Part shown: one piece after another, positions 1 to 64,000 of the stretch | Position numbering within the stretch: position 1 is the stretch's first letter | Layout: each line of letters begins with the position of its first letter | DNA from: a virus | Virus record (IMG/VR): IMGVR_UViG_3300032053_000002 | Coordinates: 108,752 to 172,751 of that record | Direction: 5' to 3' (one strand) | DNA length: 64,000 nucleotides | The notes under the pieces: model-generated | What the model was told of the DNA's origin: nothing | Database searches by the model: none | Seen by the model: only the letters and a program-made list of their open reading frames with translations | Position numbers and translations under genes: made by a program

Positions 1-332
1 AGTATTTTGGATACGGCTAATGCAACCGCAACCGATCTAGACATTCCGGCTTCGCAATTTATTAAAATATCGTTTACGTCATGTTTATATCTAAGAACGA
101 AATCTACAATACGTTTAGCAAGAAATTCCGAAAAATGAATAAGATCATTCATGTCTACTCGATAAAATGAATTAACGTCACCGTCATAATTTATATCATG
201 AAATTCCAGATACAAAACATCTTTACAAAAAGAAGTCTCAGGCAACCTATAAAATGGAGCTCCCGGAGAAAATATGGAAATGGCGACGAACGGAATTTTA
301 ATTCCATCGATAAATACCTTATCGGTAGCCAT
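1..332 (-). CDS. Partial CDS (runs off the window start); CX5R phosphatase-like protein (dual-specificity/tyrosine phosphatase signature CEAGMSRS)
   Basis: Minus-strand ORF starting at ATG 332 (MATDKVFIDG...), no stop before window edge; contains C-X5-R-S P-loop motif typical of Cys-based phosphatases; consensus promoter immediately upstream (368-396). Confidence 0.45.
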   Translation of the reverse strand, partial: MATDKVFIDGIKIPFVAISIFSPGAPFYRLPETSFCKDVLYLEFHDINYDGDVNSFYRVDMNDLIHFSEFLAKRIVDFVLRYKHDVNDILINCEAGMSRSVAVALAVSKI

Positions 333-367
333 ACGTTTATTTATCGCAACTATTTTATACATAGTAT

Positions 368-396
368 AATATAACCAATTTTTTATAGAAAGTCAA
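368..396 (-). promoter_or_regulatory. sigma70-like promoter, minus strand: TTGACT-N17-TATATT
   Basis: Reverse complement reads TTGACT ttctataaaaaattggt TATATT ahead of ATG at 332. Confidence 0.6.
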
Positions 397-399
397 CCG

Positions 400-585
400 C
401 TACTTTAACAGAAAATTCGCCAGCCTAATTATAAAAATAATTACGAATGCCCAGAATCCTATTCCGAAAGCAGTTCGGTCAAACACCGTCGATTTACCTC
501 GGGAATCAAAGATGATATACAACACCATTAGTCCACCGAATAAAAACAACAAACCAACACCGATATAAATTAATAAGTTTAACAT
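400..585 (-). CDS. small hydrophobic (membrane) protein, 61 aa
   Basis: ORF track; strongly hydrophobic two-helix sequence. Confidence 0.4.
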   Translation of the reverse strand: MLNLLIYIGVGLLFLFGGLMVLYIIFDSRGKSTVFDRTAFGIGFWAFVIIFIIRLANFLLK

Positions 586-596
586 TCCATTTCCTT

Positions 597-896
597 TTAA
601 CTTTTTATGTATGTTTTAGCAACATGCGCGATATCGCGAATTCGTTTAGTATGACCAGAAGTTTCCAATTTTTCAAGACAAACCACAATCTTTTCATAGT
701 CTAATTGCGGATAATAATATTTCATTTTAATCAGATTGACAATAGAAGATTCCACAACTCCGTCGTTATTGTGTTGTAATCCATTTAAATAATTAGCGAG
801 ACCCCGCTCAATTTTAATAGCCGAATCATTTACTTGCGACAATACTTGCGAAAACATTACGCTAATCAATATCACTACTAAAAAAAGTTTTTTCAT
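597..896 (-). CDS. secreted/signal-peptide protein, 99 aa
   Basis: N-terminal MKKLFLVVILISVMFSQVLS signal-like segment; AGGAG-like RBS upstream. Confidence 0.5.
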   Translation of the reverse strand: MKKLFLVVILISVMFSQVLSQVNDSAIKIERGLANYLNGLQHNNDGVVESSIVNLIKMKYYYPQLDYEKIVVCLEKLETSGHTKRIRDIAHVAKTYIKS

Positions 897-984
897 TTTC
901 TCTCTCCTTTTGTTTACATACTATTAAACGAAAAGAAAGAGTAAATGTTGTCACATCCAAGTAAACAATTGTAAAAAATTGTCA

Positions 985-1074
985 TGGCGGAGAGCATAGG
1001 ATTTGAACCTACGCTGCGTTACCGCAGGCCTCGCCTTTCCAGGGCGGCACAATACCTGATTCTGTCAACTCTCC
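985..1074 (-). tRNA. tRNA-Ser (anticodon GGA), type II with long variable arm, CCA encoded
   Basis: Reverse complement GGAGAGT..ACA/TGT D-stem..anticodon loop CTGGAAA..variable hairpin CTGCG/CGCAG..T-arm GTAGG TTCAAAT CCTAT..acceptor GCTCTCC-G-CCA. Confidence 0.8.
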
Positions 1075-1082
1075 ATCTTTCT

Positions 1083-1364
1083 TTACTGATCCAACTTTAA
1101 AAAATTATAAAATTTTTTTAACTCTCGCATAGTCATCACAACCCTTTTTACTCCATATACCACAGAATAAACGGCATCGAGTTCTGGAGTATAAACAAAA
1201 CTCTCGGATTCTTTTCCGGTATCTAATAAATGTTTATCTTTAATCCACACCATTTTTCCGTTAAACGGATATTTTTCAATAAATGTCCAACCATCTTTTC
1301 GTAATCGTCTCGGTGTAATTTTGAGCATCCATAAGTCTCCTTTGTATCGCGTTACGAATTTCAT
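1083..1364 (-). CDS. hypothetical protein, 93 aa
   Basis: ORF between two tRNA genes. Confidence 0.5.
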   Translation of the reverse strand: MKFVTRYKGDLWMLKITPRRLRKDGWTFIEKYPFNGKMVWIKDKHLLDTGKESESFVYTPELDAVYSVVYGVKRVVMTMRELKKFYNFLKLDQ

Positions 1365-1379
1365 TTTTTAAGTTTTTCG

Positions 1380-1466
1380 CGGAGAGCATAGGATTTGAAC
1401 CTACACGACTTTTCAGTCGACCTCGCATTTCGAGTGCGGTACAATACCGGATTCTGTCAACTCTCC
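1380..1466 (-). tRNA. tRNA-Ser (anticodon CGA), type II
   Basis: Reverse complement GGAGAGTTGACAG...anticodon stem CGCA/TGCG loop CTCGAAA...T-arm GTAGG TTCAAAT CCTAT...acceptor GCTCTCC. Confidence 0.8.
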
Positions 1467-1472
1467 ATAATA

Positions 1473-1649
1473 TTAATATTTCCTTTTAGATTTTCTGAAA
1501 GTCTCCAATACGTTCGGATCGGTTGTTGGTGATTTCTTTTCCGCCCACTTTTTCTCTTTATTTTCCGTCCACTTTGTTAATTGTTTATTCACAAAATATA
1601 AAATAAATACGGCGACTAAAACAATCAATCCAATAAATAAAACGTTCAT
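1473..1649 (-). CDS. small membrane protein (~58 aa; start trimmed to internal Met so it does not overlap tRNA)
   Basis: Track ORF 1473..1709 overlaps tRNA-Ser(TGA); internal ATG at 1649 gives MNVLFIGLIVLVAVFILYF... single TM helix plus Lys-rich tail. Confidence 0.4.
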   Translation of the reverse strand: MNVLFIGLIVLVAVFILYFVNKQLTKWTENKEKKWAEKKSPTTDPNVLETFRKSKRKY

Positions 1650-1676
1650 ATGTATTTCCTTTCTATTGGCTTTTCG

Positions 1677-1762
1677 CGGAAGATGAAGGATTTGAACCCT
1701 CGCGTCCAAAGGACGACCTCAGCTTTCAAGGCTGGTGCGATGCCGGACTCCGCCAATCTTCC
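1677..1762 (-). tRNA. tRNA-Ser (anticodon TGA), type II
   Basis: Reverse complement GGAAGAT..anticodon loop CTTGAAA (stem CAGC/GCTG)..T-arm GAGGG TTCAAAT CCTTC..acceptor ATCTTCC perfectly pairs GGAAGAT. Confidence 0.8.
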
Positions 1763-1766
1763 AATA

Positions 1767-2003
1767 CTATTTTTCTTTATCTTCTTTTCTTTTATTAAGG
1801 AATATTTTATTTATCAACGTCCATGCACTTAATCCAATAGAAATTAAAACTCCTAATTCCTTAACTACATCTAATAAATAATAAATGTTTAATTTTTGAA
1901 GTATGTATGTTAATAAAAACGCTCCCGCTGCCGCAGAAACTAAAAATTCTGTTACCGCGTGCCACATCCGTGACTTCCAAAACTTACCTGTTATGTTTTT
2001 CAT
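1767..2003 (-). CDS. small membrane protein, 78 aa
   Basis: ORF track; two hydrophobic segments. Confidence 0.45.
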   Translation of the reverse strand: MKNITGKFWKSRMWHAVTEFLVSAAAGAFLLTYILQKLNIYYLLDVVKELGVLISIGLSAWTLINKIFLNKRKEDKEK

Positions 2004-2039
2004 AACATAAACTCCAATTAGCGGAGAGTATAGGATTTG

Positions 2040-2125
2040 AACCTATGTGCCCAAAGGGCAACCTCGGTTTAGCAAACCGGTACAATACCTGACTCTGCCA
2101 ACTCTCCAGAACGATCTTTATTTCA
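2040..2125 (-). tRNA. tRNA-Ser (anticodon GCT), type II
   Basis: Reverse complement GGAGAGTTGGCAG...anticodon loop TTGCTAA...T-arm ATAGG TTCAAAT CCTAT...acceptor ACTCTCC. Confidence 0.8.
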
Positions 2126-2168
2126 TTTTTATCGCCATGGTGTTTCTCCAAATTTTTATATATAGATA

Positions 2169-2197
2169 AATATACGAAAATAAAATATACAAGTCAA
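2169..2197 (-). promoter_or_regulatory. sigma70-like promoter TTGACT-N17-TATATT, directed toward tRNA-Ser(GCT)
   Basis: Reverse complement TTGACT tgtatattttattttcg TATATT. Confidence 0.6.
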
Positions 2198-2213
2198 GTT
2201 ATTTGTTGAGTAT

Positions 2214-2684
2214 TTATAACTCAAAACTTTCTACTTCTTCTGGCGACAAATCATACACACTAGAAAATAGTGTTTTAAGATTGCTGTGCCAGTCGACTCC
2301 GTATTTCTTAACTATTATATAAAATTCGTTAATATCATGTCTTCTAATCCGATATTCCCATTCGCCAGATTTATCATTTGTTATCGCTAAAACATGCAAT
2401 AACTCGTGCCATAACAGTATCATTCGCTGTTCTTCTGTTATTTTATCCCAAAACTCCCCAGATAATTCTATAACATAATCGCATTCACCAAACACTTTTA
2501 ATAAGTTACTGGCTCTGGTGCATCTTCCGGCCGTTGTTTTGCTTATTGTGGGATAAACTAATAGATACTTTATTCTTGCGTTACCTATTTGAATTAGTTT
2601 ATCTTTGATAACTTCTTCCGCCAAATTTTCCACATCTGGCGACTTAACATACTCTTTTTTCTTAATTTTTGTTGTGTTGGACAT
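2214..2684 (-). CDS. SprT-like zinc metallopeptidase (HExxH: WHELLH)
   Basis: 156 aa; HELLH zinc-binding motif with downstream acidic residues; size and layout typical of SprT/DUF45 family. Confidence 0.5.
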   Translation of the reverse strand: MSNTTKIKKKEYVKSPDVENLAEEVIKDKLIQIGNARIKYLLVYPTISKTTAGRCTRASNLLKVFGECDYVIELSGEFWDKITEEQRMILLWHELLHVLAITNDKSGEWEYRIRRHDINEFYIIVKKYGVDWHSNLKTLFSSVYDLSPEEVESFEL

Positions 2685-2741
2685 GACATACCTCCGTTAA
2701 TATATTACTATAAGTTAAACGAAATTTTTCAAAAAAAGTTC

Positions 2742-4244
2742 CTATTTCGAATCCAAAACATCTCGTACCCGTTTAAGTATAGTCAGTGGAGTAACCGGTT
2801 TTTCAATAAAATTAATATTTTCGTGTAGTATTCCATAATGTACTATTGTATTATCAGTATATCCTGACATATATAATGTTTTAATTTTTGGGTATTTTTT
2901 GATTAGATTTTCTACTAATTCTACTCCATTCATTTTTGGCATAACGACATCAGTTAATACAATGTCGATTGGAACATTAAGTGTTTCCACTTTTTCTAAT
3001 GCGATCACACCATTTGAAGCCATAATTACGGTATATCCAGAATTTTCTAAACGGTCTTTTATAAGATTTCTAACTTCTAGTTCATCTTCTACTAATAATA
3101 CTGTTTCGGTTCCTCTTATATCGTTTTCATTTATTTTATCAACCAAAAAGCGTTTTACGGCAATATCATCAGTTGAAGGAAAATAAATATAAAATGTTGC
3201 TCCGTGCCCAGGTTCACTTTCTGCCCAAATATGTCCATTACTTTGTTTAACAATGCCGTATACCACAGGCAAGCCAAGACCGGTTCCTCTTCCCAATGGT
3301 TTAGTCGTAAAAAATGGTTCAAATAATCGATCCTTTACTTCTTTAGTCATTCCTACGCCAGTATCTGAAATAGAAATCAAAACAAATGAACCTCTTTTAT
3401 CAAATGGTTCGATGGATTCAACGTTTTCAGTTTTTATTACCAATTTTCCCCCATCTGGCATAGCATCAATCGCGTTTATACAAATATTTATTAAAACTGA
3501 TTGAAATTGAACCGTATCTATTTTAATATTTTTAATATCTGGGGATAGATTTAAAGAAAAATCAATGTCTTCTTTTATAAACTGACTTAAAAAATCTTTT
3601 TGTTCGGATAAAAATTGATTTGGGTCAACAGTTTCCATTTTCATCATTTGTTTTTTACTAAATGCTAAAAGTCGTTTTACAAATTTTTCTGCCCGTTCAC
3701 TCGCACGAAAAATTTTTCCAACTTTAACTTGTTCATTTGAATCTGGAACTAATTTATTCATTAGCTCTTCGCTATATCCTTTTATAACGGTTAAAATATT
3801 ATTAAAATCATGTGCGATACCGCCCGCTAATAAACCAACGGCTTCTAATTTAGAAGTATTTTTTAATTGGTCTTCTAAAACAGTTTTTTCATTTTCAAGG
3901 CACGTTATATCTCTAACATAAACAATCCCAAGCGTTTCATTGTCATGATTAAAAAATTTTGCATATACTTCGCATGAAAATGAACTACCATCTTTTTTTC
4001 TATTAATAGTTCTAGTAAAGAATTTTCCTGTTTTTTTACCGATTTCCATTAATTTAGGCAGAGTCATTTTATAATATTCTTCCGAAGTTAAATCATGTAC
4101 ATTTAATATAGATTTAAATTCTTCGCGTGTATATCCGTATAATTCAATGGCAGTTTGATTACAATCTAAAATAGTACCATCTAATTTTTCTAAAAAAATT
4201 GCGTCCGGTGACGTATCAAGTATTAAATCAAAAAATCTTTTCAT
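2742..4244 (-). CDS. hybrid sensor histidine kinase with C-terminal receiver domain (PAS - HisKA - HATPase_c - REC)
   Basis: 500 aa; PAS-like N-term; H-box HDFNNILTVIKGY; G-box ISDTGVGM...GTGLGL; receiver with LLVEDE...D(TDVVMPKMNG) phospho-acceptor Asp. Confidence 0.8.
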   Translation of the reverse strand: MKRFFDLILDTSPDAIFLEKLDGTILDCNQTAIELYGYTREEFKSILNVHDLTSEEYYKMTLPKLMEIGKKTGKFFTRTINRKKDGSSFSCEVYAKFFNHDNETLGIVYVRDITCLENEKTVLEDQLKNTSKLEAVGLLAGGIAHDFNNILTVIKGYSEELMNKLVPDSNEQVKVGKIFRASERAEKFVKRLLAFSKKQMMKMETVDPNQFLSEQKDFLSQFIKEDIDFSLNLSPDIKNIKIDTVQFQSVLINICINAIDAMPDGGKLVIKTENVESIEPFDKRGSFVLISISDTGVGMTKEVKDRLFEPFFTTKPLGRGTGLGLPVVYGIVKQSNGHIWAESEPGHGATFYIYFPSTDDIAVKRFLVDKINENDIRGTETVLLVEDELEVRNLIKDRLENSGYTVIMASNGVIALEKVETLNVPIDIVLTDVVMPKMNGVELVENLIKKYPKIKTLYMSGYTDNTIVHYGILHENINFIEKPVTPLTILKRVRDVLDSK

Positions 4245-4266
4245 TGCCGATCTCCTTCAATAAAAG

Positions 4267-4346
4267 AACCCCGAGCGGGATTTGAACCCGCCTTTTCAGC
4301 TCCATCTACGAATAGAAGTTTAGGAAACTCCCTCGGCTATCGGGGC
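4267..4346 (-). tRNA. tRNA-like element (type-II-like, degenerate D-arm; anticodon unresolved, possibly CCU)
   Basis: Reverse complement has acceptor GCCCCGA/TCGGGGT, U8 A9, perfect T-arm GCGGG TTCAAAT CCCGC and a long variable region, but no canonical D-stem; a hairpin GGAGT/ACTTC with loop TTCCTAA lies too close to the 5' end. Confidence 0.4.
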
Positions 4347-4350
4347 AAAA

Positions 4351-4617
4351 TTATTTTTTCCTCTTTTTTCTGGCCGCTGGCGGTATAGGTGGACGAGAAG
4401 TAGATGGCGGATAATTTTTTCCACCCTTAACAGTTTTGCCTTCGGTCAATAATGGAAAGTCGGGTTTAGAATTTTTCACGACTTCCGATAAAGCATCAAC
4501 CACAACTTGCTCCATTGTTTTTCCAACTTTGTTGGCATACGCTTCCAACTTTTTAAATAAGTCATTATCCAAATCGATTTCCACGTCCACATACTTTTTC
4601 ATTTTTTCTTTTTTCAT
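4351..4617 (-). CDS. hypothetical protein, 88 aa, Lys/Pro-rich C-terminus
   Basis: ORF track. Confidence 0.5.
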   Translation of the reverse strand: MKKEKMKKYVDVEIDLDNDLFKKLEAYANKVGKTMEQVVVDALSEVVKNSKPDFPLLTEGKTVKGGKNYPPSTSRPPIPPAARKKRKK

Positions 4618-4644
4618 AACTCTTTCCTTTATTTAATATAAATA

Positions 4645-5322
4645 TCATTTATTTCCGAAATATTTATTTATTTTATCATTTATTGTTTCCACCATTTTCA
4701 TATTTTCGAATATTATGTCGCGAAACTCTTTTAAGTTTTTCGCCGTTGGAAATTTCACGGTTTTCTTCTGGCGAAAATAATACTCATTTTCTCTGGTAAT
4801 ATTTAAAACGCCTATTTTCTGAAATGGAATGTGAAAGCGCTCAATCATTTGCGGTTTATCATCCAATAAATAATCACCGTTAAATAATTGTTTCTCTTTG
4901 GTAAAAATCAAATCATCATATACATTATCAACATTTTCATTCAACCATTCTATTGTCGCAATTCTCGCCGCCGTTGTTTCCTGATGCGTAGAAATGACTA
5001 TTCGACAACCTGGTATTTTGTTTTTTAATATGACGATATGATTTTTCCACTCATCCACCGATATTAACGGCTTCGCATTTCTGAAAATGTCGTAACTGGT
5101 TTTCGGGTTTTCAAAGAATACCGTGTTGCATAACTCTTCCGCCTTCTTGGCTACTTTTGGATCGAACATTCCATCAAATCCCCAACCCGTTGATTTGCCG
5201 CGAGGCAATTCATACTTTTTAAGTTCCGGATGAACTTTATAAAGCACTACCATCGCATAACCGATGAAATTTCTTAAAACGCCGTCGCAATCATGATGTA
5301 TAGTTATTATTTTATTTTCCAT
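4645..5322 (-). CDS. HAD-superfamily 5'(3')-deoxyribonucleotidase-like protein
   Basis: 225 aa; N-terminal HAD motif I ITIHHDCDGVL (DxDx[TV]); this family is common in large phages. Confidence 0.5.
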   Translation of the reverse strand: MENKIITIHHDCDGVLRNFIGYAMVVLYKVHPELKKYELPRGKSTGWGFDGMFDPKVAKKAEELCNTVFFENPKTSYDIFRNAKPLISVDEWKNHIVILKNKIPGCRIVISTHQETTAARIATIEWLNENVDNVYDDLIFTKEKQLFNGDYLLDDKPQMIERFHIPFQKIGVLNITRENEYYFRQKKTVKFPTAKNLKEFRDIIFENMKMVETINDKINKYFGNK

Positions 5323-5323
5323 T

Positions 5324-5596
5324 TTACTTTTCTTCCAGTTTAATGTCGTGATATATTTTGTTAATTATATTTAATATATGTTTTGATATAGTTATTTCCA
5401 TATCCGCAACTATAAGCCTTCTTAACTTGCCAATGGATGAATAAATGGCTCGAATATCATTTTCAGTATAAAAGTTTACTGAATTTGACGAACGCAAAAA
5501 CGTCCACCCGGGTGCATTACTCAACAGCCAATCAATTTTATTTAAAATAATATTTTTATCAGCGAAATCAAATATTCTATAATAAGTAAAACTCAT
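5324..5596 (-). CDS. hypothetical protein, 90 aa
   Basis: ORF track, overlaps start/stop with neighbours (ATGA-type coupling). Confidence 0.5.
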   Translation of the reverse strand: MSFTYYRIFDFADKNIILNKIDWLLSNAPGWTFLRSSNSVNFYTENDIRAIYSSIGKLRRLIVADMEITISKHILNIINKIYHDIKLEEK

Positions 5597-6009
5597 GTAG
5601 CTATCACTTTCGAAACAAGTTCTAGTGCTTCTCGCAACGATAACAGTTCTCCTTTTTCATTTATCATATTTTCTCGTGCATACTTTACCGCGTGAATTTT
5701 TCCATGTAATTTATAAATGTGAAAAATGTGTAATTTATGTATTTCATCTTCGGGCATTTCTTTTATCGTTACCCCCTTTTCGGTCATATACTTTTCTATC
5801 AATTTGTGTTTTTTATAAATAAAATTCGCACGCGCCATATCTTCAATAGAAAAACGAGAATTTTTTTCTATTTCATCAACTATTTTTAGAATGTCTAACA
5901 AATCTGGCGGAAATAACCACGAATCGTCGTCTTCATAATTTTTTTTAATTAGTACGGTAACCGTACGCAATTTTTTTAAAATTTCTGTTTTCTTTTCGGC
6001 TTCTTCCAT
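5593..6009 (-). CDS. hypothetical protein, 138 aa
   Basis: ORF track. Confidence 0.5.
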   Translation of the reverse strand: MEEAEKKTEILKKLRTVTVLIKKNYEDDDSWLFPPDLLDILKIVDEIEKNSRFSIEDMARANFIYKKHKLIEKYMTEKGVTIKEMPEDEIHKLHIFHIYKLHGKIHAVKYARENMINEKGELLSLREALELVSKVIAT

Positions 6010-6020
6010 TTTCTAACAAC

Positions 6021-6353
6021 TTAATTTTCGTTCAATATATCAAGTCTTTCTGGCGCAGTAACATTCCAAATAGATTTGCTCTCTAAATAAATACTTTTTC
6101 GCCACTCTTTAAGCATAGTGATAGCCGTCTTATAATCTTCATCTATAAGAACCCATAAAATTCGTCTGGCTTCAAGTCCTCGATAATTATCAAATCTCGC
6201 AAATATTTGCGATAAATCATCTTCCACCAGTTTAGAATTTCCGGATGATATTTCCTGTATCCACGTTGTTATGTCGTGAATAAGCTTTGGATTTTGCCTA
6301 CTCCGTTTTGTTCGAAACGTCATTTTTGCTGCGTCCATATTTTTTACTCCCAA
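6021..6353 (-). CDS. hypothetical protein, ~100-110 aa (true start probably at an internal Met)
   Basis: ORF track; 5' end overlaps next gene so start likely downstream. Confidence 0.45.
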   Translation of the reverse strand: MGVKNMDAAKMTFRTKRSRQNPKLIHDITTWIQEISSGNSKLVEDDLSQIFARFDNYRGLEARRILWVLIDEDYKTAITMLKEWRKSIYLESKSIWNVTAPERLDILNEN

Positions 6354-6579
6354 TTATTTTTTTATGTTGTTTATTTCTAATGTCTTCTATGTCGATTTCT
6401 TGCTTCATTTCAACTTCAATTTGAAGTTTCATTCTAAATGGATTTGTCATACTCCATGTTCTTTTGACCGAAATAATATTATATTTTTTCTTTAAATTAT
6501 TCAATACTTTATTCACATTAAAAAAATAAGTATTAAATGATATTTCAAAGGTGTATCTTTTCTGAATTATTTTATCCAT
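6298..6579 (-). CDS. hypothetical basic protein, 93 aa
   Basis: ORF track; consensus promoter just upstream (6585-6613). Confidence 0.45.
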   Translation of the reverse strand: MDKIIQKRYTFEISFNTYFFNVNKVLNNLKKKYNIISVKRTWSMTNPFRMKLQIEVEMKQEIDIEDIRNKQHKKIIGSKKYGRSKNDVSNKTE

Positions 6580-6584
6580 AATAC

Positions 6585-6613
6585 AATATACTAAAATGAA
6601 CGTTAAAAGTCAA
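6585..6613 (-). promoter_or_regulatory. sigma70-like promoter TTGACT-N17-TATATT
   Basis: Reverse complement TTGACT tttaacgttcattttag TATATT. Confidence 0.55.
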
Positions 6614-6621
6614 GTAATATT

Positions 6622-7011
6622 TTATTCGTCAGATTCTTCGGATATGTTATCAATAACGTCTAAATCAAAATTATCTATTAAAAAATGCCACGAAGGCGTT
6701 CTGTCTTCCAGTGGAACGGTAGATAGTATTTTACCAACATCGAGACGACCAACTTTAAACGCAGTATACTCTTTATCACTATCAATATATTCTATCAGCT
6801 CCGGCACATTCGCGCGGTTGCATATATATTCCAACAGAAGTGAAAATATATCAAGCTCCCACAAGAAAGTATCCAGTCCCTCAACCTGTTCCTTAACAAA
6901 ATCTGAAAATTCCTTCGCGTCTATTGCCGATCCTTCCATCCATTCAATGAATTCATCTAATTGGTTATCATCAAGGTTAAACAATTCTTTTATTAAGTCA
7001 TCCATAATCAT
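6622..7011 (-). CDS. highly acidic hypothetical protein, 129 aa
   Basis: ORF track; Asp/Glu-rich throughout. Confidence 0.5.
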   Translation of the reverse strand: MIMDDLIKELFNLDDNQLDEFIEWMEGSAIDAKEFSDFVKEQVEGLDTFLWELDIFSLLLEYICNRANVPELIEYIDSDKEYTAFKVGRLDVGKILSTVPLEDRTPSWHFLIDNFDLDVIDNISEESDE

Positions 7012-7307
7012 GCCGCATCTCCTTTTTGGATTTTTGTTACTATTCCCAGTTTGTCAAATTGTTTTTTTAAATTATTTATATAATCATTGTCGCCGTCGGC
7101 GATAATGGTTTCTCCGGTATAGTGTGCTTCAGCGGCTCGTTTCAGCGCGTCATCAAACTCCATATCGCAGACTTCCACCAGCGCGTCCATGATATATTCC
7201 GCTTCATTGGTATCATCGTTCACCAGAACCAACACGGCGAAAGACCTATCAATGTTTATATCGTGTTTTATTCCTTCATCATTTAAAATACTCGTCAACT
7301 CTTTCAT
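7008..7307 (-). CDS. ClpS-like ATP-dependent Clp protease adaptor
   Basis: 99 aa; VLVLVNDDTNEAEYIMDALVEVC...HYTGE pattern resembles the ClpS core (VxLxNDDxxxxxFVxxxL...H..G). Confidence 0.45.
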   Translation of the reverse strand: MKELTSILNDEGIKHDINIDRSFAVLVLVNDDTNEAEYIMDALVEVCDMEFDDALKRAAEAHYTGETIIADGDNDYINNLKKQFDKLGIVTKIQKGDAA

Positions 7308-7384
7308 TTTTTATTTACTCCTTAATTTTTGTAACATTCTAATAAAACTCTCGTATATTAATATAAATAGAAGAGAACGATGAT

Positions 7385-7519
7385 ATGAAACACTTTCTAA
7401 TTTATATAGTATGTTTTTTAATTTCATTTCCATTTGCGTATATAATTGTCGCGGATATAATCGATATTTATAAACGATTTCACTCGTATCTGTATATAAT
7501 TATATCCAAAATATTTTAG
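7385..7519 (+). CDS. small hydrophobic peptide, 44 aa (plus strand)
   Basis: ATG 7385, in-frame TAG 7517-7519; MKHFLIYIVCFLISFPFAYIIVADI...; sits in a divergent intergenic region. Confidence 0.25.
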   Translation: MKHFLIYIVCFLISFPFAYIIVADIIDIYKRFHSYLYIIISKIF

Positions 7520-7528
7520 GAGAATATT

Positions 7529-7846
7529 ATGCATTCGCTAGTACCTATTGCGTTTTTTGCAATGATTGTTCTAATAGTCAAATTTATTTCTGACAACAAG
7601 ATACGAAAAAAAATCATAGAGGCCGGAAATCTTAACCAGAGTTTAAAATACCTCTGGGAAAAGTCATACGCACGTAAACCGTTACAATCACTTAAAGTTG
7701 GAGCAATTGCTGTCGCGATTGGACTAATCTTTTTAGTCGGCTCAATTAGCAAATTTGAAGAGTTGGTTATCGCCGGTGCGTCTCTAGTTTCAGTTGGAAT
7801 CATATACATCATATATTATTTTATTGAACATAAAAAAGAAAATTAA
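7529..7846 (+). CDS. membrane protein, 105 aa (one of very few plus-strand genes)
   Basis: AGGAG RBS 8 nt upstream of ATG; two or three TM helices. Confidence 0.55.
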   Translation: MHSLVPIAFFAMIVLIVKFISDNKIRKKIIEAGNLNQSLKYLWEKSYARKPLQSLKVGAIAVAIGLIFLVGSISKFEELVIAGASLVSVGIIYIIYYFIEHKKEN

Positions 7847-8058
7847 AAACCGATTTCTTTAGATAGTTGCGGAGTCCATCCACCAAGTTCTCGAAATCGA
7901 TATGATATTAGGTTCTGGATTTCAACCTCTTCTTCCAATTTTTCGCGGAAATTAGTTTCGTCGATGAAGTTCATCCCCGGACTCGGCAAAAATCTTTGCC
8001 AAATCGCCAATCGAAATTTATCCGCATTCATGACTTGCTCTTTTGTTGGATAATTCAT
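7843..8058 (-). CDS. hypothetical protein, 71 aa
   Basis: ORF track. Confidence 0.45.
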   Translation of the reverse strand: MNYPTKEQVMNADKFRLAIWQRFLPSPGMNFIDETNFREKLEEEVEIQNLISYRFRELGGWTPQLSKEIGF

Positions 8059-8609
8059 TTTAAATCCTCTTTTTTTATATTATGTTTTTTTATTATTTTA
8101 TTTATTCCTTCAATCGCACTAGCACGAAATACATCGTTTTCCTGTAATTCAGTTAACGCGCTAGATATATAAAAACTTTCGTAATCCGTATCTGTTCTTT
8201 CATCAATTTTACTTAGTAATTTCGACAACGCATTGATAATAAATTCTTTTTTATATTTTATTATAACGGTTATCCATTCCGGAATAGCCATATCATATTT
8301 TTTAAAATGTTCTTTCGCCATCGGCACGTTCTCGATATATAATATATCATTGTTACCCACAACTCTAAAATATATGTTTTCAATTCTGTGTAATAGTAAT
8401 ATAGAATCCGCTACAATTTTTTCTGAATTTCGTAACATTTCAGGAATAGATTTATATTTCGAAAATGGATACGGAACTTTATCCATTTTTACGGCCAAAT
8501 CAAATCTTCCCGTCCCACCCAAAAAGCAATCTTCACTATCCGTAATTTCTACTATTCCCGGAATAGCCGTGCACATTTGCGGTTGGTCTTTAAATCTAAA
8601 CGCTCTCAT
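8055..8609 (-). CDS. paralog-family protein, long form (N-terminal M[KR]A[YF][KR]F...IEI[ST]D motif)
   Basis: 184 aa; N-terminus similar to 15381..15992 and the frameshifted 13046..13562 gene; C-terminal INKIIKKH resembles the LNxIYKKY motif. Confidence 0.55.
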   Translation of the reverse strand: MRAFRFKDQPQMCTAIPGIVEITDSEDCFLGGTGRFDLAVKMDKVPYPFSKYKSIPEMLRNSEKIVADSILLLHRIENIYFRVVGNNDILYIENVPMAKEHFKKYDMAIPEWITVIIKYKKEFIINALSKLLSKIDERTDTDYESFYISSALTELQENDVFRASAIEGINKIIKKHNIKKEDLK

Positions 8610-8730
8610 GTTTGTTTAGAAAACCAATTCTTCTGATTTTTCGTTTTTATTGGGAATCGAATTCAGCATTTCCAATTCTTCTTCCAAAGTTAAATAAAAC
8701 TTGTAATCGTCATTAAACATTTTTATATCC

Positions 8731-9159
8731 TCATTTTTTGTATTTTTTATAAATCGTATTCAATTGTTTAACATCTTCTTCTGTTAGTTTTGTAGATAAA
8801 AACCGAGTTGTACTGATTCTTCCGGTGCCGTCTATTTGAACGAATTTGTCTTTCAACATTTTCACATATTTTTTGTCGGCTCTAAACATCGAATCTCCCA
8901 TTCCACCCGTTGTTTTAGTTAATACTTCATACAAACGATACACCCTCAGCCATATATAAAACTTGTCGCAAATGTATTTAAGTCTTTCCAGTTGATTGCG
9001 AAATGTGTAATTAGTGCTTAACATCTGATTTAACAATATAATGTTAATTCTATTGTCAGGACCGACTTCAATGTCGGTAATTTTTATTTCGTCGACATAA
9101 TAACTATACCTTTGCAGATTTGACGTTGGCGAATTCCTAATTAATGTGGTTTTTTTCAT
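8731..9159 (-). CDS. paralog-family protein (CDKFYIWLRV core, C-terminal LNTIYKKYKK)
   Basis: 142 aa; shared motifs with at least 12 other ORFs in the window. Confidence 0.6.
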   Translation of the reverse strand: MKKTTLIRNSPTSNLQRYSYYVDEIKITDIEVGPDNRINIILLNQMLSTNYTFRNQLERLKYICDKFYIWLRVYRLYEVLTKTTGGMGDSMFRADKKYVKMLKDKFVQIDGTGRISTTRFLSTKLTEEDVKQLNTIYKKYKK

Positions 9160-9164
9160 TCTAT

Positions 9165-9617
9165 CTATCTATACTTTTTATAAATTTCATTTAACTTAAA
9201 AATATCGGCTTCTTCTATACTATTGACTCTAGAAAGAAACCAGGTCATTAACTTTCCACTGTTCATGTTGGCAATACCATCTTTTAATTCTTTTACATAA
9301 TTCAACGTTCCAACTTTAGCATTTTTAGAAATTAAAAGTTCGTATAAAGTATGCAATCGTAGCCATATATAAAACTTATCACACGCATACAAAACTTCTT
9401 CCGTAATTTTTTGTTTATCTCCGCCAAAATGAGAGATCGGAACCGTATAATCTATATTAAATATTTGATTTAGTAATGAAATCCTAATGGCCGGCCCCAG
9501 CGACTTTTCACCCCTATCAAATACTTCGATTTCTGTAATGCAATTCCCGCGTGAATGGTACTCATACACGGCGGATTTTGAATCGATATTAATTTCAACT
9601 AATTTAGATGTTTTCAT
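9165..9617 (-). CDS. paralog-family protein (CDKFYIWLRL, C-terminal LNEIYKKYR)
   Basis: 150 aa. Confidence 0.6.
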   Translation of the reverse strand: MKTSKLVEINIDSKSAVYEYHSRGNCITEIEVFDRGEKSLGPAIRISLLNQIFNIDYTVPISHFGGDKQKITEEVLYACDKFYIWLRLHTLYELLISKNAKVGTLNYVKELKDGIANMNSGKLMTWFLSRVNSIEEADIFKLNEIYKKYR

Positions 9618-9643
9618 TTTTTATCTTATCTTTTAATATAACT

Positions 9644-9705
9644 AATATAATCATTCCCGAACTACCAGTCAAGAATTATTTTTAAATATTGTGATTTTTT
9701 TCACA
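9644..9705 (-). promoter_or_regulatory. sigma70-like promoter TTGACT-N17-TATATT with upstream perfect TGTGA-N6-TCACA palindrome (9690-9705)
   Basis: Reverse complement TTGACT ggtagttcgggaatgat TATATT; palindrome TGTGATTTTTTTCACA. Confidence 0.6.
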
Positions 9706-9720
9706 TACCCGAATCCTTAC

Positions 9721-10236
9721 CTAATATGGGTTCGCACCTTTATACTTTTTATAAATTTCATTTAACTTAAAAATATCGGTTTCAGTTATACGCGCCGCCG
9801 TAATAGTCAGTCTTGTGTTTTTATCTTTAATGAATCGGCTTTTCAATTCATTTACATAACGCAAATCGTTCGCAAATGAAGACAAATCCACACTTACTCC
9901 GATAGTTATTAAATCGGCGCCAACATAATATCTTTCTATCATCTTGTAAAGTTTGTCTAATCGTCGCCAGATATAATATCTATTACACGTTATCAAGCAA
10001 TTATCCTGATTTGAAACCGCAAAAGTATAGTCGTGTAATTCCAAACGTTCATTTAATTCAGGAATCAATATTTCGTAGCAACTCATTGTTTCTCGGATGT
10101 CAACGCGAAAAAGTTGATATTTACCCATACGATATAGATATACTCGCCAGGTACCGAACAACGCTCCAGTTATTATCTGATAAGATTTGTCAGTATATAA
10201 TAAACTTCTATTGCCGATTTTTATTATACTTCGCAT
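9721..10236 (-). CDS. paralog-family protein (CNRYYIWRRL, C-terminal LNEIYKKYKG)
   Basis: 171 aa. Confidence 0.6.
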   Translation of the reverse strand: MRSIIKIGNRSLLYTDKSYQIITGALFGTWRVYLYRMGKYQLFRVDIRETMSCYEILIPELNERLELHDYTFAVSNQDNCLITCNRYYIWRRLDKLYKMIERYYVGADLITIGVSVDLSSFANDLRYVNELKSRFIKDKNTRLTITAARITETDIFKLNEIYKKYKGANPY

Positions 10237-10720
10237 ATATTCCGTTTAATTTTTTAATAGTTGATTTGCATATTTTTGGAGTGTGTCCTGCAAAATTAGT
10301 ATAAATTGCGCCCTTAGAAATATGAGAAAACCCCACTTTTAGTTTGGAAACATATCTTTTGTCTTTCAAATCAAAATTTTTCGCGGAAGAATTTATTAGC
10401 TCAAAAAGATTCTGTAGCCTTTTCCAAAAATAAAATCTATTACATATTCTTAAACACTCCGCAAGACACTCCGACGGTATTGCAAAAAAATCATTGTTGG
10501 GATCAGAAGAAAGCGTCGGCACGTATATGGTATAGTCAGGTATCGATAAATATTTTTGGAGTTCCATTATTTGTATTTTATTAAACGTATGACAAATATC
10601 AACTCTCGAAATAAGTACATCGTTTACTTTATAATGATATACGTACCAGAGATCATCCAGGGTATCAAACACGGTAGTAATATAGTCCAATTTTCTATTA
10701 TTAATTTCGGAGTTTTGCAT
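10208..10720 (-). CDS. paralog-family protein (CNRFYFWKRL, C-terminal LNGIYAKYNK)
   Basis: 170 aa; overlaps neighbours by a few codons (operon-like). Confidence 0.6.
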   Translation of the reverse strand: MQNSEINNRKLDYITTVFDTLDDLWYVYHYKVNDVLISRVDICHTFNKIQIMELQKYLSIPDYTIYVPTLSSDPNNDFFAIPSECLAECLRICNRFYFWKRLQNLFELINSSAKNFDLKDKRYVSKLKVGFSHISKGAIYTNFAGHTPKICKSTIKKLNGIYAKYNKNRQ

Positions 10721-11195
10721 ATATTTTATTCAGTTTTATAATGTCTTCTTTAGTTAAAATCGGCCCGGTCCGGGCTTGAAAATCGGTGAATAATATCCTA
10801 TTTTTATCCTGTATGGCGAATTTATGCATTAAAGATACGACATATTGCTGCATTTTCGCCATTTCATCCGAACCATCTTTACTATAAACGGTTGCGAGAT
10901 AAAGGTTATTTAACCTGTACCATATATAAAATCTATTGCATATTTTTAAGTATTCGTCCATTGATTGTGCGACTTTTTTTACTCGTATACAATAATCTGG
11001 TCTGTCATAATATTCATTTAAGAAAATTATTTTTATCAATCCCCCAGGATCTAAAGAAATGTAAACATTAGTTATGGCGACATCATCTACTTTATATTCA
11101 TATACGTCCCACTGGGTAATCGTGGCGACCTTTCCCGTAGAATCTTTCACTATTTCACTACGACCACCAACTTTTGTTAAAGTTTTATTTTCCAT
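10701..11195 (-). CDS. paralog-family protein (CNRFYIWYRL, C-terminal LNKIYAKLRN)
   Basis: 164 aa. Confidence 0.6.
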   Translation of the reverse strand: MENKTLTKVGGRSEIVKDSTGKVATITQWDVYEYKVDDVAITNVYISLDPGGLIKIIFLNEYYDRPDYCIRVKKVAQSMDEYLKICNRFYIWYRLNNLYLATVYSKDGSDEMAKMQQYVVSLMHKFAIQDKNRILFTDFQARTGPILTKEDIIKLNKIYAKLRN

Positions 11196-11697
11196 ACGGC
11201 GGTCTATATATTTTATAAAGTTTATTTAAAAGTTTAACTTCGTTGGGGACTAGTCCCAATTTTGAGTGGTGTTCTATGTGGTACGGAATTTTATTCAATA
11301 TTCCACCGCGCGGACATTTCACAAAAAGGTGTTTTTTTAAATTTTCAACATACCGGAGGTTCTCTTCGTGTATTCCAAGTTCGTGTCTGGTTAGTTCATT
11401 AACTACACTATAATTAGACATCATAACAGACAATAATTGTAGTCTATACCAAATATAAAATACATCACACGCGACGTTTAAATTACCGGTAATAGTTTGA
11501 TGTGGTCTCGGAGTTATTTTGATACTATAACTTTGGTCGCCTATAATATCGTTTAATATCTGGATTCGAATTACCCAACTATTGTTGTGATTTTGGCTCA
11601 AATAAACACGAGTTAGAAAGTTGCCGTTAGTATCGTAATTGTACTCGAATAAATCTTCGTCTCGCTCGTGTCTAATATAAACTAATTTTTTATCCAT
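11185..11697 (-). CDS. paralog-family protein (CDVFYIWYRL, C-terminal LNKLYKIYRP)
   Basis: 170 aa. Confidence 0.6.
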   Translation of the reverse strand: MDKKLVYIRHERDEDLFEYNYDTNGNFLTRVYLSQNHNNSWVIRIQILNDIIGDQSYSIKITPRPHQTITGNLNVACDVFYIWYRLQLLSVMMSNYSVVNELTRHELGIHEENLRYVENLKKHLFVKCPRGGILNKIPYHIEHHSKLGLVPNEVKLLNKLYKIYRPPYGK

Positions 11698-11774
11698 TTT
11701 TTCCCGCGGGTTTCAATTATAAAATAAAATCTTGCTTGCCGTGCAAATCTTGCCCGGACACTTTTTGCAACCAA

Positions 11775-11890
11775 TATATTTCGCAACCATATTTATTAAC
11801 TTCTCGCTCGCAACCATATTTATTAACTTCTCGCTCGCAACCATATTTATTAACTTCTCGCACGCAACCACATTCATTAATCTTTCGTTA
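11775..11890. repeat. 27-bp direct tandem repeat, 3 near-perfect + 1 degenerate copy (cgcaaccatatttattaacttctcgct)
   Basis: Visible by eye; the track ORF 11713..11895 (MVASEKLIN x3) is produced by this repeat. Confidence 0.8.
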
Positions 11891-12044
11891 CGCAACGAAC
11901 ACTTTTCTTTAATCTAATCTCAATATCTATTAATTTTTCGCATAGTGGGCACTTAAATGGAAACCAATTCCAATTCATCATCGTATTTTTTTCACCGCAG
12001 TGAGGACACGTAAAATCGGCCGTTATCTGTTTAATTTTAATCAT
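11877..12044 (-). CDS. small zinc-ribbon protein, 55 aa (CPHCG...CPLCE)
   Basis: ATG at 12044, TAA at 11877-11879; two CxxC pairs; below the 60-aa track cutoff. Confidence 0.3.
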   Translation of the reverse strand: MIKIKQITADFTCPHCGEKNTMMNWNWFPFKCPLCEKLIDIEIRLKKSVRCVTKD

Positions 12045-12207
12045 AATAACACCTCAATCAATAATATCCAAAGACTAACTAAAATAATATTTAAAATCGC
12101 TCCCATAGGATTAAACTTGAATTTTTCAGTATACCAACCGTATCCTTATGCTGCCGTACACGCTCCAATAGTAAAACATCCCGCAAAAATCAAAAGTCGG
12201 TTCATAT

Positions 12208-12825
12208 TTAACCCTTGCTAAAAAACTCTTTCATTAAATAACTTATTATTAATTTACTCTTATTCTTAATATGCAATTTAAGTTCGGAGTGTACTTCTAA
12301 ACCAATCCTAATACGCAAACATTCAACTGGCGACAAACATTTCTTTGCTAAAGTCATTATATAATTACGTGCCGCTTCTTCAGTATGATTCTCATTTTCT
12401 TTTATACAAAAATGATGCCCTACCTCATGCGCAAGAGTATATATATCAAAATCTTTTATCAATTCAATACATGGATATTCTGGTATTGTTTTTATGGCAA
12501 ACCCTTTCGGAAATCCAAACGTCTTTTCAATATCTCTGATTTGATTATATAATTCTTTTCCTTTATCATTCAAATAAACATATCTCCCACATGCGGCTTG
12601 AAGCATCGTTTCTTTATCGGCTAAAGGCGATATATTATTTAGTTTATATATATCGTCATAAAGTTTTATTGGGATGCCTTCCTGTTCGCAAATCCCTAAC
12701 AGCTTGCTTCTGAATTTCTCTAATACCTTTTTTTCTTCTTTCCTGTTTAACTCAAAGAAAGAAATTTTCATTGAAAATATTAAACACGCCCATGTAATTA
12801 TGGCGCAAATAATAATAATTATCAT
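12208..12825 (-). CDS. membrane-anchored ImmA/IrrE-like zinc metallopeptidase (HEVGHH)
   Basis: 205 aa; N-terminal TM helix; HExxH motif AHEVGHHF followed by conserved Glu-containing region. Confidence 0.45.
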   Translation of the reverse strand: MIIIIICAIITWACLIFSMKISFFELNRKEEKKVLEKFRSKLLGICEQEGIPIKLYDDIYKLNNISPLADKETMLQAACGRYVYLNDKGKELYNQIRDIEKTFGFPKGFAIKTIPEYPCIELIKDFDIYTLAHEVGHHFCIKENENHTEEAARNYIMTLAKKCLSPVECLRIRIGLEVHSELKLHIKNKSKLIISYLMKEFFSKG

Positions 12826-13064
12826 AATATTTTCTCCGGAAACAAAATTTTGCGTCGTCTTTCGAGTTCCTTTTTGGTATCAGACGGAATCAGTTGCACT
12901 TTCATTACTCTGTCGCCGTTTCTCCAGCATGCTTTCCACGATTTATTAGCAGATTTTGCGTGTTCTTTTACGGCCTGTCGCCGAGTGAGCCACGTTTTTG
13001 GGTAGAATCCATCTTTACCGATGATTGCCCACATAATGATTTTTTTCATGTTGTGTCTTTCCAT
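12822..13064 (-). CDS. hypothetical basic protein, 80 aa
   Basis: ORF track. Confidence 0.45.
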   Translation of the reverse strand: MERHNMKKIIMWAIIGKDGFYPKTWLTRRQAVKEHAKSANKSWKACWRNGDRVMKVQLIPSDTKKELERRRKILFPEKIL

Positions 13065-13562
13065 ATTTTATTTAATTCCTTAATATCATTTAGAGATAGT
13101 TTTCCGTTATTCATAAAGTTTTTATATATATTTATAGTATCAGCTGAGCGAATCGTTTCAAATAACTTTGCAAATTTATCGTAAATACGATTGAACTTTT
13201 CAATGTGTTCTATATTAGATATATGAAATTCGACTGCAGAATGATTTGTCTTTGTTTGATATGCTATTTCATCTTTAATTTCTTTAATGTCCGAATATAC
13301 AAATATATAATTTGTGTTCCGATTTCCATAAAAAAATGTTTTTTCGATTCGGTATAGGTCATTTGTATCATTTACGAATACTAAATGCGGATGATGATAT
13401 ATTTCGCGTATTAACGAAAAATGCTGAAATACATCGGGAAGTTTTGTTTTTTTTATATCCGATAGGTAAATATACGGGTTCATCGCATTCTGTAACTTCT
13501 AATATTCCGGGAATGGTGTGTATATACTTATACTTTTTTGTAAATTCAAATGTATTTAACAT
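13046..13562 (-). pseudogene. paralog-family gene interrupted by a frameshift in an A8 homopolymer (track ORFs 13368..13562 and 13046..13483 are its two halves)
   Basis: N-terminal half MLNTFEF...IPGILEVTECDEP matches the N-termini of 8055 and 15381; downstream half continues the family sequence and ends with LNDIKELNKIWKDTT; the frame change falls at the tttttttt/aaaaaaaa run near 13448-13455. Confidence 0.45.
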
Positions 13563-13587
13563 AATTTATTTACTTTTCAATTTAAAG

Positions 13588-13770
13588 TTAGCCGTCAATC
13601 GTATTGTCGACATATCCGGTTACTTTATGCCAATATAACCAAATATTCGCCTCTTCTGCTGATTTGAACTTTGGAGCACCTGGAAACGCTTCTTCGTTAT
13701 TATCGTTTCGTGTTAGTTGCCCAGTTTTTAAGTTCAGAGTGTAATAGTAATTTTCTTCTTGATTTTCCAT
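13588..13770 (-). CDS. hypothetical protein, 60 aa
   Basis: ORF track; two tandem consensus promoters upstream. Confidence 0.4.
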   Translation of the reverse strand: MENQEENYYYTLNLKTGQLTRNDNNEEAFPGAPKFKSAEEANIWLYWHKVTGYVDNTIDG

Positions 13771-13797
13771 GATTTTCTTTCTTTTTATTTATAATTA

Positions 13798-13826
13798 AAT
13801 ATAACAAATTTAATACTCAAAGTCAA
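13798..13826 (-). promoter_or_regulatory. sigma70-like promoter TTGACT-N17-TATATT (a second, weaker copy lies near 13880-13895)
   Basis: Reverse complement TTGACT ttgagtattaaatttgt TATATT. Confidence 0.55.
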
Positions 13827-14031
13827 CTGTTATTTTTTGTTGTAAATTACTATAATAGTAACGGCCGTTATTTCAAATATAATACTTAAAGTCAACTGTT
13901 ATTTGTTATAAACTATTATAATGATGACGGTTACCTGTTATACTGCTAATAGGTTATCGTTAGGGTATTGTATTCTCTATTTATTATTAGTGTATTATTA
14001 TTTTAAATTTTAATTTAGGGGAGAAAATATT

Positions 14032-14727
14032 ATGATTAATAAACCGATTATTTATAATGGTTCGCTTATATATGCAGATTTATCAAATCTGGATAATATT
14101 ATTGCAGCTCCAAATTTTACCGGTAGCAGTTGCAGTACCGGCAGCGTCAATGCTATACGAGTAACTCTCAGTCACATGGAACGATTTACATTTCCCACGG
14201 CTGTTATGGATATTCCGGTATCGTGGTCGTTGCTCGAACAAACTATTACGTTAGGCACATTTCTATCGCAAAGTTTGTGGCATAATAACATTATACAGGC
14301 TGCATATCCAGGGCATCAGATGCATATGAGACTTCAATTTAAAAGTTCTACTGACATGAGCGATTATTCGCCAACAATGTCTTTTTGCGTCGAACCTTAT
14401 CCTGTAATGACGTTAACTGATCCCACCCCCGGAGAAGAAATCCCTTCAATTGCTAGTTGGGGTCAGGTAGGATTTAGTTGGGGAGCCTTTTCGGCCAGAT
14501 TTGGTCATTGCAGCGGAAGTATATGGTTTCGTTATCAGATTCAGGTGGATAATAATAGTGATTTTTCTTCTCCACTGTTTAATGAGTACTGGACTACTCC
14601 GTATACTAATGTTAAATCTATAGCACTTGGAACTTATTATTGGAGAGTTCGGGCTTTAAAAGAATACGCCGCGGTTTGGTATTGCCAACCGTGGTCTTCA
14701 GTACGAAGTTTTACGGTTATTCCTTAA
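14032..14727 (+). CDS. hypothetical protein, 231 aa, plus strand, with fibronectin-III-like C-terminal segment (GTYYWRVRA)
   Basis: GGGGAG RBS 8 nt upstream; composition noticeably less AT-rich than neighbours; followed by a strong terminator. Confidence 0.6.
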   Translation: MINKPIIYNGSLIYADLSNLDNIIAAPNFTGSSCSTGSVNAIRVTLSHMERFTFPTAVMDIPVSWSLLEQTITLGTFLSQSLWHNNIIQAAYPGHQMHMRLQFKSSTDMSDYSPTMSFCVEPYPVMTLTDPTPGEEIPSIASWGQVGFSWGAFSARFGHCSGSIWFRYQIQVDNNSDFSSPLFNEYWTTPYTNVKSIALGTYYWRVRALKEYAAVWYCQPWSSVRSFTVIP

Positions 14728-14737
14728 ATTTGGAATT

Positions 14738-14776
14738 AAAGATCCCCGCTTTTTTTCACGCGGGGATTTTTGTTTT
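14738..14776. terminator. rho-independent terminator, probably bidirectional (ATCCCCGC-loop-GCGGGGAT with flanking T/A runs)
   Basis: 8-bp GC-rich inverted repeat followed by TTTTTG on plus strand and preceded by AAAG. Confidence 0.65.
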
Positions 14777-14884
14777 CTTGGACAGATTTTCCGAAAAATT
14801 TTTAACTCCTTGACTTGAATTGTCGCCAGATGTGCCTCGTAAAATTCGTTTTTTATTAATAACTGCAAAATATGTTTATTGATA

Positions 14885-15075
14885 ACTGCGAAATACTTCA
14901 GGCGAAGTTATCTCTGCAAAATACTTCAGGCGTCCGTTCCGATGACAGAAGAATGATGTCAGCAAAATACTTCAAATGATGTCAGCAAAATACTTCAGGC
15001 GTCCGTTCCGATGACAGAAGAATGATGTCAGCAAAATACTTCAGGCGTCCGTTCCGATGACAGAAGAATGTGCGA
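14885..15075. repeat. iteron-like array: 17-mer GCAAAATACTTCAGGCG x5 within ~46-bp units x3
   Basis: Direct inspection; ORF-free region. Confidence 0.75.
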
Positions 15076-15380
15076 TACCCCTTGACCCGCTCGAGCGCAT
15101 TGCGCATCTCGGACTTCCTGACTTTCTACGCCTGAGACACACCCACCAAGACCACAAGACAGGCCATGTGAAACCCTTCACAAACTGCCATACCCGCACG
15201 ACTACCCCCGCACTAAAAGGCACTCGCCGCTCGTCTACTGGCACGTCCAGAAAACGTTCTCTGATGCGGGTTGACATCGTTATACCGCTCCAGCTCCGCT
15301 CCAGCTCCGCTCCAAATAGATATGGAGATTTTTTGCCCTGGAAAATAACTTACAGTTTGCAAAGAGTTATATAGTGGGAA

Positions 15381-15992
15381 TTATAAGTTAATTTTTTTTA
15401 TAGTGACATTGATTACAGGTGTTTGACGTAATAGCATATGATGATACTTATTCAGTGAGTCAATAGAGTTTTGTGTTAGTGTATCATCACTGATAAGTTT
15501 GTCGCGGATTTTTAGTATACTTTCCAATATATGAGGGCGAGTCCGTGATATGTCGACCGTAGCCGCTACGGTCGCGACGTTTTTATAACCGCTATCTATA
15601 TTCTTGTATAATTTTTCTATCTTAGCTAATAGATATATTTTCTTTATATAGCGAGTCGCCGCGGGGTGTTCCTTAATTATATGTTTAGTGAAATTGGGTC
15701 TATCGAAAAAGAATACAGTTTCCACATTTTCAATCAGCTTGAAATACTTGGGATCATCTTTAAGGATGCCGCCGTTCGCAATACGATATATTTCTTCATG
15801 AGTACCTGTTAACTTTATTCTACTCGCCCCTTCTTTAATCTCGGCGACGGTATTAAATACTTTCAGATTTTTCGGGAATGGAACTTCATATGATTCACCG
15901 ACGTTAAAATGCGGTTCCCCATCTGAAATCTCTATCATTCCCACCGTAGTAAAACGATAGCCGCTATCATTTATAAACTTATATGCCTTCAT
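15381..15992 (-). CDS. paralog-family protein, long form (N-terminal MKAYKF...IEISDGEPHF)
   Basis: 203 aa; N-terminus paralogous to 8055..8609. Confidence 0.55.
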   Translation of the reverse strand: MKAYKFINDSGYRFTTVGMIEISDGEPHFNVGESYEVPFPKNLKVFNTVAEIKEGASRIKLTGTHEEIYRIANGGILKDDPKYFKLIENVETVFFFDRPNFTKHIIKEHPAATRYIKKIYLLAKIEKLYKNIDSGYKNVATVAATVDISRTRPHILESILKIRDKLISDDTLTQNSIDSLNKYHHMLLRQTPVINVTIKKINL

Positions 15993-16416
15993 TGTTATAC
16001 TTTCTATTTATCTTGTTCAACTTTTTAACTTCGTCGCCAGTCAATCTAGACCGATTAAACTTGGTGCCTTGTATTGTACCAGGCGCCAATAAGTCACGCG
16101 ACGCAGGAGTTTTGCCAGCAGTAGAGAGAACTATAAATCTCGCTATAATTTCACCCACATAATCATGCGCCATCTTTGATCCAGGTCTGGTTGTATCATT
16201 CATACGTCCCAATGTAGCGTACAGTTTCAGTAATCTCCGATAGATATTATACCCTTTATACAAACTTATAAACAGCTGCTTAGCAGTAGTTAAATTCCGC
16301 GATGCATAGGTTTTTGGTATATCTTTTAATGTTAGTTCCGATTCCACCAATGAATATGTCGCCAGTACTTCACCGTTTTCCACGTACAGGTATTTAATCC
16401 ATTTTCCAGGTAACAT
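15979..16416 (-). CDS. paralog-family protein (C-terminal LNKINRKYNNEGI)
   Basis: 145 aa. Confidence 0.55.
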   Translation of the reverse strand: MLPGKWIKYLYVENGEVLATYSLVESELTLKDIPKTYASRNLTTAKQLFISLYKGYNIYRRLLKLYATLGRMNDTTRPGSKMAHDYVGEIIARFIVLSTAGKTPASRDLLAPGTIQGTKFNRSRLTGDEVKKLNKINRKYNNEGI

Positions 16417-16421
16417 ATTCC

Positions 16422-18674
16422 TTAATTCCTTTTAATCGTCGAGAACAAAGAATTCAACTCTTTAGCAAGCGGAACCAGTTGATCAACCCTGATGAAGCGA
16501 CTATCCTTACCGTACATTTCGCGGAAAGTTACAGCGGAACTAGACGTGGTATCTACGCGATCACTTACGAAAAAGGACATAACCCGAATACCGTTTGCTC
16601 TCATTTTATCTACGGCTTCTTTTGTCAGAGTTTCAATATCCTTAATCCCATTATAGCTGTTAGGTTCACCGTCGCTGATGTTGATGAAGTACGATACTTT
16701 TCCGACACTACTATTAAGTATTTCTTTCATCGTCGCCTCGAAACACAATCCTTCGGGAGTACCACCAGTGGAACACATCATAGAGAAGTATTTACGAAAC
16801 TTACCGAAACTGTCTTTGCGACTATCATACGCAAGCAGAACCGTCGGCGCTTGCATACCATTAGTAACGTAGTAATCCCACCGAAGAGAAATCATAACTT
16901 TTAAGTTATTCACCTGAGTAGCAGCGTAGGCTAAAGCCGACACCATAGTCATCGTCCTATTCCACTTATCACCCCCCATAGACGATGACGCGTCAATACT
17001 AATATGTAGCATCGCTTCACCGAAAGTGTCCTTAGTAACCTGTGAAAAGACAGATTCCAAATCATATCCCAGTCCGTGAAGTAACCGTTTTTCCAGATGG
17101 CCGGTTTGTTTACGAATAAGTTTAGTAACCTTTGTCTCGTTACGAATCTGTAAGCGATTCGCCAACATCTTGCCTAACCGAATTCCGAGATTGACATACG
17201 TTTCAGACGGCTTACGATTGGAGTTATGAAATAAACTATCGCGCATCAAATGCATCGACTCGTCGTTCAGTTCGCGAATGACAACTACTTGTACACCTTC
17301 TTTACTTTCACCATGACTGTCAGATTCAGTACCGGTAGCGCCATCACCAACTTTAGTTTTTTTCCCACCAACGTTCTCAACCGTCGTACCGGACGCATCC
17401 ATTGCGTTAATTATTTCGTGCTCGTCTTTAGTGATAGCACCTTTCTTTACTTTTCCATTTACCAGTTCTTTTATTTCTTCAATAGCCTTTTTCAACTGTT
17501 TTTTCTGTTCTTTTGTCAGTTCATCTCCAGATTGTGGCGTTCCGTCTCCGACATTAACCATATCACCGTCTTGCAACTTATCTATTGGGTTATCGTGTTT
17601 CGAATCACCGTCATCTTTTTTATCACCGTCTTTGCTGTCGCCAGAGTCTTTGTCTTTTTTATCACTACCGTCAGAGTCTTTATCTTTTTTATCACTGTCG
17701 CCAGAACCGCCACCACTATCACCAGATTCTTCTCCACCATCACCGCTATCGCCAGATTCTTTTTCATCACCACTATCTTTTGTCTGCGACTCATCACCGG
17801 TTTCCGTAGGTTTATTTAACGGATGGTCAACCGGAAGCGGGTCAATGTTTTCTAACACAACCGTAAAAATCTTTTCGGCGACTATACGAGAATCGGACGT
17901 ACTTTCCAGGCGGTCGATATTGTCAATATCAAATATGTTACTGATTTTATCTAAACCAGGAAGTGCATTCAGGTCAATGTTACTTTTATCAGACGCCAGA
18001 CCGTAGAAGCGAAAATGATAACTTTCAAGATTTCTCTCGCGATAGTAACTTGATTTCAATCCAAGAGCAACTATTTTCGCGTTCCAATATCTATTATACA
18101 ACGATGTATAATATGGTCTATAACCGATAACTTTGTCCATCATAATACGGTCAATGCGACGATCTTCAATAAAGTTCCAGTAGTCAAAGAACAACTTTTC
18201 CAACTCTTCTTTATTGGTTATGTTTTTTGTAGCGGCTAAAGCCGTGATTGATGGGGTTACATTTATAGTTCCAGTTTTAAGAAACTCACTGTACAATATG
18301 TGACTGGACTCGTGGAGTGCTAACCCGACAACCGTATCAAAATCTTTGTTAGTAACGTTAGCACTAATAAAGACATTTTTACTGTCGGTCATACTATGAT
18401 CTTGAACGTTAAACAATACTTTGATTTTTTTGTCGCGAGTCGCGATGTGGACAAACCTGGCGACCGCTCTGCGAATAGACGACATTTCGATAAGCGATTT
18501 CTTATCTTTTTCTTCTGGGATAGCACGTAGCCAGTAACGAGAATACAGATTGGCGGTAGAGTAATCTTCATCTTCCCGAAAACCAAATCGCGTCTTGAAG
18601 AAATCTTTCGCCATTTCCTTATCGTATGCTTCGTCGGCTTTATTTTTGCCACCGAATAAGTTTTTTATACTCAA
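16422..18674 (-). CDS. CobT-like von Willebrand factor A (vWA) domain protein with long acidic low-complexity linker; TTG start
   Basis: 750 aa; C-terminal vWA/MIDAS-type domain (HISIDASSSMGG...), central D/S/G/K/E-rich repeat (DSGDS..., KKDKDSDGSDKKDKDSGDSKDGDKKDDGDSKHD); AAGGAA RBS before TTG; adjacent to a MoxR/CobS-like ATPase as in many large phages. Confidence 0.7.
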   Translation of the reverse strand: MSIKNLFGGKNKADEAYDKEMAKDFFKTRFGFREDEDYSTANLYSRYWLRAIPEEKDKKSLIEMSSIRRAVARFVHIATRDKKIKVLFNVQDHSMTDSKNVFISANVTNKDFDTVVGLALHESSHILYSEFLKTGTINVTPSITALAATKNITNKEELEKLFFDYWNFIEDRRIDRIMMDKVIGYRPYYTSLYNRYWNAKIVALGLKSSYYRERNLESYHFRFYGLASDKSNIDLNALPGLDKISNIFDIDNIDRLESTSDSRIVAEKIFTVVLENIDPLPVDHPLNKPTETGDESQTKDSGDEKESGDSGDGGEESGDSGGGSGDSDKKDKDSDGSDKKDKDSGDSKDGDKKDDGDSKHDNPIDKLQDGDMVNVGDGTPQSGDELTKEQKKQLKKAIEEIKELVNGKVKKGAITKDEHEIINAMDASGTTVENVGGKKTKVGDGATGTESDSHGESKEGVQVVVIRELNDESMHLMRDSLFHNSNRKPSETYVNLGIRLGKMLANRLQIRNETKVTKLIRKQTGHLEKRLLHGLGYDLESVFSQVTKDTFGEAMLHISIDASSSMGGDKWNRTMTMVSALAYAATQVNNLKVMISLRWDYYVTNGMQAPTVLLAYDSRKDSFGKFRKYFSMMCSTGGTPEGLCFEATMKEILNSSVGKVSYFINISDGEPNSYNGIKDIETLTKEAVDKMRANGIRVMSFFVSDRVDTTSSSAVTFREMYGKDSRFIRVDQLVPLAKELNSLFSTIKRN

Positions 18675-18704
18675 TCTATCTTTCCTTCTTTAATTGTATA
18701 CCTA

Positions 18705-18776
18705 AATATACCACCCCCCGGCGTATCAGTCAACTGTTATTTTAACTATTTTTTTAACCATATGAATTATTTCACA
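18705..18776 (-). promoter_or_regulatory. sigma70-like promoter TTGACT-N17-TATATT with UP-like AT block and upstream near-palindrome TATGAATTATTTCACA
   Basis: Reverse complement TTGACT gatacgccggggggtgg TATATT. Confidence 0.6.
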
Positions 18777-18852
18777 TGACCGTTCCTGGAAAAAAAGAAA
18801 TACCCCCTGCACATAATGTATAGGGGGTATTTCGCCTTCTTAGGGAAGGATT

Positions 18853-20160
18853 TTACATTAAGTCATCTTGATGAAACAGGTCGCCAGATCCAGCCACGAC
18901 CGGTTCAACTTCTTCTTTTTCCTTTTTCTCTTTTTTCGGCTCTTTGACTACATCTTTTTCGAACAGCGGCTCGGCGTCGAGGTTACTATATTGCTGAATG
19001 AACTGCAACAGATGTGTTCTTTCGGAATCGGCACCACCTTCACCGGAAAACATATTCACCACACTGGCTTCCATCACTTCACTGAAAGTAAACCCATCGT
19101 TCAACATGCTAACCTGCGCGACAGTGGAGCGGATAGAAATCATGGTAGTCAGGGTTGGCGCTTCACTGGTAGCCTCTTTACGAGTATACCCGGCAACAGC
19201 AACAATACCCTTAATAAGTTTCTGGTTAATTTCAGGATATAAAAGTTTTAACAACTTGAATTCTTCGGCTTCAGTAGGAATATCCATTTCAATCATGACC
19301 GGAAAACGGTCTTTCGTAGCACGATCAATGATACGAGTAGCGGTGTATTCACCACCGACGTTAGCGGTCGTAAAGAACGTTACTCCAGGAGCGACATTGA
19401 TTACAGGTGTTTTCGGGTCTTCATCCAACCGCACATAACGCTGATCCGGATCGAGAATCGTCATAAGGATATTTTCAGCATCAGGATTGGCACGAGTTAT
19501 TTCGTCCAAGAGAATTACAGCACCCGGTGTCGTAATGGCTTTGATAAACTCAGACTTGACGAAGTAAGTACCGGTTTCCTTATTGAAGTGTGTGTTACCG
19601 ATTAAAGTAGCACGAGCGTCCTGTGTAGCCCCAAGATTAAACTTGAAGAACGGGCGACCCAGAACTTTACCGATAGTGCGACCGGTAAGTGTTTTACCGA
19701 ATCCACTATAACCCGTAAAGATGATATTCTGGCCACGAAGAGCAGAGTGCACCGCATACTTCCATTTCAGTTCAGCCAATATGAGGGTCTTCGGTTTCAG
19801 TGAGATTGCGTTCTTGATAGCAGTACGTACATCTTCATCAGATGGGGTTACGTATCCTGTATATTCAGATGGAGTAGTCGCCTCGACTGTGGGGTTGGCG
19901 ACAACCGAAGTAGGCATAAGTGTAGAACCGTTACTATATTCATAGTCAACGGGAACTTCATCGGCTTTCAAACGACGCCAGAAAACATTACCGGCCTTCG
20001 ATACCACTTTTCCTAAGTAGATACCGTGGTCAGCCGCATGGCGACGAGCGCCGTAAGGTATTGGTTCGCTATACATCTTCTCCGTCTTGATTTCAATCGG
20101 GTTCAGATGAGAACCATCGCGAACGACTTTAACGATTACTAAAAATTTTGGTGATTTCAT
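18853..20160 (-). CDS. CobS-like / MoxR-family AAA+ ATPase
   Basis: 435 aa; Walker A GYSGFGKT, Walker B ILLDEITRANPDAENILMTILD, sensor motifs; partner of the vWA protein. Confidence 0.75.
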   Translation of the reverse strand: MKSPKFLVIVKVVRDGSHLNPIEIKTEKMYSEPIPYGARRHAADHGIYLGKVVSKAGNVFWRRLKADEVPVDYEYSNGSTLMPTSVVANPTVEATTPSEYTGYVTPSDEDVRTAIKNAISLKPKTLILAELKWKYAVHSALRGQNIIFTGYSGFGKTLTGRTIGKVLGRPFFKFNLGATQDARATLIGNTHFNKETGTYFVKSEFIKAITTPGAVILLDEITRANPDAENILMTILDPDQRYVRLDEDPKTPVINVAPGVTFFTTANVGGEYTATRIIDRATKDRFPVMIEMDIPTEAEEFKLLKLLYPEINQKLIKGIVAVAGYTRKEATSEAPTLTTMISIRSTVAQVSMLNDGFTFSEVMEASVVNMFSGEGGADSERTHLLQFIQQYSNLDAEPLFEKDVVKEPKKEKKEKEEVEPVVAGSGDLFHQDDLM

Positions 20161-20193
20161 GTAACTTTATTCCTTCCCTAAATTGTATACTTA

Positions 20194-20265
20194 AATATAC
20201 CAAATCCCGGCTTACTAGTCAACTGCTATTTTAACTATTTTTTCAGCCTTGTGAATTATTTCACT
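20194..20265 (-). promoter_or_regulatory. sigma70-like promoter TTGACT-N17-TATATT plus upstream TGTGA-N6-TCAC half-palindrome
   Basis: Reverse complement TTGACT agtaagccgggatttgg TATATT ... GGAAGGA SD ... ATG. Confidence 0.6.
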
Positions 20266-20545
20266 TGACCTTTTTCTTAGCGAATTCTGAAAACGTATCA
20301 CTCTTTCGAGCGACAGTCGCTACTTTCATTAACCGCTTACCGAACACCCGATCACAATCTTTGTCAGCAAGAGTTTTCTCTATTCTTTGCTGAACTTTCG
20401 CCACAAGCGCCGGGTGGATGTTAAAAGACGTAACCTTATATCCCCATTCCCGAACTTCAAACTTGAATATGCCCACCTTTTTAGGCATTCGTTTCAGTAT
20501 CGTTAAAGTCAGACGATTATCCTGTTCCTTAAATATCGCTTTCAT
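20261..20545 (-). CDS. hypothetical basic protein, 94 aa
   Basis: ORF track. Confidence 0.45.
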   Translation of the reverse strand: MKAIFKEQDNRLTLTILKRMPKKVGIFKFEVREWGYKVTSFNIHPALVAKVQQRIEKTLADKDCDRVFGKRLMKVATVARKSDTFSEFAKKKVK

Positions 20546-20752
20546 TTATAGCGCTCCCATTCTTTTTAATTTGTTAATTGCGGTATGCAGTTCGTGGCAA
20601 AGATATTTATGCGCAACAAACTTTTCAACATCCTCTTCTTTTCGAGCACGGTGAACTATCGTATAGCGTTTGGATTCCTTAACCCACCCAAATACCAGCC
20701 ATTCGCGATGCCCCCTCAATGTCTTAAATAATCTTGGTCTTCCCGATTTCAT
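20546..20752 (-). CDS. hypothetical protein, 68 aa
   Basis: ORF track. Confidence 0.4.
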   Translation of the reverse strand: MKSGRPRLFKTLRGHREWLVFGWVKESKRYTIVHRARKEEDVEKFVAHKYLCHELHTAINKLKRMGAL

Positions 20753-21201
20753 TATACTTGTTCCTTGTTATATTTCATGTATATTTTATTTAATTTTGTC
20801 GCCACCTTTTCACCTATCGGAATCTTCTCATCGGATGAAATGGCTCTTAATACGGTTAGTATCAACATGCACGACTCTACCTCGTCACGATCTTCCCCCA
20901 CAGCAATTAACTGTAATTTTTTCAGCTTCTCATATAGTATCGTAAAATCTTTTAATTCCACGACTTTCGCTTTGTAAATGTATAAAATTTCGCCTCTTTT
21001 GTATTTATCTACTTTCGGCGTATTATTAGGATCAGAATGTCGTATATCAAATACCATACTAAAAGTACCGCTGGCATTCCCATACAAATCGACTGTGCCC
21101 GACCAGGGTTCGGCAGGTTCTATCAAAGAACCACCTAACCCCTGCTTCTCGTACCCGTCTTTTTTATCGAATTCTATTATCTTGTATACCATATCAATCA
21201 T
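20752..21201 (-). CDS. paralog-family-related protein (C-terminal LNKIYMKYNKEQV)
   Basis: 149 aa; has the C-terminal motif but lacks the FYIW core. Confidence 0.5.
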   Translation of the reverse strand: MIDMVYKIIEFDKKDGYEKQGLGGSLIEPAEPWSGTVDLYGNASGTFSMVFDIRHSDPNNTPKVDKYKRGEILYIYKAKVVELKDFTILYEKLKKLQLIAVGEDRDEVESCMLILTVLRAISSDEKIPIGEKVATKLNKIYMKYNKEQV

Positions 21202-21451
21202 TTATCAGTAAAAGTTTCATCCCATCGATGGAAACATATCTCCAGCCATGCGTTTCTCCTTCACCATCTTTGTCGGCTCCAGAAAATATAAAGGTTCGTT
21301 TTTCTCCAGTACTCTCGTTCAACACAGTAACACAATTGTATAAGTGATGGTTTTTCACACGACCACTCAAATCACTCCATTCCCATGCCAGTGTCCGGGT
21401 TTTCTTATCCCACCCATTTTTCATCAGTTGGTTATTTACAGTGATTATCAT
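21194..21451 (-). CDS. hypothetical protein, 85 aa
   Basis: ORF track. Confidence 0.45.
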   Translation of the reverse strand: MIITVNNQLMKNGWDKKTRTLAWEWSDLSGRVKNHHLYNCVTVLNESTGEKRTFIFSGADKDGEGETHGWRYVSIDGMKLLLIND

Positions 21452-21452
21452 A

Positions 21453-21623
21453 TTATTTGATCCTCTTTGATGTTAAAAAACTGTAGATGACGTACATAAC
21501 TGCGGCGAATGCGAACAGCATCGGTTCCGTTATCAGTAAGTAAGTCAGTATCGCGACAACAAATATCGTTTCAAATGTCGCCTTCAATATCATTTTTTTA
21601 TTCACTTTACTTTTCATATTCAT
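21453..21623 (-). CDS. small membrane protein, 56 aa (below track cutoff)
   Basis: ATG 21623, TAA 21453-21455; MNMKSKVNKKMILKATFETIFVVAILTYLLITEPMLFAFAAVMYVIYSFLTSKRIK; consensus promoter directly upstream. Confidence 0.35.
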   Translation of the reverse strand: MNMKSKVNKKMILKATFETIFVVAILTYLLITEPMLFAFAAVMYVIYSFLTSKRIK

Positions 21624-21652
21624 ATATTACATCTTTCCGAATTATCAGTCAA
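21624..21652 (-). promoter_or_regulatory. sigma70-like promoter TTGACT-N17-TAATAT
   Basis: Reverse complement TTGACT gataattcggaaagatg TAATAT. Confidence 0.5.
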
Positions 21653-21718
21653 ATTATATTTTAACTATTTTTATTCTTTGTGAAAAATTTCACTTTATTT
21701 GTGTCCTATTTTTTAATT

Positions 21719-22087
21719 TTAATGCCAGTTAGTCTGATATACGGAACTTCCACTCCATACGTACGCGCGTTCAAAAGAAGAGATCGATATAAACTCGCGA
21801 CCATCTTTGGTAAGTTTTACCTTTTTCATTTTATTTTCCATACGAGCATAGTCATTACCGGCATTTAGGTCAGGTATAACGTAGTCGCTTAAACCGGTTT
21901 CCCTCTTCACGATCTTCTGCCCCACTCCGACAACCTTCACAGACTTAGCGGTCACGGCAACCACTTTATAAAAGTTTACGTTGGTCTGTTCATAACCCCA
22001 GCAACTTACGAGAATGTCATTTACTTTCATTATTATTTCCCTTTTAGTTTTAGTGTCAACATAAATGGATACAACCGCGTCAACCAC
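21719..22087 (-). CDS. hypothetical protein, 122 aa
   Basis: ORF track. Confidence 0.5.
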   Translation of the reverse strand: MVDAVVSIYVDTKTKREIIMKVNDILVSCWGYEQTNVNFYKVVAVTAKSVKVVGVGQKIVKRETGLSDYVIPDLNAGNDYARMENKMKKVKLTKDGREFISISSFERAYVWSGSSVYQTNWH

Positions 22088-22230
22088 TTTTCTACTTCTT
22101 CCAAAAGTGTTTCGTCAGAAACCGTTGATTTTGTCCGTGGTCTTAGCCAAGCTGCGAGTTCTTTTTTTATTTCGTCGAATGGACGAGTAGTGTCAATCGT
22201 AAACGGTGCGTCATTTTTTGATTTACTCAT
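22033..22230 (-). CDS. hypothetical protein, 65 aa
   Basis: ORF track. Confidence 0.35.
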   Translation of the reverse strand: MSKSKNDAPFTIDTTRPFDEIKKELAAWLRPRTKSTVSDETLLEEVEKWLTRLYPFMLTLKLKGK

Positions 22231-22325
22231 TTTATTTATGTCCTATTTTTTTACTTACCAGTGAATGTATCGTATAGCACATCGCCAGATTCGCGGCGAC
22301 AACTACTAAAACAACGACTACCATT

Positions 22326-22691
22326 TTAATTAGTCCTCGACTTGGATGCACGTAACCAGTCAGTATTGACTACTACCGGAACGACATCAGTGATCTTACC
22401 ATTAGCAACTTTCGCTAACTGACCAATATATTTTTTGATTCTACGTTTGATGATGGCGAACTGCTTGTCAGTGATAAACCCAAACCGTGAATAGAAGTTA
22501 CCGATGCTGGTAAATATCTCACCATCGACACCAGTGAACCCCACTCCATTATCTTCGGTCGTACCAACGAATGATTTTTCGCCACGAGTCTGAAGAGAAT
22601 AGATTCTCAGGAAACCCTTGAATATGGCGTAGTCATTGTCTATCAGCATATTCGCTATATCTTCTTTATTATACTTTGGTTTTGTTTTCAT
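22326..22691 (-). CDS. hypothetical protein, 121 aa
   Basis: ORF track; consensus promoter at 22700-22728. Confidence 0.5.
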   Translation of the reverse strand: MKTKPKYNKEDIANMLIDNDYAIFKGFLRIYSLQTRGEKSFVGTTEDNGVGFTGVDGEIFTSIGNFYSRFGFITDKQFAIIKRRIKKYIGQLAKVANGKITDVVPVVVNTDWLRASKSRTN

Positions 22692-22699
22692 AATAGTAT

Positions 22700-22728
22700 A
22701 ATATACAATTCCTCAGTATAACAGTCAA
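22700..22728 (-). promoter_or_regulatory. sigma70-like promoter TTGACT-N17-TATATT
   Basis: Reverse complement TTGACT gttatactgaggaattg TATATT. Confidence 0.55.
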
Positions 22729-22754
22729 ATTATTTTTTAACTATTCTTACAGAG

Positions 22755-22883
22755 TGTGAAATTATTCACAAGATCGTCGCCGTGACTGGCGACTTGCCAT
22801 CCCGAGCCTTGTGAAGTTTTTCACAAAGTAGCGGCTCAGCTTGACGCGAGCAAGCGGCCGGCCGCGTTGTGAAATTTTTCACA
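22755..22883. promoter_or_regulatory. cluster of three perfect CRP-like palindromes TGTGA-N6-TCACA (22755-22770, 22810-22825, 22868-22883) with GC-rich hairpins between them
   Basis: TGTGAAATTATTCACA, TGTGAAGTTTTTCACA, TGTGAAATTTTTCACA; also GTCGCC-gtgactg-GGCGAC hairpin and 12-bp palindrome GCGGCCGGCCGC. Confidence 0.6.
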
Positions 22884-22899
22884 AGCGACTGTAATAAAA

Positions 22900-23255
22900 A
22901 AGTCCTACGTCCGTGACTTCCATGTAGCCTCGGGTTGCGATCCCGTTCGTCATGGCCTCGTCACGTAATTCGTAGGACTTTTCTCACCTAAGTCGTTTCC
23001 GACTGTCCACATTACCTGCTAGCCGGCGGGATAGTTGGATGGGCGACGACTCCCATCATCTCATACCGACACATACGGCCGGTGCGCCTTTCTTCCTTAG
23101 ACCACAACTATTTTCGGTGATTCTCGCGATTTCTGCCGAATTCGCGATACTTTTATTCATTTCTCAAAGAACAAAAGAGTGCCCCGTAGGACACCCCCGA
23201 ACGTTCTCCCGGGGAGTGTCCTCCACGCGGGTATACGTTCCATATTTGATATACT
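22900..23255 (-). ncRNA. candidate ~350-nt structured non-coding RNA (GC-rich, ORF-free, own promoter and terminator-like 3' stem)
   Basis: Consensus promoter at 23256-23284 fires into this segment; no credible ORF on either strand; 3' end forms long stem GTCCTACG...CGTAGGAC followed by a U-run (plus-strand aaaaaaGTCCTACG at ~22905); GC content far above surrounding DNA. Confidence 0.4.
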
Positions 23256-23284
23256 AATATACAACTTCTTGGCGAGAAAGTCAA
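23256..23284 (-). promoter_or_regulatory. sigma70-like promoter TTGACT-N17-TATATT
   Basis: Reverse complement TTGACT ttctcgccaagaagttg TATATT. Confidence 0.55.
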
Positions 23285-23292
23285 CTGTTATT

Positions 23293-23472
23293 TTAACTAA
23301 ATGGGGAATCTCGATCTTCTAACTCGTCGAGCGTACGCTTGAAATCTTCGAGCGTCTCAATATATTTCAACTTCAGCTGCTTGTTTTCTTTAAGCAATCG
23401 CTCCACTTCCTTCTTCAACTCGGAGATGGTTTTCAGCATCTCGATCTTATTCTTTAGTTCAGCGGTAGTCAT
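23293..23472 (-). CDS. small coiled-coil protein, 59 aa (below track cutoff)
   Basis: ATG 23472, TAA 23293-23295; MTTAELKNKIEMLKTISELKKEVERLLKENKQLKLKYIETLEDFKRTLDELEDRDSPFS. Confidence 0.35.
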   Translation of the reverse strand: MTTAELKNKIEMLKTISELKKEVERLLKENKQLKLKYIETLEDFKRTLDELEDRDSPFS

Positions 23473-23498
23473 ATCTTATCCTTATTTTTAAGTCTTAG

Positions 23499-23723
23499 TT
23501 ATAGAACAAAAAAAACCGCTCGGTTCTTTCCAACCTTTTCATACGTCAACACCCTTGAAGGGCGGAAATCGCTCAAATAACCGGCGAGTTCATCCAAAGA
23601 ATCGAAATACTTCGGCGAAAAAAACTTATCAGGATCGGGGTCTTTTTCCAATACCCATCGCTTGTTGAGCATTTTGCGCCGATTTTTGACCTTGTTGGCG
23701 AAATAATGGTCGGTGGTTTTCAT
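23499..23723 (-). CDS. hypothetical protein, 74 aa
   Basis: ORF track. Confidence 0.45.
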   Translation of the reverse strand: MKTTDHYFANKVKNRRKMLNKRWVLEKDPDPDKFFSPKYFDSLDELAGYLSDFRPSRVLTYEKVGKNRAVFFVL

Positions 23724-23753
23724 ATATTGTTTCCTTTTTTTATATTTTAATCT

Positions 23754-23829
23754 TGGGGTGCACGGTGAGATTCGAACTCACGCTCCGCGGGTCACAGCCG
23801 CGTAATGCTACCGCTACATCACGCGCACC
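23754..23829 (-). tRNA. tRNA-His (anticodon GTG) with G-1:C73 and encoded CCA
   Basis: Reverse complement G-GTGCGCG..anticodon stem CGCGG/CCGCG loop CTGTGAC..T-arm GTGAG TTCGAAT CTCAC..CGTGCAC-C-CCA. Confidence 0.85.
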
Positions 23830-23836
23830 ATATATT

Positions 23837-24058
23837 TTATCCTGAGAAAGCTTTTTCCAATGTTATTCGTTGCAACACTTCCCAGTATAACTTCGGCATT
23901 GCCTTCTTATCGATCATTTCCGATATATTCCGAGCCGATCCGAATTCGTCTTCAAAAGCCTGTTCGGACTTCTCAATGTACTTTTTTACTTCTTTTAAAA
24001 ACGTCATGTTACTCTTCACGGCGAAACTCTCCTTAATTTTTATACTATAATATAACAC
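23837..24058 (-). CDS. hypothetical protein, 73 aa
   Basis: ORF track; consensus-type promoter at ~24049-24078 (spacer 18). Confidence 0.45.
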   Translation of the reverse strand: MLYYSIKIKESFAVKSNMTFLKEVKKYIEKSEQAFEDEFGSARNISEMIDKKAMPKLYWEVLQRITLEKAFSG

Positions 24059-24086
24059 CTATCAGCTTACCAGTCAACTGCTATTT

Positions 24087-24524
24087 TTACTTATTTTTTG
24101 CGTATGCATTTAGTGCCCATCTCCACATTTCGTTTAAAAACCCAACGTCTTTTATACTGAGTTTGCGGGTTTTTAAAAATTCTTTATAAAATAACGTTAT
24201 TTCCGTTGCTGATTCGGTACACCCGACATTCTTTAAACTACTAATTAAAAGCTCAATTTTTTCGCTGATTCTTTTTATTTTCTCTTCGGGCGACTCTACT
24301 CTTTCTAGTACGAAAAATGGAAAATTATATCCGCTATCAAGATGAATTCCTTTACTTCCGCTACAAATAAACGTTATGTCGCCCTCTTCACCGACATATT
24401 TGTCCATCATAGAAGTCCAAGTATTATCCCATCCATTTTCATGATTATGAGCAATCATTACAACTTTTACTCTGTCGCCAACTTTGAATCCGGCAGCTTT
24501 TTGTTTGATTTCGTATTCACTCAT
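24087..24524 (-). CDS. hypothetical protein, 145 aa; paralog of 24521..24955
   Basis: Shares KVGDRVKVV...W.NTW N-terminal block and C-terminal FLNEMW motif with neighbour. Confidence 0.55.
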   Translation of the reverse strand: MSEYEIKQKAAGFKVGDRVKVVMIAHNHENGWDNTWTSMMDKYVGEEGDITFICSGSKGIHLDSGYNFPFFVLERVESPEEKIKRISEKIELLISSLKNVGCTESATEITLFYKEFLKTRKLSIKDVGFLNEMWRWALNAYAKNK

Positions 24525-24955
24525 TTTTTAATATACGCTTTCCATATTGCATTTAAATACTCAACATCGTCTATACTGAATTTATGACTTTTTTTAAATC
24601 GCGCGTACATTTTATACACTTCGTTAGCAACACGTTTGCATCCGTTATTCTGTAAACCACTAATTAAACGCTCAAACTTTTCACTTACTCTCTTTATTTT
24701 CTCATCGGACGACTTCACTTTTTTCAGTACGGAAGGTGGGAATCTGTATGTCGGGCCTTTACGGGGAATACTTTCTAAACGAATTCCTGCGGTCTTATGA
24801 ATATCGGATATAACCATTATTTTGCCAACACTTTTATTCATCTCAAGTACCCATGTATTCCGCCACTCACTCGTGTAGCTCTCAGCAATACCGGTAACTT
24901 TTACTTTGTCGCCGATTTTGAACTGGGTGGGGGTTCTCTTTTTTCCTGGCGACAT
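24521..24955 (-). CDS. hypothetical protein, 144 aa; paralog of 24087..24524
   Basis: KIGDKVKVTGIAESYTSEWRNTW; C-terminal YLNAIWKAYIKK. Confidence 0.55.
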   Translation of the reverse strand: MSPGKKRTPTQFKIGDKVKVTGIAESYTSEWRNTWVLEMNKSVGKIMVISDIHKTAGIRLESIPRKGPTYRFPPSVLKKVKSSDEKIKRVSEKFERLISGLQNNGCKRVANEVYKMYARFKKSHKFSIDDVEYLNAIWKAYIKK

Positions 24956-24957
24956 CT

Positions 24958-25512
24958 CTACACACTCTCCAAATATGCGTGATTTAACCCGCCTTTTTTA
25001 TTACTGTATATAGACACTTCTGCATCAAGTTCACTGGGAGTATTACTTACCCAACCGAAGAACTTCTTTCTACAATCACTGTGACGACAGAAGTCAACTT
25101 GCGGACCGTCAACCGGTTTACCACAGTAGTGGCAATACCTTTCTTCACGAAACATTTCTGTTTTCGGAAGTAAACGTTTCCATAGGGAAATATCCTTCCG
25201 CTTATACGTTTTCTTCACCACTGCGGGACTTCCAAATATAACTTCACCATGCAACTTAGCGAGATAAGGTCTTATCCATTTTACCGAGTATTCCACCACG
25301 GCGACTCGCTTATAAGTGTATTTATAATCGAACAACTTATCCATAGCGTCTTGCTGTTTTCTAATCAACTCCAGCATACCTGAATCATCTTTCACAGTAA
25401 CGGTAATCCCCAGCTCACTATTCTTGAAAACTAGGAAGGTACGCCCGACTTTATACGCAAAAGATACTTTCGCGTCTCCGTATGTCTCGTAAAACTTTTT
25501 TTCGTTCATCAT
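24958..25512 (-). CDS. hypothetical protein with C-terminal Cys-rich zinc-binding segment, 184 aa
   Basis: CHYCGKPVDGPQVDFCRHSDCRKKFFGW. Confidence 0.5.
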   Translation of the reverse strand: MMNEKKFYETYGDAKVSFAYKVGRTFLVFKNSELGITVTVKDDSGMLELIRKQQDAMDKLFDYKYTYKRVAVVEYSVKWIRPYLAKLHGEVIFGSPAVVKKTYKRKDISLWKRLLPKTEMFREERYCHYCGKPVDGPQVDFCRHSDCRKKFFGWVSNTPSELDAEVSIYSNKKGGLNHAYLESV

Positions 25513-25534
25513 TATTCTTTTCTCCTATACCTAA

Positions 25535-25563
25535 AATATACCACTTCTCAGCGTATCAGTCAA
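25535..25563 (-). promoter_or_regulatory. sigma70-like promoter TTGACT-N17-TATATT
   Basis: AGTCAA at 25558-25563 and AATATA at 25535-25540 on plus strand. Confidence 0.55.
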
Positions 25564-25664
25564 GAACTATTTTCGCTATAGCGGCATTCCGGACGGCAAT
25601 GCGGTCGTAACTAGAGCCCTTCGTGAACTTTTTCACATACGGTCTGTACGTTTTCTGTAAGTGG

Positions 25665-25745
25665 TTTTTCAATCCGCTCGCTCCTCTCGGTTGCAATCCG
25701 CTCGCTCCTCTCGGTTGTCAATTCGCTCGCTCCTCTCGGTTGTAG
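25665..25745. repeat. ~23-bp direct repeat x3 (ccgctcgctcctctcggttgcaat)
   Basis: Direct inspection, GC-rich ORF-free island. Confidence 0.8.
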
Positions 25746-25854
25746 GGGGCAACTCGGTAGACGTGTCAGGCGAGTTCAGAACCGTGCATGCAAATAGGCA
25801 GCCTGAAGTGTGTTCGTCGTGTGGGGGGGTTCTTGGCGGGAGTTTGTGGTTTGT

Positions 25855-25912
25855 GCGGGAGTTCTTGCGAGAGTTTGCGCGGGAGTTCTTGCGGGAGTTT
25901 GCGCGAGGAATC
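25855..25912. repeat. ~22-bp direct repeat x2.5 (gcgggagttcttgcgagagttt)
   Basis: Direct inspection. Confidence 0.75.
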
Positions 25913-26084
25913 GTGGAGAAGTGGGGGCATGGGGGTGGCGGTGCTTCCGACGAGTAGCAATTGCGCATCGGCAATACCTGCGACCCACTATTATAATATT
26001 ATCCGAATATCAAAAAGGCGTGGATTATTTATTTATAATAGGGAAGTGATTATCAATTCCAGCAAGTTGTATCAAATAGGCGAG

Positions 26085-26165
26085 TGATATGCAGCGATAT
26101 GCAGTGATATGCAGCGATATGCAGTGATATGCAGTGATATGCAGTGATATGCAGCGATATGCGCT
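26085..26165. repeat. 10-bp tandem repeat gatatgcagY x8
   Basis: Direct inspection. Confidence 0.85.
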
Positions 26166-26178
26166 GTAATATATATGG

Positions 26179-26937
26179 CTAATAACGTTGTATAAAAGCG
26201 AGTTCCGATTTAAGATTAGAAAGAAAGAAATGTTCATCAGTAGTTCTATCGAATACTATTGTAGCATCGTGTATAGTAGGTTGATCATAAATTAGTTTCG
26301 GATCTATATTATTTTTAGAATAGTCGCCGATTAGTTGTTTGGCCAGAACATTTAATGTTTGTAAATCATCTTTTTTTAAAGATGGTCGCAGTAACAAATG
26401 GTCTACAAATATAAATCGTAATCTTGCCTGAAAGCGTTCTTCTGATATTAAATACTCAAATATTCTCTCATATTTCGAAGTATCATTTTCCCATAATGCA
26501 TAGGATTCGCGAAGAATATGTCTCAATTTGTTTAATATCGTATAGTATTTATTTATGTAATATTTTTCGCCGAGGTGATTCGTATGATATTTACTTCTCC
26601 AGAATTCAAGCCGGGTTGAAACACTAACATCTTTACTAAGAAGGCTTTGCAGATGATTAATAGAAAAAAATGTTTCACTTTGATTGAGTAACTTGCGAAC
26701 TTCATTAAAATCATAGCTTTCGCCTTCTTGCGAAGTTTGGGCAGATTTATTTAGACACTTAGATACGATTTGGTGCTCTATTATTTTATAGTGCGAAAAA
26801 TCTTTATCATACATTAAAACACCGCCGATTGGCAGCGCTTCTGCATAAAACACATAAGAGCGAATATGTATTTTGTTGTCTTTATAAAAAGATTTTAAGT
26901 TGATAGCGTGAACAGGTACTATATTTGTATTAGACAT
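26179..26937 (-). CDS. hypothetical protein, 252 aa; paralog of 29441..30142
   Basis: N-terminal VPVHAINLKSFYKDNKIHIRSYVFY matches LPVHVINLRENMSRARIYVKSIVIY of 29441..30142. Confidence 0.55.
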   Translation of the reverse strand: MSNTNIVPVHAINLKSFYKDNKIHIRSYVFYAEALPIGGVLMYDKDFSHYKIIEHQIVSKCLNKSAQTSQEGESYDFNEVRKLLNQSETFFSINHLQSLLSKDVSVSTRLEFWRSKYHTNHLGEKYYINKYYTILNKLRHILRESYALWENDTSKYERIFEYLISEERFQARLRFIFVDHLLLRPSLKKDDLQTLNVLAKQLIGDYSKNNIDPKLIYDQPTIHDATIVFDRTTDEHFFLSNLKSELAFIQRY

Positions 26938-26943
26938 AACTAT

Positions 26944-27192
26944 TTATTTCGCCAACCAGGCCCAATATTTTGGAGTTCCGTAAGCACCTATTGACAAACC
27001 GTTGCACCATATGGTGCAACGGTTACCGTTGTACCATTGTAAAGGATTTAGTTCGTCTTTCCATGGCGAAAATGATACGGCTCTATTGTGGTTGAACCAT
27101 ACCAGAATAGCACTATTATAATCAACCGTATTAACGTCTGGCGGGTCGCCTTCAATCCACTCCAAATCAAGCGGTGATTTTGTTATTTTCAT
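26944..27192 (-). CDS. hypothetical Trp-rich protein, 82 aa
   Basis: ORF track. Confidence 0.45.
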   Translation of the reverse strand: MKITKSPLDLEWIEGDPPDVNTVDYNSAILVWFNHNRAVSFSPWKDELNPLQWYNGNRCTIWCNGLSIGAYGTPKYWAWLAK

Positions 27193-27201
27193 AAGTCGTT
27201 C

Positions 27202-27558
27202 CTATTTTTCTTTTATTGTAAACGTGCTGTCAGTAGGTTGAGTAATGATGTAGTGATTGTCCCCTATTACTACTGGGATTTCGCGTGGTTTGGATCTAAA
27301 TTGATTACTTTTCAATATACGAGAAATTTCCATTAACTTGCGCCTTGGTTCATCATACTTTCGGAATATTATAAACTTTTCTTTTTGAAAGTTGATTTCG
27401 TCGATAACCGCAAACAACGAATCACCAATCTCTTTTGAAAAACTATTTTTTTCGGAGAGTATCTTAAAAATAACCGTCAACTCTTCGGTTGGTTCTATAT
27501 CACAACCGAGCGACATTAAAAATATAGAACATAATAATAATAACATTAAATTTTTCAT
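27202..27558 (-). CDS. putative lipoprotein, 118 aa
   Basis: MKNLMLLLLCSIFLMSLGC lipobox-like signal. Confidence 0.5.
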   Translation of the reverse strand: MKNLMLLLLCSIFLMSLGCDIEPTEELTVIFKILSEKNSFSKEIGDSLFAVIDEINFQKEKFIIFRKYDEPRRKLMEISRILKSNQFRSKPREIPVVIGDNHYIITQPTDSTFTIKEK

Positions 27559-27980
27559 TTTTTAACTCCAATTATTTTTGCTATTTTATTTAATCTTAAC
27601 ACATCATATTCGGTAAGGCGAGTACCCGAAAGATGAGTCCAATTTTCATTGGCTCCGTAACTCTCAACAAACTTTTCTACTAAACGATTAACATAAATTC
27701 GATCTCCCCACGCCTTTTGTTTGGAGTATGATAAATATATCCCATCGTTTATAAACCTATTAAGTTTATTCGATAATATTTTTAATCGTCGCCAGATAGT
27801 TAAACCCTTGTATAAACCGTCTATTTTCTTCTTTGCCTCGTCAACCGTCATTATATCATAATAGTTGGCCGGAACTTCAAGTATAACCATAATCTGAGAA
27901 TCGGGTTTCCATTCGGCTATTGCGGGTACGCGACGATCTTCATAACAAAAATTTCCAACCCACGTCAAAACATCATTCAT
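27555..27980 (-). CDS. paralog-family protein (TIWRRLK core, C-terminal LNKIAKIIG)
   Basis: 141 aa. Confidence 0.55.
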   Translation of the reverse strand: MNDVLTWVGNFCYEDRRVPAIAEWKPDSQIMVILEVPANYYDIMTVDEAKKKIDGLYKGLTIWRRLKILSNKLNRFINDGIYLSYSKQKAWGDRIYVNRLVEKFVESYGANENWTHLSGTRLTEYDVLRLNKIAKIIGVKK

Positions 27981-28468
27981 CTATTCTTATTTCCTTCAAC
28001 GCACCTATTTATTTTATTTAGCATTTTTACTTCTTCGTCAGTTAGTCTCGACTCAAATCGCGGTATAACTTTTATGCTTCCAGGAACTTCGGCGGACTCT
28101 AGATAAGTAACAAATTTGCCAATTAGCCCATTAACATACCTTTCGTATTCTTCCAATACCAGAGACATTTTGGCGTAAGAAGATGGATAGTCTTTGTATT
28201 TAACCACCAGAGTTTTTTCCAGTTCAATAATTTTAAGTAGTAATTCTTTTAATCTTCGCCAGATGGTTGTGCCCTTATACAGGTCGTTCATCGCAACTTT
28301 TGCTACATCGAGGCTTAGGCAATCATGGTATACGTGCGGAACTTCGTGTAATATTAAAGATTTTTCTTCTGCGTTATAAGTCGCTATCTTATTAGAAGAC
28401 CCGGTTTTCACGTCGCCTTCGTAACATTCATCATCAACCCATTGTAAAGTATTTTTTATTGCGTTCAT
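27977..28468 (-). CDS. paralog-family protein (TIWRRLK core, C-terminal LNKINRCVEG)
   Basis: 163 aa. Confidence 0.55.
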   Translation of the reverse strand: MNAIKNTLQWVDDECYEGDVKTGSSNKIATYNAEEKSLILHEVPHVYHDCLSLDVAKVAMNDLYKGTTIWRRLKELLLKIIELEKTLVVKYKDYPSSYAKMSLVLEEYERYVNGLIGKFVTYLESAEVPGSIKVIPRFESRLTDEEVKMLNKINRCVEGNKNR

Positions 28469-28632
28469 AACTTACTCTCGATACGTTTTTCCATTACTTT
28501 GCATTTTCTGCATAAGCATCCAATCACTAAATTAAGATATTTTTTTCGCCAACGAGATTCTCTCGTTTTTAAAAACTCGTTTTCTTCTGTTAATTCAAGT
28601 ATTCTCGCCTTCAATTGGGCGACCTCTTTCAT
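28465..28632 (-). CDS. small coiled-coil/Cys-containing protein, 55 aa (below track cutoff)
   Basis: ATG 28632; TGA 28465-28467 overlaps next ATG as ATGA; MKEVAQLKARILELTEENEFLKTRESRWRKKYLNLVIGCLCRKCKVMEKRIESKL. Confidence 0.3.
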   Translation of the reverse strand: MKEVAQLKARILELTEENEFLKTRESRWRKKYLNLVIGCLCRKCKVMEKRIESKL

Positions 28633-28640
28633 ATGTTTGC

Positions 28641-29429
28641 TCATAATCTTTCAATCTTTTTACCGTATTTGGACAAGTAAATACCCACACATCCGATACA
28701 GCTACTTTCCGTGTTGTTAGGTATCGTGATGGCGATTCGCATACACTCTTCACTACAAAAACCGGCAGTTATAGTTTTGCCTTTTTCTAAATAACAACTA
28801 CCTTTAATATGTTCGTAATGCAGGTGTCCGGTAAATGTTCGTGCCTTTTTACCGCAAATTATACACCTATCAACGTGCCAATGGATATGGTTTTTTGCGA
28901 TATTGTTCATGGCATCTACCATACCAGGAGTAAACCGGTCATTATTTTTAACCTGCCGCATCACTGCTAAAACCCTTGATCTCGCACTTTCATCATCAAC
29001 ATTTTTCAGAATACTTTTTAGTTTTTTTAAGAGTCTCTCTTTTTTATGCGGTATAACATAATCATCATATAATTCGGCTAATATTTTATATTTGCCATTA
29101 AAAACGGGGCATAATCTACCCGCGAAGTTATTATACGCAAAAATATAGTCATCTCCGTTACGATGTATGAAATACGAACTCGGGGTTAAGAAAAATAATC
29201 CAAACGAAGCCACTCCGCGTCCGGTCTTGGAAAAAACTACATTCAATAATTTGGATTTTTTTACTATTTCGCGAACATTTTTATATCTTCTAAAGTTTTC
29301 CGGAAGTGGTACGAGCGACATTATTTCCGGGATGCCGGTAATTTCTATCATATTTTTATATAATAAATGTCCACCGTCCCCATCATAAATTTCTATGTCA
29401 GGAGTTTCATATTTATTTGCAACTAACAT
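28641..29429 (-). CDS. hypothetical protein with C-terminal Cys/His-rich zinc-binding region, 262 aa
   Basis: HIHWHVDRCIICGKK...HLHYEH...CSEEC...CIGC. Confidence 0.5.
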   Translation of the reverse strand: MLVANKYETPDIEIYDGDGGHLLYKNMIEITGIPEIMSLVPLPENFRRYKNVREIVKKSKLLNVVFSKTGRGVASFGLFFLTPSSYFIHRNGDDYIFAYNNFAGRLCPVFNGKYKILAELYDDYVIPHKKERLLKKLKSILKNVDDESARSRVLAVMRQVKNNDRFTPGMVDAMNNIAKNHIHWHVDRCIICGKKARTFTGHLHYEHIKGSCYLEKGKTITAGFCSEECMRIAITIPNNTESSCIGCVGIYLSKYGKKIERL

Positions 29430-29440
29430 AACTTTTATTC

Positions 29441-30142
29441 CTATACATGACGCAAATATGGTTTGTCTTTACCGGGTGCAATATCCAATACCGTACCAGA
29501 CGTGTCAAACAAATAATAATCATTTCCATTGTAACAATTGACTTCTTGATAAACTTCGGTGGCGGTCATAAAATCCGAGTAAGAAATGATTTTATTTTTA
29601 ATCAACCCGTCCGATATTTTGTTTAAAGTTTCAATCGACACAAAATTTTTAAAACTCTCTATTAGTAAAGTGTGTATTAACGTGCCTTTTATTATATCAT
29701 AAATATTTTTATTAACAATAGTTGGAAATTTTTTAGTCATATGAAGATACAGGTATTTTAGTTTATTTAGTATCCTGAAATATTTTGCAGACTCCAGGTC
29801 ATGCATTTGCTTAAAATAATCCCAATCGAGAACCACGTTGATATTGTCATAATGAATTGATGGGCGAAATTCGGAATCTATATAATTATAAATTTTCGTT
29901 ATCGCTTCGCCTTGAGGAAACGATGCTAATATTCCTTCAGTCTTAGATTCTTTTATAATTTTGTTCTGAGTTTTACTTATCAAAAATGCTTTAACTGAAA
30001 ATCTTGTTGGTGGTCTGTATTTTTTTGTGTCAGATACTTGCGAATAAATAACAATAGATTTGACATAGATTCTCGCTCGTGACATATTTTCTCTTAAATT
30101 TATAACGTGAACTGGTAAATACCTATCCAGTGATGAAGCCAT
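29441..30142 (-). CDS. hypothetical protein, 233 aa; paralog of 26179..26937
   Basis: Shared N-terminal block. Confidence 0.55.
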   Translation of the reverse strand: MASSLDRYLPVHVINLRENMSRARIYVKSIVIYSQVSDTKKYRPPTRFSVKAFLISKTQNKIIKESKTEGILASFPQGEAITKIYNYIDSEFRPSIHYDNINVVLDWDYFKQMHDLESAKYFRILNKLKYLYLHMTKKFPTIVNKNIYDIIKGTLIHTLLIESFKNFVSIETLNKISDGLIKNKIISYSDFMTATEVYQEVNCYNGNDYYLFDTSGTVLDIAPGKDKPYLRHV

Positions 30143-30172
30143 TTTCTGATAACCTTACTTTTTTATCTATAA

Positions 30173-30520
30173 TTAAATCATTTTTATTGCGGAGTGGTCG
30201 AATAGATAACCTTTAATTTCTTTATTATACATATTCCAATTCTTTTCGTACATTGGATATTCATTATAAATATATTCTTTATATTCATCCAATTCGTTTT
30301 TTTCTGCGTACAACCACTCATACTCATACGCAAAATATGACGTATTTAATATGACCGCCAAATTTCCAATAATTAATGCGACGGCGAAAAGATAAAACAA
30401 AATCATCGCATCAGTTATTACTAGAGCCGGATAAGAAAATATAAGAATAATCAGTGTTAATAATTCAGTATTAATCGTTACGATAACACCATTTCTACTA
30501 AATGTGTATGTGTAATTCAT
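30173..30520 (-). CDS. membrane protein, 115 aa
   Basis: Two long hydrophobic helices. Confidence 0.5.
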   Translation of the reverse strand: MNYTYTFSRNGVIVTINTELLTLIILIFSYPALVITDAMILFYLFAVALIIGNLAVILNTSYFAYEYEWLYAEKNELDEYKEYIYNEYPMYEKNWNMYNKEIKGYLFDHSAIKMI

Positions 30521-30521
30521 A

Positions 30522-30836
30522 TCAAATATTTCTCCATCTTTTTGATAATGTTTTATCTAATTCTTCGGGAGTGGGTATTCTGGAAAATTGCAGAGATTCA
30601 CTTTCATCCGCCATTTCCAAACGTCCGGCATCGATATAAAACGCCTGTTTTGGAAAACGAGACGCAAGAAGTGTTATCACTCCATTCTTCGGTTCGTTAG
30701 TGTCAGATATAGATTCTACCCTATCTTCTGACGCCAGAATGTTTTTATCTATTGAAAATGTTTGAGATGGGAATAATGAATGCAGTATGTTTAATAACTC
30801 ATTATCATCTTTTATAACGATGTCGCGAAATTTCAT
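30522..30836 (-). CDS. hypothetical protein, 104 aa
   Basis: ORF track. Confidence 0.5.
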   Translation of the reverse strand: MKFRDIVIKDDNELLNILHSLFPSQTFSIDKNILASEDRVESISDTNEPKNGVITLLASRFPKQAFYIDAGRLEMADESESLQFSRIPTPEELDKTLSKRWRNI

Positions 30837-30877
30837 AAATCTATTTCTATTTTTTTATTTTGATAAAAACTAAAAAA

Positions 30878-30905
30878 CGGGCGGGATTTGTGTCCGCATC
30901 TCTTA
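30878..30905 (-). terminator. rho-independent terminator for the 30999..31337 gene (GCGGA-tttgtg-TCCGC, U-run on minus strand)
   Basis: Plus strand aaaaaCGGGCGGGAtttgtgTCCGCatc; initially resembled a tRNA fragment but lacks tRNA architecture. Confidence 0.5.
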
Positions 30906-30998
30906 CCCCAGAGCCGGCTCCGGATAAAGTGTTTTTTCAGCCTTCTATCTATTATGAGCCTACTTATTAAACTACCGTTCTATTATAAAGTTTCTCAC

Positions 30999-31337
30999 TT
31001 ACTCCAACGGTGATATAGAAACGTCGCCAGTCTTTAATCCAGTGGCGACAATATAATATTTATATCTTGAAGACATGGATAATCCGCTAGTGGAATATTG
31101 TATTTCAATTATAGCAATATTAACATCGTTTTCGCCGAAGCCGTCTATTACTCGGGTGCCTTCGTATAAGACTTTAACGCCTTTTACTTCGAAACCTCCA
31201 GACGTTGTTTGCGAATTCGCGATTTTTATGAATCCGGTGCCGAATAACAAAAACAATATTAGCATGGTTAAAAAGAATGTTAGCGCCGTTTGAACGGAGG
31301 CCGATTTTAATATTTTATTCATAATGTTTCTCCTCAA
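30999..31337 (-). CDS. secreted protein with N-terminal signal/TM segment, 112 aa
   Basis: ORF track; hydrophobic N-terminus. Confidence 0.5.
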   Translation of the reverse strand: MRRNIMNKILKSASVQTALTFFLTMLILFLLFGTGFIKIANSQTTSGGFEVKGVKVLYEGTRVIDGFGENDVNIAIIEIQYSTSGLSMSSRYKYYIVATGLKTGDVSISPLE

Positions 31338-31354
31338 TTTATTTACGTTTTTTA

Positions 31355-31451
31355 GGAAGGACGGTGGGATTCGAACCCACCTATTACTTGCTCATACGGA
31401 CTTAAACCGTCGCACTTTTGTCGCATTCCCGACATTCCTGTCACGTCCTTC
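31355..31451 (-). tRNA. atypical ~97-nt tRNA-like gene, anticodon loop UUUAAGU (anticodon UAA, Leu-type), Sec-like geometry
   Basis: Reverse complement: acceptor GAAGGAC/GTCCTTC, U9, D-arm TGACA-GGAA-TGTCG (5 bp, 4-nt loop), 19-nt insert, anticodon stem ACGG/CCGT, 14-nt variable region, 6-bp T-stem GGTGGG TTCGAAT CCCACC. Confidence 0.45.
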
Positions 31452-31462
31452 ACCACCAAAAA

Positions 31463-32533
31463 TTACTTTACGGGTTGAATATTTACGAACGGAACCGCGC
31501 CACCAGTAACTTGTGGCAAAATACCATTCCAAGTTTGAACCGCTTGCCATTGAATTAATGCTTGTGTTAAAGACGCATTGACGATTCGATTAGCTTCAGC
31601 TTGTCCTTTCGCCACGTTAATAAGTGATTGAGCCGTACCTTCAGAAGTTTTAATCTTCTGTTGTGCTTCCGCATCAGCTTGACGAATCTTATTTTCGGCT
31701 TCGATAGCACGCTGTGTTGCTTCAATAACGGCGTTAATACTGGCCTTGACCGTTGGGTCAACGCGCATTTCGCCGACAAACCCAATCATATCAAACTTAA
31801 ATCCCTTCGGCTCAAGATCCTTCACAGCTATTTCTTTAACTCTATCAAGTAGTTCTTGTTTTCCCGCTCCAAAAATAGCCGTAACTTTCATACTTGAAGC
31901 AATACGATTAAAATAATCCCTAATTTTTGAACGAACATAAACACGGGCAATGTGTTCGGGGTCTTGACGATATTCAACGAATAAAGATGGTACTTTTTCA
32001 GAAATATATCCAAACGATACGGCTATATCTGTATTGATAACAGCACCTTCGATAGAATTAAAAGTAATGGCTTCGTCGGTTGGCGACCCCTCGTTAAGGT
32101 CTTGTGTCCATACCCAGTTTTGTAAAAATGTCGGGAATTTGTAAACATCTTCGGTAAATGGGTTTAGCCAAACACGACCGGTCATCAAAGGAAAATCTTC
32201 CACACCTTTTTGGGTGCCGTATTGGTTTACTTTGATTCCCACATAACCGGGTTCTACTTTTACGCAACCATTTAAAGTAAGAAAACAAAACGCGATAATC
32301 ATTCCCAGCATGAAAATCTTTTTGACTTCTTTCACTAAAAAGATGCCCCAAAATACTGCGGCGAAAATCATAAGAACCAATATCACCACACCGACTAAAA
32401 CGGCAATGGAGCTCGGTTCACTTATCATTTCGCCAACACTTTCGAATACCCACATAAATGCGAAGATACCGAAAATAATCAGCGCAATGGCCTTGAGAGT
32501 CGCAGAGACTCTCGGGTTCATGTTAAATAACAT
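31463..32533 (-). CDS. SPFH/band-7 (prohibitin/HflK-like) membrane protein
   Basis: 356 aa; N-terminal TM helices; C-terminal QADAEAQQKIKTSEGTAQSLINVAKGQAEANRI coiled segment typical of SPFH proteins. Confidence 0.65.
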   Translation of the reverse strand: MLFNMNPRVSATLKAIALIIFGIFAFMWVFESVGEMISEPSSIAVLVGVVILVLMIFAAVFWGIFLVKEVKKIFMLGMIIAFCFLTLNGCVKVEPGYVGIKVNQYGTQKGVEDFPLMTGRVWLNPFTEDVYKFPTFLQNWVWTQDLNEGSPTDEAITFNSIEGAVINTDIAVSFGYISEKVPSLFVEYRQDPEHIARVYVRSKIRDYFNRIASSMKVTAIFGAGKQELLDRVKEIAVKDLEPKGFKFDMIGFVGEMRVDPTVKASINAVIEATQRAIEAENKIRQADAEAQQKIKTSEGTAQSLINVAKGQAEANRIVNASLTQALIQWQAVQTWNGILPQVTGGAVPFVNIQPVK

Positions 32534-32546
32534 GGTTTACCTCCTG

Positions 32547-32804
32547 TTAGTTATTGTTTATAGTTATTGTTCTTTTGCCTTCTTCAAGGTTTTTTATTCG
32601 TTTATGAAGTTCAAGTATACTGTCGTTTAATTTACCATTTTGTGTTATCGTGCCATTTACGAGATCCAAAATATCGTTGCTTTGTTTAAGAATCCATTTA
32701 TCATTTTTGTAAATGCGGATTCCCAGAACAACCATATATATAGTCAATCCGATAATTATACCATATAATAAACTTAGCATAAAATTACTTTCTTTTTCTT
32801 GCAA
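32547..32804 (-). CDS. small membrane protein, 85 aa
   Basis: ORF track; N-terminal TM helix. Confidence 0.45.
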   Translation of the reverse strand: MQEKESNFMLSLLYGIIIGLTIYMVVLGIRIYKNDKWILKQSNDILDLVNGTITQNGKLNDSILELHKRIKNLEEGKRTITINNN

Positions 32805-32814
32805 AACATATCTA

Positions 32815-33066
32815 TTAATTCATCGTATTAAATTTTTTAATAAGTAATTCTTTACGTTCTCCATCAATTTCTTCTTCATGTTTCAATATCAAATCCATCC
32901 TCGTGTATTTTTTCACTATTTCTTCTTCGGTTAAGGAATTCGGGTATTCTTCCGCAAGAACCAATAAAGTAATTTTTTCGCTCTTGGTTAAAGAATACCA
33001 ATTTTTATCATTTACGAAATTTTCGATAACTAATTTATACCCACCGTGCATTTTTAATCTCCCCAT
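32815..33066 (-). CDS. hypothetical protein, 83 aa
   Basis: ORF track. Confidence 0.45.
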   Translation of the reverse strand: MGRLKMHGGYKLVIENFVNDKNWYSLTKSEKITLLVLAEEYPNSLTEEEIVKKYTRMDLILKHEEEIDGERKELLIKKFNTMN

Positions 33067-33068
33067 TA

Positions 33069-33344
33069 TCAGATTGAAAAACTTGCAATCACGTCTTTCA
33101 GTCTTGCTTCAAACATATCATTTTTTATTCTTTTTTTCTTATCCGGCATAATCCAGTTAAGATGTTTCCCGGTAGTGTTGCCCCAAATATTCTCGGAGCA
33201 AATCAGCCCATGATGAGAAGTGCTAAATGCGACAGGTGTACTGTACGAGAAATAGACCGACAGATTGCCGATAGAAACTATTAACGTATGAGCACCATAG
33301 TTACTGGTTGAGTATTTTCCGTAATTTTCAATTTTTGGTAACAT
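33069..33344 (-). CDS. hypothetical protein, 91 aa
   Basis: ORF track. Confidence 0.45.
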   Translation of the reverse strand: MLPKIENYGKYSTSNYGAHTLIVSIGNLSVYFSYSTPVAFSTSHHGLICSENIWGNTTGKHLNWIMPDKKKRIKNDMFEARLKDVIASFSI

Positions 33345-33374
33345 AAAATTATAACCTTTTACTTTTTATGATGT

Positions 33375-33602
33375 TCAATTTAGATTGTTATTATTACTTG
33401 GTTGCATGGTTTTAATAAAAATATTATATTTCTCTTCGCCTAAAATTAAATATAAAACCGAATGAATTGCTTTATTTTTTTCATCTTCACTGTATTTTGT
33501 GGCGTCAACTCCGGTCGATTCGAAAATTTCGTAAACCACTTTATGAAATCGCTCATATTGGTCAGTCGTTTTTAATGATTTTTCTATTTTTGATAAATCC
33601 AA
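33375..33602 (-). CDS. hypothetical protein, 75 aa
   Basis: ORF track; consensus promoter (spacer 16) at 33636-33663. Confidence 0.45.
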   Translation of the reverse strand: MDLSKIEKSLKTTDQYERFHKVVYEIFESTGVDATKYSEDEKNKAIHSVLYLILGEEKYNIFIKTMQPSNNNNLN

Positions 33603-33659
33603 TTCACTTTCCTTTTTTATTATAATATACTATTAAATATACGAAATATAATTAAAAAG

Positions 33660-33971
33660 TCAAGGTTTATTTTTGTTTCTCATAATATAATTTTTCGCCC
33701 ATATGAACGCATCGGCGCTTGAAGCATATCCGACACATTCGAATAAAATTTGTTCCCATGAGTGTTTGCGAGTGTCAATCACTTGCCATACGTTGAAACG
33801 TGCTTTATAATAGATGATAAGGTTTTCAAACTGATAACGCTCGTCGTTTAACGCAACTATCAGACGCACTTTTTCCGACTCTACTCGTTTTTCGTCGATG
33901 TGATTTAATTTTTCACGGCGGCGTTCTTTTAAACCGTACTCTATTTTCTTCTTATTATTATTACTTACCAT
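33660..33971 (-). CDS. hypothetical protein, 103 aa
   Basis: ORF track. Confidence 0.45.
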   Translation of the reverse strand: MVSNNNKKKIEYGLKERRREKLNHIDEKRVESEKVRLIVALNDERYQFENLIIYYKARFNVWQVIDTRKHSWEQILFECVGYASSADAFIWAKNYIMRNKNKP

Positions 33972-34534
33972 TTTTATTCTTGCCTCCTACCCAAACTTTG
34001 AAAACATACGCCGTAAGTGCGATAATAATTCCCGCAAATCCCCAATTTGAATCTAGTGTTAGTACCATAAATAACGCGCATATCAACGAAATAAAAATTA
34101 AGATTCCGCTGACTATAAGTTTTAATGGCTTCATAACTTTTTTCTTTTATTTTATTTTCATATTGGATATTTTTATTTTAATTTTTAACTTTATGTATAG
34201 TATTTTCATATAAAATCCCCCGGCCTTCTTTTTGTTATAGGTGACAGTATCCATCATCGATTAACGATTTAGCAGTACGACCATAAAATCCCTGTAATTG
34301 CCATACCACTCCGGAATCAATCATCTTCTGAAATTCGGTGATGACTTCATCTTCAGTCGCCTCACCATTTTCAAAACGTAAAATAAAATCTAAATTCGGC
34401 ATTATTTTGCTCCTTTATTTTTTCTTGTTTTCATTCCACCACATCACAAATTGTTTCCATACCCACTCTAAAAAATGATAGGCGACAATACAAATTATTA
34501 TATCTATTAGGTATGACAGTACTATTCGCATATT

Positions 34535-34897
34535 TTATACGTGCTCTCCATTATTCAATTTCCGGTATAACTCTTTTACCGTTATCGGCCTGAAATACTT
34601 ATCTCGTTCAAGTCCGCAACCCGGAAAAATTTCTACGGACTCCAGTTCTTTTAGCGATATTGAACCCATTTCAGGCCCCACATCGTCAAACAGAATTGCC
34701 ACTCCCCATAAATAATCGGAGTCTTTCGGATCCTGGTTCATTAGATACCAGGTCGCCCGACCGTAGGGATTAAAGATTTTGGCGACAACTTCCTGTTCGA
34801 ATGACGAACCTTTTGGAAATTGTTTTTTTAATTTAGTCTCTAACTCTTTGGTGAGTAACTTCATTTGCCTATTCCTTTTTGGTTTTTGTTTTAACAA
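34535..34897 (-). CDS. DUF2958-like protein (FNPYGRATWYL motif), 120 aa
   Basis: Motif ...AKIFNPYGRATWYLMNQDP...; recollection of DUF2958 signature, not database-verified. Confidence 0.4.
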   Translation of the reverse strand: MLKQKPKRNRQMKLLTKELETKLKKQFPKGSSFEQEVVAKIFNPYGRATWYLMNQDPKDSDYLWGVAILFDDVGPEMGSISLKELESVEIFPGCGLERDKYFRPITVKELYRKLNNGEHV

Positions 34898-35039
34898 CCG
34901 GTTTTTTAACTTCCGCCAACCACGTTTTAGTCGCGTCAGTATTTTTACGAACCATAACTTCTAAGCAATGCATTTTGTATTCTCCTTGTTATACTCTAAT
35001 ATACGAAATTTAAACCTATTTGTCAACTGAATAAATAAA

Positions 35040-35205
35040 TAGTGCCTGGAGGAGGAGTTGAACCCCCGACCATCCATTCGGGCAAATCTACTAAGGATGG
35101 CTTCTCAGTAGGCGATTCTACTTCAGTCATTTGCCAACCGAAATATATTCTTTTCCTACCTACCCGCTCCGGCGGTTCCGGGCATAATAAATTGTTTTTT
35201 ATCAT
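35040..35205 (-). ncRNA. candidate small RNA / tRNA-like element driven by a consensus promoter
   Basis: Promoter 35211-35239 points into this ORF-poor segment; transcript would end ...GGTCGGGGG TTCAACT CCTCC TCCAGGCA (T-arm-like plus acceptor-like 3' end); 5' segment GCCCGGA could pair with TCCAGGC with one mismatch; internal 7-bp hairpin GCCATCC/GGATGGT; does not fold as a canonical tRNA. Confidence 0.3.
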
Positions 35206-35210
35206 ACCAG

Positions 35211-35239
35211 AATATACAACTATTTAAAGTAACAGTCAA
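35211..35239 (-). promoter_or_regulatory. sigma70-like promoter TTGACT-N17-TATATT
   Basis: AGTCAA 35234-35239, AATATA 35211-35216 on plus strand. Confidence 0.55.
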
Positions 35240-35288
35240 GTGGTATTTTGATTATTTTTTTGAAATGGTATACGAATGTACACCAGTG

Positions 35289-35819
35289 TTATTTTTTAAG
35301 TTTTATCTCTTGTATAATTTCTCCAGTATACGGGTCATATAGATATTCCCGTTTTTTTCCGGTCAAATTTCCAACAGTATAAAAATTACAATTATAACAG
35401 ATCAGTGTTAGATTTTCTAGTTTATAGTTTGTTTTGTCACCATCATTAAACCCGAGCAATAACGGTGTTCTACCATCCACTATTCGTTTTTCATTGAGTC
35501 CACATATAGAACATTTTTCTTCGACCATTAATTCGGCGATTATTTGGTCTCTGAAACGGGTAGTATTCATTTTTTTACCGTTATATTTTCCTTCGAGCGT
35601 CGCTTTGAATCGTTCCCTAGAGAACCCCCGAAACTTTACAGTACCCTTGCCACTTCTATTTTTTCCACCACATTCAAATATACCATAACTCTTCGCGACT
35701 TTCTTGAACGTATTATAACTAATATGGAGATAGCGAGCCGCATCCATATATGAATGCGTTTTATCGATTGCATCTCTTAATGTAACTTCTGATAATTCGA
35801 TTAGTGGTCTTCCAGTCAT
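35289..35819 (-). CDS. HNH endonuclease with N-terminal HTH-like segment
   Basis: 176 aa; CSICGLNE...NGDKTNYKLENLTLICYNCN (HNH-like Cys/His/Asn pattern). Confidence 0.55.
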   Translation of the reverse strand: MTGRPLIELSEVTLRDAIDKTHSYMDAARYLHISYNTFKKVAKSYGIFECGGKNRSGKGTVKFRGFSRERFKATLEGKYNGKKMNTTRFRDQIIAELMVEEKCSICGLNEKRIVDGRTPLLLGFNDGDKTNYKLENLTLICYNCNFYTVGNLTGKKREYLYDPYTGEIIQEIKLKK

Positions 35820-36127
35820 TCGTTTTCCTCATTTTGTAAATTATTCCATAGAACAATGGCTTTTTTTATTGTTTCGGATTTTTCTGATTCTTTTCCGCAT
35901 TCTATACAACATATGGAAACCAAAGTCGGCTCACCGACATATATGTTTGGTATAAGTTTATCATTCCCGCACTTGCAAGGAACTGTATTCTCGTACACTT
36001 CATTTCCCCTGCCCGCGATAAGGTTTTTTATATTTTTTGCTTCCTTTTCTAAAGCGCTTGGTATTCGGAGAATTTCCTTGCCGAGTCTTTTTTGATTTTC
36101 TTTTGCTATTGTCTCGTTTGTATTCAC
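35816..36127 (-). CDS. zinc-ribbon protein, 103 aa
   Basis: CKCGNDK...CIECGKE. Confidence 0.5.
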   Translation of the reverse strand: MNTNETIAKENQKRLGKEILRIPSALEKEAKNIKNLIAGRGNEVYENTVPCKCGNDKLIPNIYVGEPTLVSICCIECGKESEKSETIKKAIVLWNNLQNEENE

Positions 36128-36153
36128 CTATAAAAGCCGCCATAATTTTTCTC

Positions 36154-36951
36154 CTATTTTTGTTTTCCTACCCAAATATAAGTATCACCTTTGAATTTAA
36201 GAGTCTTATGCTCAGAAACTTCAAATTTTGTTTTTAATAAGTCTAATAAATAATACTTTCTATCACAATCATCTTTACTACGATTTTCAAAAATATTCAT
36301 AGTCAAATAAACGTTATTCGAATACGAAAGTATGGAATCGAAGAAAAACTTTGTAGCCGAAACATTCATTTCGGATAAACAATAATCACTGATAGTCAAA
36401 TAACTTTCTTTTTTTTCGACACTGTCAGACGAATTAAATATAACATTGTTTAAATTAAATTTACTCAGGTATTTTTTAGATAACTCTATTGCTTCAGGCA
36501 TATCAACCAATCTATACGAATTAAATTTGTATACGCAACTAGTTATTAGGCATTGACCACCATATGCAGAACCTATTTCGGTTATATCTTTATTATTTAA
36601 GTCGCCAAAATGTTTTCCTAAATCCCCAACAACTTTTATATAGCGCGTTGTATTTGGCGAAAATTTACCGAATTTTTCATATTCGTATATTGGAGGAGAA
36701 CCATGTATATCATTCTTTCTAAACTCGTCGAAGTGATTTATTAAATATGGATATTCTTTTTCAATATAGGTAAGGAATTGTTTTCCTCTTTCAATTCCAT
36801 GGCTATCACACCCAACAATTTGTATGTATTCTCGTAATCTTTTAAATGATGAAAATGTTTCTTCATTTACGGCGGCTTCCTTACAAATTTTTGTATATGG
36901 TTCTGCGAATCTTCGTTCAAGCATCCAATGTCCCTTTACTGTGATAGTCAT
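36154..36951 (-). CDS. putative SAM-dependent methyltransferase, 265 aa
   Basis: ITEIGSAYGGQ glycine-rich motif-I-like segment followed by acidic residue region (LVDMPEA). Confidence 0.4.
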   Translation of the reverse strand: MTITVKGHWMLERRFAEPYTKICKEAAVNEETFSSFKRLREYIQIVGCDSHGIERGKQFLTYIEKEYPYLINHFDEFRKNDIHGSPPIYEYEKFGKFSPNTTRYIKVVGDLGKHFGDLNNKDITEIGSAYGGQCLITSCVYKFNSYRLVDMPEAIELSKKYLSKFNLNNVIFNSSDSVEKKESYLTISDYCLSEMNVSATKFFFDSILSYSNNVYLTMNIFENRSKDDCDRKYYLLDLLKTKFEVSEHKTLKFKGDTYIWVGKQK

Positions 36952-36952
36952 T

Positions 36953-38566
36953 TTAATTATCCTTCTTTAATTTGCTTACTAAAAGTTTCAATTCATAAAA
37001 ATATAAAAAATCAATTTGAGTTTTTAAAAAACATTCGATGGCATCTTTTGGAGTTTCAACAATAGGCTCTCTATCGTTAAAACTGGTATTCAATATTAAA
37101 GGGATTCCGGTTTTTTCTTTCCATTTTTTTAAAAAATTATAATACCATTTATTGTCTTTTTCTGTTACGGTTTGTATTCTCGCCGAACCGTCTGCGTGAA
37201 CTACTGCCGGAACTTTGTTTTTCATATCTTCTTTAAATTTAACAACGATAGACATATATGGACTGTCTACATCTCTAACAAACCAATCTTCTACGTCTTC
37301 TCTCAAAATACTCGGAGCAAAAGGGCGAAACCACTGGCGATGTTTTACTTTTTCATTTACTTTATCTTTCATTTTTATGTCGCGAGGATCGGCAAGAATA
37401 CTTCTATTTCCCAGTGCTCTTCTTCCGGTTTCAGATTTTCCACCATATACGGAAATTATTTTTTGGTTATTCAATAAATCAATGGCTTCTTCATCATTTG
37501 AATTCCGTGATTCGATGTTGCTATATTGTTTAATAGATTTAAAAACGTCCGAATCAGGATAAGAATACCCCAAATACGGAGTGAAATTATCTTTCCAGAA
37601 TATTCGAGGATTGTTGTTGATATGATGCCAAAAGTATTGAGCGGAGCCGATGGCGCACCCAGAATCAGCTGGGGTTGGTGATACGTATATTCCGTCAACG
37701 TTGGGAAACCAATCATAAAGTTTCCCGACCATAACGGAATTAAGAGCCACCCCTCCGGCCAAGCATAAGAATGTTGGGTTGTATTTTTCAATATAGGGCG
37801 ACAATGTTTCTCGAATTAAAATTTCTGTATATTTTTGAAGCGCCGCGGCGACATCAAATTTATATTGCTCATTCTGCTGTATAAGTTCTCGAAGTGCTTC
37901 ACGCGATATAGGAATTTCTTGAGTTACATTTTTGAAAAATCTTTCCGGGTCTCCAAACGCAGACATTGCCATAACCGTTCCTTCCTGAGATCCAATCGGA
38001 TACCCGACAGACAACCCGAATACCTGACTCGTATATTTCTGCCATATCTCTCCGATATTTGGGTCTCCCTGAAATATTTTGATGGGGTATATTTTATTAT
38101 CCACACCTGCCCAAATAGTAAATCCGGAAACTTGTTTACAAATACCACCGTCTTCGCCATTATGAAATTCGTCGCCACCACCATCCATCGTAATAATTAA
38201 CGCATTTTTATAATTGGAAGAAAAAAACGCATTCGCTGCATGAGATTTATGATGCCCAATACCATAACTGGGATTAGTTCCCGGGTCTCCATAAAAGTTA
38301 GCTATTTTTTCAGCTTTTTCATACGTATCAGGGTATCGTTTTTTAATTCCGCCGTGCCATGTCATAACAGGATGAGTAAATGCGTTTATATCACTATAAT
38401 ATGGATATACATTAAACATGAATTCAATAGAATCGGAAACTTTCATCTTCTCTCGCGAAAATCTTTCCAACTCGTGATGAACGGTCGGTATTCCATTTTC
38501 TAATATTGCAAATGAGCAATCATGCCCGCTAAGAAGTCCGCATATTTTCATTTCTTTTATCTCCAT
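36953..38566 (-). CDS. carbamoyltransferase (NodU/CmcH family)
   Basis: 537 aa; N-terminal ICGLLSGHDCSFAILENG Kae1/YrdC-like fold start and HHxSHAANAFF motif typical of this family. Confidence 0.75.
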   Translation of the reverse strand: MEIKEMKICGLLSGHDCSFAILENGIPTVHHELERFSREKMKVSDSIEFMFNVYPYYSDINAFTHPVMTWHGGIKKRYPDTYEKAEKIANFYGDPGTNPSYGIGHHKSHAANAFFSSNYKNALIITMDGGGDEFHNGEDGGICKQVSGFTIWAGVDNKIYPIKIFQGDPNIGEIWQKYTSQVFGLSVGYPIGSQEGTVMAMSAFGDPERFFKNVTQEIPISREALRELIQQNEQYKFDVAAALQKYTEILIRETLSPYIEKYNPTFLCLAGGVALNSVMVGKLYDWFPNVDGIYVSPTPADSGCAIGSAQYFWHHINNNPRIFWKDNFTPYLGYSYPDSDVFKSIKQYSNIESRNSNDEEAIDLLNNQKIISVYGGKSETGRRALGNRSILADPRDIKMKDKVNEKVKHRQWFRPFAPSILREDVEDWFVRDVDSPYMSIVVKFKEDMKNKVPAVVHADGSARIQTVTEKDNKWYYNFLKKWKEKTGIPLILNTSFNDREPIVETPKDAIECFLKTQIDFLYFYELKLLVSKLKKDN

Positions 38567-39560
38567 TTATCATATAATATTTTTTCCAATATTCGATCAT
38601 TTCATCTAACATTTCTTCAAATGTTATTTCCGGTTTCCAACCCGTAGCATTTCTTAATTTGGTCGAGTCTCCCCGTAGTTCATTTAGTTCTTCAGGTCGT
38701 AAATATTTTTTATCAATTTTAACATAATTTTTCCAATCCAATCCTAAAGATGCAAATACATATTCGAGCAATTCCTTAACTGAATGAGATACACCGGTGG
38801 CACAAACAAAATCATCTGGACTATCTTGTTGTAAAATTAACCACATGGCTTTGGCATAATCTTTTGCGTGTCCCCAATCTCTTTTTGCATCAATATTTCC
38901 GAGGACTAACTCGTTTTCCAATCCAAGTTTTATTTCTGTAGCTCTCTTAACAATTTTATTAGTGACAAAATTAGTTCCTCGAACAGGCGATTCATGATTA
39001 AATAAAATTCCATTTGATGCGAATAATTTATATGAATGTCTATAATTTCTTGTAATATTATACGCAAATAATTTCGAGCATCCGTATGGACTTACTGGAT
39101 TTTTTGGCGTTGTTTCTCGCTGAAATCCATCACTATCAATATTGTTTCCAAACATTTCGCTTGAGCTCGCCTGATAAAATTTCGCGTTAGGAGTGATTAA
39201 TTTAATGGCTTCTAATAAGTTCAACGTTCCTATCGCATTCGTCTGTGACGTATAAATAGGTTGGTCGAAACTTATTCTAACATGAGATTGCGCCGCGAGA
39301 TTATAAATTTCGTCGGGCCGTGAATCTTGTAATACACGAATTAGCGAAGACATATCCGTCATGTCACCATAAACAAGTTCTAATTTTTTATGTAATTCTT
39401 TTTTAAACAGATCTTGTAATCTAGATGTTTGATTTTCGGCGACAGAATTTCTTTTTACTATTCCCCAGACTTTATAATTTTTTTCTAATAAGAATCTCGC
39501 TAAATAGCTTCCGTCCTGACCACCGGCACCAGTGAGGAACGCGACTTTTTTTATTCTCAT
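38529..39560 (-). CDS. gmd: GDP-mannose 4,6-dehydratase
   Basis: 343 aa; FLTGAGGQDGSYLARFLLEKNYKVWGIVKRNS N-terminus and YGCSKLFAY catalytic YxxxK are characteristic of GMD. Confidence 0.85.
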   Translation of the reverse strand: MRIKKVAFLTGAGGQDGSYLARFLLEKNYKVWGIVKRNSVAENQTSRLQDLFKKELHKKLELVYGDMTDMSSLIRVLQDSRPDEIYNLAAQSHVRISFDQPIYTSQTNAIGTLNLLEAIKLITPNAKFYQASSSEMFGNNIDSDGFQRETTPKNPVSPYGCSKLFAYNITRNYRHSYKLFASNGILFNHESPVRGTNFVTNKIVKRATEIKLGLENELVLGNIDAKRDWGHAKDYAKAMWLILQQDSPDDFVCATGVSHSVKELLEYVFASLGLDWKNYVKIDKKYLRPEELNELRGDSTKLRNATGWKPEITFEEMLDEMIEYWKKYYMINGDKRNENMRTS

Positions 39561-40771
39561 ACGGAAACTCCTTTATATCTATTTAATATATTACAGATAT
39601 ATTCAACGTCTTCGTCGTTCATTTCGGGATGATTGGGGACGTAAAATCCGAATTGGTCGGCTTTGTTGGCGTTATATAGTAATTTGTTTCCATATTTTTG
39701 AATGTACATCGGCTGAGTACCCATTGAACCGCATATCAGGGGTCTGGTTTCCACTCCGGCGTCAATTAAATCATACGTGATAGCGTATTTCATCGGATGA
39801 ATAACAGGATACGCGAAGTTTGAAACAAAAGTATCGTTTAATGGCTTGGGTTTCCATCCAGGCAAATTTGGAACGTTTTCTTTCCAGATAAGATTTTGAT
39901 ATGTATTAAAATTTTTATTTCTGATTTCAACATTTTTATTAAGTTTTTTGAGTTGTAGTAATCCAAGTTTAGCATTTAAATCGGTTGACCTTAAATTAAA
40001 TCCTGGATGATAAAAAGTCAGAAGCGCATCAAAATTATTTACATTCCAATGTTTTCTAAGTAGATTTCTTTTTTCTTCTGGCAAATCCCTGTCCCATCCA
40101 TGGCTTCGCAACATTAATAACATATGATATAAATCTTCGTCGTTTGTATTCACAAATCCGCCTTCAATGGTCGAAATATGATGTCCGAAATAAGTTGAAT
40201 ATGTGCTGGCGATACCAAAATTGCCTAAATGTTTACCATGATATTTTGTTCCCATTGATTCACAGTTATCCTCAATCAAATCGACATGGTATTGTTTAGA
40301 AATATTTACGAGCTTATCCATATTTGGCGAAAACCCAAGAACCGAAACAGAAATAACGGCGACTATATGGTTGTCGTTTTCTAAGATTGTGGCTAATTGA
40401 TCTAAATCAAGTGTTAAATCATCCATATTACAATCAACCAACACGGGCTTAAATCCAAGTTGTATAACCGGTGATAAGTCTGTCGCCCAAGAAATTGCGG
40501 GGACAACCACTCTAGCATTTCCGTCATAAAATTTTGCATACGCACTATTTTTACTTAATAAAGATAACGCGTACAATAAAAGAAGATTCGCGGACGAACC
40601 ACTATTTACAAACACCGAATATTTAGTTCCGATATATTTTGCCCATTCAGATTCAAGTTGAACAGTTAGTTCACCTTTGGTCAACCTCGGAAATGTTTTT
40701 AACCATTCAATTAATTCGTCAATATCTTGTTTGTCAATTGTATCATTTATTAATGCAATTTTTTTCATCAA
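39557..40771 (-). CDS. DegT/DnrJ/EryC1/StrS-family PLP-dependent sugar aminotransferase (GDP-perosamine-synthase-like)
   Basis: 404 aa; N-terminal LTKGELTVQLESEWAKYIGTKYSVFVNSGSSANLL pattern; genomic coupling with gmd. Confidence 0.8.
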   Translation of the reverse strand: MMKKIALINDTIDKQDIDELIEWLKTFPRLTKGELTVQLESEWAKYIGTKYSVFVNSGSSANLLLLYALSLLSKNSAYAKFYDGNARVVVPAISWATDLSPVIQLGFKPVLVDCNMDDLTLDLDQLATILENDNHIVAVISVSVLGFSPNMDKLVNISKQYHVDLIEDNCESMGTKYHGKHLGNFGIASTYSTYFGHHISTIEGGFVNTNDEDLYHMLLMLRSHGWDRDLPEEKRNLLRKHWNVNNFDALLTFYHPGFNLRSTDLNAKLGLLQLKKLNKNVEIRNKNFNTYQNLIWKENVPNLPGWKPKPLNDTFVSNFAYPVIHPMKYAITYDLIDAGVETRPLICGSMGTQPMYIQKYGNKLLYNANKADQFGFYVPNHPEMNDEDVEYICNILNRYKGVSV

Positions 40772-41471
40772 TAATCCCTTTCTTTTTCATATCATCAATT
40801 ATATCCTGTGATAATGTTCTGTTATCATTGATTAAATTAAAATTTAGAGGCAGGTCAAGTCTTCCTCGTCTTATAGCCTGACATGGTTGAATGACATAAT
40901 CTCTATATGTCGCCAATATTTTATATCCGTCATTTCTCGCGGCATTAGACCCGTATATTTCAAATTCCCATGGCGACCAACCGGGTAATATATATTTTAA
41001 TAAATATTTTCTATTCCATATCGACCACATTGCCGATAATCGGTAATCAACGTTGGGGCGATTAATTATAACATCAAATCCCACTTGCGAACTACAAAAA
41101 TCAAATGGTCGTAATTTACCATCATTCGTTAAACAAAATCTGCCCAACTCATCTGTTAGATAGTTTCCAATTATGTGATTATATATAAAAAAATTAACCG
41201 GTTGCATAATGAATTGATCTTCTGTTGCCCATACAAAAAATTCATCATCAATCGACTCAAAAAAAATTTTCAAATCCGTTGACCACATTTGTATTCCACC
41301 GGTTTGTTTTCCCATAGAAACAAATGTAAAATTACTCGGTAAATTAAATTCGGGCGCATCATACCCCAAAATGGTCACTGATGCGGTTGTACTCCAAAAC
41401 CTGTTAAACAAGTAAGAAAACACTTTTATTAAAGGCAAACATTGGTCGGCAGTTGAAATATAAATCTTCAT
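40743..41471 (-). CDS. hypothetical protein (possible glycosyltransferase), 242 aa
   Basis: ORF track; context. Confidence 0.45.
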   Translation of the reverse strand: MKIYISTADQCLPLIKVFSYLFNRFWSTTASVTILGYDAPEFNLPSNFTFVSMGKQTGGIQMWSTDLKIFFESIDDEFFVWATEDQFIMQPVNFFIYNHIIGNYLTDELGRFCLTNDGKLRPFDFCSSQVGFDVIINRPNVDYRLSAMWSIWNRKYLLKYILPGWSPWEFEIYGSNAARNDGYKILATYRDYVIQPCQAIRRGRLDLPLNFNLINDNRTLSQDIIDDMKKKGIIDEKNCINK

Positions 41472-42733
41472 TTATTAAGCACCATATTCCTTTCTTGAAT
41501 AAATTCTAATATTTCTTTTCTATGTTTTTTTAAATCTTCATTTGATAATTTATCATGCGTGAACACAAAATCTCTTTCATCTTCATCTTTATAGAGTCCG
41601 ACCGTAAATACATAATCACTAAAATTAAGTTGTTTTTTTAATTTAATATTATATTTTTCAGGATTGTTATAAATATCAGAACCTGGCAATGGGACAAACG
41701 TAGAAAGATCTACCGCGTCCGGATTGGTTTTTTTAATAAAATCAATCATATTTTTACTCACATCACTTTCCTGCCCCGGCAATCCTATCATTAAAAATGC
41801 TCTAATTTTAATTCCCGCTTCTTTTGTATTATGGATCGCTTCATAGATTTCACTAACATTAACCCCTTTATTATTTATATCTAAAACATTTTGAGAAACG
41901 TCTTCAATTCCAAAATCTAATTCATAACACCCAGCATCAAACATTTTTTTTAGAACGTCTTTTTCAGCAAAATCTATTCTTGTATTCGCTCTCCATTTGA
42001 TATTCAAATCTTTTATTGTATCGCAAAATTCAAATACCCACTTTTTGTTGGATGTTAAAGTATCATCTTGAAATCTAAATTGTTTTATATCGTATTTATT
42101 AATAATATCACGTATTTCTAGCGAAACATTTTCTGGGCTTCTATATCGCAATCTTCTTTTCCAGATGCTATTGATAGCACAGAAAGAACAGTTGAAAGGA
42201 CATCCACGAGACGCAATTATAGAAGTTGCGTCTTCTCCCCTTTCGCAAAGATATTTACTAATAAAAGAATCTTTTGGAAGAAGATGTCTAGCCGGAAAGG
42301 GCAAATCGCTTATATTTTTTATTAATTTCGCCTCGTATACATTTTTAAGATTGTTTTTTTCATAATCGTTTATCGCATCAATTGTAGATAACTCGCCTTC
42401 TCCAATTATTACAGAATCAAATATTTCATCAACTTTGGATGCGGTTCCATGCATTCCACCGAGAATTATTTTGCATCTATTATCTCTTCCTTTTAGCAAT
42501 TTCGCGAGTTTTAAAACGGTTGGATATTCCGGTGTAGTAGCCGTAATCCCATATATCTCATTTTGTGGCACAAAATTTAACCATCCACGTTCTTCAATAT
42601 TCCGTAAATCTATCATTTCTACCAAAAATCCGTTCGTTTCAAGATATGACGCAATATACATTATACCCAGAGACGGATTGCGTTTCTGGTCTCCTAAAAA
42701 TAGTGATGGTGGTATTATTAGAATTATTTTCAT
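41468..42733 (-). CDS. B12-binding-domain radical SAM enzyme
   Basis: 421 aa; N-terminal cobalamin-binding-like Rossmann segment then CPFNCSFC (CxxxCxxC) radical SAM cluster motif. Confidence 0.75.
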   Translation of the reverse strand: MKIILIIPPSLFLGDQKRNPSLGIMYIASYLETNGFLVEMIDLRNIEERGWLNFVPQNEIYGITATTPEYPTVLKLAKLLKGRDNRCKIILGGMHGTASKVDEIFDSVIIGEGELSTIDAINDYEKNNLKNVYEAKLIKNISDLPFPARHLLPKDSFISKYLCERGEDATSIIASRGCPFNCSFCAINSIWKRRLRYRSPENVSLEIRDIINKYDIKQFRFQDDTLTSNKKWVFEFCDTIKDLNIKWRANTRIDFAEKDVLKKMFDAGCYELDFGIEDVSQNVLDINNKGVNVSEIYEAIHNTKEAGIKIRAFLMIGLPGQESDVSKNMIDFIKKTNPDAVDLSTFVPLPGSDIYNNPEKYNIKLKKQLNFSDYVFTVGLYKDEDERDFVFTHDKLSNEDLKKHRKEILEFIQERNMVLNK

Positions 42734-42739
42734 AACGAA

Positions 42740-43123
42740 TTATTTTTTGTTGTTTTTTAAACGACCTTTATTTTCCTTACGATTTTTATATTTGTTTTCT
42801 TCATTTTTCATTTTTGTTTTTTTAATTTCAGAAAACTTTTCGAAATTTTCTTCTTGTTCGTCAAGTTCTTCAAAATCCTCGATTTCTCTAAGATTTATTT
42901 TAGGCATTTTAATTTTCTCCTCTAAGTTTTTCGTTAGGTCGTTTATGTTTAAATTGGAAGGTACTACTGATACTATTCCGAAATGATGCAATGATTTGAA
43001 GTTCCCCATCGCGAATTTTGTCGCCTCGAAAATGGAATAAGACATCACATCGCACAATTTTTGCGGTTGTGTATGTTCATTTTCCATATAAACCATGTAT
43101 GATTTTAATTGATTTTTTTTCAT
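42740..43123 (-). CDS. Lys/Glu-rich hypothetical protein, 127 aa
   Basis: ORF track; low complexity. Confidence 0.4.
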   Translation of the reverse strand: MKKNQLKSYMVYMENEHTQPQKLCDVMSYSIFEATKFAMGNFKSLHHFGIVSVVPSNLNINDLTKNLEEKIKMPKINLREIEDFEELDEQEENFEKFSEIKKTKMKNEENKYKNRKENKGRLKNNKK

Positions 43124-43410
43124 TTAAATAAATTATTAAACCACGCCGTTATCTTTTTAACTCTTTCATATTTCCATAAGTATTTAGAAAAAAAAATATG
43201 CAAGGGCGAAACATATGTTGCATCTATCAACTCTTGTATTGTGTGCTGATAAATATCATCGGCGAGAATAATGAATCCTATTGTAATAATTACTTTCGCT
43301 ACTATAATGAGAATTATGTAGTGAATAGCAATTGCCAGCCATAATAAAAGAGCGCCAAAAATCACCAAACCAATTCCTAGATATCCATGATGCCATTCTC
43401 TCCAAGTCAT
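43120..43410 (-). CDS. membrane protein, 96 aa
   Basis: Three hydrophobic helices. Confidence 0.45.
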   Translation of the reverse strand: MTWREWHHGYLGIGLVIFGALLLWLAIAIHYIILIIVAKVIITIGFIILADDIYQHTIQELIDATYVSPLHIFFSKYLWKYERVKKITAWFNNLFK

Positions 43411-43832
43411 TTTTTATTCTCCAATTTGTAAATTTCATAGTCGCGATTTTTTTCAATTGACTCTAAGGATAAATATACTAATCTTTGTTTATAGTCTCGT
43501 ACTGAATAATCTTTTTTTATATCTCTTCTAACCGCAATATACGCCTTTCCGTTTGGAGTTAATAGTCTTTTTATTTTCTTGAGTATTGTCGCCTGAACTA
43601 CTTCTGAAACAACATTCAACACAAACAAACAGGTAATAGTATCAAATTTTTCTTCAGGAACGGTGGGATTCCAGTGCGGGTCATACGATTCTGTTTTTAA
43701 TATTTTCGCATCTTCTCCCTGACCGCAACCATAATCTAAAATTCTTCCCACCAATAATTTATTATCGGCAAGAAATTTCATCGGCCGGGACAAGGATTTT
43801 CTTTTAATGGCGGCTTTCCAGGAAGTATTCAT
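43407..43832 (-). CDS. class I SAM-dependent methyltransferase, 141 aa
   Basis: ILDYGCGQGEDA motif I. Confidence 0.6.
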   Translation of the reverse strand: MNTSWKAAIKRKSLSRPMKFLADNKLLVGRILDYGCGQGEDAKILKTESYDPHWNPTVPEEKFDTITCLFVLNVVSEVVQATILKKIKRLLTPNGKAYIAVRRDIKKDYSVRDYKQRLVYLSLESIEKNRDYEIYKLENKK

Positions 43833-43834
43833 AA

Positions 43835-45034
43835 TTATCTATTCATCGATTTATCACAAAAAATTAATTCCCGTTCATAATGTTTTACGCGACTAACTAT
43901 AACAGTAAATATATCAAATTGATAATTTCCAACTTCGGTTAGTTGGTCGCCCAATATGAAGGGCATCTCGGCGACATAATTAAAAGTTTCTCTCGTCGCT
44001 TTTCTGGCGTCAAACTTAATCATAATATCAGGTTCAAAAAGAGTTTTATTTTTTTCATTTGGAAATACTCTTTTAGTTAAATCATAAAAAGTATTCGGTT
44101 GCTCTTCTTTAATATATTTTTCGCATTCACCAACTGGCAAATCTGTGAAGATGCGTGTTGAATACGGCTCCAAAAAGTGCAACAAATCCAGAGTTACTCC
44201 TGAAACGGAATATGTGATCTGATATTTGTGCGGGATAGTTGGTCTTAAATAATTGTCGTGTTTAACCATTGCGCCCCATTTGCGAATAAAGTTTCTTTCT
44301 GACCGACGATTTTGTATCAACCATTCTATTGAAGGAGTTCCCACCGTAGTGAGTTGCGGTTGAAATCTTGATCCGCGACAGGTCATATGATAGCAAAAAG
44401 AGTTCCACGTCTGTATTGGTTCATACCCCGCCAGAATAAATCTATTGAAAATATCAGAGTCTTCTCGCGACTGCGGAGCAAAAAGAGGATCGTGCCCACC
44501 AATTTTTAAAAAATCTTCCTTGTGTATCGCCCACGGCGCGAACATCCCCTTTGTTTTTTCTGAACTTTTTTGTTTTTCCGCAAACTCCAAAAAATCCTTT
44601 TCTATAAATTGTTCTGGTTCAGTACCATATGCGGCTAATATCTTTTCTGGGCCGGGCGGGTGGATTGGTGGTTCTATTCTGGTAACAGATACTACTGTTT
44701 TCGGTTTTATTAAATCAGATATTTCAGTATCCATTCCAGGGATTGCGTGCATGTCCGCGTGCCAGATCATTATTATTTCGTTTGTCGCCGAGTCGATTAA
44801 CCGGTCGTATAGTATGGTGTGACCGAGACGAGTTGGGCCTTCGTTACGAAATATCCGAACATTCTTATCTTTTTCGGCGACCTCTTGTAGCCATTTCCAC
44901 GTTCCATCGTTGGAAAAGTCGTCGTACATACAGATTTCGTGAGATGGGTCGCAATGTTTTCTTAGCGAATTATACGACCATTTTAAGTACTGTAAATTGT
45001 TTCGGCTTGGAACTATAAAACTGATTTTTTTCAT
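43835..45034 (-). CDS. family-2 glycosyltransferase (GT-A fold)
   Basis: 399 aa; ISFIVPSRNNLQYLKWSYNSLRKH...YDDFSNDGT. Confidence 0.65.
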   Translation of the reverse strand: MKKISFIVPSRNNLQYLKWSYNSLRKHCDPSHEICMYDDFSNDGTWKWLQEVAEKDKNVRIFRNEGPTRLGHTILYDRLIDSATNEIIMIWHADMHAIPGMDTEISDLIKPKTVVSVTRIEPPIHPPGPEKILAAYGTEPEQFIEKDFLEFAEKQKSSEKTKGMFAPWAIHKEDFLKIGGHDPLFAPQSREDSDIFNRFILAGYEPIQTWNSFCYHMTCRGSRFQPQLTTVGTPSIEWLIQNRRSERNFIRKWGAMVKHDNYLRPTIPHKYQITYSVSGVTLDLLHFLEPYSTRIFTDLPVGECEKYIKEEQPNTFYDLTKRVFPNEKNKTLFEPDIMIKFDARKATRETFNYVAEMPFILGDQLTEVGNYQFDIFTVIVSRVKHYERELIFCDKSMNR

Positions 45035-45267
45035 CCAAGTTTCTCCACAAGTTTTTCTTTAAACTTAATAATGGCCGGATTTTTTCCGCACATTGGAAAA
45101 TCGTTTATCACAGTATTACTCGTTATGACCGTGTTGCAGTATTCACACGCATAATAATCAGGTCGCAATTCAATCCAAAAATGAGAGTTGAAAACCCAAT
45201 CTTGCAGCATATTTTCTTTTTCGTCTTTTATATCCGTTGGTTTAAATGGTTCAAGTCTTTTAAGCAT
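45031..45267 (-). CDS. hypothetical protein, 78 aa
   Basis: ORF track. Confidence 0.4.
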   Translation of the reverse strand: MLKRLEPFKPTDIKDEKENMLQDWVFNSHFWIELRPDYYACEYCNTVITSNTVINDFPMCGKNPAIIKFKEKLVEKLG

Positions 45268-45607
45268 AACTACCTCCCGTTTTTATTTTTAAAATCTTTT
45301 TTTCTATATCTTTGATTTTAATCTCTTCCGCTTCAGATTTGTTGTCGCTTCCGCGCTCTAAAAATATAATGTCGCCATCATTATAAAATTCAAACAAATA
45401 ATACATATAATCTATTCTGAAAAATTCCATTATGACACCCTCCTCGGAAGAAGCGACTACTAAATCAGGAAGAAAATTATTTTTAGTGAAGATATTTACC
45501 GCTTCTATTGCATTTTTGATGGCGACATCATTTGGAGGGTTCGACTCATACGAATCAAATCCTACGGGTAAATCTTTGAAAGAAAGAATTTTACTTATTA
45601 AGTCCAC
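45260..45607 (-). CDS. hypothetical protein, 115 aa
   Basis: ORF track. Confidence 0.45.
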   Translation of the reverse strand: MDLISKILSFKDLPVGFDSYESNPPNDVAIKNAIEAVNIFTKNNFLPDLVVASSEEGVIMEFFRIDYMYYLFEFYNDGDIIFLERGSDNKSEAEEIKIKDIEKKILKIKTGGSYA

Positions 45608-45609
45608 TT

Positions 45610-46335
45610 TTATTTTTCTTTAGACGCTTTTTTTCGGTCTTCATCCGTAATTTCATAATCTCCGGTGGTACGATATGACGCGACTACTGTATTTACTGCG
45701 GAATATAAATTCATCGTTCCTATCGCATTCGCATTATAAGTTAGTGAAGATTTTGCTGAGATTCCATATTGAGACGCCGTGGTAATTGCATCCTGATTTG
45801 CTCCCAAAAATATAAATTCCCATTTATTATTTTCTTTTTTATCGGTAATGAGTTTGAAAATATGTTTAGCATCAAATTCTTTACTATTATTTTCGTAACC
45901 ATCCGTCATAACAATAATCATAACTTTTTTAGGCTTATCACTTTCGGCTAATAAACGTATTCTATCTTCCGTCGATTCTATGGTTCTACCTATCGCATCT
46001 AGTAAAGAAGTCATTCCTCTCGGAACAAAAGTGCTATCATCCAATTCGTTTGCGGTTTGTATATCTGCTCCGGTATAGACAACTTCATATTCATGATCAA
46101 ATTGGAATAAAGAAAATAACGCTCTATCTTTTAACTTTTTCTGTTTTTTAAGAAATTCATTAAATCCTCCGATAACATCGTTTTTAATAGACGACATCGA
46201 CCCCGACCGGTCTAATACAAATGATATGTCCGTGTAGTTTTGAGATCCTACTTTTTTACTATAATGTTTTTTAATGTAGTTATTCCTTTTTTTTCTAATC
46301 ACGGACTCTTCTTTTTTGTTAAGTTTTTTTTTCAT
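45610..46335 (-). CDS. vWA domain protein (MIDAS DxSxS: DRSGSMSS)
   Basis: 241 aa; ISFVLDRSGSMSS... Confidence 0.6.
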   Translation of the reverse strand: MKKKLNKKEESVIRKKRNNYIKKHYSKKVGSQNYTDISFVLDRSGSMSSIKNDVIGGFNEFLKKQKKLKDRALFSLFQFDHEYEVVYTGADIQTANELDDSTFVPRGMTSLLDAIGRTIESTEDRIRLLAESDKPKKVMIIVMTDGYENNSKEFDAKHIFKLITDKKENNKWEFIFLGANQDAITTASQYGISAKSSLTYNANAIGTMNLYSAVNTVVASYRTTGDYEITDEDRKKASKEK

Positions 46336-46483
46336 TTTTTGTTTCTCCTATTTTTAAATTATAACTCGTTTTTAATTATTTGAAAATGGATTTTTAGTTA
46401 AATCGTTTTCCGCCTTTTTCTCGCCTCGTGAACTTAAACTGAAAACAATGTCGTCTTTTTCGGGCGAATAATCTATAAGGACA

Positions 46484-46810
46484 TCAAAATTGAGGACGGA
46501 TTTTAATAACGCCAGTCCTATAAATATGGTATCCGCCCCATTTAAGAATTTTTTCTACTTCATTTACATCAAATCCTTTGTTATTTCGAGAAACCCCCAG
46601 ATTCGTAATCAATCTTATAGCAATTTCATCAGTCAACTCATGATTTGTGTTAATCAGAGTTTTTAATTCTTCGCTAACATTTTCGAGAAATTCTTCCGGG
46701 TTGCTGGACAGAAGTTTTTTTATTTTCTCGTCATTTTTTTGATTGCCTCTTGCCGATTTTGACTTCATTTCTCCTCTCCTATCTATTTTCAAACAACTTA
46801 TTGGGGTCAT
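46484..46810 (-). CDS. hypothetical protein, 108 aa
   Basis: ORF track. Confidence 0.45.
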   Translation of the reverse strand: MTPISCLKIDRRGEMKSKSARGNQKNDEKIKKLLSSNPEEFLENVSEELKTLINTNHELTDEIAIRLITNLGVSRNNKGFDVNEVEKILKWGGYHIYRTGVIKIRPQF

Positions 46811-47615
46811 TTGCTATATGTTTATAATCTTTTACTTTGCTCACACTCATGCCTTTATAATGGTAAATAAATGCGGTTTTACACACGGCAGAGAAATCAT
46901 TGTTCGGAATAAGGGTTGACCAGTTAAATTGGTCTTCGGCTTTATCCATCAAGAATTTCGAGTCGAATAAGAATCCGTCGTCTCTTTCATATTTAATAAT
47001 ATTACGACTCATCATAAAAAAGAAACCATTAAACATTTTCATGCGAAGTGGATCTAAAAAATATAAATTATTTTCTTTAGTTAATTTGGTTTTAATACTT
47101 AAAATCTGATCCTGAACGATTTGATAATTAACATCGAGAGTAACAAAATTTGCGTCTAATTGGTAATGATTTTCTATTCCTTGAAATTGGCCGTTGTGCC
47201 CTGCTCCGTATCTAGTTGACAGTGGTACAACCAATGAAAACGGCCATTTATTAAAAACATCAACCATTTCGCTTAATGCGCCATTTGGAACGAGAATATC
47301 ATTATTGGTGAGAACAATATATTTATAATTCGCGTTATCTTTAAAATGTTTATATGCATTGTTCCACGAATCAGTTAATCCTCTCCCCGTATCCTTTTCT
47401 TTAATCGTAACAGTGTTTTTATAACACCATTGTTGAGTGCCATCCTTTGATACATCGTCAAATATCATTAAATCATAATTTACGTCGGTTATTTTTTTAA
47501 TCGATTCGACACATAATTTAGTGAAAGGCAATTGATTGTATGTAGTAACCGCCAATAAAATTTGATCAGGCATTAGCACTCTCAACTTCGATTTTGTATT
47601 TCGCAAGTAATGCAA
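46779..47615 (-). CDS. family-2 glycosyltransferase
   Basis: 278 aa; LLAVTTYNQL...IFDDVSKDGT. Confidence 0.65.
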   Translation of the reverse strand: MHYLRNTKSKLRVLMPDQILLAVTTYNQLPFTKLCVESIKKITDVNYDLMIFDDVSKDGTQQWCYKNTVTIKEKDTGRGLTDSWNNAYKHFKDNANYKYIVLTNNDILVPNGALSEMVDVFNKWPFSLVVPLSTRYGAGHNGQFQGIENHYQLDANFVTLDVNYQIVQDQILSIKTKLTKENNLYFLDPLRMKMFNGFFFMMSRNIIKYERDDGFLFDSKFLMDKAEDQFNWSTLIPNNDFSAVCKTAFIYHYKGMSVSKVKDYKHIANDPNKLFENR

Positions 47616-47751
47616 TGAGTGCCTCTTCTAAAACGGCGTGTTGACTAGATTTTTTGTTTTCTTTGATTGTTTTCAAAACGACTAACTCTTCCAGTAACAC
47701 TTTTGTATCTTCTGAAACCTTAAAATTTAAATTTACTTTATGGCTTTCCAT
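47566..47751 (-). CDS. hypothetical small protein, 61 aa
   Basis: ORF track. Confidence 0.3.
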   Translation of the reverse strand: MESHKVNLNFKVSEDTKVLLEELVVLKTIKENKKSSQHAVLEEALIALLAKYKIEVESANA

Positions 47752-47812
47752 TTTTTTCCTCTATTTTATACTTTATAGTATTTATACTATTTATTTTAAA
47801 GAAAGTTCCATT

Positions 47813-48790
47813 TCATCTAAATAGTTCGTTGATAACGTTGTTAATATATGGTATATAATTCTTTTCATTATATAACGATTTATTAAAATTTTCTCGGGCT
47901 TCCAATTCGCACTCTTTTCTAAAAACTTCGTCGGTCTTTAATTTTTTTGCTAATTTTGTCGCCGTGAGAATATCGCCATCACTAACACTTAGTTTTGGCT
48001 GGCAGCTTTCTTGCGTATCCAACCCCCTATATCCGATGCAAGGAATTCCATAAAAAGAGCAATTCAAAGTAAACGTTCCTGCGGCGTGAGTCGGCATTAA
48101 ATGCACCCCAAAGGAAAATTGTGAAAGTTGTCTCATCCATTCCAACCAATCAACAAACGGTATATGAATTAACTCCAAATCTTCTTCCTGTTTTATTCTT
48201 CTTCCCATACTAGGAGCATATATTGGGTAACCGAATGTTTGGGCGACAATATAAGAATCGAATCCCCCATACCATCTAACCATATTTCCACCAATTATAG
48301 TCAATTCCCGTCTATTGACAATATTTTGTGAAAGTCTTTCTGTAATCATTAAAGTCGGGTTAATAACAGTTTTAACTCCAGTAAGTCCTTGATAATAACT
48401 GGCATCTTTTTTATTGTGCGCCCAAATCATATCAAATTCTGTTAAAATATTATAATACCAAACCTGTTCTGCCATAGAAAAATCTTGGAAATACCAATGC
48501 GGCCCCTCTTGCATCATTATCATTTTTTTAGAATTTTTTTTAATTTTTTCTATCGAATTCAGTTGAATTAGAGCGGTTATATTTTTTTTAGGTAATGTTA
48601 CAATAGATAAATCAAATTTTATATCAGGAACATTAAATCTTGTATCGGGAACATTAAAAATACAATAGTGAGTCGCGTTTAAAACATGCATCCACGCCGA
48701 GTCATTTCTCATATTACGATGATCTCTAGGAATTTTTCCGACCCAGTTGCCCTCTGTAAACCACGCAATGTTTAAGTCTTTTATTTCCAT
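47813..48790 (-). CDS. hypothetical protein (possible glycosyltransferase), 325 aa
   Basis: ORF track; context. Confidence 0.45.
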   Translation of the reverse strand: MEIKDLNIAWFTEGNWVGKIPRDHRNMRNDSAWMHVLNATHYCIFNVPDTRFNVPDIKFDLSIVTLPKKNITALIQLNSIEKIKKNSKKMIMMQEGPHWYFQDFSMAEQVWYYNILTEFDMIWAHNKKDASYYQGLTGVKTVINPTLMITERLSQNIVNRRELTIIGGNMVRWYGGFDSYIVAQTFGYPIYAPSMGRRIKQEEDLELIHIPFVDWLEWMRQLSQFSFGVHLMPTHAAGTFTLNCSFYGIPCIGYRGLDTQESCQPKLSVSDGDILTATKLAKKLKTDEVFRKECELEARENFNKSLYNEKNYIPYINNVINELFR

Positions 48791-49704
48791 ATCAGGTCTT
48801 CCATTTCTTTGATAGACATTTTTTCCGCCGTTAAAGAAGAATACTTTTCAAGCAATCTTGTATTCGAATTGGTATTCTTTTCATTTTTAATGTATATAAA
48901 GTCGCCTTCGACATATGAATATAATATTTCCATATCATTTATTAAATCTTCATTTATTTTTTCGCCTTCTCTATCTCCTACTATCATTACTTTGTCGGAA
49001 ATGATTTTTGCTAAAGAATACATATTTACTGATTTTGATTTATACAATCCGATTATTCCACCGCCATTTTTTACTGTATATTCCAGTACGTTTTTTATCG
49101 TAGTCGCCGCATTTTCTTGGCTCAACATCAATCTATTCATATCGGGATTAGTAAGTAACAAGGGCTCTCCATTTTCTTTTAGTGATAACCAGTATGGTAT
49201 AACGGAACCGGTACTGTGCGCGACATTAGCAAACCTGACTATCGAAAATTTATTTTTTTCAGAATTGGAATTCAAAAAACACTTTTCCATTAAATACTTA
49301 GTTGACCCGTATACATTGCTCGGAGAACACGCTTTATCTGTGCTGATAAATAATGTGACTGGAACATTGGTGCGTAAAGACGCATCTATAACGTTTAAAC
49401 CGCCCGTTATATTTACTTTACACGCATACGTTGGATTTTTTTCAATCAAATCAACGTGTTTTAATGCTGCGGTATGAATCACCGCATGCGGTTTAACTTC
49501 AGAAAAAACTTTTAATAAAAATCCGGCGTCTTCAATTCCTCCCGAATACGTTTTAATGCCAGGAAATTCCCTATTCAATTTTACTGAATTTATTTCCGTT
49601 CTATTCACATTTATAAATTCGTAATCGTTTTTATATTTCCTTATAAAAGAACTTCCAATAGTCCCGCTTCCGCCGGTTACAAGAATTTTCATATTACTCG
49701 CCAT
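48781..49704 (-). CDS. NAD-dependent epimerase/dehydratase (CapD/PseB-like)
   Basis: 307 aa; MKILVTGGSGTIGSSF; YGSTKYLMEK. Confidence 0.7.
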   Translation of the reverse strand: MASNMKILVTGGSGTIGSSFIRKYKNDYEFINVNRTEINSVKLNREFPGIKTYSGGIEDAGFLLKVFSEVKPHAVIHTAALKHVDLIEKNPTYACKVNITGGLNVIDASLRTNVPVTLFISTDKACSPSNVYGSTKYLMEKCFLNSNSEKNKFSIVRFANVAHSTGSVIPYWLSLKENGEPLLLTNPDMNRLMLSQENAATTIKNVLEYTVKNGGGIIGLYKSKSVNMYSLAKIISDKVMIVGDREGEKINEDLINDMEILYSYVEGDFIYIKNEKNTNSNTRLLEKYSSLTAEKMSIKEMEDLIWK

Positions 49705-50083
49705 CCGATGCGTGGTTTATTTTTATATCTTTAAATCCTTCACCGTATTCTTCAACAATTTCATTTTTTATTGCAACTCTTTTCTTATTCAGGTCGCGAA
49801 TTTTTATTGCGCGTCTTCCTACTTCTTCAAGACCGAGTTCACCCTCTCTACCCTTTCGTATGTCAGATTCAAGATCCCAGATTTCCGCATTTATATTGTA
49901 TAATCGTTCGGCATATGAAAAAATATCATTAACTTCTTTTCCATTGTCGCGAGTTTTCCAAAATTCGGTTATTTCATCAATATACATCTGAATTTCTTTT
50001 AACATATCAGCACCCGTTCTCTCTCGTTTGAGAACGCAAATAGAATATCTATCCGCTATTTCTGAAATAGGCATTGGTATCAT
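49694..50083 (-). CDS. hypothetical protein, 129 aa
   Basis: ORF track. Confidence 0.45.
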   Translation of the reverse strand: MIPMPISEIADRYSICVLKRERTGADMLKEIQMYIDEITEFWKTRDNGKEVNDIFSYAERLYNINAEIWDLESDIRKGREGELGLEEVGRRAIKIRDLNKKRVAIKNEIVEEYGEGFKDIKINHASDGE

Positions 50084-51108
50084 TTTATTACTCCTTGTAC
50101 TTTCTCAAAATAATTTTCCCACGTATGAAATTTGAAATTCGGATTATCTAAATTATTCAGATTTGCTTTTGACATATCTACCAGCATCGACCACCACAAT
50201 CCCTTATCAGTTGATCCGCAAAATCCCATTTCATTATTTTCGCCTTTAATGTATAGCCGTTTTTTTGAACGGCGACGATTATGTACGCGCAAAATATTTT
50301 TTATGATGTATTGAGTATAGTTTTTTCCAAGTATTTTTTTCGCCGACCATCCAAAACTAGTGTCTTCTCCGCTACATAATAATGCGTGCGGAATATTTAC
50401 TCCGCACTTAACCATTTCGGAACTAATAACCAAACACGACCCATCAAATTTTGGTTCATCCGTTATTCTAATATCATACTTTACGGACTTTTTATTTATT
50501 TCATTCATTTGTTCGATTGACATATAACATTTTTCACTGGCGATATTTTTTAGCGTCCACTCGTCATTATCCTGGAATTGTTCATTTTCAAATTCAGGGT
50601 GTTCCAACAATTTCCAATCCGTTCCCCACATTTTACGATAGGCGAAAACAATCGTATACCGGCGATTTTCATTGTTTTTTTCAATGTGTTCAGAAATGCT
50701 TTCTATTATATGAAATGTTTCTTGTGGAAAAAAACTATCCGTTTCCAACCACAATAAAAAATCCACCATTTCGCAATATTTATGATTAAAATCTCTTCGA
50801 TACTGAGCAATATTATATGGGAACTTTTCGTTTTCGTCATATAAAATTTTATCATTAACAGTTAATCCAACACTTGTTAATCTGTTTTTTTGCGTATTAT
50901 ATTTTTCTATTATCTTTTCTCTAGTAATTTTATTAATATCTATGGTTTCAAAAAATTGCGTTGTATTGAAACAAAAATCTATAATAATATTCTCCTTATT
51001 TTCTATATCTTTAATCATATTTAATATACCATCAACAAATTCTATAAACATCTCTACTTCGTAAAATTGAATCAAACATCCCAATCCATATTTGTTTTTA
51101 AGGATCAT
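50080..51108 (-). CDS. hypothetical protein, 342 aa
   Basis: ORF track. Confidence 0.5.
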   Translation of the reverse strand: MILKNKYGLGCLIQFYEVEMFIEFVDGILNMIKDIENKENIIIDFCFNTTQFFETIDINKITREKIIEKYNTQKNRLTSVGLTVNDKILYDENEKFPYNIAQYRRDFNHKYCEMVDFLLWLETDSFFPQETFHIIESISEHIEKNNENRRYTIVFAYRKMWGTDWKLLEHPEFENEQFQDNDEWTLKNIASEKCYMSIEQMNEINKKSVKYDIRITDEPKFDGSCLVISSEMVKCGVNIPHALLCSGEDTSFGWSAKKILGKNYTQYIIKNILRVHNRRRSKKRLYIKGENNEMGFCGSTDKGLWWSMLVDMSKANLNNLDNPNFKFHTWENYFEKVQGVIK

Positions 51109-51109
51109 T

Positions 51110-51877
51110 TTATTTTCCCCATATTTCTATAAATTCACATTTTAAATAATTAATAATTTCTTGTTTTCTTTTTTTATCTTTTTCAATTTGAAATCGGTGA
51201 CGCTTTTCATAATATTCAAACCAAGTATTAGTTGATTTACTATATCCGTCGGCCCAATATCCTAAATCTTTAATATAAAACTCGCCCCCGTTTTCGGCGT
51301 GTTGCAAATCTGTAATATTGAGTTTTTCCGCGTTTGATTCTAGAATCGGAATGGCTCTTGGATTATAATTTGGTTTTATTTGCCCTTTATTTTTTTCTAT
51401 TCTTTTAATAGCAGACAATCTCATTTTTTTCTTTGTTTCTTTTGATAGTTTTTTTCCTGAATTGGCTTTATTCCCAATAGTTGCGTTACCTATTTTTCTT
51501 TTCGTCTCTTCCGTATGTAAATGCCAAGAATTTACTCTTATTTTTTCTTTTGATTCTTCGGAATGTTTTCTACCACCAAATCCCGCCGGTTTAACTCTCT
51601 TTATAGATTCGCTAATCTTTCTTCTATGTTCTGATGAAAGTTGCTTGCCGAAAAAAGGATTTCCTTCTCCGGTTTTTGATTTACTCATATTTAACTTCGC
51701 ATTCTCAGAAAGGTGTCTTCCTGAGAATGTACAGGAAAGACATTTATAATTTCTAATTTCTGCAAAATTTCTGTTTTTTTGTGATTTATAGAATATTTTT
51801 TTCTCACACTTAGGGCACTTTCTGCTCCATTTTTTTTCTTTTATTTTCCCAATATCGCTTTTTGTTTCGTTCATCAA
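51110..51877 (-). CDS. zinc-finger protein with three NUMOD3-like repeats (homing-endonuclease-type DNA-binding module)
   Basis: 255 aa; CPKCEKK...CLSC; repeats GKQLSSEHRRKISESIKR / GRKHSEESKEKIRVNS / GKKLSKETKKKMRLSAIKR. Confidence 0.45.
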   Translation of the reverse strand: MMNETKSDIGKIKEKKWSRKCPKCEKKIFYKSQKNRNFAEIRNYKCLSCTFSGRHLSENAKLNMSKSKTGEGNPFFGKQLSSEHRRKISESIKRVKPAGFGGRKHSEESKEKIRVNSWHLHTEETKRKIGNATIGNKANSGKKLSKETKKKMRLSAIKRIEKNKGQIKPNYNPRAIPILESNAEKLNITDLQHAENGGEFYIKDLGYWADGYSKSTNTWFEYYEKRHRFQIEKDKKRKQEIINYLKCEFIEIWGK

Positions 51878-52050
51878 TTTTCTCCTTATTTTTCCAATAA
51901 AATCTGCGAGATTTTTGACGGTTTGCTTCCATCAGCTCTTCTTTTGTTTTATATTTTTTTAGTCGTCCCATTTAAAATCTCTTTTAATATAAATATCGGA
52001 AAAATAAAAAAGTTAGAAAAAAAGTTAGATTATTTTCTATTATTTCTTTT

Positions 52051-52863
52051 TTAAACATATTTGTCTTTAACCATTTCCCACGTTTCTTTCATCAATCTAT
52101 TTCTTGTTTCTCCTCTGTCAGAATATCCTGAAAAAATCCAGCAATAACAATATTTGATAAAAAATGGCGTGGTATCTTCTTTAAGTTGCCAGTTGTGTGA
52201 AAATAATTCGTGGCGATATAAATGGCTAGCCCCATACACTATCGGAAGATAGTTTACGTCTATGTTTTTTATTTGCAATAAATAATTTATTACTGGTTGG
52301 TCTCGTCCCCTTTTTACTTTAACATCTTCCAATTCTATAATTTTATCTGTATTCTGCAAATAAAAATCTTTTAACTCCCTGAAAAATTGTTCGTGGTATT
52401 GTTTATTAAAAACTATAAATCCAGACGCGATATACTTATCAATATCAAAATTGAAATTATTAAAAAACTCTTTATATCCCATCGCGCTCTCATACGTCCA
52501 TTTCAAGTTTTCATCAGAACGAAATGCGCATAATCTTCTTTTATCGAGTTCAAAATAATTTGGAGCGTCCCATCTCACCATTGTACTGGCATCAACTGAT
52601 AATATGTTGTCATAGTCGCCAGGAACAATATCAGATATGTCGAGCCATCGAGCCCAATTTATTTTAGTTTTTAGCATATCTATATTTTTATCCAGCGGCT
52701 TCTCGTATGGAATAAACGTAACCCCATTTTTATTGCACCAGTATTCCCACGTTTTCCGAGAATAATCCATCCACGAGAAATCTCCATACCCGTATTTTTC
52801 ACTAACTCTCGGATCATCTGATTTTACGCCCGTCCAGAATACAAAATTTTTCATTTTATACAC
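52051..52863 (-). CDS. hypothetical protein, 270 aa
   Basis: ORF track. Confidence 0.5.
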   Translation of the reverse strand: MYKMKNFVFWTGVKSDDPRVSEKYGYGDFSWMDYSRKTWEYWCNKNGVTFIPYEKPLDKNIDMLKTKINWARWLDISDIVPGDYDNILSVDASTMVRWDAPNYFELDKRRLCAFRSDENLKWTYESAMGYKEFFNNFNFDIDKYIASGFIVFNKQYHEQFFRELKDFYLQNTDKIIELEDVKVKRGRDQPVINYLLQIKNIDVNYLPIVYGASHLYRHELFSHNWQLKEDTTPFFIKYCYCWIFSGYSDRGETRNRLMKETWEMVKDKYV

Positions 52864-53306
52864 TCCTCAACCCATTTTTTAGTTTCTTCAGCAATAGTTA
52901 TTTTATTTTTATTTTTTTCATACCACTCTTTTATATCCACGAATCCGTTTATTGCTCTTCCCGCGCCAATCCAGTCGCATAACATTTCAACGCGATATTT
53001 TATAGACATCTCCATAACTTTTTCTTTTCCTTCGTCCTCTCTTAAAATCCACCATTGCCAGTGGTGTTTATTTCTTCTTTGATGGAGTAACCACGCAAAA
53101 TCAAACTTCTTTTTATTTTCATCATTTTTTTCGCCAAAGAAATAGTTCGTGTAAGGAATAAATTCCGATGGAAGCAACTTTGACCAGTCGTGAATGATCC
53201 CCAGCAAATACTGTTTTCTTTTAAAGCACTCAATTGCCACAAACCATTTATGGCGAAGAATATAATTAAAAGTTTTTAAATATTTATTCATTTTTATTTT
53301 TTCCAT
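52851..53306 (-). CDS. hypothetical protein, 151 aa
   Basis: ORF track. Confidence 0.45.
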   Translation of the reverse strand: MEKIKMNKYLKTFNYILRHKWFVAIECFKRKQYLLGIIHDWSKLLPSEFIPYTNYFFGEKNDENKKKFDFAWLLHQRRNKHHWQWWILREDEGKEKVMEMSIKYRVEMLCDWIGAGRAINGFVDIKEWYEKNKNKITIAEETKKWVEECIK

Positions 53307-53559
53307 ATAATAGTTTTTTAAAAAAGTCTTCTACGTCTATCGCGAAATATGTACCGACAAAAAGACCAAACAACCACGGAAATATTGGCCAAGAATTTAT
53401 AATTATTCCTTTGATTATGACGGCTGCAAATATTCCGGTAGCGACTGAATAGAATGCGCCCTGTAATTTTTTTCCTTCGGCAACTTTTCTGATATACAAT
53501 GCCCAAACTATGTCCGTGAATACTCCCGTCAAAAATAATATTAGTGCATAAAGTATCAT
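53284..53559 (-). CDS. small membrane protein, 91 aa
   Basis: Three TM helices. Confidence 0.4.
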   Translation of the reverse strand: MILYALILFLTGVFTDIVWALYIRKVAEGKKLQGAFYSVATGIFAAVIIKGIIINSWPIFPWLFGLFVGTYFAIDVEDFFKKLLYGKNKNE

Positions 53560-54917
53560 TTTAATTCACCCCAAAAGTATCCGTAAGTTTTTTTCATCCA
53601 ATAATTCGTCGCTTGGTTGTTTTCATTGTTTGGTATGGCATTAAACTGATATATCCAACCGCATTTAGTAAAGAGTAAATCTTCGGTCAAAATTTCTTTT
53701 CTATTCATATCTACCATATTGTACGAGTACGGGAGTTGAATGCGCGGAATATTATTCATTTGCAGCAAAAAATTAACTGGAGTCTGGTCGGTTCCTCCGT
53801 GAAACTTTTCCATTTCTTTTAGTGCGTTTTTACTACTCAAATAAAATTGAAGTATATTATCATAAAATTTTTTATGCATTTTATTTACGATAAAAAATCC
53901 TGCATCCATATATTCCCAATAGTTTATCATACTACCACCAAAAATAAACTTGGAATAGTTTTCTATGCTTCTCAAAACCCAATCCCAACTTCCCGCAAAA
54001 TGCGCTCCCGCGAAATCATATTTAGTCATATCAAAAAAATTGGGCGTATCTGGGTGAACTATTGTGTCAGCATCAACCATTAAAATTTGATTATATTTTA
54101 CGCCATTTCCTACCAAAATTTGAAACATATAATATCTTTGCCAACAGATGCCCATTTCCTCGATTGGCATCAGCAAATCTTCTAGCAAAATCACATCCGA
54201 GTTATTTTTCTCCGCCCATTTTTGCCAACTGGCGATAGAATATTTGTACGGTTCGCTACGGCTACTTGACCATCTTCCGTCACCAGATAGTTTTATATTT
54301 AGCATAAAGATTATATCTTTTTTTCTCTTCAATTTGAGAATAACCCCCTCCGGATCATCGGGACGAAACTCCGTTCCTTTTGCAGAAATTAAATCTTTTC
54401 CTAACTCTCCTATGTAGTGAATCGACTCCACCGCTCCAGATTCAACTAACTCGCTTACAACCTGTTTTACTCCGACATTTGGATGCGCATAATCATCAAA
54501 AATAATATATGGGTCATTCAAATTATCAGTAAATCTTTCGACATCATATTTTATGGAACTATAATCGTGCCCCGCATCAATCCAGATTATGCGAACATCG
54601 CTCGGGCATTCAAACGTTTTAGAATATACATCGTCTACATAAAATTCCGTATTAGCGCGATTTTTATTAACTTCTTTTGCAATAGAAATTGCGTTTGGAT
54701 CTTTGTCCACCGCGAAAACCTTTTTAAACAAATGACTTAATATAAAAGTTGAATAGCCATTACTACACCCCAATTCAAGCACTTTTAAACCCCGGCTGCC
54801 AATTTCTTCTTTGGAAAAATATTCGATAAGGTCTTTCTTGAATTTCCGACTAGTCGTATTTTTATCAGTATTTTTATTATGGGGAACCTGGTTTAGCAAT
54901 TCTTCATAATTTATCAT
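53556..54917 (-). CDS. two-domain protein with N-terminal class I SAM-methyltransferase fold, 453 aa
   Basis: VLELGCSNGYSTFILS motif I. Confidence 0.5.
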   Translation of the reverse strand: MINYEELLNQVPHNKNTDKNTTSRKFKKDLIEYFSKEEIGSRGLKVLELGCSNGYSTFILSHLFKKVFAVDKDPNAISIAKEVNKNRANTEFYVDDVYSKTFECPSDVRIIWIDAGHDYSSIKYDVERFTDNLNDPYIIFDDYAHPNVGVKQVVSELVESGAVESIHYIGELGKDLISAKGTEFRPDDPEGVILKLKRKKDIIFMLNIKLSGDGRWSSSRSEPYKYSIASWQKWAEKNNSDVILLEDLLMPIEEMGICWQRYYMFQILVGNGVKYNQILMVDADTIVHPDTPNFFDMTKYDFAGAHFAGSWDWVLRSIENYSKFIFGGSMINYWEYMDAGFFIVNKMHKKFYDNILQFYLSSKNALKEMEKFHGGTDQTPVNFLLQMNNIPRIQLPYSYNMVDMNRKEILTEDLLFTKCGWIYQFNAIPNNENNQATNYWMKKTYGYFWGELK

Positions 54918-55672
54918 AGCAACTCCTCAGGAAAAGATACCATTTCGGCTTTCATAGACTCTTTGATTTCTTTATTTTTTTCGGGTATCAGAGATAAAAA
55001 ATTGTAATAGTTGTTATATCCTGTTTCTGTCCAGGAATACGGGTGACATAACAACTGTAATTTATTTATTTTAGATAAATCTTCTTTTAATGGGTGCCCA
55101 TATTTCCACGAATGATTGCTATCAGAAAAATAATAAACATCTAAATCGATAGGTCTTTCGCCTTCGAAATAACGAAAAAATGGTTTATCAAAAAGATTTA
55201 TCAATTTATTTACTTCAATACGACTTTTTAATAAATCGGGCGTGGGACGATGAAATACGAATCGATCAATAGAAATGTTCAAAAAATGCCCGAGAGTCCA
55301 CGCATCTTGATAAATAAAACCTCTCAAAAGCTCAGGAATAACGATATGGTTTTTCCAATAATCTATATGAACATGCGCACCTAGGTGGTGCCCTAAATCG
55401 TAGATTTTTCTCGCCAATTCTATATTTTTATCTGATAGTGCGTTATAATTATTATTTCGCAATTGTATATTATAAGTCGACTGCACTCCCATTTCTTTTT
55501 CAACTTTCGCAAGTTTGTATGCACGTTTCATTGAAAATTCTATGTCGTGGCGAATAACACAATACTTGTCTAAATTTTTATCAATAACGTCTTTATAGTC
55601 AACGATCGGCAAATATTTTCTGATCGTGTCCATTATAATTGCGTATTCTTTGTAACTAAATTGTTCTACCAT
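54914..55672 (-). CDS. hypothetical protein, 252 aa
   Basis: ORF track. Confidence 0.5.
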   Translation of the reverse strand: MVEQFSYKEYAIIMDTIRKYLPIVDYKDVIDKNLDKYCVIRHDIEFSMKRAYKLAKVEKEMGVQSTYNIQLRNNNYNALSDKNIELARKIYDLGHHLGAHVHIDYWKNHIVIPELLRGFIYQDAWTLGHFLNISIDRFVFHRPTPDLLKSRIEVNKLINLFDKPFFRYFEGERPIDLDVYYFSDSNHSWKYGHPLKEDLSKINKLQLLCHPYSWTETGYNNYYNFLSLIPEKNKEIKESMKAEMVSFPEELL

Positions 55673-55782
55673 TTTTTAAGTCTCCTAATTATCAAATAAA
55701 TTTTTTAATAGTTATATTTTTTCAGTATCTTTATGTGGAGTTTCATCTAATATTTTTTTATTTAGTCGCGAAAACTCTTCCA

Positions 55783-56568
55783 TTATATTCCCCTTTCTAT
55801 GTCGCGAATTCGCGAGAATGGGTTTTTCCAATGAAATAAATAATCATATACATTAAACGGGCATCCCGTTTTATCAAGTAAACTCCCAAATCTAAGTCCT
55901 TGCGCTTCTAGAACACGTTTTGTTCCATCAAACGCGATACAATCATCCCATCTATCAAATTCGAAAACTGCATGAGTTAAATAAGATTTTAAAAAACCGT
56001 CAATAAAATATTTTCCTCGTTCCCCCAAATTGAAAATCATAATATCCGTCTCGGTATAAAGACCAAACAATTTTCTATCTATATGGCAAACATCGAATTT
56101 TTGTACCCACGCTAAAAATTCATCATCGATAGGCTTTTTCCAAAAAACATCTGCGCCTACCCAAATTAAAAAAGGTGTTTTTACCATATTAATAACACTA
56201 TGCAATGCGACTACTTTTCTAAACCAAAATATTGCGTTTCTTTTCCAATAATGAGGTGGATCAAAAGTGGATGGGGTTCCGAATGTATGGCAATATTTAA
56301 AAGGGCTATTAGATAAAAAATCGGGCAGCCACGGATTCAACTCAAATAAATCGTATACGTGAAGCTTATCCCAATTTTCCTTAATTATTACCTCTTCCCT
56401 CCCTCGTTCTTTTTCAAATTTATTTTCATGAAATACAAAAAAATCCATATCAGGATAAGTATCTAACATACTTTTTACTATCATACAATATTCATTTTCG
56501 TATAATCGTTTATTAAAAGTTGTTCCGACAGTAAAAAGTTCTTCTATGGAAAGTTCTTCCGTAATCAT
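55783..56568 (-). CDS. hypothetical protein, 261 aa
   Basis: ORF track. Confidence 0.5.
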   Translation of the reverse strand: MITEELSIEELFTVGTTFNKRLYENEYCMIVKSMLDTYPDMDFFVFHENKFEKERGREEVIIKENWDKLHVYDLFELNPWLPDFLSNSPFKYCHTFGTPSTFDPPHYWKRNAIFWFRKVVALHSVINMVKTPFLIWVGADVFWKKPIDDEFLAWVQKFDVCHIDRKLFGLYTETDIMIFNLGERGKYFIDGFLKSYLTHAVFEFDRWDDCIAFDGTKRVLEAQGLRFGSLLDKTGCPFNVYDYLFHWKNPFSRIRDIERGI

Positions 56569-56592
56569 CTCGAATTTTCCTCCTTATTATTT

Positions 56593-57510
56593 TTATCCCA
56601 TGCCTAAATTGTAAAAGTTTTCAAAATACCATTCATACGTTTTTCTCAACCCGTTTTCCAACGAAGTAAACGAATATTCATATCCTAACAAACTATTTAA
56701 TTCGCCGTTATCTCCATCTTTTCTATATTGCCCATCAAGTTTCCCATTGAATTTTATATGTAGATGTTTACCGCTAATTTTTAATACCATGTCAATATAT
56801 TCTTTAATACTGATATTTTCTTTTGGCGCAACTATTATCGGAATATCATTGTGATGTTTTTCCAACAGAATAGGAATAATATTAGCCAAATCGTCTACAT
56901 ATAATTCTTGTCTTAATGGATTTCCAGTACCAAAAAATTCTATCGTGTCCCCATTACGTGCATGCACAACTTTTCTAATAAGAACGGATGTAAAATGCGA
57001 GGTTTCCAGATCAAAATTGCTTCCCGGCCCATATAAATTTGACGGTACGAAAGTACAATAATCCATGCCATATTGTTTTCTACACGCATTAATGTGAACG
57101 ATCAGCATTCTCTTCGCATATCCATAGCCTAAATTTGTTTCAGCTGGAGCCCCTTCATGCAAATCTCTTTCAGCCATTGGATATTTTGGAAGAACATCTG
57201 GAAAAGAACAAACACTAGACGCCGCAATAAGTCTTTTAATTTTCATTTCAAGCGCGGCTTTAACAACATTAGTATTGATCATAATGTTCTCATAATAAAA
57301 CGTTTCTGGAAAACTACTATTTGCTTTAATCCCCCCAACGCGTGCGGCTAAATGAATAATTGCGTCCGGATTATAATATTCTACCATATCACGTGTGTCT
57401 TTAAAATCAATAAGATTGTTGTGTTCGTTTCCAACGTATATCCATTCGGGTTTAACCTTACGTAACGCACTTCCTACAAATCCAGTACCACCGGTGACTA
57501 ATATTTTCAT
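56593..57510 (-). CDS. GDP-L-fucose synthase-like (GDP-4-keto-6-deoxymannose 3,5-epimerase/4-reductase)
   Basis: 305 aa; MKILVTGGTGFVGSAL; HLAARVGGIKANS; SNLYGPGSNFDLETSHF..VLIRK matches Fcl/WcaG signature. Confidence 0.75.
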   Translation of the reverse strand: MKILVTGGTGFVGSALRKVKPEWIYVGNEHNNLIDFKDTRDMVEYYNPDAIIHLAARVGGIKANSSFPETFYYENIMINTNVVKAALEMKIKRLIAASSVCSFPDVLPKYPMAERDLHEGAPAETNLGYGYAKRMLIVHINACRKQYGMDYCTFVPSNLYGPGSNFDLETSHFTSVLIRKVVHARNGDTIEFFGTGNPLRQELYVDDLANIIPILLEKHHNDIPIIVAPKENISIKEYIDMVLKISGKHLHIKFNGKLDGQYRKDGDNGELNSLLGYEYSFTSLENGLRKTYEWYFENFYNLGMG

Positions 57511-57514
57511 AATA

Positions 57515-57937
57515 TCACTCCCAACTTATTTCCCAATCTTTAAATTCTGCGGCTATACAATCTATTTTATAATCTTTTCTACCGCCAATTATATTTTGTA
57601 TTTTATTTTTCGCCGTGTTTCTGATACCATTCAGACCATGAGTTAATCCAAGATTTCCGTTTCCGGTACCCGCACGATATTCGGTTTCGTTATGCCAGAT
57701 ATGCAAGTTCATCTGCGACAAAACAACAATAGCACGAATGACATCTGCATTCATATCCGGATCATTTTCTGCTAATATCAAATCTATATCATGCATTATA
57801 TCCTTGATCTCTTGAGCATATTCTTCTTTGTGTTCTGGAATAAAAACTTCTTTCAGTTGTATAATGGATAATCTATCTATCAATTCTGCAAATGTGGGAA
57901 GATAACGTCTTCCATTATTTTCTATGCCCATTTTCAT
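57515..57937 (-). CDS. hypothetical protein, 140 aa
   Basis: ORF track. Confidence 0.45.
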   Translation of the reverse strand: MKMGIENNGRRYLPTFAELIDRLSIIQLKEVFIPEHKEEYAQEIKDIMHDIDLILAENDPDMNADVIRAIVVLSQMNLHIWHNETEYRAGTGNGNLGLTHGLNGIRNTAKNKIQNIIGGRKDYKIDCIAAEFKDWEISWE

Positions 57938-58682
57938 TTCTCCACTTTATAAGTTTCTGAATGTCTTCTTCTATTCTCTGTTTACCTTCCCCGTGATCTA
58001 ACCAGTACTTAGCAGGGACTTTTACTTTTGTAGAATATCCTCCAGCACCATCGTCGGGTAATCCAAAAATTAATTTTTTCGCTCCACCATCATCATAATA
58101 ATCCATTTCGCCTTTTCCTCTTTGTAAGTGGAGCATTTTCATATTAGCATTTAATGGAAGAATACCCGCGCCAATTCCCACCAATTTTAAATAGCCATCC
58201 GTTGCTCTACTTCCACTAACCCTTCCAATGATTTCGTACCATTTTCTATTTATTCCAACAAAAGTCGGAGTCCCCTTCCAAATTTCGTTTAGCGGAACGC
58301 TCGCAATCCAAAATGGCTGCCCTTTGACCGGAGCAACAGCGTTTCTAAGATTGGTATCCCACCCCCCTTCTATACAAATTAGATCGTCGTTAAAAATAAA
58401 TAAACATTCTCCGGTAAACAATTCTCCCGCCTTATTTTGGTATTGTTCTAATTCCCCGTACCCGTATCGTTTGTCCATAACAAAACAAAACAATTGCGCA
58501 TCATTCGCATAACACATTGGCGAAATTTTAGTCAACGCGTCTTCGGTTTCCTTATCGTCGGGGTCTAATGCAAAAAAATACTCGATATTTTTATTATCAT
58601 CCGCATTTTGAATAAATGACGAAAGAGAATATACCAATTCGTGCGAACGTTTTCTTGTTATCCACACCACACTAATTTTCAT
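57915..58682 (-). CDS. hypothetical protein (possible GT-A glycosyltransferase, DPDD), 255 aa
   Basis: ORF track. Confidence 0.45.
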   Translation of the reverse strand: MKISVVWITRKRSHELVYSLSSFIQNADDNKNIEYFFALDPDDKETEDALTKISPMCYANDAQLFCFVMDKRYGYGELEQYQNKAGELFTGECLFIFNDDLICIEGGWDTNLRNAVAPVKGQPFWIASVPLNEIWKGTPTFVGINRKWYEIIGRVSGSRATDGYLKLVGIGAGILPLNANMKMLHLQRGKGEMDYYDDGGAKKLIFGLPDDGAGGYSTKVKVPAKYWLDHGEGKQRIEEDIQKLIKWRNENGHRK

Positions 58683-58683
58683 T

Positions 58684-59721
58684 TTATCTCCAATATTGAT
58701 ATAATCCTTTTTCTATTTCGTAGTTTTCCCATTTATATACTGGGCGATTTGGTTGTATTTTGGCCCACTCCCACATTTTTTCCAACCCCTCTTTCAATCC
58801 AATCTTATGTTCGAACCCGAGAAAATCAATAGATTTTTGATAAGTCGAAAACGCATTTTGAACTTCGTGACGACACTCAAGAAATTTCATTTCACCTTTA
58901 CCGGCAACATCAATTAAAGTTTTAGCCGCATCAAGAATAGTAATTGACTCAAATCCTCCAAGATTTATAATTTCATCAGTCGATTTTTTGTCGATAGCAT
59001 TCCACAAAGGTTCTAAAATATCGTCGACAAAAGTGAATGCTCGGCGTTGTTCACCGTTACCGTATATAGAAATCGGTTCATTATTTAAAATTTGTCTTAC
59101 CCAAATTCCGAGAACATTCCGATATTTATCCCATATATTTTGGTTAATACCATAAACATTATGAGGGCGAATAATCGTATACTCTAACCCATGTTGGGCG
59201 TACGCCACTTGTAAGTCTAATTCACACGCAAGTTTTGAAATGCCGTACGGGTCGATTGGTTTTGGAACATCACGCTCATCAAATGGCACTTCGCCGTGTC
59301 CATATACAGCTAAAGAAGATGTGAAAATAAACTTCTTAACGTTATATTTAATCGCCATATTGATCAATCGTACTGTCGCAATTAAATTTGTTTCATAATT
59401 AAAGTGCCGTATAAATGGCGACAATCCTTCGGCAGCATATGCGGCGAAATGATATACATAATCAATTTTATGGTTTATAAAGATATTTTCAACATTGTCG
59501 TGAACCAGATTCATTTTTTGAAAATAAACACCCTGAGGAATATGTTCCAAATATCCGCCGCTTAAATCATCGATTCCGATAATCATAACATCTTTTTTAT
59601 TTTCAAGAACCCAGTGACAAAATCGCGACCCGATCATTCCTGCGCATCCCGTTACTAAAATTATCATGTACTTCTCCTTAAATTTATAATACACCTCTCC
59701 AATATTCCAGCAAATCATCAC
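58684..59721 (-). CDS. NAD-dependent epimerase/dehydratase (extended SDR)
   Basis: 345 aa; ILVTGCAGMIGSRF; YGISKLACE (YxxxK). Confidence 0.75.
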   Translation of the reverse strand: MMICWNIGEVYYKFKEKYMIILVTGCAGMIGSRFCHWVLENKKDVMIIGIDDLSGGYLEHIPQGVYFQKMNLVHDNVENIFINHKIDYVYHFAAYAAEGLSPFIRHFNYETNLIATVRLINMAIKYNVKKFIFTSSLAVYGHGEVPFDERDVPKPIDPYGISKLACELDLQVAYAQHGLEYTIIRPHNVYGINQNIWDKYRNVLGIWVRQILNNEPISIYGNGEQRRAFTFVDDILEPLWNAIDKKSTDEIINLGGFESITILDAAKTLIDVAGKGEMKFLECRHEVQNAFSTYQKSIDFLGFEHKIGLKEGLEKMWEWAKIQPNRPVYKWENYEIEKGLYQYWR

Positions 59722-60673
59722 AGATATGAGTTAAACTCTTTTTAGGTTTCCAACCAAACTCATTTCTAAACTTTGAGCTGTCGGGAATCTGTAAAGTAAT
59801 ATCAGTTGGTCTAATTCTGTCGGGATTTAGTTGTTTGTAAAAAGCGTCTGGATATTTAGACATGGAAATTAGCATATCTAAAGCATCGCCAACAGTACAA
59901 GTATAATCCCCTCCGATATTGTATACTTCGCCAAACTTTTTTGCAGAAGAACATAACCAATATGCTTCAACCGCATCTTCAATATGATTATACGTCCTAA
60001 CGGAGTTTAAGTTCCCGTGCTCTATTGAATATAATCCGATTGGAAAATCTTTTGATTTTTCATGCGCGACTATTTGATGCGCAAAAGAAGATAGTGCGAA
60101 TTGTTTGCTGCGTCTTGCTCCCTCGTGACTAAACATTCTCGTAATAATAACCTTCATGCCATACGCCGAATGATAATATTGTGACATCAAATCATGCCCG
60201 ACTTTGGAAATTGAATAAGGATTCGCCGCTCGAATCGGATTTTTTTCTGTAATCGGAACTTCGTCTTTGGTAGGATTTCCATAGACTTCAGAAGAAGATA
60301 CACTAACTATTATTGGATTACACCATCCCGCTTCTTTAAAGTTTTTTAGTTCTTCCATAAGATTTGTCGTACCAAGCACATTTGTTGTCAAAGTCATTAT
60401 CGGAGTTAAGAAACTCGTTTCAGGAAAACTTTGCGCGGCAAAATGATAAACAATATCTGGTAAAGATGCTTTAATAGCTCTAAATAAACTTCCTCTGTCT
60501 GTTAAGTCGGCTTCGAGAAACTTTACTCTCATATCAGAATAGAAATGTTTTATATTATCATCTCTACTTCTCCATCGTCTTATCGCATATATTTGTATAT
60601 TTTCTTTTTTCAGAAGATAGTCCACCATGTGACTACCGACAAATCCCGTGCAACCTGTAAGTAAAACTTTCAT
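59684..60673 (-). CDS. NAD-dependent epimerase/dehydratase (extended SDR)
   Basis: 329 aa; MKVLLTGCTGFVGSHM; YSISKVGHD. Confidence 0.75.
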   Translation of the reverse strand: MKVLLTGCTGFVGSHMVDYLLKKENIQIYAIRRWRSRDDNIKHFYSDMRVKFLEADLTDRGSLFRAIKASLPDIVYHFAAQSFPETSFLTPIMTLTTNVLGTTNLMEELKNFKEAGWCNPIIVSVSSSEVYGNPTKDEVPITEKNPIRAANPYSISKVGHDLMSQYYHSAYGMKVIITRMFSHEGARRSKQFALSSFAHQIVAHEKSKDFPIGLYSIEHGNLNSVRTYNHIEDAVEAYWLCSSAKKFGEVYNIGGDYTCTVGDALDMLISMSKYPDAFYKQLNPDRIRPTDITLQIPDSSKFRNEFGWKPKKSLTHICDDLLEYWRGVL

Positions 60674-60873
60674 AAACTTTCTCCCGTTTTTATATCATAT
60701 ACCGGCAACTTGCTCGTATGTTTTTTCTCATACGCATAAATAAACGCGGACGAACTTTTGCGATATATATTCTGCGAACGACAATTTGGGCATTCAATAA
60801 AAGATTCATAATCCGTATCAACCCATTGTGTATCGCAATCTTCACACCACATTTCTTCAACATTTGTATTCAT
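60670..60873 (-). CDS. zinc-ribbon protein, 67 aa
   Basis: CEDCDTQ...CPNCRSQ. Confidence 0.45.
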   Translation of the reverse strand: MNTNVEEMWCEDCDTQWVDTDYESFIECPNCRSQNIYRKSSSAFIYAYEKKHTSKLPVYDIKTGESL

Positions 60874-61819
60874 TTTTATACCATTTCAGAGTTTTCTTTA
60901 TTCCTTCGTCTATACCGGTTTTCGCCGACCAGCCTAATAAATCTTTCGCCTTTGAGCAATCTAAATATAAAGATGTTGGAATTGTTGGTTTTGATAGATC
61001 ATGCGTTACCTTTAATTGTTTCCCAGAGTGTTGAATTATTTTATTTACCAGGTCTATTATTTTAACAGCTTTACCCACCCCAACATTAAATAGTTCATAA
61101 TTAGATTTTTGGTTTTCTAGCGACAAATCTATAAAATCTATTAAATCGTCTACATATAATAAATCTCTCGCCTCTTCACCGGTTCCCCAAACAACCAACT
61201 CTCCAGTTTTATTTGTCATTACTTTAGTAATTGTGGCGCCGAAAACATGGCTTTTTTCTAAATCATATTTATCGTACGGCCCGTACACATTCGAATGGCG
61301 AATTACTGTATGTTTGGTTCTTCCCAACCTCGAATAAAACTCACACATTTTTTCAATATAAACTTTTGTATTGCCTACACCAAAATAAGTTTTGTATATC
61401 TCGTCGTTACCGTTAAAATCCGTTTCCTTTAATGCTTTATCAGATGGTTGATACATAACAGTGCAACTTGGAAATATAATATGTTCTATCTTTTGTTCGT
61501 AGCATTCTCTTAAAATATAACTATTCATGACCGCATTATCAGTAACGTGAACGTATGGTTGATTGACTATATCGTTAGCACCAGACGTTGTTGCGGCGAA
61601 CTGAAGTACAATATCAACATCTTTCAGTGCGTCTTTAACATCTACGGGATTTCTCAAATCGCACCAAACCCATTCAGCATTTCGATATTCTCTCGCCAAA
61701 AATAATGACCACACGGAAAGAAATGGTATTCTAATTTTGTATTTTCCACTTTTGTAATAATGATTTAATAAATTTCTGCCTATAAAACCAGATGCTCCGC
61801 AAATTAAAATTCTTTTCAT
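60857..61819 (-). CDS. NAD-dependent epimerase/reductase, GDP-fucose-synthase-like
   Basis: 320 aa; MKRILICGASGFIGRNL; SNVYGPYDKYDLEKSHV. Confidence 0.7.
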   Translation of the reverse strand: MKRILICGASGFIGRNLLNHYYKSGKYKIRIPFLSVWSLFLAREYRNAEWVWCDLRNPVDVKDALKDVDIVLQFAATTSGANDIVNQPYVHVTDNAVMNSYILRECYEQKIEHIIFPSCTVMYQPSDKALKETDFNGNDEIYKTYFGVGNTKVYIEKMCEFYSRLGRTKHTVIRHSNVYGPYDKYDLEKSHVFGATITKVMTNKTGELVVWGTGEEARDLLYVDDLIDFIDLSLENQKSNYELFNVGVGKAVKIIDLVNKIIQHSGKQLKVTHDLSKPTIPTSLYLDCSKAKDLLGWSAKTGIDEGIKKTLKWYKNEYKC

Positions 61820-61820
61820 T

Positions 61821-62006
61821 TTAACCCCTTCTCATTAAAAATCGTTTTGACACGATTGCTACAATTGCCAATGTTAATGTTATTAAAAAAGAAATACTCA
61901 TAACGTATATTATTGAATGAGTACCTTTTCCAGATAAGCAAACCAGAAAATAGTATACCCACGTTCCGACCACAACAAGAGTAAAATTTTTCCAACTCGG
62001 TTTCAT
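61821..62006 (-). CDS. small membrane protein, 61 aa
   Basis: ORF track. Confidence 0.4.
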   Translation of the reverse strand: MKPSWKNFTLVVVGTWVYYFLVCLSGKGTHSIIYVMSISFLITLTLAIVAIVSKRFLMRRG

Positions 62007-62009
62007 TTT

Positions 62010-62783
62010 TTAACTTCCTCCCAAATAATCATCAATTGCTTGCCATGATGTTTTTCCTGTATAAATTGGATTTGGAAATGTTTCTGGAGTAATATATGTA
62101 AAGTCGCCAAATTCAACATCGAAACCATAGTGATATTTAATATCTTTCAATTTAACATTTCCCGTAGTAACAAAATCATAAATTCCCTGTAAATCGTAAC
62201 ATTGTTCGCTCATAAAAAATTTCAAAAGATAATCATAGCAAACATAATTAAAGGTCGATTCTTCAGATAAAGTTATTTTTTCTCCTATAATCATTTTCGT
62301 GAAATGATTTTCTCTCATTCCTTTGCCAATTAATGCTGAACATCTCAATATCAATGAATTTGGGTATTGTTTAACAATCGATTCGGTGAATCTTTTAAAC
62401 ATACTGTAAAGATTTTCTTGTAAAGCGAACCAATATACATCAATAGATGAAATATAAATAAACTTACCATACTTCATGTTTAGCAATCTTTGGGTTAGTA
62501 AAATGTTATCATCGATATATTTGTAGTAGTCAGTTATTTTTTTTTCCTTATTGAAAGCACAATGAATAACAGTATCATATTCTTTATTTTTTATGTCGTC
62601 AAAATTATGTCTATTCAATCCAACAGAGTTATTTAAATTTTCATATAAATATTTACCTAGACCGCTACCAACACCTGTAATCAAATATTTCTTTATCATT
62701 TTAATTTCCTTTCTTTTGGTAAGAAAGGGTACGCTCCAATTTTCCACCATATAAACACCGCTATTAAAAATAGAGAAATCCAA
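62010..62783 (-). CDS. Rossmann-fold NAD(P)-binding protein (SDR-like), 257 aa
   Basis: ITGVGSGLGKYL glycine-rich loop. Confidence 0.5.
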   Translation of the reverse strand: MDFSIFNSGVYMVENWSVPFLTKRKEIKMIKKYLITGVGSGLGKYLYENLNNSVGLNRHNFDDIKNKEYDTVIHCAFNKEKKITDYYKYIDDNILLTQRLLNMKYGKFIYISSIDVYWFALQENLYSMFKRFTESIVKQYPNSLILRCSALIGKGMRENHFTKMIIGEKITLSEESTFNYVCYDYLLKFFMSEQCYDLQGIYDFVTTGNVKLKDIKYHYGFDVEFGDFTYITPETFPNPIYTGKTSWQAIDDYLGGS

Positions 62784-62807
62784 AACACTAAAAATACAAT
62801 ATTCATA

Positions 62808-63803
62808 TTATTTAACTCCCTTCTTAAAAGCATTATATCTTTTATCAACAATATCTTTATTTTCTAAATACCATTTTATTGTATCTTTTATGCCTTCTTC
62901 AATTGAAATAAATGGCTCGAATCCATATGAACGAATGCGACCTGTATCGAATAGTCTTTCTAAATCTCCGGTAGGCTTGTCGCTCAACCATTTTATCGGT
63001 TTGTTAAATTCTTTCGCCACAATCTCGGCGACTTCCTTAATCGCTACCCCAAATCCACTTCCCAGATTAACTGGTTGAGTTATACCGCTTTCAACTGCTA
63101 ATATCATTCCCCTGGCGACATCATCGGCGTGTATAAAATCTCTAATGGGGCTTCCGTCTCCCCAAACTTCCAACATATCATTTTCATCGGCTTTTCGTAT
63201 TAGTGAAGGTATAACCATAGCATTTTCTGGATCGAAGTTATCATATCGCCCATAAACATTCGCGGGTCTGACAATAGATACTTTATTCCAATTATATTGT
63301 ATGGAATATGCTTCCGCTTGTAACTCTCCCATCCGTTTCGCCCAACCTGCAAACCTATCATTAGGCGATGGAAATGTTTTCCACACATCGTCTTCTCTAA
63401 ATAACTTAGCAGGAGAATACACACCAACAGAACTTGTATACAGATACCATTCTACATCTGCAAGTCTCGCCGCTTCCATCATGTTTGTGTTGAATTGCAG
63501 CATGGGAACAAAAAAACTTGCGGGTTGTTCCGCACACATTTTCGGAGAACCTTTTACGCCAACTAAATTAAATACGTAATCCATTCTTTCGCAAATAGCG
63601 CGGCAATCTTCAAAATTTCTTAAATCGGCATAAACGTATACGGCATCCAACCCTTCAGGATATGTCAAATCCGCCACTTCCACATCCGCTCCGCAAATCT
63701 TTAACCTCTCGACCAATGAGCGGCCTATCATTCCACTACCACCAGTAACTAAAACTTTTTTATTTTCTAAATTATTTTGTAGCATAACATTCTCCATACT
63801 CAA
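62808..63803 (-). CDS. GDP-L-fucose synthase-like NAD-dependent epimerase/reductase
   Basis: 331 aa; KVLVTGGSGMIGRSL; ANVYGRYDNFDPENAMVIPSLIRK. Confidence 0.75.
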   Translation of the reverse strand: MSMENVMLQNNLENKKVLVTGGSGMIGRSLVERLKICGADVEVADLTYPEGLDAVYVYADLRNFEDCRAICERMDYVFNLVGVKGSPKMCAEQPASFFVPMLQFNTNMMEAARLADVEWYLYTSSVGVYSPAKLFREDDVWKTFPSPNDRFAGWAKRMGELQAEAYSIQYNWNKVSIVRPANVYGRYDNFDPENAMVIPSLIRKADENDMLEVWGDGSPIRDFIHADDVARGMILAVESGITQPVNLGSGFGVAIKEVAEIVAKEFNKPIKWLSDKPTGDLERLFDTGRIRSYGFEPFISIEEGIKDTIKWYLENKDIVDKRYNAFKKGVK

Positions 63804-64000
63804 TTAATAATGTTGATATAAAATCATTTCTATTATATGCAAATTCAAATGCTGGAAATATCTGTTCAGCTGAATTTAATATTACTATATTAATTTCGTT
63901 TAACATATGTACGAACGCGGAAGTATGATTCTGGGTATGTTGAACTCCGGCGTCTAACGGTGTTTTCGACCCGACCGAAGTTCGTATAATAACTCTTGGC
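63772..64000 (-). CDS. partial CDS (C-terminal ~75 aa; gene continues beyond window end)
   Basis: Open frame ...RVIIRTSVGSKTPLDAGVQHTQNHTSAFVHMLNEINIVILNSAEQIFPAFEFAYNRNDFISTLLIEYGECYATK ending TAA at 63772-63774, overlapping the next gene start. Confidence 0.4.
   Translation of the reverse strand, partial: PRVIIRTSVGSKTPLDAGVQHTQNHTSAFVHMLNEINIVILNSAEQIFPAFEFAYNRNDFISTLLIEYGECYATK

Follow-up and report, generated by a model that had tools for sequence, protein, structure and literature searches.

The 653-nt gene-free gap analysed here, which separates two convergent transcription units, is in our tentative best explanation a lineage-specific, cis-acting region in which an array of putative protein-binding sites adjoins an operator at the junction of the two units. 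Its left half would provide direct binding sites for a sequence-specific factor, most simply a DNA-binding protein, and unequal recombination between copies of the core motif would reshuffle their number, their spacing and the spacers that separate them. Its right half is a conserved, unstructured, C-rich tract with one copy of an 18-bp palindromic operator motif, and the C-rich plus strand may help to halt antisense transcription before it runs into the minus-strand operon. The analysis establishes how the region is built, that it neither codes for protein nor folds as RNA, that strains vary while the core is retained, and that the operator motif recurs in phase; the binding of proteins, the type of protein involved, and an outcome in transcriptional control or insulation rather than in replication are inferred.

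A gene-free gap in a compact phage genome

The stretch of DNA analysed (64,000 nt; hereafter the window) comes from a metagenomic contig of 292,723 bp and fits an uncultivated huge phage with a genome of about 293 kb. It has a GC content of 35%, nearly all of its genes are on the minus strand, and a blastn search of the phage database gave no DNA-level match between the window and GenBank phages. A hybrid histidine kinase, a CobS-like AAA ATPase, a large conserved protein of unknown function and a sugar-modification cluster are encoded in the window, as are four tRNA-Ser and one tRNA-His (ARAGORN); most of the remaining ORFs are ORFans. Our own greedy ORF selection, which yields estimates rather than gene calls, indicates that about 93% of the window is coding and that only 11 gaps are longer than 200 nt. 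In such a compact sequence a retained gap of about 650 nt is therefore unlikely to be inert.

The features of the locus are given in Table 1. The hairpin behind the 231-aa gene gave terminator-like near-hits in Rfam and, because of the A-tract before it and the T-tract after it, could stop transcription arriving from both directions. The flanking proteins of 231, 203 and 145 aa had no DNA-binding or Rep matches in Pfam, PHROG or PADLOC, and the neighbouring genes returned nothing from Pfam even at E-values up to 10. The 203-aa neighbour was considered as the protein that binds the array and was set aside, its Pfam (E up to 10) and PADLOC searches being empty and its AF2 model unusable (pLDDT 33).

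Table 1. Features of the gap and of the two genes that border it (window coordinates).
Feature	Position	Strand	Remarks
231-aa gene	14032-14727	+	Fn3-like relatives; left unit of the gap
Hairpin terminator	14738-14771	either side	Strong inverted repeat AAAGATCCCCGC / GCGGGGATTTTT, after the 231-aa gene
Promoter-like TTGACT ... TAAAAT, 24-nt spacer	14810..14845	+	Non-canonical; not called by the sigma-70 scan
AT-rich 23-bp repeat x1.9 (TTTATTRATAACTGCRAAATA)	14852-14895	+	Tandem Repeats Finder; older
Core-motif array	14888..15047	+	GCAAAATACTTCAGGCG at 14888, 14916, 14962, 14985, 15031
46-bp unit array with one 23-bp half unit intercalated	14905..15070	+	TGACA...TGTCA hairpin in each
GC-rich non-coding island	15071-15335		53-58% GC per 100-nt window, against 35% for the whole window
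Inverted 3' half of core (TCAGGCG)	15129..15135	-	Weak, post-hoc observation
Palindrome ATGTGAAACCCTTCACAA	15166-15183		One mismatch from TTGTGAA-N4-TTCACAA; invariant in 7/7 variants
Tandem repeat CCGCTCCAGCT x2.7	15285-15314	+	Tandem Repeats Finder; copy number equal in all variants
Weak terminator-like hairpin CTCCA-N8-TGGAG, then ATTTTTT	15310..15335	+	Sequence scan
203-aa ORFan	15381-15992	-	Last gene of the minus-strand operon; right unit of the gap

The repeat array and its variation among strains

The preliminary description had counted five copies of a 17-mer within three units of about 46 bp. The five copies hold up, as three exact copies of the core GCAAAATACTTCAGGCG (starting at 14916, 14985 and 15031), one with a single mismatch at 14888 (GCGAAATACTTCAGGCG) and one truncated copy at 14962 (GCAAAATACTTCA); an additional partial core (CTGCAAAATA) is located at 14863-14872. 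The repetition of units is also confirmed, but the three units resolve into an older one whose 5' end has diverged (14905-14951), then half a unit of 23 bp and two that are perfect. Tandem Repeats Finder detects three overlapping arrays in the locus. The 46-bp unit is perfect and present 2.1 times at 14975-15070, a perfect 23-bp duplication occupies 14952-14997, and the AT-rich repeat upstream contains the partial core and the one-mismatch copy. Allowing up to three mismatches, the core is matched six times in 64 kb, where 0.24 matches are expected, and none of 100 shuffled sequences reached six. The spacings between cores in the window are irregular (23, 28, 46, 23 and 46). When the copies at 14888 and 14916 are compared, 18 of 19 core positions are identical and only 7 of 21 flanking positions are.

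Several familiar kinds of repeat locus were considered and rejected. A CRISPR array, in which repeats of 23-50 nt alternate with unique spacers of similar length, does not fit a core of 17 nt with spacers of 10-29 nt that are identical between the 46-bp units. For the template repeat of a DGR, no copy of the island was present in the 231-aa gene or the rest of the window, and there was no reverse transcriptase among the scanned ORFs. There is no integrase nearby to suggest an attP site.

Strain-level variants were collected through exact-protein look-ups and cluster members, which yielded seven from independent assemblies; the 203-aa protein, used as the query, had no match in IMG/VR or the metagenome collection. 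All seven variants contain the locus and five of them span the array, the MEGAHIT contigs L011, L015, L016 and L019 being among these. Logan unitigs break inside the array, as repeats would cause, and a copy number taken from any one short-read assembly is uncertain for this reason. L011 is the window sequence minus one 46-bp unit (46 nt shorter), and the array of L015 is shorter by 69 nt, equal to one unit and a half unit. In L016 the copy number of the array is that of the window, and the 231-aa gene is a very divergent allele whose homology boundary is at 14742, exactly in the terminator. In L019 the flanks are 99.3-100% identical to the window and the array is rebuilt: 115 of 219 array positions are missing, the AT-rich 23-bp repeats of 14852-14895 are absent, and only three cores (GTAAATACTTCAGGCG, GCAAATACTTCGGGTAT and GCAAATACTTCAGGCG) are present, spaced by 26 and 35 nt and separated by different spacers. 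The minimal core common to the window and L019 is AAATACTTCRGG.

No part of the locus varies more than the array, which comprises the fastest-changing ~200 nt among strains that are 99% identical, while all five variants spanning it contain at least three copies of the core. Judged by these sequences, the repeats behave like a selected motif, the core being retained as spacers, spacing and copy number change. Since the arrangement is reshuffled while every strain keeps at least three cores, the pattern suggests that what counts is how many sites there are and not exactly how they are arranged, which is expected of a titrating or loosely cooperative array.

More distant relatives, in which the 750-aa protein is 34-41% identical, contain neither the array nor the GC-rich island at the syntenic place, which is occupied by a fast-evolving stretch of small ORFs. 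In L010, which has about 90% DNA identity, divergence from the window sets in within the 231-aa gene, at its 3' end. Searches for the island and the 17-mer elsewhere, in the IMG/VR, metagenome and genome collections, gave only isolated chance matches. The comparison of related genomes that had been proposed as a check thus finds the locus in all seven strain variants and not in distant relatives. It agrees with the earlier suggestion of a recent insertion as far as the absence from distant relatives is concerned, but not as to recency, as all seven variants carry the locus and no duplication flanks it. The locus is lineage-specific, not demonstrably recent, and the suggestion of an insertion gained no independent support. 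A foreign origin was also rejected, there being no blastn match in the phage database and the matches of the 17-mer and of an island 20-mer being due to chance; the 20-mer matched one metagenome contig and a Lysinibacillus genome, both through copies of the palindrome TGTGAA-N4-TTCACA in unrelated DNA.

The GC-rich island and its operator motif

On the plus strand the island is C-rich and G-poor, with a GC skew down to -0.41 and, at 15138-15217, 42% C and 12% G. It is non-coding. Only two ORFs overlap it, at 15057-15374 (plus strand, 105 aa) and at 15041-15277 (minus strand, 78 aa), in keeping with the preliminary description of GC-rich DNA with mutually overlapping ORFs only, and neither has a Pfam or PHROG match. 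A phmmer search with the 105-aa ORF gave just two matches, of low complexity, among 1.84 billion representative proteins. What is more, a natural 11-nt indel present in three strains shifts the frame of the 105-aa ORF and deletes the start of the 78-aa ORF, and on these grounds a coding island was rejected. The short repeat at its end, previously given as three copies, is confirmed at 2.7 copies.

No Rfam family matched the locus at the gathering score, and the island remained empty even at E-values up to 10. At that threshold the rest of the locus gave just the terminator-like matches and a local tmRNA match at 14828-14912, which scored 13.6 bits (E 0.0026) against a gathering score of 47 and was judged spurious; ARAGORN found no tmRNA. 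Folding z-scores of -0.4 and +0.4 for the two strands of the island, and of -1.1 for array plus island, show no excess of structure over shuffled sequence. In another GC-rich gap of the window, at 22745-23250, the z-score of a structured-RNA candidate is -6.2, and the folding test is therefore able to detect structure in this genome.

Outside two patches, the ~250 nt of the island are invariant in the seven variants. The patches define two haplotypes, through a change of TC to CT at 15091-15092 and the 11-nt indel near 15276. Across variants the island is 99.2% identical and the neighbouring genes 97.7-100%; as the island is no more conserved than the genes, selection on it cannot be judged from these data. 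A second inverted core half (CGCCTGAG) is located at about 15090-15097 in five of seven variants, a weak and post hoc observation like the one listed in Table 1.

The palindrome of the island belongs to a motif that recurs in the window. At up to two mismatches, TTGTGAA-N4-TTCACAA occurs nine times, the island copy included, against 0.69 expected, and the motif is the published Rex operator consensus, TTGTGAANNNNTTCACAA (PMC5355995, PMC3441419), from which the island copy ATGTGAAACCCTTCACAA is one base off. The island palindrome fits the CRP/FNR-type operator TGTGA-N6-TCACA as well. Perfect TTGACT-N17-TATATT promoters occur 13 times in the window, all on the minus strand. Other copies of the palindrome are located upstream of promoters, as Rex and CRP operators are, with operator centres 28, 37, 38 and 69 bp from the -35 centres; these distances correspond to one helical phase, which argues for an operator acting at the DNA level. 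The island may bind the same dimeric regulator, Rex-like or CRP/FNR-like, as the promoter-phased copies. Rex and CRP operators are normally found at a promoter, whereas the island copy has no partner, no consensus promoter being present within 200 nt. None of the scanned window ORFs is a Rex or CRP gene.

Alternative explanations

An array of this kind could also be a neutral minisatellite beside an inert spacer, a reading that we consider rather unlikely. The units would have arisen by replication slippage in dispensable DNA, the core would be common to them only through descent from one ancestral unit, and the GC-rich tract would be what is left of decaying DNA, foreign or once functional. 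The youngest units are perfect copies of one another, assemblies differ by whole units and L019 has a rebuilt array, which are also the properties of bacterial and phage VNTR minisatellites, with their perfect young units, gain and loss of whole units and mosaic reshuffling between strains. This reading is also favored by the presence of four other, unrelated arrays in the 64 kb, by the failure to find a promoter, structure, ORF or database match at the locus, and by the lack of the locus in distant relatives. On the other hand, conservation of the core greatly exceeds that of its flanks, whether old copies or strains are compared, and no variant has fewer than three cores; unlike VNTR minisatellites, the locus keeps these discrete cores while spacers diverge, and its array adjoins a conserved, operator-bearing tract. 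The island, moreover, holds 53-58% GC in a 35% genome with ~250 nt invariant bar two patches and contains a statistically supported operator motif, and the genome is compact, with so few long gaps by our ORF selection. Non-coding arrays of direct repeats are also classic features of replication origins in phages and plasmids (lambda, P1, SPP1), and the preliminary description had proposed a candidate replication origin. In such an iteron-type origin a phage initiator would bind the repeats and melt the AT-rich DNA at 14846-14895, and the GC-skewed island, whose minus strand would yield G-rich RNA, might stabilise a priming R-loop. The four to five direct 17-bp repeats are within the number (three or more) and near the length (about 17-22 bp) of iterons, and like those of lambda ori, P1 oriR and SPP1 oriL/oriR they are non-coding, in part about 23 bp apart (several spacings being 23 or 46 bp) and located beside AT-rich DNA, here a 50-nt stretch of 80% AT. 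The array has no sequence similarity to any known iteron, however, and unlike theta-type iterons it shows no adjacent initiator gene, no DnaA or IHF sites and no regular spacing. The stretch of 80% AT is unexceptional, 5.6% of all 50-nt windows being equally AT-rich, and the region 14700-15400 contains no DnaA box at up to one mismatch and only one GATC, hence no cluster. No cognate initiator came to light in the 64-kb window: among the ~40 larger ORFs that were scanned, from about 105 candidates, there are a histidine kinase and enzymes of sugar metabolism and no replication or initiator gene. The GC-skew analysis put forward as a check gave a monotonic fall of the cumulative skew, with a small plateau from the plus-strand gene and no inflection at the locus, though skew here follows gene strand. 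The ~22-bp helical-phase spacing that iterons conserve among close relatives is not seen, either in the window or in L019, where the AT-rich repeats are missing too; an essential origin is unlikely to make up the 200 nt that vary most among strains 99% identical, and a counterpart is lacking in distant relatives. Apart from the repeats, nothing marks the locus as a replication origin; the proposal gained no independent support and we regard it as improbable.

The same repeats might act as RNA, as a sponge or decoy that sequesters a host or phage RNA or an RNA-binding protein through the 12-17-nt motif, and to this we assign a low probability. A special case would be mimicry of a type III antitoxin, as by the pseudo-ToxI repeats whose expansion lets phage PhiTE escape ToxIN. 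The repeats of type III antitoxins differ in both length and number, and a pseudo-ToxI region of a phage has been documented to expand (PMC5449768), a precedent that fits the unit expansions in the window: here too, tandem units are tens of nt long and their copy number differs between phage variants. The array has perfect 46-nt units in tandem that vary in number between strains, a short repeated motif with free spacers is the typical layout of a sponge, and on the plus strand promoter-like hexamers precede the array and a weak hairpin with a U-run follows it. Both hexamers are unchanged in L019 despite five surrounding SNPs in 80 nt (14804, 14806, 14809, 14829 and 14846). Their 24-nt spacer, however, does not make a canonical promoter, and a sequence inside the unit, ATGACA-18-AATACT, matches at 9 of 12 positions, which about six sequences per 2 kb do by chance. 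No ToxI or other Rfam family matched the array at E-values up to 10, apart from the spurious tmRNA, and PADLOC found no ToxN-, CptN- or TenpN-like protein in the neighbours; in contrast to a type III antitoxin, the locus has no toxin gene and no ToxI similarity, conserves only the 12-17-nt core and not the whole unit, and has in L019 units of unequal length (26 and 35 nt) that do not suit the unit-length processing of these antitoxins. In predicted folds an unpaired core is not favored (unpaired probability 0.49 versus 0.38 on the plus strand, 0.37 versus 0.50 on the minus strand). The regulatory RNA named in the preliminary description therefore finds no support in Rfam, in the z-scores or in a canonical promoter. 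A CsrA/RsmA sponge was rejected separately, the minus strand having 16 GGA where 11.4 are expected, an excess due to the repeats alone. The copies, as DNA or RNA, could instead be an arms-race decoy that titrates a host defence or regulatory factor, candidates being an RNA-guided or sequence-specific nuclease, the toxin of a toxin-antitoxin system or a small RNA. Fluctuating selection on copy number and arrangement would explain why the fastest-changing 200 nt keep at least three cores, but of all the readings we hold this one least probable. Only a little more probable is that the island is mainly a Rho-dependent terminator, with a rut site and a pause hairpin, which halts plus-strand transcription before the minus-strand operon and to which the array is incidental. 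As in such terminators, a C-rich, G-poor, unstructured tract of about 80 nt or more (here 80 nt, z -0.4) at the end of a transcription unit is followed by a weak hairpin, and the 3' end carries the 11-nt periodic, YC-rich repeat CCGCTCCAGCT; rut sites have no sequence consensus, and the likeness is one of composition only. Against it, the only known plus-strand gene already has its own strong intrinsic terminator at 14738-14771, no canonical plus-strand promoter is present downstream of that terminator, and comparable stretches with C in excess of G occur on the plus strand within genes. A second island, at 25.6-26.0 kb, also fits a Rho-type reading: it is located between an operon end and the next promoter and has the strongest sense-strand excess of C over G (C 49%, G 11%). 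For that island a boundary role of the Rho type is plausible, and for the one at 15071-15335 it is possible.

The second island, like the first, is GC-rich and ORF-free, and other tandem arrays flank it. A common origin of the two was rejected, alignments of the first island with the second and with the 22.7-23.3 kb gap being non-significant except for the shared palindrome.

For a cis-acting region of protein-binding sites, which we tentatively prefer, the evidence is that the core is kept in differing contexts, both within the window (14888 versus 14916) and among the spacers of L019, and in at least three copies in the variants spanning the array; that a gap of this size is retained in a window ~93% coding; that the island ORFs are broken in natural variants and have no homologues; that neither strand gives a signal of RNA structure; that the operator motif is overrepresented, phased to promoters and matched to the Rex consensus; and that the plus strand of the island is rich in C and poor in G. 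Several observations weigh against it. The neighbours are ORFans with no DNA-binding domain matches and no binding protein was found, the operator of the island is remote from any consensus promoter, and purifying selection on the island is not demonstrated. A neutral minisatellite would be hypervariable as well, and with four more tandem arrays of unrelated units elsewhere in the 64-kb window the genome may simply be repeat-prone. C-rich stretches of the plus strand are common because they are antisense to G-rich coding sequence.

The locus by itself is an ordinary kind of feature. If the core is a binding site, it would offer a handle on regulation in an uncultivated lineage of huge phages whose neighbouring genes are ORFans, and a natural example of an array selected for the number of its sites and not for their geometry. 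More useful are the by-products of the analysis: the promoter family, the Rex-/CRP-like operator network in phase with it and the strongly structured RNA candidate of ~500 nt at 22.7-23.3 kb.

GC-rich tracts at 14-26 kb

Mean GC in the segment from 14000 to 26000 is ~41%, against ~33% to its left and right. GC islands flanked by tandem repeats lie near both edges, at 15.0-15.3 kb on the left (island 1, the non-coding tract adjoining the 17-mer repeat array) and at 25.6-26.0 kb on the right, and the two are mirrored in strand composition, the + strand being C-rich at the left edge and G-rich at the right. A recent insertion of the segment as a whole is ruled out because relatives conserve the synteny of a large 750-aa gene. 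The right-hand, or second, island is located between the end of a 252-aa gene and the consensus promoter that follows. Its sense (-) strand is the strongest C-rich, G-poor tract of the window (C 49%, G 11%) and shows a 12-nt periodicity, features in which it resembles rut sites. Neither an Rfam match nor a structure signal was found for the second island, and it has no sequence similarity to island 1.

Another GC-rich stretch, at 22.7-23.3 kb with a perfect consensus promoter immediately upstream of it, is a candidate phage non-coding RNA of ~500 nt. Its predicted fold (-195 kcal/mol, z = -6.2) is much better than that of shuffled sequence. The stretch holds three TTGTGAA-N4-TTCACAA palindromes or hairpins, as well as a long stem, AGTCCTACG...CGTAGGACT. 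The sole Rfam signal was a sub-threshold match to skipping-rope (23031-23105, 21.6 bits, E 0.021).

Coordinates of repeats, promoters, GC-rich tracts and selected genes
Feature	Position	Strand	Remarks
Hybrid sensor kinase, phage-encoded	2742-4244	-	PAS, HisKA, HATPase and receiver domains
Tandem repeat TCGCAACCATATTTATTAACTTCTCGC, 27 bp x4.3	11781-11896		upstream of - strand gene 11185-11697
TTGTGAA-N4-TTCACAA copies	9689, 15166, 20249, 21678, 22754, 22809, 22867, 25621, 56609		15166 in island 1
GC-rich stretch	22745-23255	-	~52% GC, ORF-free; immediately 3' of perfect consensus promoter
Perfect consensus promoter AGTCAACTGTTATTTTAAC	23279-23297		directly upstream of 22745-23255
tRNA-His gene	23754-23828		apart from tRNA-Ser cluster
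Second GC-rich island	25580-26180		54% GC, ORF-free; + strand G-rich
Tandem array, 24 bp x3	25669-25743		flanks second island
Tandem array, 24/12 bp x2.4	25849-25905		flanks second island
Tandem array, AGTGATATGC x8	26083-26162		flanks second island

Palindromic operator motif and promoters

The 18-bp palindrome TTGTGAA-N4-TTCACAA occurs nine times in the window, where 0.69 copies are expected. It is the consensus of the Rex operator and is also CRP-like. Most copies precede phage promoters; their distances to the -35 centre are 28, 37, 38 and 69 bp, which places them on one helical face. This recurrence and the same-face spacing suggest that an early gene set of this huge phage is controlled by a redox-sensing or cAMP-type regulator.

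Promoters of the form TTGACT-N17-TATATT number 13 perfect sites between window positions 368 and 35255, all on the - strand, and the family has a conserved upstream element, TTAAAATAACAG; a cluster of eight extended copies lies at 18.7-25.6 kb. When the 27-bp repeat is read on the - strand, TTGCGA-N16-TATGGT appears at every unit junction, and these junctions look like tandem promoter-like elements.

Mosaic gene, tmRNA match and other gene content

The Fn3-like 231-aa gene upstream of the 17-mer array (14032-14727, + strand) is a mosaic hot spot. In a strain-level variant from a separate assembly (L016) its place is taken by a 224-aa allele that has diverged strongly, and the boundary falls at the terminator. 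In a relative ~90% identical in DNA (L010) homology ends at 14634 and is followed by an unrelated - strand ORF.

At the array itself, a local Rfam match to tmRNA (14828-14912, + strand; model positions 56-140 of 374) scored 13.6 bits (E 0.0026). The gathering score, 47, is much higher, and ARAGORN found no tmRNA; the match was judged an artefact of AT-rich repeats.

Four tRNA-Ser genes make up a single cluster (985-2107); with anticodons GGA, CGA, TGA and GCT, they jointly decode all six Ser codons. Close to the hybrid sensor kinase are genes for NT5C, an SPFH protein and a carbamoyltransferase, together with a large cluster at 36-62 kb that consists of sugar-nucleotide, glycosyltransferase and radical-SAM genes.

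Follow-up and report, generated by a model that had tools for sequence, protein, structure and literature searches.

The three palindromes TGTGAA-N4-TTCACA at positions 22755-22883 of the viral DNA analysed here (a stretch of 64 kb, hereafter the window) belong to a non-random, repeated, operator-like family of nine boxes that is tied to promoters, and, judged by their sequence, they are members of the Rex-operator motif class. The best explanation, which we hold tentatively and with slightly more doubt than confidence, is that these sites are Rex-type operators (TTGTGAA-W4-TTCACAA) for a dimeric factor, attached to early-promoter cassettes; the factor, which we infer to be supplied by whatever host the phage infects, is discussed below together with its competitors.

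The window is about 33% G+C, and nearly all of its genes are on the minus strand. It contains five tRNA genes, a 28-kb nucleotide-sugar gene cluster, and several phage-like genes, i.e., those of a phage metallopeptidase, of HNH endonucleases, and of a CobS-like AAA_5 ATPase located beside a 750-aa partner. A metagenome contig of 168,695 bp in ENA is 100% identical to the window. The phage is uncultured and has a genome of at least 169 kb.

The palindromes occupy a 600-bp gap (23292-22692), described here in the direction of the coding (minus) strand. Starting at the end of a 59-aa ORF, the gap passes through a perfect TTGACT-17-TATATT promoter (23284-23256) and a strongly structured RNA of about 355 nt (z = -4.4), with a terminator-like helix and a T tract (22982-22890) at its end; then come box 3, a GC spacer, box 2, another GC spacer and box 1. 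Beyond these are a UP-like tract rich in A/T, another perfect TTGACT-17-TATATT promoter (22728-22700) and the ATG of a 121-aa ORF at 22691. The features of the cluster, in the same order, are:

22890-22982, minus strand: terminator-like closing helix AAAGTCCTACG...CGTAGGACTTT with T tract; ends the upstream structured RNA and forms the 5' border of the box cluster.
22867-22884, no strand: box 3, TTGTGAAATTTTTCACAA; matches the Rex consensus at 18/18 positions; 58 bp upstream of box 2, predicted centre about -182.5.
22839-22865, no strand: GC-rich spacer of boxes 2 and 3; hairpin GCTTG..CAAGC (22839-22855), overlapping the 12-bp palindrome GCGGCCGGCCGC (22854-22865).
22809-22826, no strand: box 2, TTGTGAAGTTTTTCACAA; 18/18 against the Rex consensus; 55 bp upstream of box 1, predicted centre about -124.5.
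22776-22793, no strand: GC-rich hairpin GTCGCC(gtgact)GGCGAC in the spacer of boxes 1 and 2; -11.2 kcal/mol as RNA.
22754-22771, no strand: box 1, promoter-proximal; core TGTGAAATTATTCACA, 18-mer 17/18 against TTGTGAANNNNTTCACAA; centre about -69.5 from the predicted start of the 22728 promoter.
22729-22745, minus strand: UP-element-like tract AATAGTTAAAAAATAAT, rich in A/T, separating box 1 from the -35 hexamer; found near-verbatim at cassettes 18733, 20222 and 21652.
22700-22728, minus strand: sigma-70-type promoter, TTGACT (22728-22723), 17 bp, TATATT (22705-22700).
22326-22691, minus strand: 121-aa ORF, the first gene downstream of the cluster; all-helical, with no assigned function, and followed by 65-aa and 122-aa ORFs.

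The three perfect cores are TGTGAAATTATTCACA (22755-22770), TGTGAAGTTTTTCACA (22810-22825) and TGTGAAATTTTTCACA (22868-22883), with start-to-start distances of 55 bp between boxes 1 and 2 and 58 bp between boxes 2 and 3; with their flanks, the sites read TTGTGAATAATTTCACAc, TTGTGAAAAACTTCACAA and TTGTGAAAAATTTCACAA. Each of the GC-rich spacers is unique within the window, and the box region as a whole folds well (z = -5.2). The original prediction was accurate in describing three perfect palindromes separated by GC-rich hairpins, including the GTCGCC/GGCGAC hairpin (22776-22793) and the 12-bp palindrome (22854-22865), and less so about the surroundings. It took the flanking genes to be divergent, but the neighbours are co-oriented on the minus strand, and a role of the boxes as control elements of divergent genes was rejected on this ground. 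It also proposed control of the adjacent ncRNA; the boxes in fact lie between the ncRNA terminator, on its 3' side, and the promoter that serves the 121-aa ORF, and are therefore placed to act on this downstream promoter (22728..22700) and not on the ncRNA. The idea of a regulatory hub, or of titration of a factor, is reasonable once the divergent genes and the ncRNA are removed from it. As to the gene downstream, the predicted model of the 121-aa protein is helical (pLDDT 75), and comparison of this model with PDB gave no significant fold match.

The pattern TGTGAANNNNTTCACA, with at most one mismatch, occurs nine times in the 64-kb window, compared with 0.21 +/- 0.46 occurrences in dinucleotide shuffles, none of which (0/100) reached nine. 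TGTGAA-N4-TTCACA is also the sole palindrome with arms of 6 bp or longer that recurs at least three times in the 64 kb. All nine boxes are non-coding and fall between 9.7 and 25.6 kb, in a single 16-kb early-gene segment with raised G+C; the remaining 48 kb of the window and the 10 kb beyond its start have none. In addition to the three clustered boxes, the family consists of:

9690-9705, no strand: 17 bp upstream of TTGACT-17-TATATT; predicted centre about -60.5.
15167-15182, no strand: G/C-rich centre (GGGT); in a GC-rich, repeat-laden non-coding region where no adjacent promoter was found.
18761-18776, no strand: one mismatch; 27 bp upstream of the -35 hexamer in the promoter of the 750-aa gene, predicted centre about -70.5.
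20250-20265, no strand: one mismatch; 27 bp upstream of the -35 hexamer in the promoter of the AAA_5 ATPase gene.
21679-21694, no strand: one mismatch; 26 bp upstream of TTGACT-17-TAATAT.
25622-25637, no strand: one mismatch; 58 bp upstream of the -35 hexamer, predicted centre about -101.5; a GC-rich hairpin insert precedes the UP-like tract.

Six of the nine boxes are found upstream of near-perfect TTGACT-N17-TATATT promoters, at 17, 26, 26, 27, 27 and 58 bp from the -35 hexamer. In the five cassettes with gaps of 17, 26, 26, 27 and 27 bp, the box is followed by an (A)AAAATAGTTAAAATA-like tract and then by TTGACT-N17-TATATT; the 58-bp gap of the sixth cassette (25622) accommodates a GC-rich insert and then a short A/T stretch. 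The promoter itself is more common than the box: there are at least 13 perfect copies of TTGACT-17-TATATT in the window, at least eight of them without a box, so that the box marks a promoter subset. If transcription starts 7 nt after the -10 hexamer, as we assumed in deriving all centres given here, the promoter-proximal boxes are centred at -60.5, -69.5/-70.5 and -101.5, i.e., at predicted positions that differ by about one and about three helical turns, and boxes 2 and 3, at -124.5 and -182.5, are out of helical phase with box 1. Homology extends past the palindrome (TTCACAaGGCT is common to 20250, 22810 and 25622), indicating that the cassettes are paralogous, and for this reason their regular spacing argues only weakly for a phase requirement. 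We also considered a replication origin, since TTATTCACA fits the DnaA box TTATNCACA, and dropped it: there is no skew inflection, the sites are strict palindromes linked to promoters, and the same sequence is found at bacterial rex and ldh promoters (see below).

What the boxes resemble is best seen in the half-sites. Among the 18 half-sites of the nine boxes, T4, G5 and A6 are invariant (18/18), A7 is found in 17/18, and position 1 is T in 10/18; the 4-bp centres are A/T-rich in eight boxes of nine. The S. aureus Rex operator TTGTGAAW4TTCACAA has critical positions 4 and 5, tolerant positions 1 and 7, and a required A/T spacer (PMC2883068), and the half-site conservation of the phage boxes parallels this mutational hierarchy. 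With T...A flanks included, the three clustered sites conform to TTGTGAA-W4-TTCACAA, scoring 17/18, 18/18 and 18/18; the general Rex consensus is TTGTGAANNNNTTCACAA (PMC5317091, citing Ravcheev 2012). The phage sites thus have the same 18-bp inverted repeat and the same conservation pattern as Rex operators of the ldh, adhE, cyd and rex promoters of S. aureus and B. subtilis, and share with them the typical grouping of two or three boxes, at distances of tens of bp, in one regulatory region. They differ from those operators in being carried by a phage of lytic type and not by a metabolic regulon of the host, and in their position. Rex is known to repress from boxes that overlap the core promoter or adjoin it (PMC2883068); the predicted centres of the phage boxes are at -60.5 to -182.5, upstream of the UP-like tract. 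This upstream position fits a Rex repressor less well, and leaves room for activation of the class I type by a protein of the CRP/FNR family, interference with alpha-CTD/UP contacts, roadblocking of read-through transcription, or titration alone.

The palindromes had been labeled as CRP-type, and part of this label holds, as all three sites match the CRP core TGTGA-N6-TCACA perfectly. The conserved unit is longer than this core, however. The E. coli CRP 22-bp consensus is AAATGTGATCTAGATCACATTT, with A/T flanks and with T and A beside TGTGA and TCACA, respectively. In the phage core TGTGAA, TGTGA is followed by A in 18/18 half-sites and not by the T of the E. coli consensus. The flanks gatct/ctctg, tactt/aggct and tcgct/acgcg of the three sites contain G/C and depart from the 22-bp CRP consensus.

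We performed a blind scan of IMG/VR and JGI metagenomes for two bare cores TGTGAA-N4-TTCACA located 30-60 bp apart, and clustered the ORFs found in the resulting loci. One of the clusters, a protein family of about 210 aa, is encoded in five unrelated bacterial contigs; it has the Rex domain architecture (PF06971 and PF02629), and each of its genes starts beside the tandem boxes. Other genes directly downstream of tandem boxes code for Ldh (three cases), Pyr_redox_2 (three) and a NuoE/HydC-like 2Fe-2S protein (one). Together with rex, these ldh and NADH oxidoreductase genes form the classic Rex regulon. Sampling of ORFs beside the tandem boxes brought up no CRP/FNR-family genes, arc-type genes or typical CRP targets. 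T at position -1, seen in 65-81% of boxes, and A/T-rich spacers are alike in the bacterial Rex loci, the viral loci, Enterococcus phage EF1 (see below) and the window.

Viruses other than the present one carry the boxes as well. The scan gave 18 IMG/VR viral loci, with as many as 22 boxes at a 29-bp period in L156, 13 in L168, 10 in L164, and eight each in L159 and L161; in L156 and L163 the palindrome forms dense 29-bp iteron-like arrays. In L164, which comes from a 176-kb contig, a box pair precedes the promoter (TTGACA...TATAAT) of a small ORF that has a strong ribosome-binding site (AGGAGG), and the phage group of L157 has a multi-copy, MarR-like small protein near its boxes. Distance from box to promoter in the other box-bearing phage loci has no fixed value, and the host signal of the other box-bearing viral contigs is mixed or absent. 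The window has a single protein family in common with other box-bearing phage loci, that of the 122-aa ORF (21719-22087), whose counterparts in L170 and L221 share about 36% identity with it. For the L163 terminase, the nearest matches are in Acinetobacter, Pseudomonas and Salmonella phages, and this resemblance to phages of Gram-negative hosts makes different readers possible; the palindrome may be read by different proteins in different phages.

A conserved protein of the L164 phage group has 37% identical homologues in Enterococcus phages of about 140 kb, and on this lead the genome of the cultured Enterococcus phage EF1 was examined in full. EF1 has five perfect boxes and one with a single mismatch, compared with 0.005 expected, and all of them fall within a small-ORF region, in two long intervals of non-coding DNA (63.9-64.5 kb and 70.0-70.8 kb). 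The same stretch includes five cre-like CcpA boxes, two of which are perfect TGTAAGCGCTTACA. Co-occurrence of Rex-like and cre boxes in EF1 indicates that phage non-coding hubs do gather binding sites of global metabolic regulators of the host. In the window itself no good match to cre (CcpA) boxes was seen. The host genus of EF1, Enterococcus, is a Firmicute. Relatives of EF1 are available only at 95% identity or higher, too close to be informative about conservation of its boxes. The literature searched contained no report of Rex boxes in a phage genome.

Comparison of closely related strains gives a glimpse of how the cluster evolves. In the strain contigs L155 and L064 (98.7-99.2% identity) all boxes, UP-like tracts and promoters are unchanged. 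L155 and the window differ by six intergenic substitutions in the interval from 16.5 to 24.6 kb, five of which are inside the two GC-rich spacers that separate the three boxes, three between boxes 1 and 2 and two between boxes 2 and 3. Compensatory change was considered and rejected, as the five substitutions keep no predicted helix consistently. On this pattern, the boxes look constrained and the spacers look like weakly constrained filler or hairpins, with the number of box positions compared (96) too small for the difference to be statistically decisive. Apart from such strains, neither GenBank phages nor IMG/VR contain a close relative suited to a test of conservation. Megablast and blastn searches of GenBank phages were empty, scans of IMG/VR for the promoter and box pattern gave chance matches or nothing, and a search with the LNKIYKKY paralogue family returned this phage only. 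Relatives of the AAA-ATPase (at most 53% identity) have no boxes, and its 750-aa neighbour has its next-best homologue at 39% identity. For the 121-aa gene there are just five homologues; the two whose upstream DNA could be used (59% and 41% identity) have promoters and no box.

As for proteins that might read the boxes, Pfam searches and a Rex HMM run on six-frame ORFs found no Rex, CRP, winged-helix or other helix-turn-helix domain in the 105 ORFs of the window, and no further regulators were found in the 10 kb beyond its start. The sole candidate DNA binder in the window is an 88-aa Arc-like ribbon-helix-helix (RHH) protein, encoded at 4351-4617 (phrog_876/582, E about 1e-5), with no box near its gene. 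Attempts at host assignment produced little: a Gmd scan of 185k genomes gave matches of at most 55% identity spread over many phyla, and tblastn searches of cultured phages with window proteins gave no useful indication. The window does encode a ClpS homologue and a CobS/CobT-like pair, the closest cultured-phage match of the latter being in a Microcystis phage. The taxonomic distribution of ClpS points away from Bacilli, and together these genes hint at a host other than Bacilli-type Firmicutes. Rex occurs in many anaerobic phyla.

The usual unit is a box, followed by an A/T-rich UP-like tract and by TTGACT-N17-TATATT; at 22755-22883, one such cassette carries two extra, putatively high-affinity boxes upstream, split by fast-evolving GC-rich hairpin spacers. 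In the mechanism that we propose, the most likely occupant would be the host NADH/NAD+-sensing repressor Rex, which is DNA-bound when NADH is low; we infer both this identity and the sign of the effect from operator sequence and context. One outcome may be that Rex tunes some of the phage early promoters by the redox state of the host, whether by hindering alpha-CTD/UP contacts, by cooperative binding or looping of the three boxes, or by blocking read-through from the upstream RNA. Alternatively, the boxes may sequester Rex as phage DNA replicates, in which case the NAD+-regenerating genes of the host would be de-repressed. The data do not choose between these outcomes. A broader proposition, that several unrelated large-phage lineages, exemplified by the present phage, EF1 and the IMG/VR contigs with as many as 22 boxes, carry clusters or arrays of Rex operators in early or non-coding control regions, either gating early transcription on NADH/NAD+ or titrating Rex as a replicating sponge, is more doubtful, and we put it forward as a less likely extension.

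Another host protein has to be weighed against Rex. The sites might belong to an activator of the CRP/FNR family (CRP-cAMP, Vfr, SyCRP-like or Fnr/ArcR-type) bound in a class I arrangement and contacting alpha-CTD on the UP-like tract, with the two upstream boxes adding occupancy or acting as a sink. There are similarities to class I promoters of the lac type, with CRP at -61.5 or -71.5, in the TGTGA-N6-TCACA core, in a predicted placement upstream and on one constant helical face, and in an A/T tract before the -35 hexamer; sites of this class are expected near -61.5, -71.5, -82.5 or -92.5. The predicted centres at -60.5 and -69.5/-70.5 are within 1-2 bp of those classical positions, which were reportedly worked out by Busby and Ebright, and the A/T tract that would serve alpha-CTD is directly downstream of the box. 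Moreover, ClpS and a CobS/CobT pair of cyanophage type are hints of a Gram-negative or cyanobacterial host, and the L163 array is found in a phage with a terminase of the Gram-negative kind. Yet recognition by CRP leaves the (near-)invariant A6/T11 of the core and the conserved W4 centre unexplained, the A/T-rich flanks of CRP sites are missing at all three palindromes, and the ORFs sampled beside metagenomic tandem boxes speak for the Rex regulon and not for CRP/FNR. Boxes 2 and 3, spaced at 55 and 58 bp, are not in helical phase with box 1, and such regularity of spacing as exists can be explained by cassette duplication. Finally, the phage promoters, with consensus -35 and -10 hexamers and an UP element, should need no activator. 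On balance we consider a CRP/FNR-type reader unlikely.

The reader may also be encoded by the phage, e.g., a dimeric repressor of an early-to-middle switch, either the 88-aa Arc-like RHH protein or a protein from outside the window, whose half-site would resemble that of Rex and CRP by chance. Confinement of the boxes to a 16-kb segment and to six of about 14 otherwise identical promoters is what would be expected of a temporal class, and the iteron-like arrays of L156 and L163 look more like dedicated arrays for a phage protein than like host operators; the presence of the RHH protein in the window and of the multi-copy MarR-like protein in the L157 group also counts in its favour. Against this, winged-helix, HTH_Crp and Rex domains are absent from all 105 window ORFs (0/105), and the RHH gene has no box close by. 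To our knowledge, operators of known Arc, Mnt and CopG proteins do not resemble the box sequence. Almost no protein family is common to the box-bearing phage loci, which makes a shared phage-encoded reader unlikely, and in EF1 the boxes keep company with cre sites of the host CcpA. A phage regulator is, in our estimate, as unlikely a reader as a CRP/FNR-type protein. More improbable still is a role that involves no protein, in which the box would be the stem-loop of PeSL-like recombination cassettes, with the two promoter-less boxes as relics of shuffling, or would act as an RNA hairpin that terminates or stabilises read-through transcripts. Architecturally, the cassettes are in fact closest to the promoter-early stem-loop (PeSL) cassettes of T4-like phages, which also combine a repeated stem-loop with a near-perfect sigma-70 early promoter, in hyperplastic, ORFan-rich regions of phages of about 170 kb or larger, and in paralogous copies (PMC4122927); the duplicated TTCACAaGGCT homology and the good folding of the box region agree with this similarity. 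PeSL stem-loops have G/C-containing stems and are read as terminators (Comeau 2014, PMC4122927), unlike the phage palindrome, which is A/T-rich, has no U tract, is separated from the -35 hexamer by a 26-27 bp UP-like tract, and follows a transcription-factor consensus. As RNA, the box hairpins are A/U-rich and weak (-3.8 to -6.0 kcal/mol), and A-rich or GC-rich sequence comes after them; the terminator scan calls none of them, and intrinsic termination was rejected on these grounds. Also unlike PeSL, three palindromes stand in a row with one promoter, and no indel among the strain contigs of 98.7-100% identity is bounded by a box. A protein-independent role would, in addition, leave unexplained the 17-18/18 match to a transcription-factor consensus and the use of the same sequence by unrelated phages and at bacterial rex and ldh promoters. 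The PeSL cassettes themselves reportedly go back to work by Arbiol in 2010.

Returning to Rex as the preferred reader, there is precedent for phages that sense the state of the host through sites of host regulators: Spo0A boxes are found near the early promoters of phi29. The boxes of the present phage are similar to these, and to the cre and Rex-like boxes of EF1, in placing sites of a host global regulator in early or non-coding control regions of a phage, the EF1 sites being predicted only. If host Rex reads the boxes, they would tie the control of phage early genes directly, at the level of sequence, to the redox state of the host. If titration takes place, phage DNA itself would soak up a host master regulator, and under this sponge reading the host would be forced into an NAD+-regenerating fermentative programme, a previously undescribed, DNA-encoded metabolic takeover. 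Should the reader be a CRP-family protein or a phage protein, the boxes still define a discrete promoter class in an orphan phage lineage. The box signature is a simple means of finding such control hubs in metagenomic phages, and Enterococcus phage EF1, with its relatives, is a cultured system with the same boxes.

The box cluster adjoins a strongly structured RNA on the minus strand (window 22890-23250), a GC-rich element of about 355 nt with z = -4.4, which has a perfect promoter at 23284-23256 and a terminator at its end. Positions 23031-23105 match the Rfam skipping-rope RNA at a sub-threshold 21.6 bits (E = 0.02-0.18), where the gathering score is 36.7. No substitutions within the structured RNA were found among the strain contigs of this phage; one of them, L064, carries an extra ~100 nt (L064 120-230) inserted at window ~23130-23140. 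The insertion contains a tRNA T-arm-like GTTCGAATCC, and neither ARAGORN nor Rfam calls a tRNA there. In a comparison of the window with another strain contig, the 98.7% identical haplotype L155, five of six intergenic substitutions over 8 kb are concentrated in two 4-5-nt patches (window 22794-22797 and 22837-22841), both within the GC-rich spacers that separate the boxes; patchy conversion or relaxed constraint may account for this clustering.

All TTGACT-N17-TATATT promoters in the window share a second conserved element, (G)TATA, located 3-4 nt past the -10 hexamer (e.g., at 18733, 20222, 23284, 24077 and 25563, with such sequences as TATATTtagGTATAca, TATATTtaaGTATAca and TATATTaGTATAtc). 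The promoter at 22728 is separated from the ATG by just 8 nt, counted from the -10 hexamer, and this short distance would imply either a leaderless mRNA or a real start elsewhere.

Two more non-coding regions of the window are GC-rich and laden with repeats, and both have a box at or near the promoter-proximal end:

14740-15380, 46-bp repeats (2.1 copies) and an 11-bp repeat
25640-26178, with 24-25-bp repeats (three copies, 25669-25743), 12/24-bp repeats (25849-25905) and GCATATCRCT (eight copies, 26083-26162)

The 101-aa ORF at 25669-25974, within the second region, is probably spurious.

The window also encodes a large family of paralogous proteins, each of ~140-170 aa (8731-11697, 13046-13483, 15979-16416, 20752-21201, 24087-24955 and 27555-28468), which have in common a core, CxxFYIWxRL, and the motif (T/S)xxDxxKLNKIYKKY at the C-terminus. 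At least 11 members were aligned, and the C-terminus of 24087-24955 was judged similar by eye. When 5.8 billion proteins were searched with a profile, members of this family turned up in this phage only. The other genes include the following:

985-2107, array of four tRNA-Ser (anticodons GGA, CGA, TGA and GCT)
2742-4244, hybrid PAS-HisKA-HATPase-receiver protein, 500 aa
4351-4617, Arc-like ribbon-helix-helix protein, 88 aa
7008-7307, ClpS-like adaptor, 99 aa
23754-23828, solitary tRNA-His; the promoter of the structured RNA lies 460 nt downstream of it
36154-63803, genes for nucleotide sugars and glycan modification in a 28-kb block, among them Gmd (38529-39560), seven SDR epimerase/dehydratase paralogues, a Nol-like carbamoyltransferase, a DegT aminotransferase, a B12-binding radical SAM enzyme, GT2 glycosyltransferases and several methyltransferases

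Immediately outside the window, beyond its start (L297), are genes for a NADAR-domain protein and a stand-alone receiver-domain protein.

Such boxes are found in other phages as well. Two long non-coding stretches of the cultured Enterococcus phage EF1 (MF001358.1; 63.8-64.5 kb and 68.6-70.8 kb, L294) together contain six Rex-type boxes, five cre-like CcpA boxes, two of them perfect TGTAAGCGCTTACA, and numerous AAAATAACA/TGTTATTT repeats, and may constitute a multi-regulator control hub. In two other viral contigs, the TGTGAA-N4-TTCACA palindrome is present in each unit of tandem arrays with a 29-bp period:

L156 (IMGVR_UViG_3300045988_163471), 1-700 and 2300-2900, at least 22 units
L163, 11623-11754

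These arrays resemble iterons or centromeres, and the candidate proteins that read them may be Rex or a dedicated phage protein.

Follow-up and report, generated by a model that had tools for sequence, protein, structure and literature searches.

A putative non-coding RNA gene with a skipping-rope-like core in an uncultured jumbo phage

Genomic context of the locus

The window analyzed here (the whole 64,000-nt stretch taken from the IMG/VR record IMGVR_UViG_3300032053_000002) has a GC content of 35% and carries almost every gene on the minus strand. It encodes five tRNA genes, a phage metallopeptidase, a NUMOD3 endonuclease, and a large sugar-biosynthesis cluster. The locus of interest lies in the 601 nt between the end of a 59-aa gene (position 23293) and the start of a 121-aa gene (position 22691). 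A tRNA-His gene (23754–23828) is located 500 nt upstream of the RNA unit.

No DNA similarity to the window was detected among 50,697 GenBank phage records using both near and distant search modes, and the window proteins share only remote similarity with those of jumbo and large phages. The same phage is present in ~12 metagenome contigs, the largest being 292,723 nt, and relatives diverged past ~95% identity were found in none of the collections searched (GenBank phages, IMG/VR, JGI metagenomes, and proteins). Given about a dozen contigs and the size of the largest, we consider the source to be a jumbo phage that is uncultured and whose sampled relatives all lie within ~95% identity.

The two flanking genes are similarly isolated. 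The 59-aa gene returned no homologue except itself in the protein search, and the 121-aa gene returned nothing when used as a query in IMG/VR and just five homologues among 5.8 billion proteins; one of these (59% identical, contig L005) is encoded at a non-syntenic locus without the RNA. Pattern scans for variants resembling the window RNA gave 0 in IMG/VR and 0 in the JGI metagenome collection, and the one match from a further pattern scan was a coding false positive.

Promoter, base composition, and coding potential

The original prediction proposed a consensus promoter at 23256–23284 that fires into a GC-rich segment lacking a plausible ORF, and each of these observations held on closer analysis. 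The promoter is of the extended sigma-70 type and lies on the minus strand (23300–23255), comprising an A/T-rich upstream element, a -35 hexamer (TTGACT, 23284–23279), a 17-nt spacer, and a -10 hexamer (TATATT, 23261–23256), with a score of 10/12 in the promoter scan. Using repeat and regular-expression scans, we identified ~14 nearly identical copies in the window of the 46-nt element to which it belongs (aaATAgTTAAAATAnCAG-TTGACT-N17-TATATT), all on the minus strand. Every copy but the one at 23284 is followed within ~10–40 nt by a start codon; this one leads instead into GC-rich, strongly self-complementary sequence. The promoter is unchanged in all seven allelic contigs (described below) that span it, and transcription would start at ~23250–23248.

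GC content reaches 0.51–0.55 over 22800–23200, against 0.35 window-wide. No ORF exceeding 72 aa is present on either strand anywhere in the 601-nt intergenic stretch, including 22895–23250, and three 1-nt indels together with an insertion of 100 nt break the shorter ORFs among the alleles.

Predicted fold of the RNA

The 356-nt RNA read from the minus strand (23250–22895) folds at -131.7 kcal/mol, compared with -108 ± 5.3 kcal/mol for dinucleotide-shuffled sequences (z = -4.5; none of 100 reached its energy), with UACG and GAAA tetraloops among its predicted loops. Because the opposite strand of the region also folds well (z = -5.35), fold strength alone cannot assign the strand; the promoter, the U-tract at the 3′ end, and the covariance-model matches assign it to minus.

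The 5′ region of the RNA has two mutually exclusive predicted pairings. In the minimum-free-energy fold, a 5′ hairpin (23240–23199; GAACGU/ACGUUC enclosing CCCG..GGAG/CUCC..CGGG) is followed by T1, a terminator-like hairpin returned by the terminator scan (23198–23163; GGGGUGUCC-UACG-GGGCACUCU then UUUUGUUCUUUG). The 5′ hairpin contains the 5′ arm of an alternative antiterminator helix, in which GGACACUCCCCG (23221–23210) can pair with CGGGGGUGUCC (23199–23189) over 11–12 bp (-18.5 kcal/mol), and the overlap of its 3′ arm with T1 places the two pairings in competition. This helix accounts for the complementary GC-rich runs that had previously been pointed out in the 5′ region. The terminator conformer (5′ hairpin and T1) is calculated at -37.1 kcal/mol and the antiterminator conformer at -33.1 kcal/mol, the latter being the best fold when 64–70 nt have been transcribed. 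Taken alone, the T1 hairpin does not exceed what shuffled sequence would yield in terminator-like sites. With its two modelled conformers, the 5′ 90 nt looks like an attenuator and may operate as a switch.

As predicted, this domain resembles intrinsic-terminator attenuators and riboswitch expression platforms (e.g., the pyrBI leader) in placing a terminator helix and a competing antiterminator helix of comparable energy directly after the promoter, with a short ORF running through the terminator. In contrast to these systems, the window locus has neither a recognizable aptamer or sensor nor a Shine-Dalgarno sequence, and no coding gene follows it directly; the gated item would be another RNA domain rather than a gene.

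Downstream of T1, the fold contains the hairpin H2 (23147–23124; UCGCGAAUUC/GAAAUCGCGA, loop 23139–23130) and then an outer 5-bp helix (23120–23116/22988–22984) that is predicted to enclose the core discussed below. Two extra hairpins and the 3′ arm of the outer helix make up positions 23029–22984, the first hairpin being CCGC..GUGG with an inner GCU/GGU stem and the second AGUCG-GAAA-CGACU with a GNRA loop.

The long 3′ stem followed by a U-run, as originally predicted, is present as the final element of the fold, an irregular hairpin termed T2 that together with six uridines (U6) covers 89 nt (22983–22895; -39.7 kcal/mol). Its closing stem pairs GAAAAGUCCUACG (22983–22971) with CGUAGGACUUUUU (22909–22897), with three further helices inside and U6 directly after. 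As modelled, T2 and U6 would constitute both the 3′ end of the RNA and its intrinsic terminator. An A-tract flanks T2, and termination may therefore be possible in both directions.

A skipping-rope-like four-helix junction

At Rfam gathering thresholds, tRNAs were the only matches. The original prediction of a structured non-coding RNA with its own promoter and terminator was upheld by the promoter family, the terminator hairpin, the fold z-score of -4.5, the helix-respecting alleles, and the ORF-breaking indels, whereas the identities suggested for it (a ribozyme or a 6S-, tmRNA-, or RNase P-like RNA) were not. RNase P, 6S, tmRNA, ribozyme, riboswitch, and tRNA models gave no match in the region at E values up to 10 (4227 Rfam families), ARAGORN detected no tmRNA, and neither ARAGORN nor RF00005 called a tRNA in 22895–23250. 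Fragments with similarity to tmRNA in the whole-window scan are T-arm-like 17-mers located elsewhere in the window.

The Rfam comparison that had been suggested for the locus did return a family outside those proposed. In a permissive scan of a pre-specified 900-nt region with all 4227 families, the sole meaningful match was to the skipping-rope RNA (RF02924) at 23105–23031 on the minus strand, with a sub-threshold score of 21.6 bits (E = 0.026). At whole-window scale with all families, the same match has an E value of 1.9, no better than several clearly spurious matches, and we therefore tested it independently. An IMG/VR pattern scan for canonical members gave many loci, with 17 RNAs passing the Rfam threshold (41–78 bits), and a covariance model (R1) was built from 16 Rfam-confirmed IMG/VR members from other phages, with the window left out. 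With filters off, R1 ranked 23112–23030 (minus strand) first in the window at 26.5 bits (E ~5e-6), the next match scoring 10.7 bits. When R1 was applied to 92 IMG/VR control loci that carry the motif and are not skipping-rope RNAs, one coding sequence (75% GC) reached 25.1 bits and the rest scored ≤17. This control indicates that much of the R1 score derives from the primary motif, and the assignment therefore needs structural and contextual support.

Structural support comes from the unconstrained fold of the 356-nt RNA, which had already given the helix register used by both the R1 and Rfam alignments. The junction (23112–23030, minus strand) comprises a closing helix P1 (23111–23105/23037–23031; AUAGUUG/CAACUAU) followed by the junction dinucleotide UG; P2 (23102–23099/23089–23086; GUCU/AGGC, 4 bp) followed by a G linker; P3 (23084–23077/23072–23062), which has a bulge, is closed by the first G of GAGAUG, and is followed by the junction sequence AGAU; and P4 (23057–23052/23043–23038; GAUGGG/CCCAUC), which abuts P1. 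All four helices and the linkers of 2/1/4/0 nt are present. Of the 20 columns that do not vary across the 16 IMG/VR members (the GAGG junction, CGCACC, GAGAUG, and GG..CC..CC), 19 are matched in the window, the exception being A9, the junction A, which is U here. The match also falls on the strand with the promoter and the U-tract.

Further support was obtained from one of the natural alleles of the locus. Allele L129 scores 33.0 bits with RF02924 (E = 7.9e-6; 661-nt search, all Rfam families) in the predicted register, a score near enough to the gathering score of 36.7 to make a chance match unlikely, although this score is reached by neither L129 nor the window. On these sequence comparisons, the core is quite likely a divergent RNA of the skipping-rope class, the Rfam threshold for formal membership not being reached. 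The motif covers about one-quarter of the 355-nt transcript, and the remaining three-quarters have no Rfam match.

Variation among natural alleles

Using the upstream 59-aa protein, we found eight allelic contigs (95–99% identical to the window) representing four distinct alleles. The promoter and 5′ domain (23300–23113) are identical across these contigs, apart from a loop insert in contig L002, and the 5′ 190 nt are perfectly conserved against neighboring spacers that vary. Of the 16 differences counted over 900 nt, 12 are confined to 85 nt, and no other part of the locus varies as much between strains as the core.

Thirteen columns vary, clustered between 23096 and 23002. Nine of them are unpaired (in loops or junction-internal loops), and a rough binomial calculation puts this surplus of unpaired changes at p ~0.03. 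Three others are paired with the pair kept, namely 23083 A>G (A-U to G.U), 23069 U>C (G.U to G-C), and 23023 G>A (G.U to A-U), and the last (23002 U>A), seen in the single contig L133, breaks its pair. Across the allele alignment, 99.4% of cells are paired, versus 25–37% in slid controls. The covariation analysis that had been proposed yielded, in these four alleles, three one-sided changes that keep the pair, one that breaks it, and no two-sided changes, a pattern that amounts to consistency with the helices rather than covariation.

Three allelic differences are 1-nt indels. In L002, the H2 loop (23139–23130) is replaced by a 110-nt tRNA-like sequence (a 100-nt insertion), which ARAGORN calls as a tRNA at a relaxed threshold only and which has a 4-nt "anticodon" loop. 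As a result of these indels and the L002 insertion, no ORF on either strand survives across the alleles, and we reject coding explanations for the locus. The natural alleles also show which parts of the RNA tolerate change.

Comparison with the skipping-rope class

Skipping-rope RNAs were flagged in 2017 by Weinberg et al. among the orphan, highly conserved RNAs of bacteria and phages with a likely "sophisticated biochemical function" (PMC5737381). That study describes a Rho-independent terminator after the motif, rare occurrence in 5′ UTRs, no self-cleavage seen, and an association with a nearby protein gene on either strand (PMC5737381). Our literature search found no functional study of the class.

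The window RNA resembles RF02924 in its ~80-nt four-helix junction with P1 closing three hairpins, in its retained CGCACC, GAGAUG, and P4 GG/CC pairs, and in its setting, namely a phage or prophage with an intrinsic terminator downstream of the motif and a position outside 5′ UTRs. At the window locus, T2 and U6 start 46 nt past the motif, and the next gene has its own promoter. It differs in its score below the gathering threshold, the junction A to U change, and a P2 of only 4 bp. Canonical members are ~80 nt long with a simple terminator almost directly after, whereas the window motif starts 137 nt past the predicted transcription start, in a ~355-nt transcript with a 137-nt 5′ domain, the outer 5-bp helix, two extra hairpins, and the 89-nt terminal hairpin. 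The genome also differs, being that of a jumbo phage with 35% GC in which the RNA follows a promoter of the phage's own repeated family. New relative to the class are the 5′ terminator/antiterminator switch, as modelled, the extra hairpins, and the polymorphic tRNA-like insert. The locus is probably a variant form of a known orphan class and reveals no new kind of system; it extends the class to a jumbo phage, a strong promoter of a repeated family, and a composite architecture.

A further difference concerns the neighboring genes. The PBECR domains of phages have been predicted to be RNases with the BECR fold (PMC5512222), and in 7 of 28 canonical IMG/VR loci, a gene with a PBECR2 or PBECR3 domain, either alone or fused to MuF, ends 44–74 nt upstream of the RNA. 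The other canonical loci have BRO-N, HTH, or unknown neighbors. The window locus, in contrast, has no adjoining PBECR or MuF gene. An hmmsearch of six-frame ORFs revealed no PBECR-like ORF in the window (best E = 0.49), and no homologues of the canonical skipping-rope neighbors were found there. We also considered and rejected the 121-aa protein as a hidden PBECR/BECR nuclease (hhalign probability of 0.3%); its AlphaFold model (pLDDT 75) is all-helical with no significant PDB fold match, and on this model, the protein is an all-helical orphan.

The adjacency of PBECR2/3 genes in IMG/VR suggests a class-wide hypothesis, in which the skipping-rope RNA would partner a BECR RNase, counteract it as an antidote, or mimic its substrate. 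This association may prove more useful than the window locus itself.

Proposed function and alternative explanations

It is very probable that the GC-rich island without ORFs represents a genuine gene for a non-coding RNA in this large, uncultured phage. We consider it probable that 23250–22895 (minus strand) forms a non-coding RNA gene that stands on its own in the jumbo phage genome, with the skipping-rope-like junction as its functional heart and a likely action in trans. In the mechanism that we propose, a strong host-type promoter, probably an early promoter and one of a family reused across the gene block, would start transcription at ~23249. The first 90 nt would then adopt one of two nearly equal folds, either T1 or a 12-bp helix sequestering the 5′ arm of T1, and given this near-equality, T1 may yield a short product of ~85 nt or gate read-through. 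Read-through would produce the ~355-nt RNA ending at T2 and U6, and T2 would also insulate the next promoter, upstream of which lie three CRP-type palindromes. How much of the long form is made would depend on the 5′ switch together with both terminators. Its functional heart would be the 83-nt four-helix junction, which has the skipping-rope architecture and nearly all of its invariant nucleotides. By analogy with the class, the most likely role of this core would be that of a trans-acting folded RNA with a protein as its binding partner, and not that of a base-pairing sRNA, riboswitch, or ribozyme.

The best-surviving alternative, which we regard as unlikely, is that the ~355-nt RNA is a genuine structured non-coding RNA forming its own new class, with a skipping-rope resemblance that is convergent or due to chance. 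The scores below the Rfam gathering threshold, the 25.1 bits that a motif-bearing coding sequence reached with R1, the three-quarters of the transcript lacking an Rfam match, and the missing typical neighbor gene would all fit this explanation. It has to contend, however, with the E value of 7.9e-6 that L129 obtained when its 661 nt were searched with every Rfam family, with the presence of 19 of 20 invariant nucleotides together with all four helices and the 2/1/4/0 linkers, and with a match that lies on the promoter and U-tract strand in a phage setting with a downstream terminator, as in the family.

An improbable second alternative is that the region is mainly cis-acting, with a regulatory or insulating role. 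Translation of a 28-aa leader ORF (MERIPAWRTLPGRTFGGVLRGTLLFFEK; ATG at 23243 to TGA at 23157, minus strand) would suppress termination at T1 in the manner of pyrBI, and T2 would limit read-through into the 121-aa gene. This ORF starts ~6 nt after the predicted transcription start and runs through T1, spanning the terminator and antiterminator elements, and the genes at 22691 and 21623, which use the same promoter family, start 6–9 nt past the -10 hexamer, so that near-leaderless mRNAs are apparent in this phage. We therefore count pyrBI-like coupling as a rival, and the regulated promoter of the downstream gene, with its three CRP-type sites, is compatible with it. However, the 28-aa ORF has no Shine-Dalgarno sequence, and its leader of ~6–7 nt means that the mRNA would not be truly leaderless. 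The 5′ domain is invariant among the alleles and offers no informative substitutions for this ORF. The strength of the downstream gene's own promoter also argues against this explanation, which in addition leaves unexplained both the skipping-rope match and the 250 nt separating T1 from T2, where the RNA fold is conserved.

Very unlikely, in our view, is a non-functional GC-rich remnant (decayed tRNA genes or acquired host DNA) that happens to lie behind a promoter. The upstream tRNA-His gene, the tRNA-like insert in one allele, a degenerate tRNA-Leu-like element elsewhere in the window, and the other GC-rich islands might be taken to suggest such an origin, but the region has no match to the tRNA model, folds strongly with stable tetraloops, is served by a dedicated promoter and terminator, and shows allelic changes that avoid or keep helices, next to 5′ 190 nt that are perfectly conserved where neighboring spacers vary. 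Lastly, a real product from either of the two short ORFs that do exist (34 aa at 23160–23056, minus strand, or 72 aa at 23039–23257, plus strand) is extremely unlikely, as the L002 insertion cuts the 34-aa ORF after 13 codons, a 1-nt deletion at 23096 inside both ORFs and a 1-nt insertion at 23044 inside the 72-aa ORF result in frameshifted alleles, the 34-aa ORF lacks a proper ribosome-binding site, and the plus-strand ORF lacks a promoter.

Returning to the favored trans-acting RNA, a more specific and improbable proposal is that it might mimic the shape of a tRNA and so serve as a decoy for, or antidote to, RNases of the BECR fold, whether host defenses of the anticodon-nuclease type or phage PBECR effectors. 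The skipping-rope layout, on our reading of the Rfam consensus, is like a tRNA cloverleaf, with a closing stem of 7–8 bp and linkers of 2, 1, 4, and 0 nt; canonical members often lie directly 3′ of PBECR RNase genes; and the core is hypervariable among strains, as an arms race would predict. Under such a proposal, production of the RNA may be gated by the 5′ terminator/antiterminator switch.

Similar sites and related RNAs

A second skipping-rope-like site in the window (30952–30873; 10.7 bits, E = 0.45) looks like an ordinary terminator after the gene at 30999–31337 and was rejected.

The species 1 and 2 RNAs of phage T4 are stable small RNAs encoded beside phage tRNA genes and processed from tRNA precursor transcripts. 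The window RNA is comparable in being a structured, GC-rich non-coding RNA gene near phage tRNA genes, with a tRNA-like insert in one allele; it differs in having its own promoter and terminator, and no sequence or model similarity was found.

For annotation, the locus, which is among the four GC-rich islands of the window, illustrates that in AT-rich phages such islands, where no ORF is found, can harbor members of known RNA classes that score below threshold.

Promoters and CRP-type palindromes

The window contains approximately 14 closely alike strong promoters, all on the minus strand, which share a layout of an A/T-rich upstream element, TTGACT, a 17-nt spacer, and TATATT, often followed by nnnGTATA. 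Their -35 hexamers start at positions 396, 2197, 6613, 9672, 13826, 18733, 20222, 21652, 22728, 23284 (the promoter of the RNA studied here), 24077, 25563, 35026, and 35239, and the family presumably represents a single temporal class. In the minus-strand genes at 22691 and 21623, only 6–9 nt separate the -10 hexamer from the start codon, a distance which, at the sequence level, implies that this phage has leaderless or near-leaderless mRNAs.

Perfect CRP-type palindromes (TGTGA-N6-TCACA) occur five times in the window, compared to 0.01 expected from shuffled sequence. Three of these (22755–22770, 22810–22825, and 22868–22883), spaced 55–58 bp apart, lie between T2, the long 3′ hairpin of the RNA, and the 22728 promoter; among alleles, these three palindromes are unchanged and the intervening spacers are variable. 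The remaining two are located at 9690–9705, near the 9672 promoter, and at 15167–15182, with a near-match at about 25630–25645. The proximal palindrome is centered at about -70 relative to the 22728 promoter and the 9690 palindrome at about -60 relative to the 9672 promoter, positions which suggest that these two promoters are regulated by host CRP or a phage CRP-like dimer. The palindromes also hint that the host possesses CRP.

Strain variation in the RNA and tRNA-like elements

Comparison with three allelic contigs of the same phage (L129, L133, and L134) identified the RNA core (23096–23012) as a hotspot of divergence between strains relative to its flanks. Between L129 and the window, 12 of the 16 differences across 22600–23500 are packed into 85 nt. 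Judged from its sequence, L134 is a recombinant of two haplotypes, with the breakpoint between the core helices P3 and P4.

In one further strain (L002), the loop of the H2 hairpin upstream of the core holds a 110-nt tRNA-like insert (L002:121–230) in place of window positions 23139–23130. The T-arm of this insert is GGCGTTCGAATCCCACCGC, while the position of the anticodon loop is taken by a UACG tetraloop capping a 7-bp stem, and ARAGORN detects the insert only at -ps80. The same T-arm is identical over 15 nt to window positions 31362–31376. A degenerate, intergenic tRNA-Leu(UAA)-like element is located at about 31355–31439 on the minus strand; its T-arm and acceptor stem are good, and its D region is aberrant. 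It was detected by neither ARAGORN (default settings) nor the Rfam tRNA model, and the sole Rfam match there was a 17-mer resembling the tmRNA 3′ end. The window also carries four clustered tRNA-Ser genes (anticodons GGA, CGA, UGA, and GCU; 985–2107, minus strand), about 300–400 nt from one another.

Skipping-rope RNAs in the window and in IMG/VR

The covariance model built from IMG/VR skipping-rope members (R1) gave a second, weak match in the window at 30873–30952 (minus strand; 10.7 bits, E = 0.45), within the intergenic stretch that follows the gene at 30999–31337. The sequence includes GAAGG...GGGGUAAGAGAUGCGG...CCGCC and a U-run. This site is probably merely the terminator of that gene, though it could be a decayed skipping-rope copy.

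Among 28 sampled IMG/VR loci, seven (L007, L015, L052, L058, L080, L082, and L094) carry a PBECR2 or PBECR3 gene followed, 44–74 nt downstream on the same strand, by a canonical skipping-rope RNA. These predicted RNase domains are either stand-alone or fused to MuF. MuF genes are also present at the skipping-rope loci L038 and L083, and the RNA occurs in tandem copies at L007 and L038.

Gene content and repeat-bearing islands

A large nucleotide-sugar and polysaccharide biosynthesis block spans 35000–64000, encoding epimerases, a GDP-mannose dehydratase, an aminotransferase, a carbamoyltransferase, glycosyltransferases, and radical SAM proteins. The scan, which covered 80 ORFs of the window, also identified a response regulator and a histidine kinase. 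The block, together with these two regulators, is unusual gene content for a phage.

Additional non-coding islands, several of them GC-rich, hold direct-repeat arrays (14905–15088, 25666–25742, 25830–25960, 26073–26182, and 11754–11887). The repeats comprise 69-nt tandem units, three units of 24–25 nt (AACCGAGAGGAGCGAGCGGATTG), CTCCCGC-rich repeats, approximately ten 10-nt CTGCATATCR units, and 27-nt units. Possible roles for these islands are as iterons, as an origin, or as clustered binding sites for a regulator.
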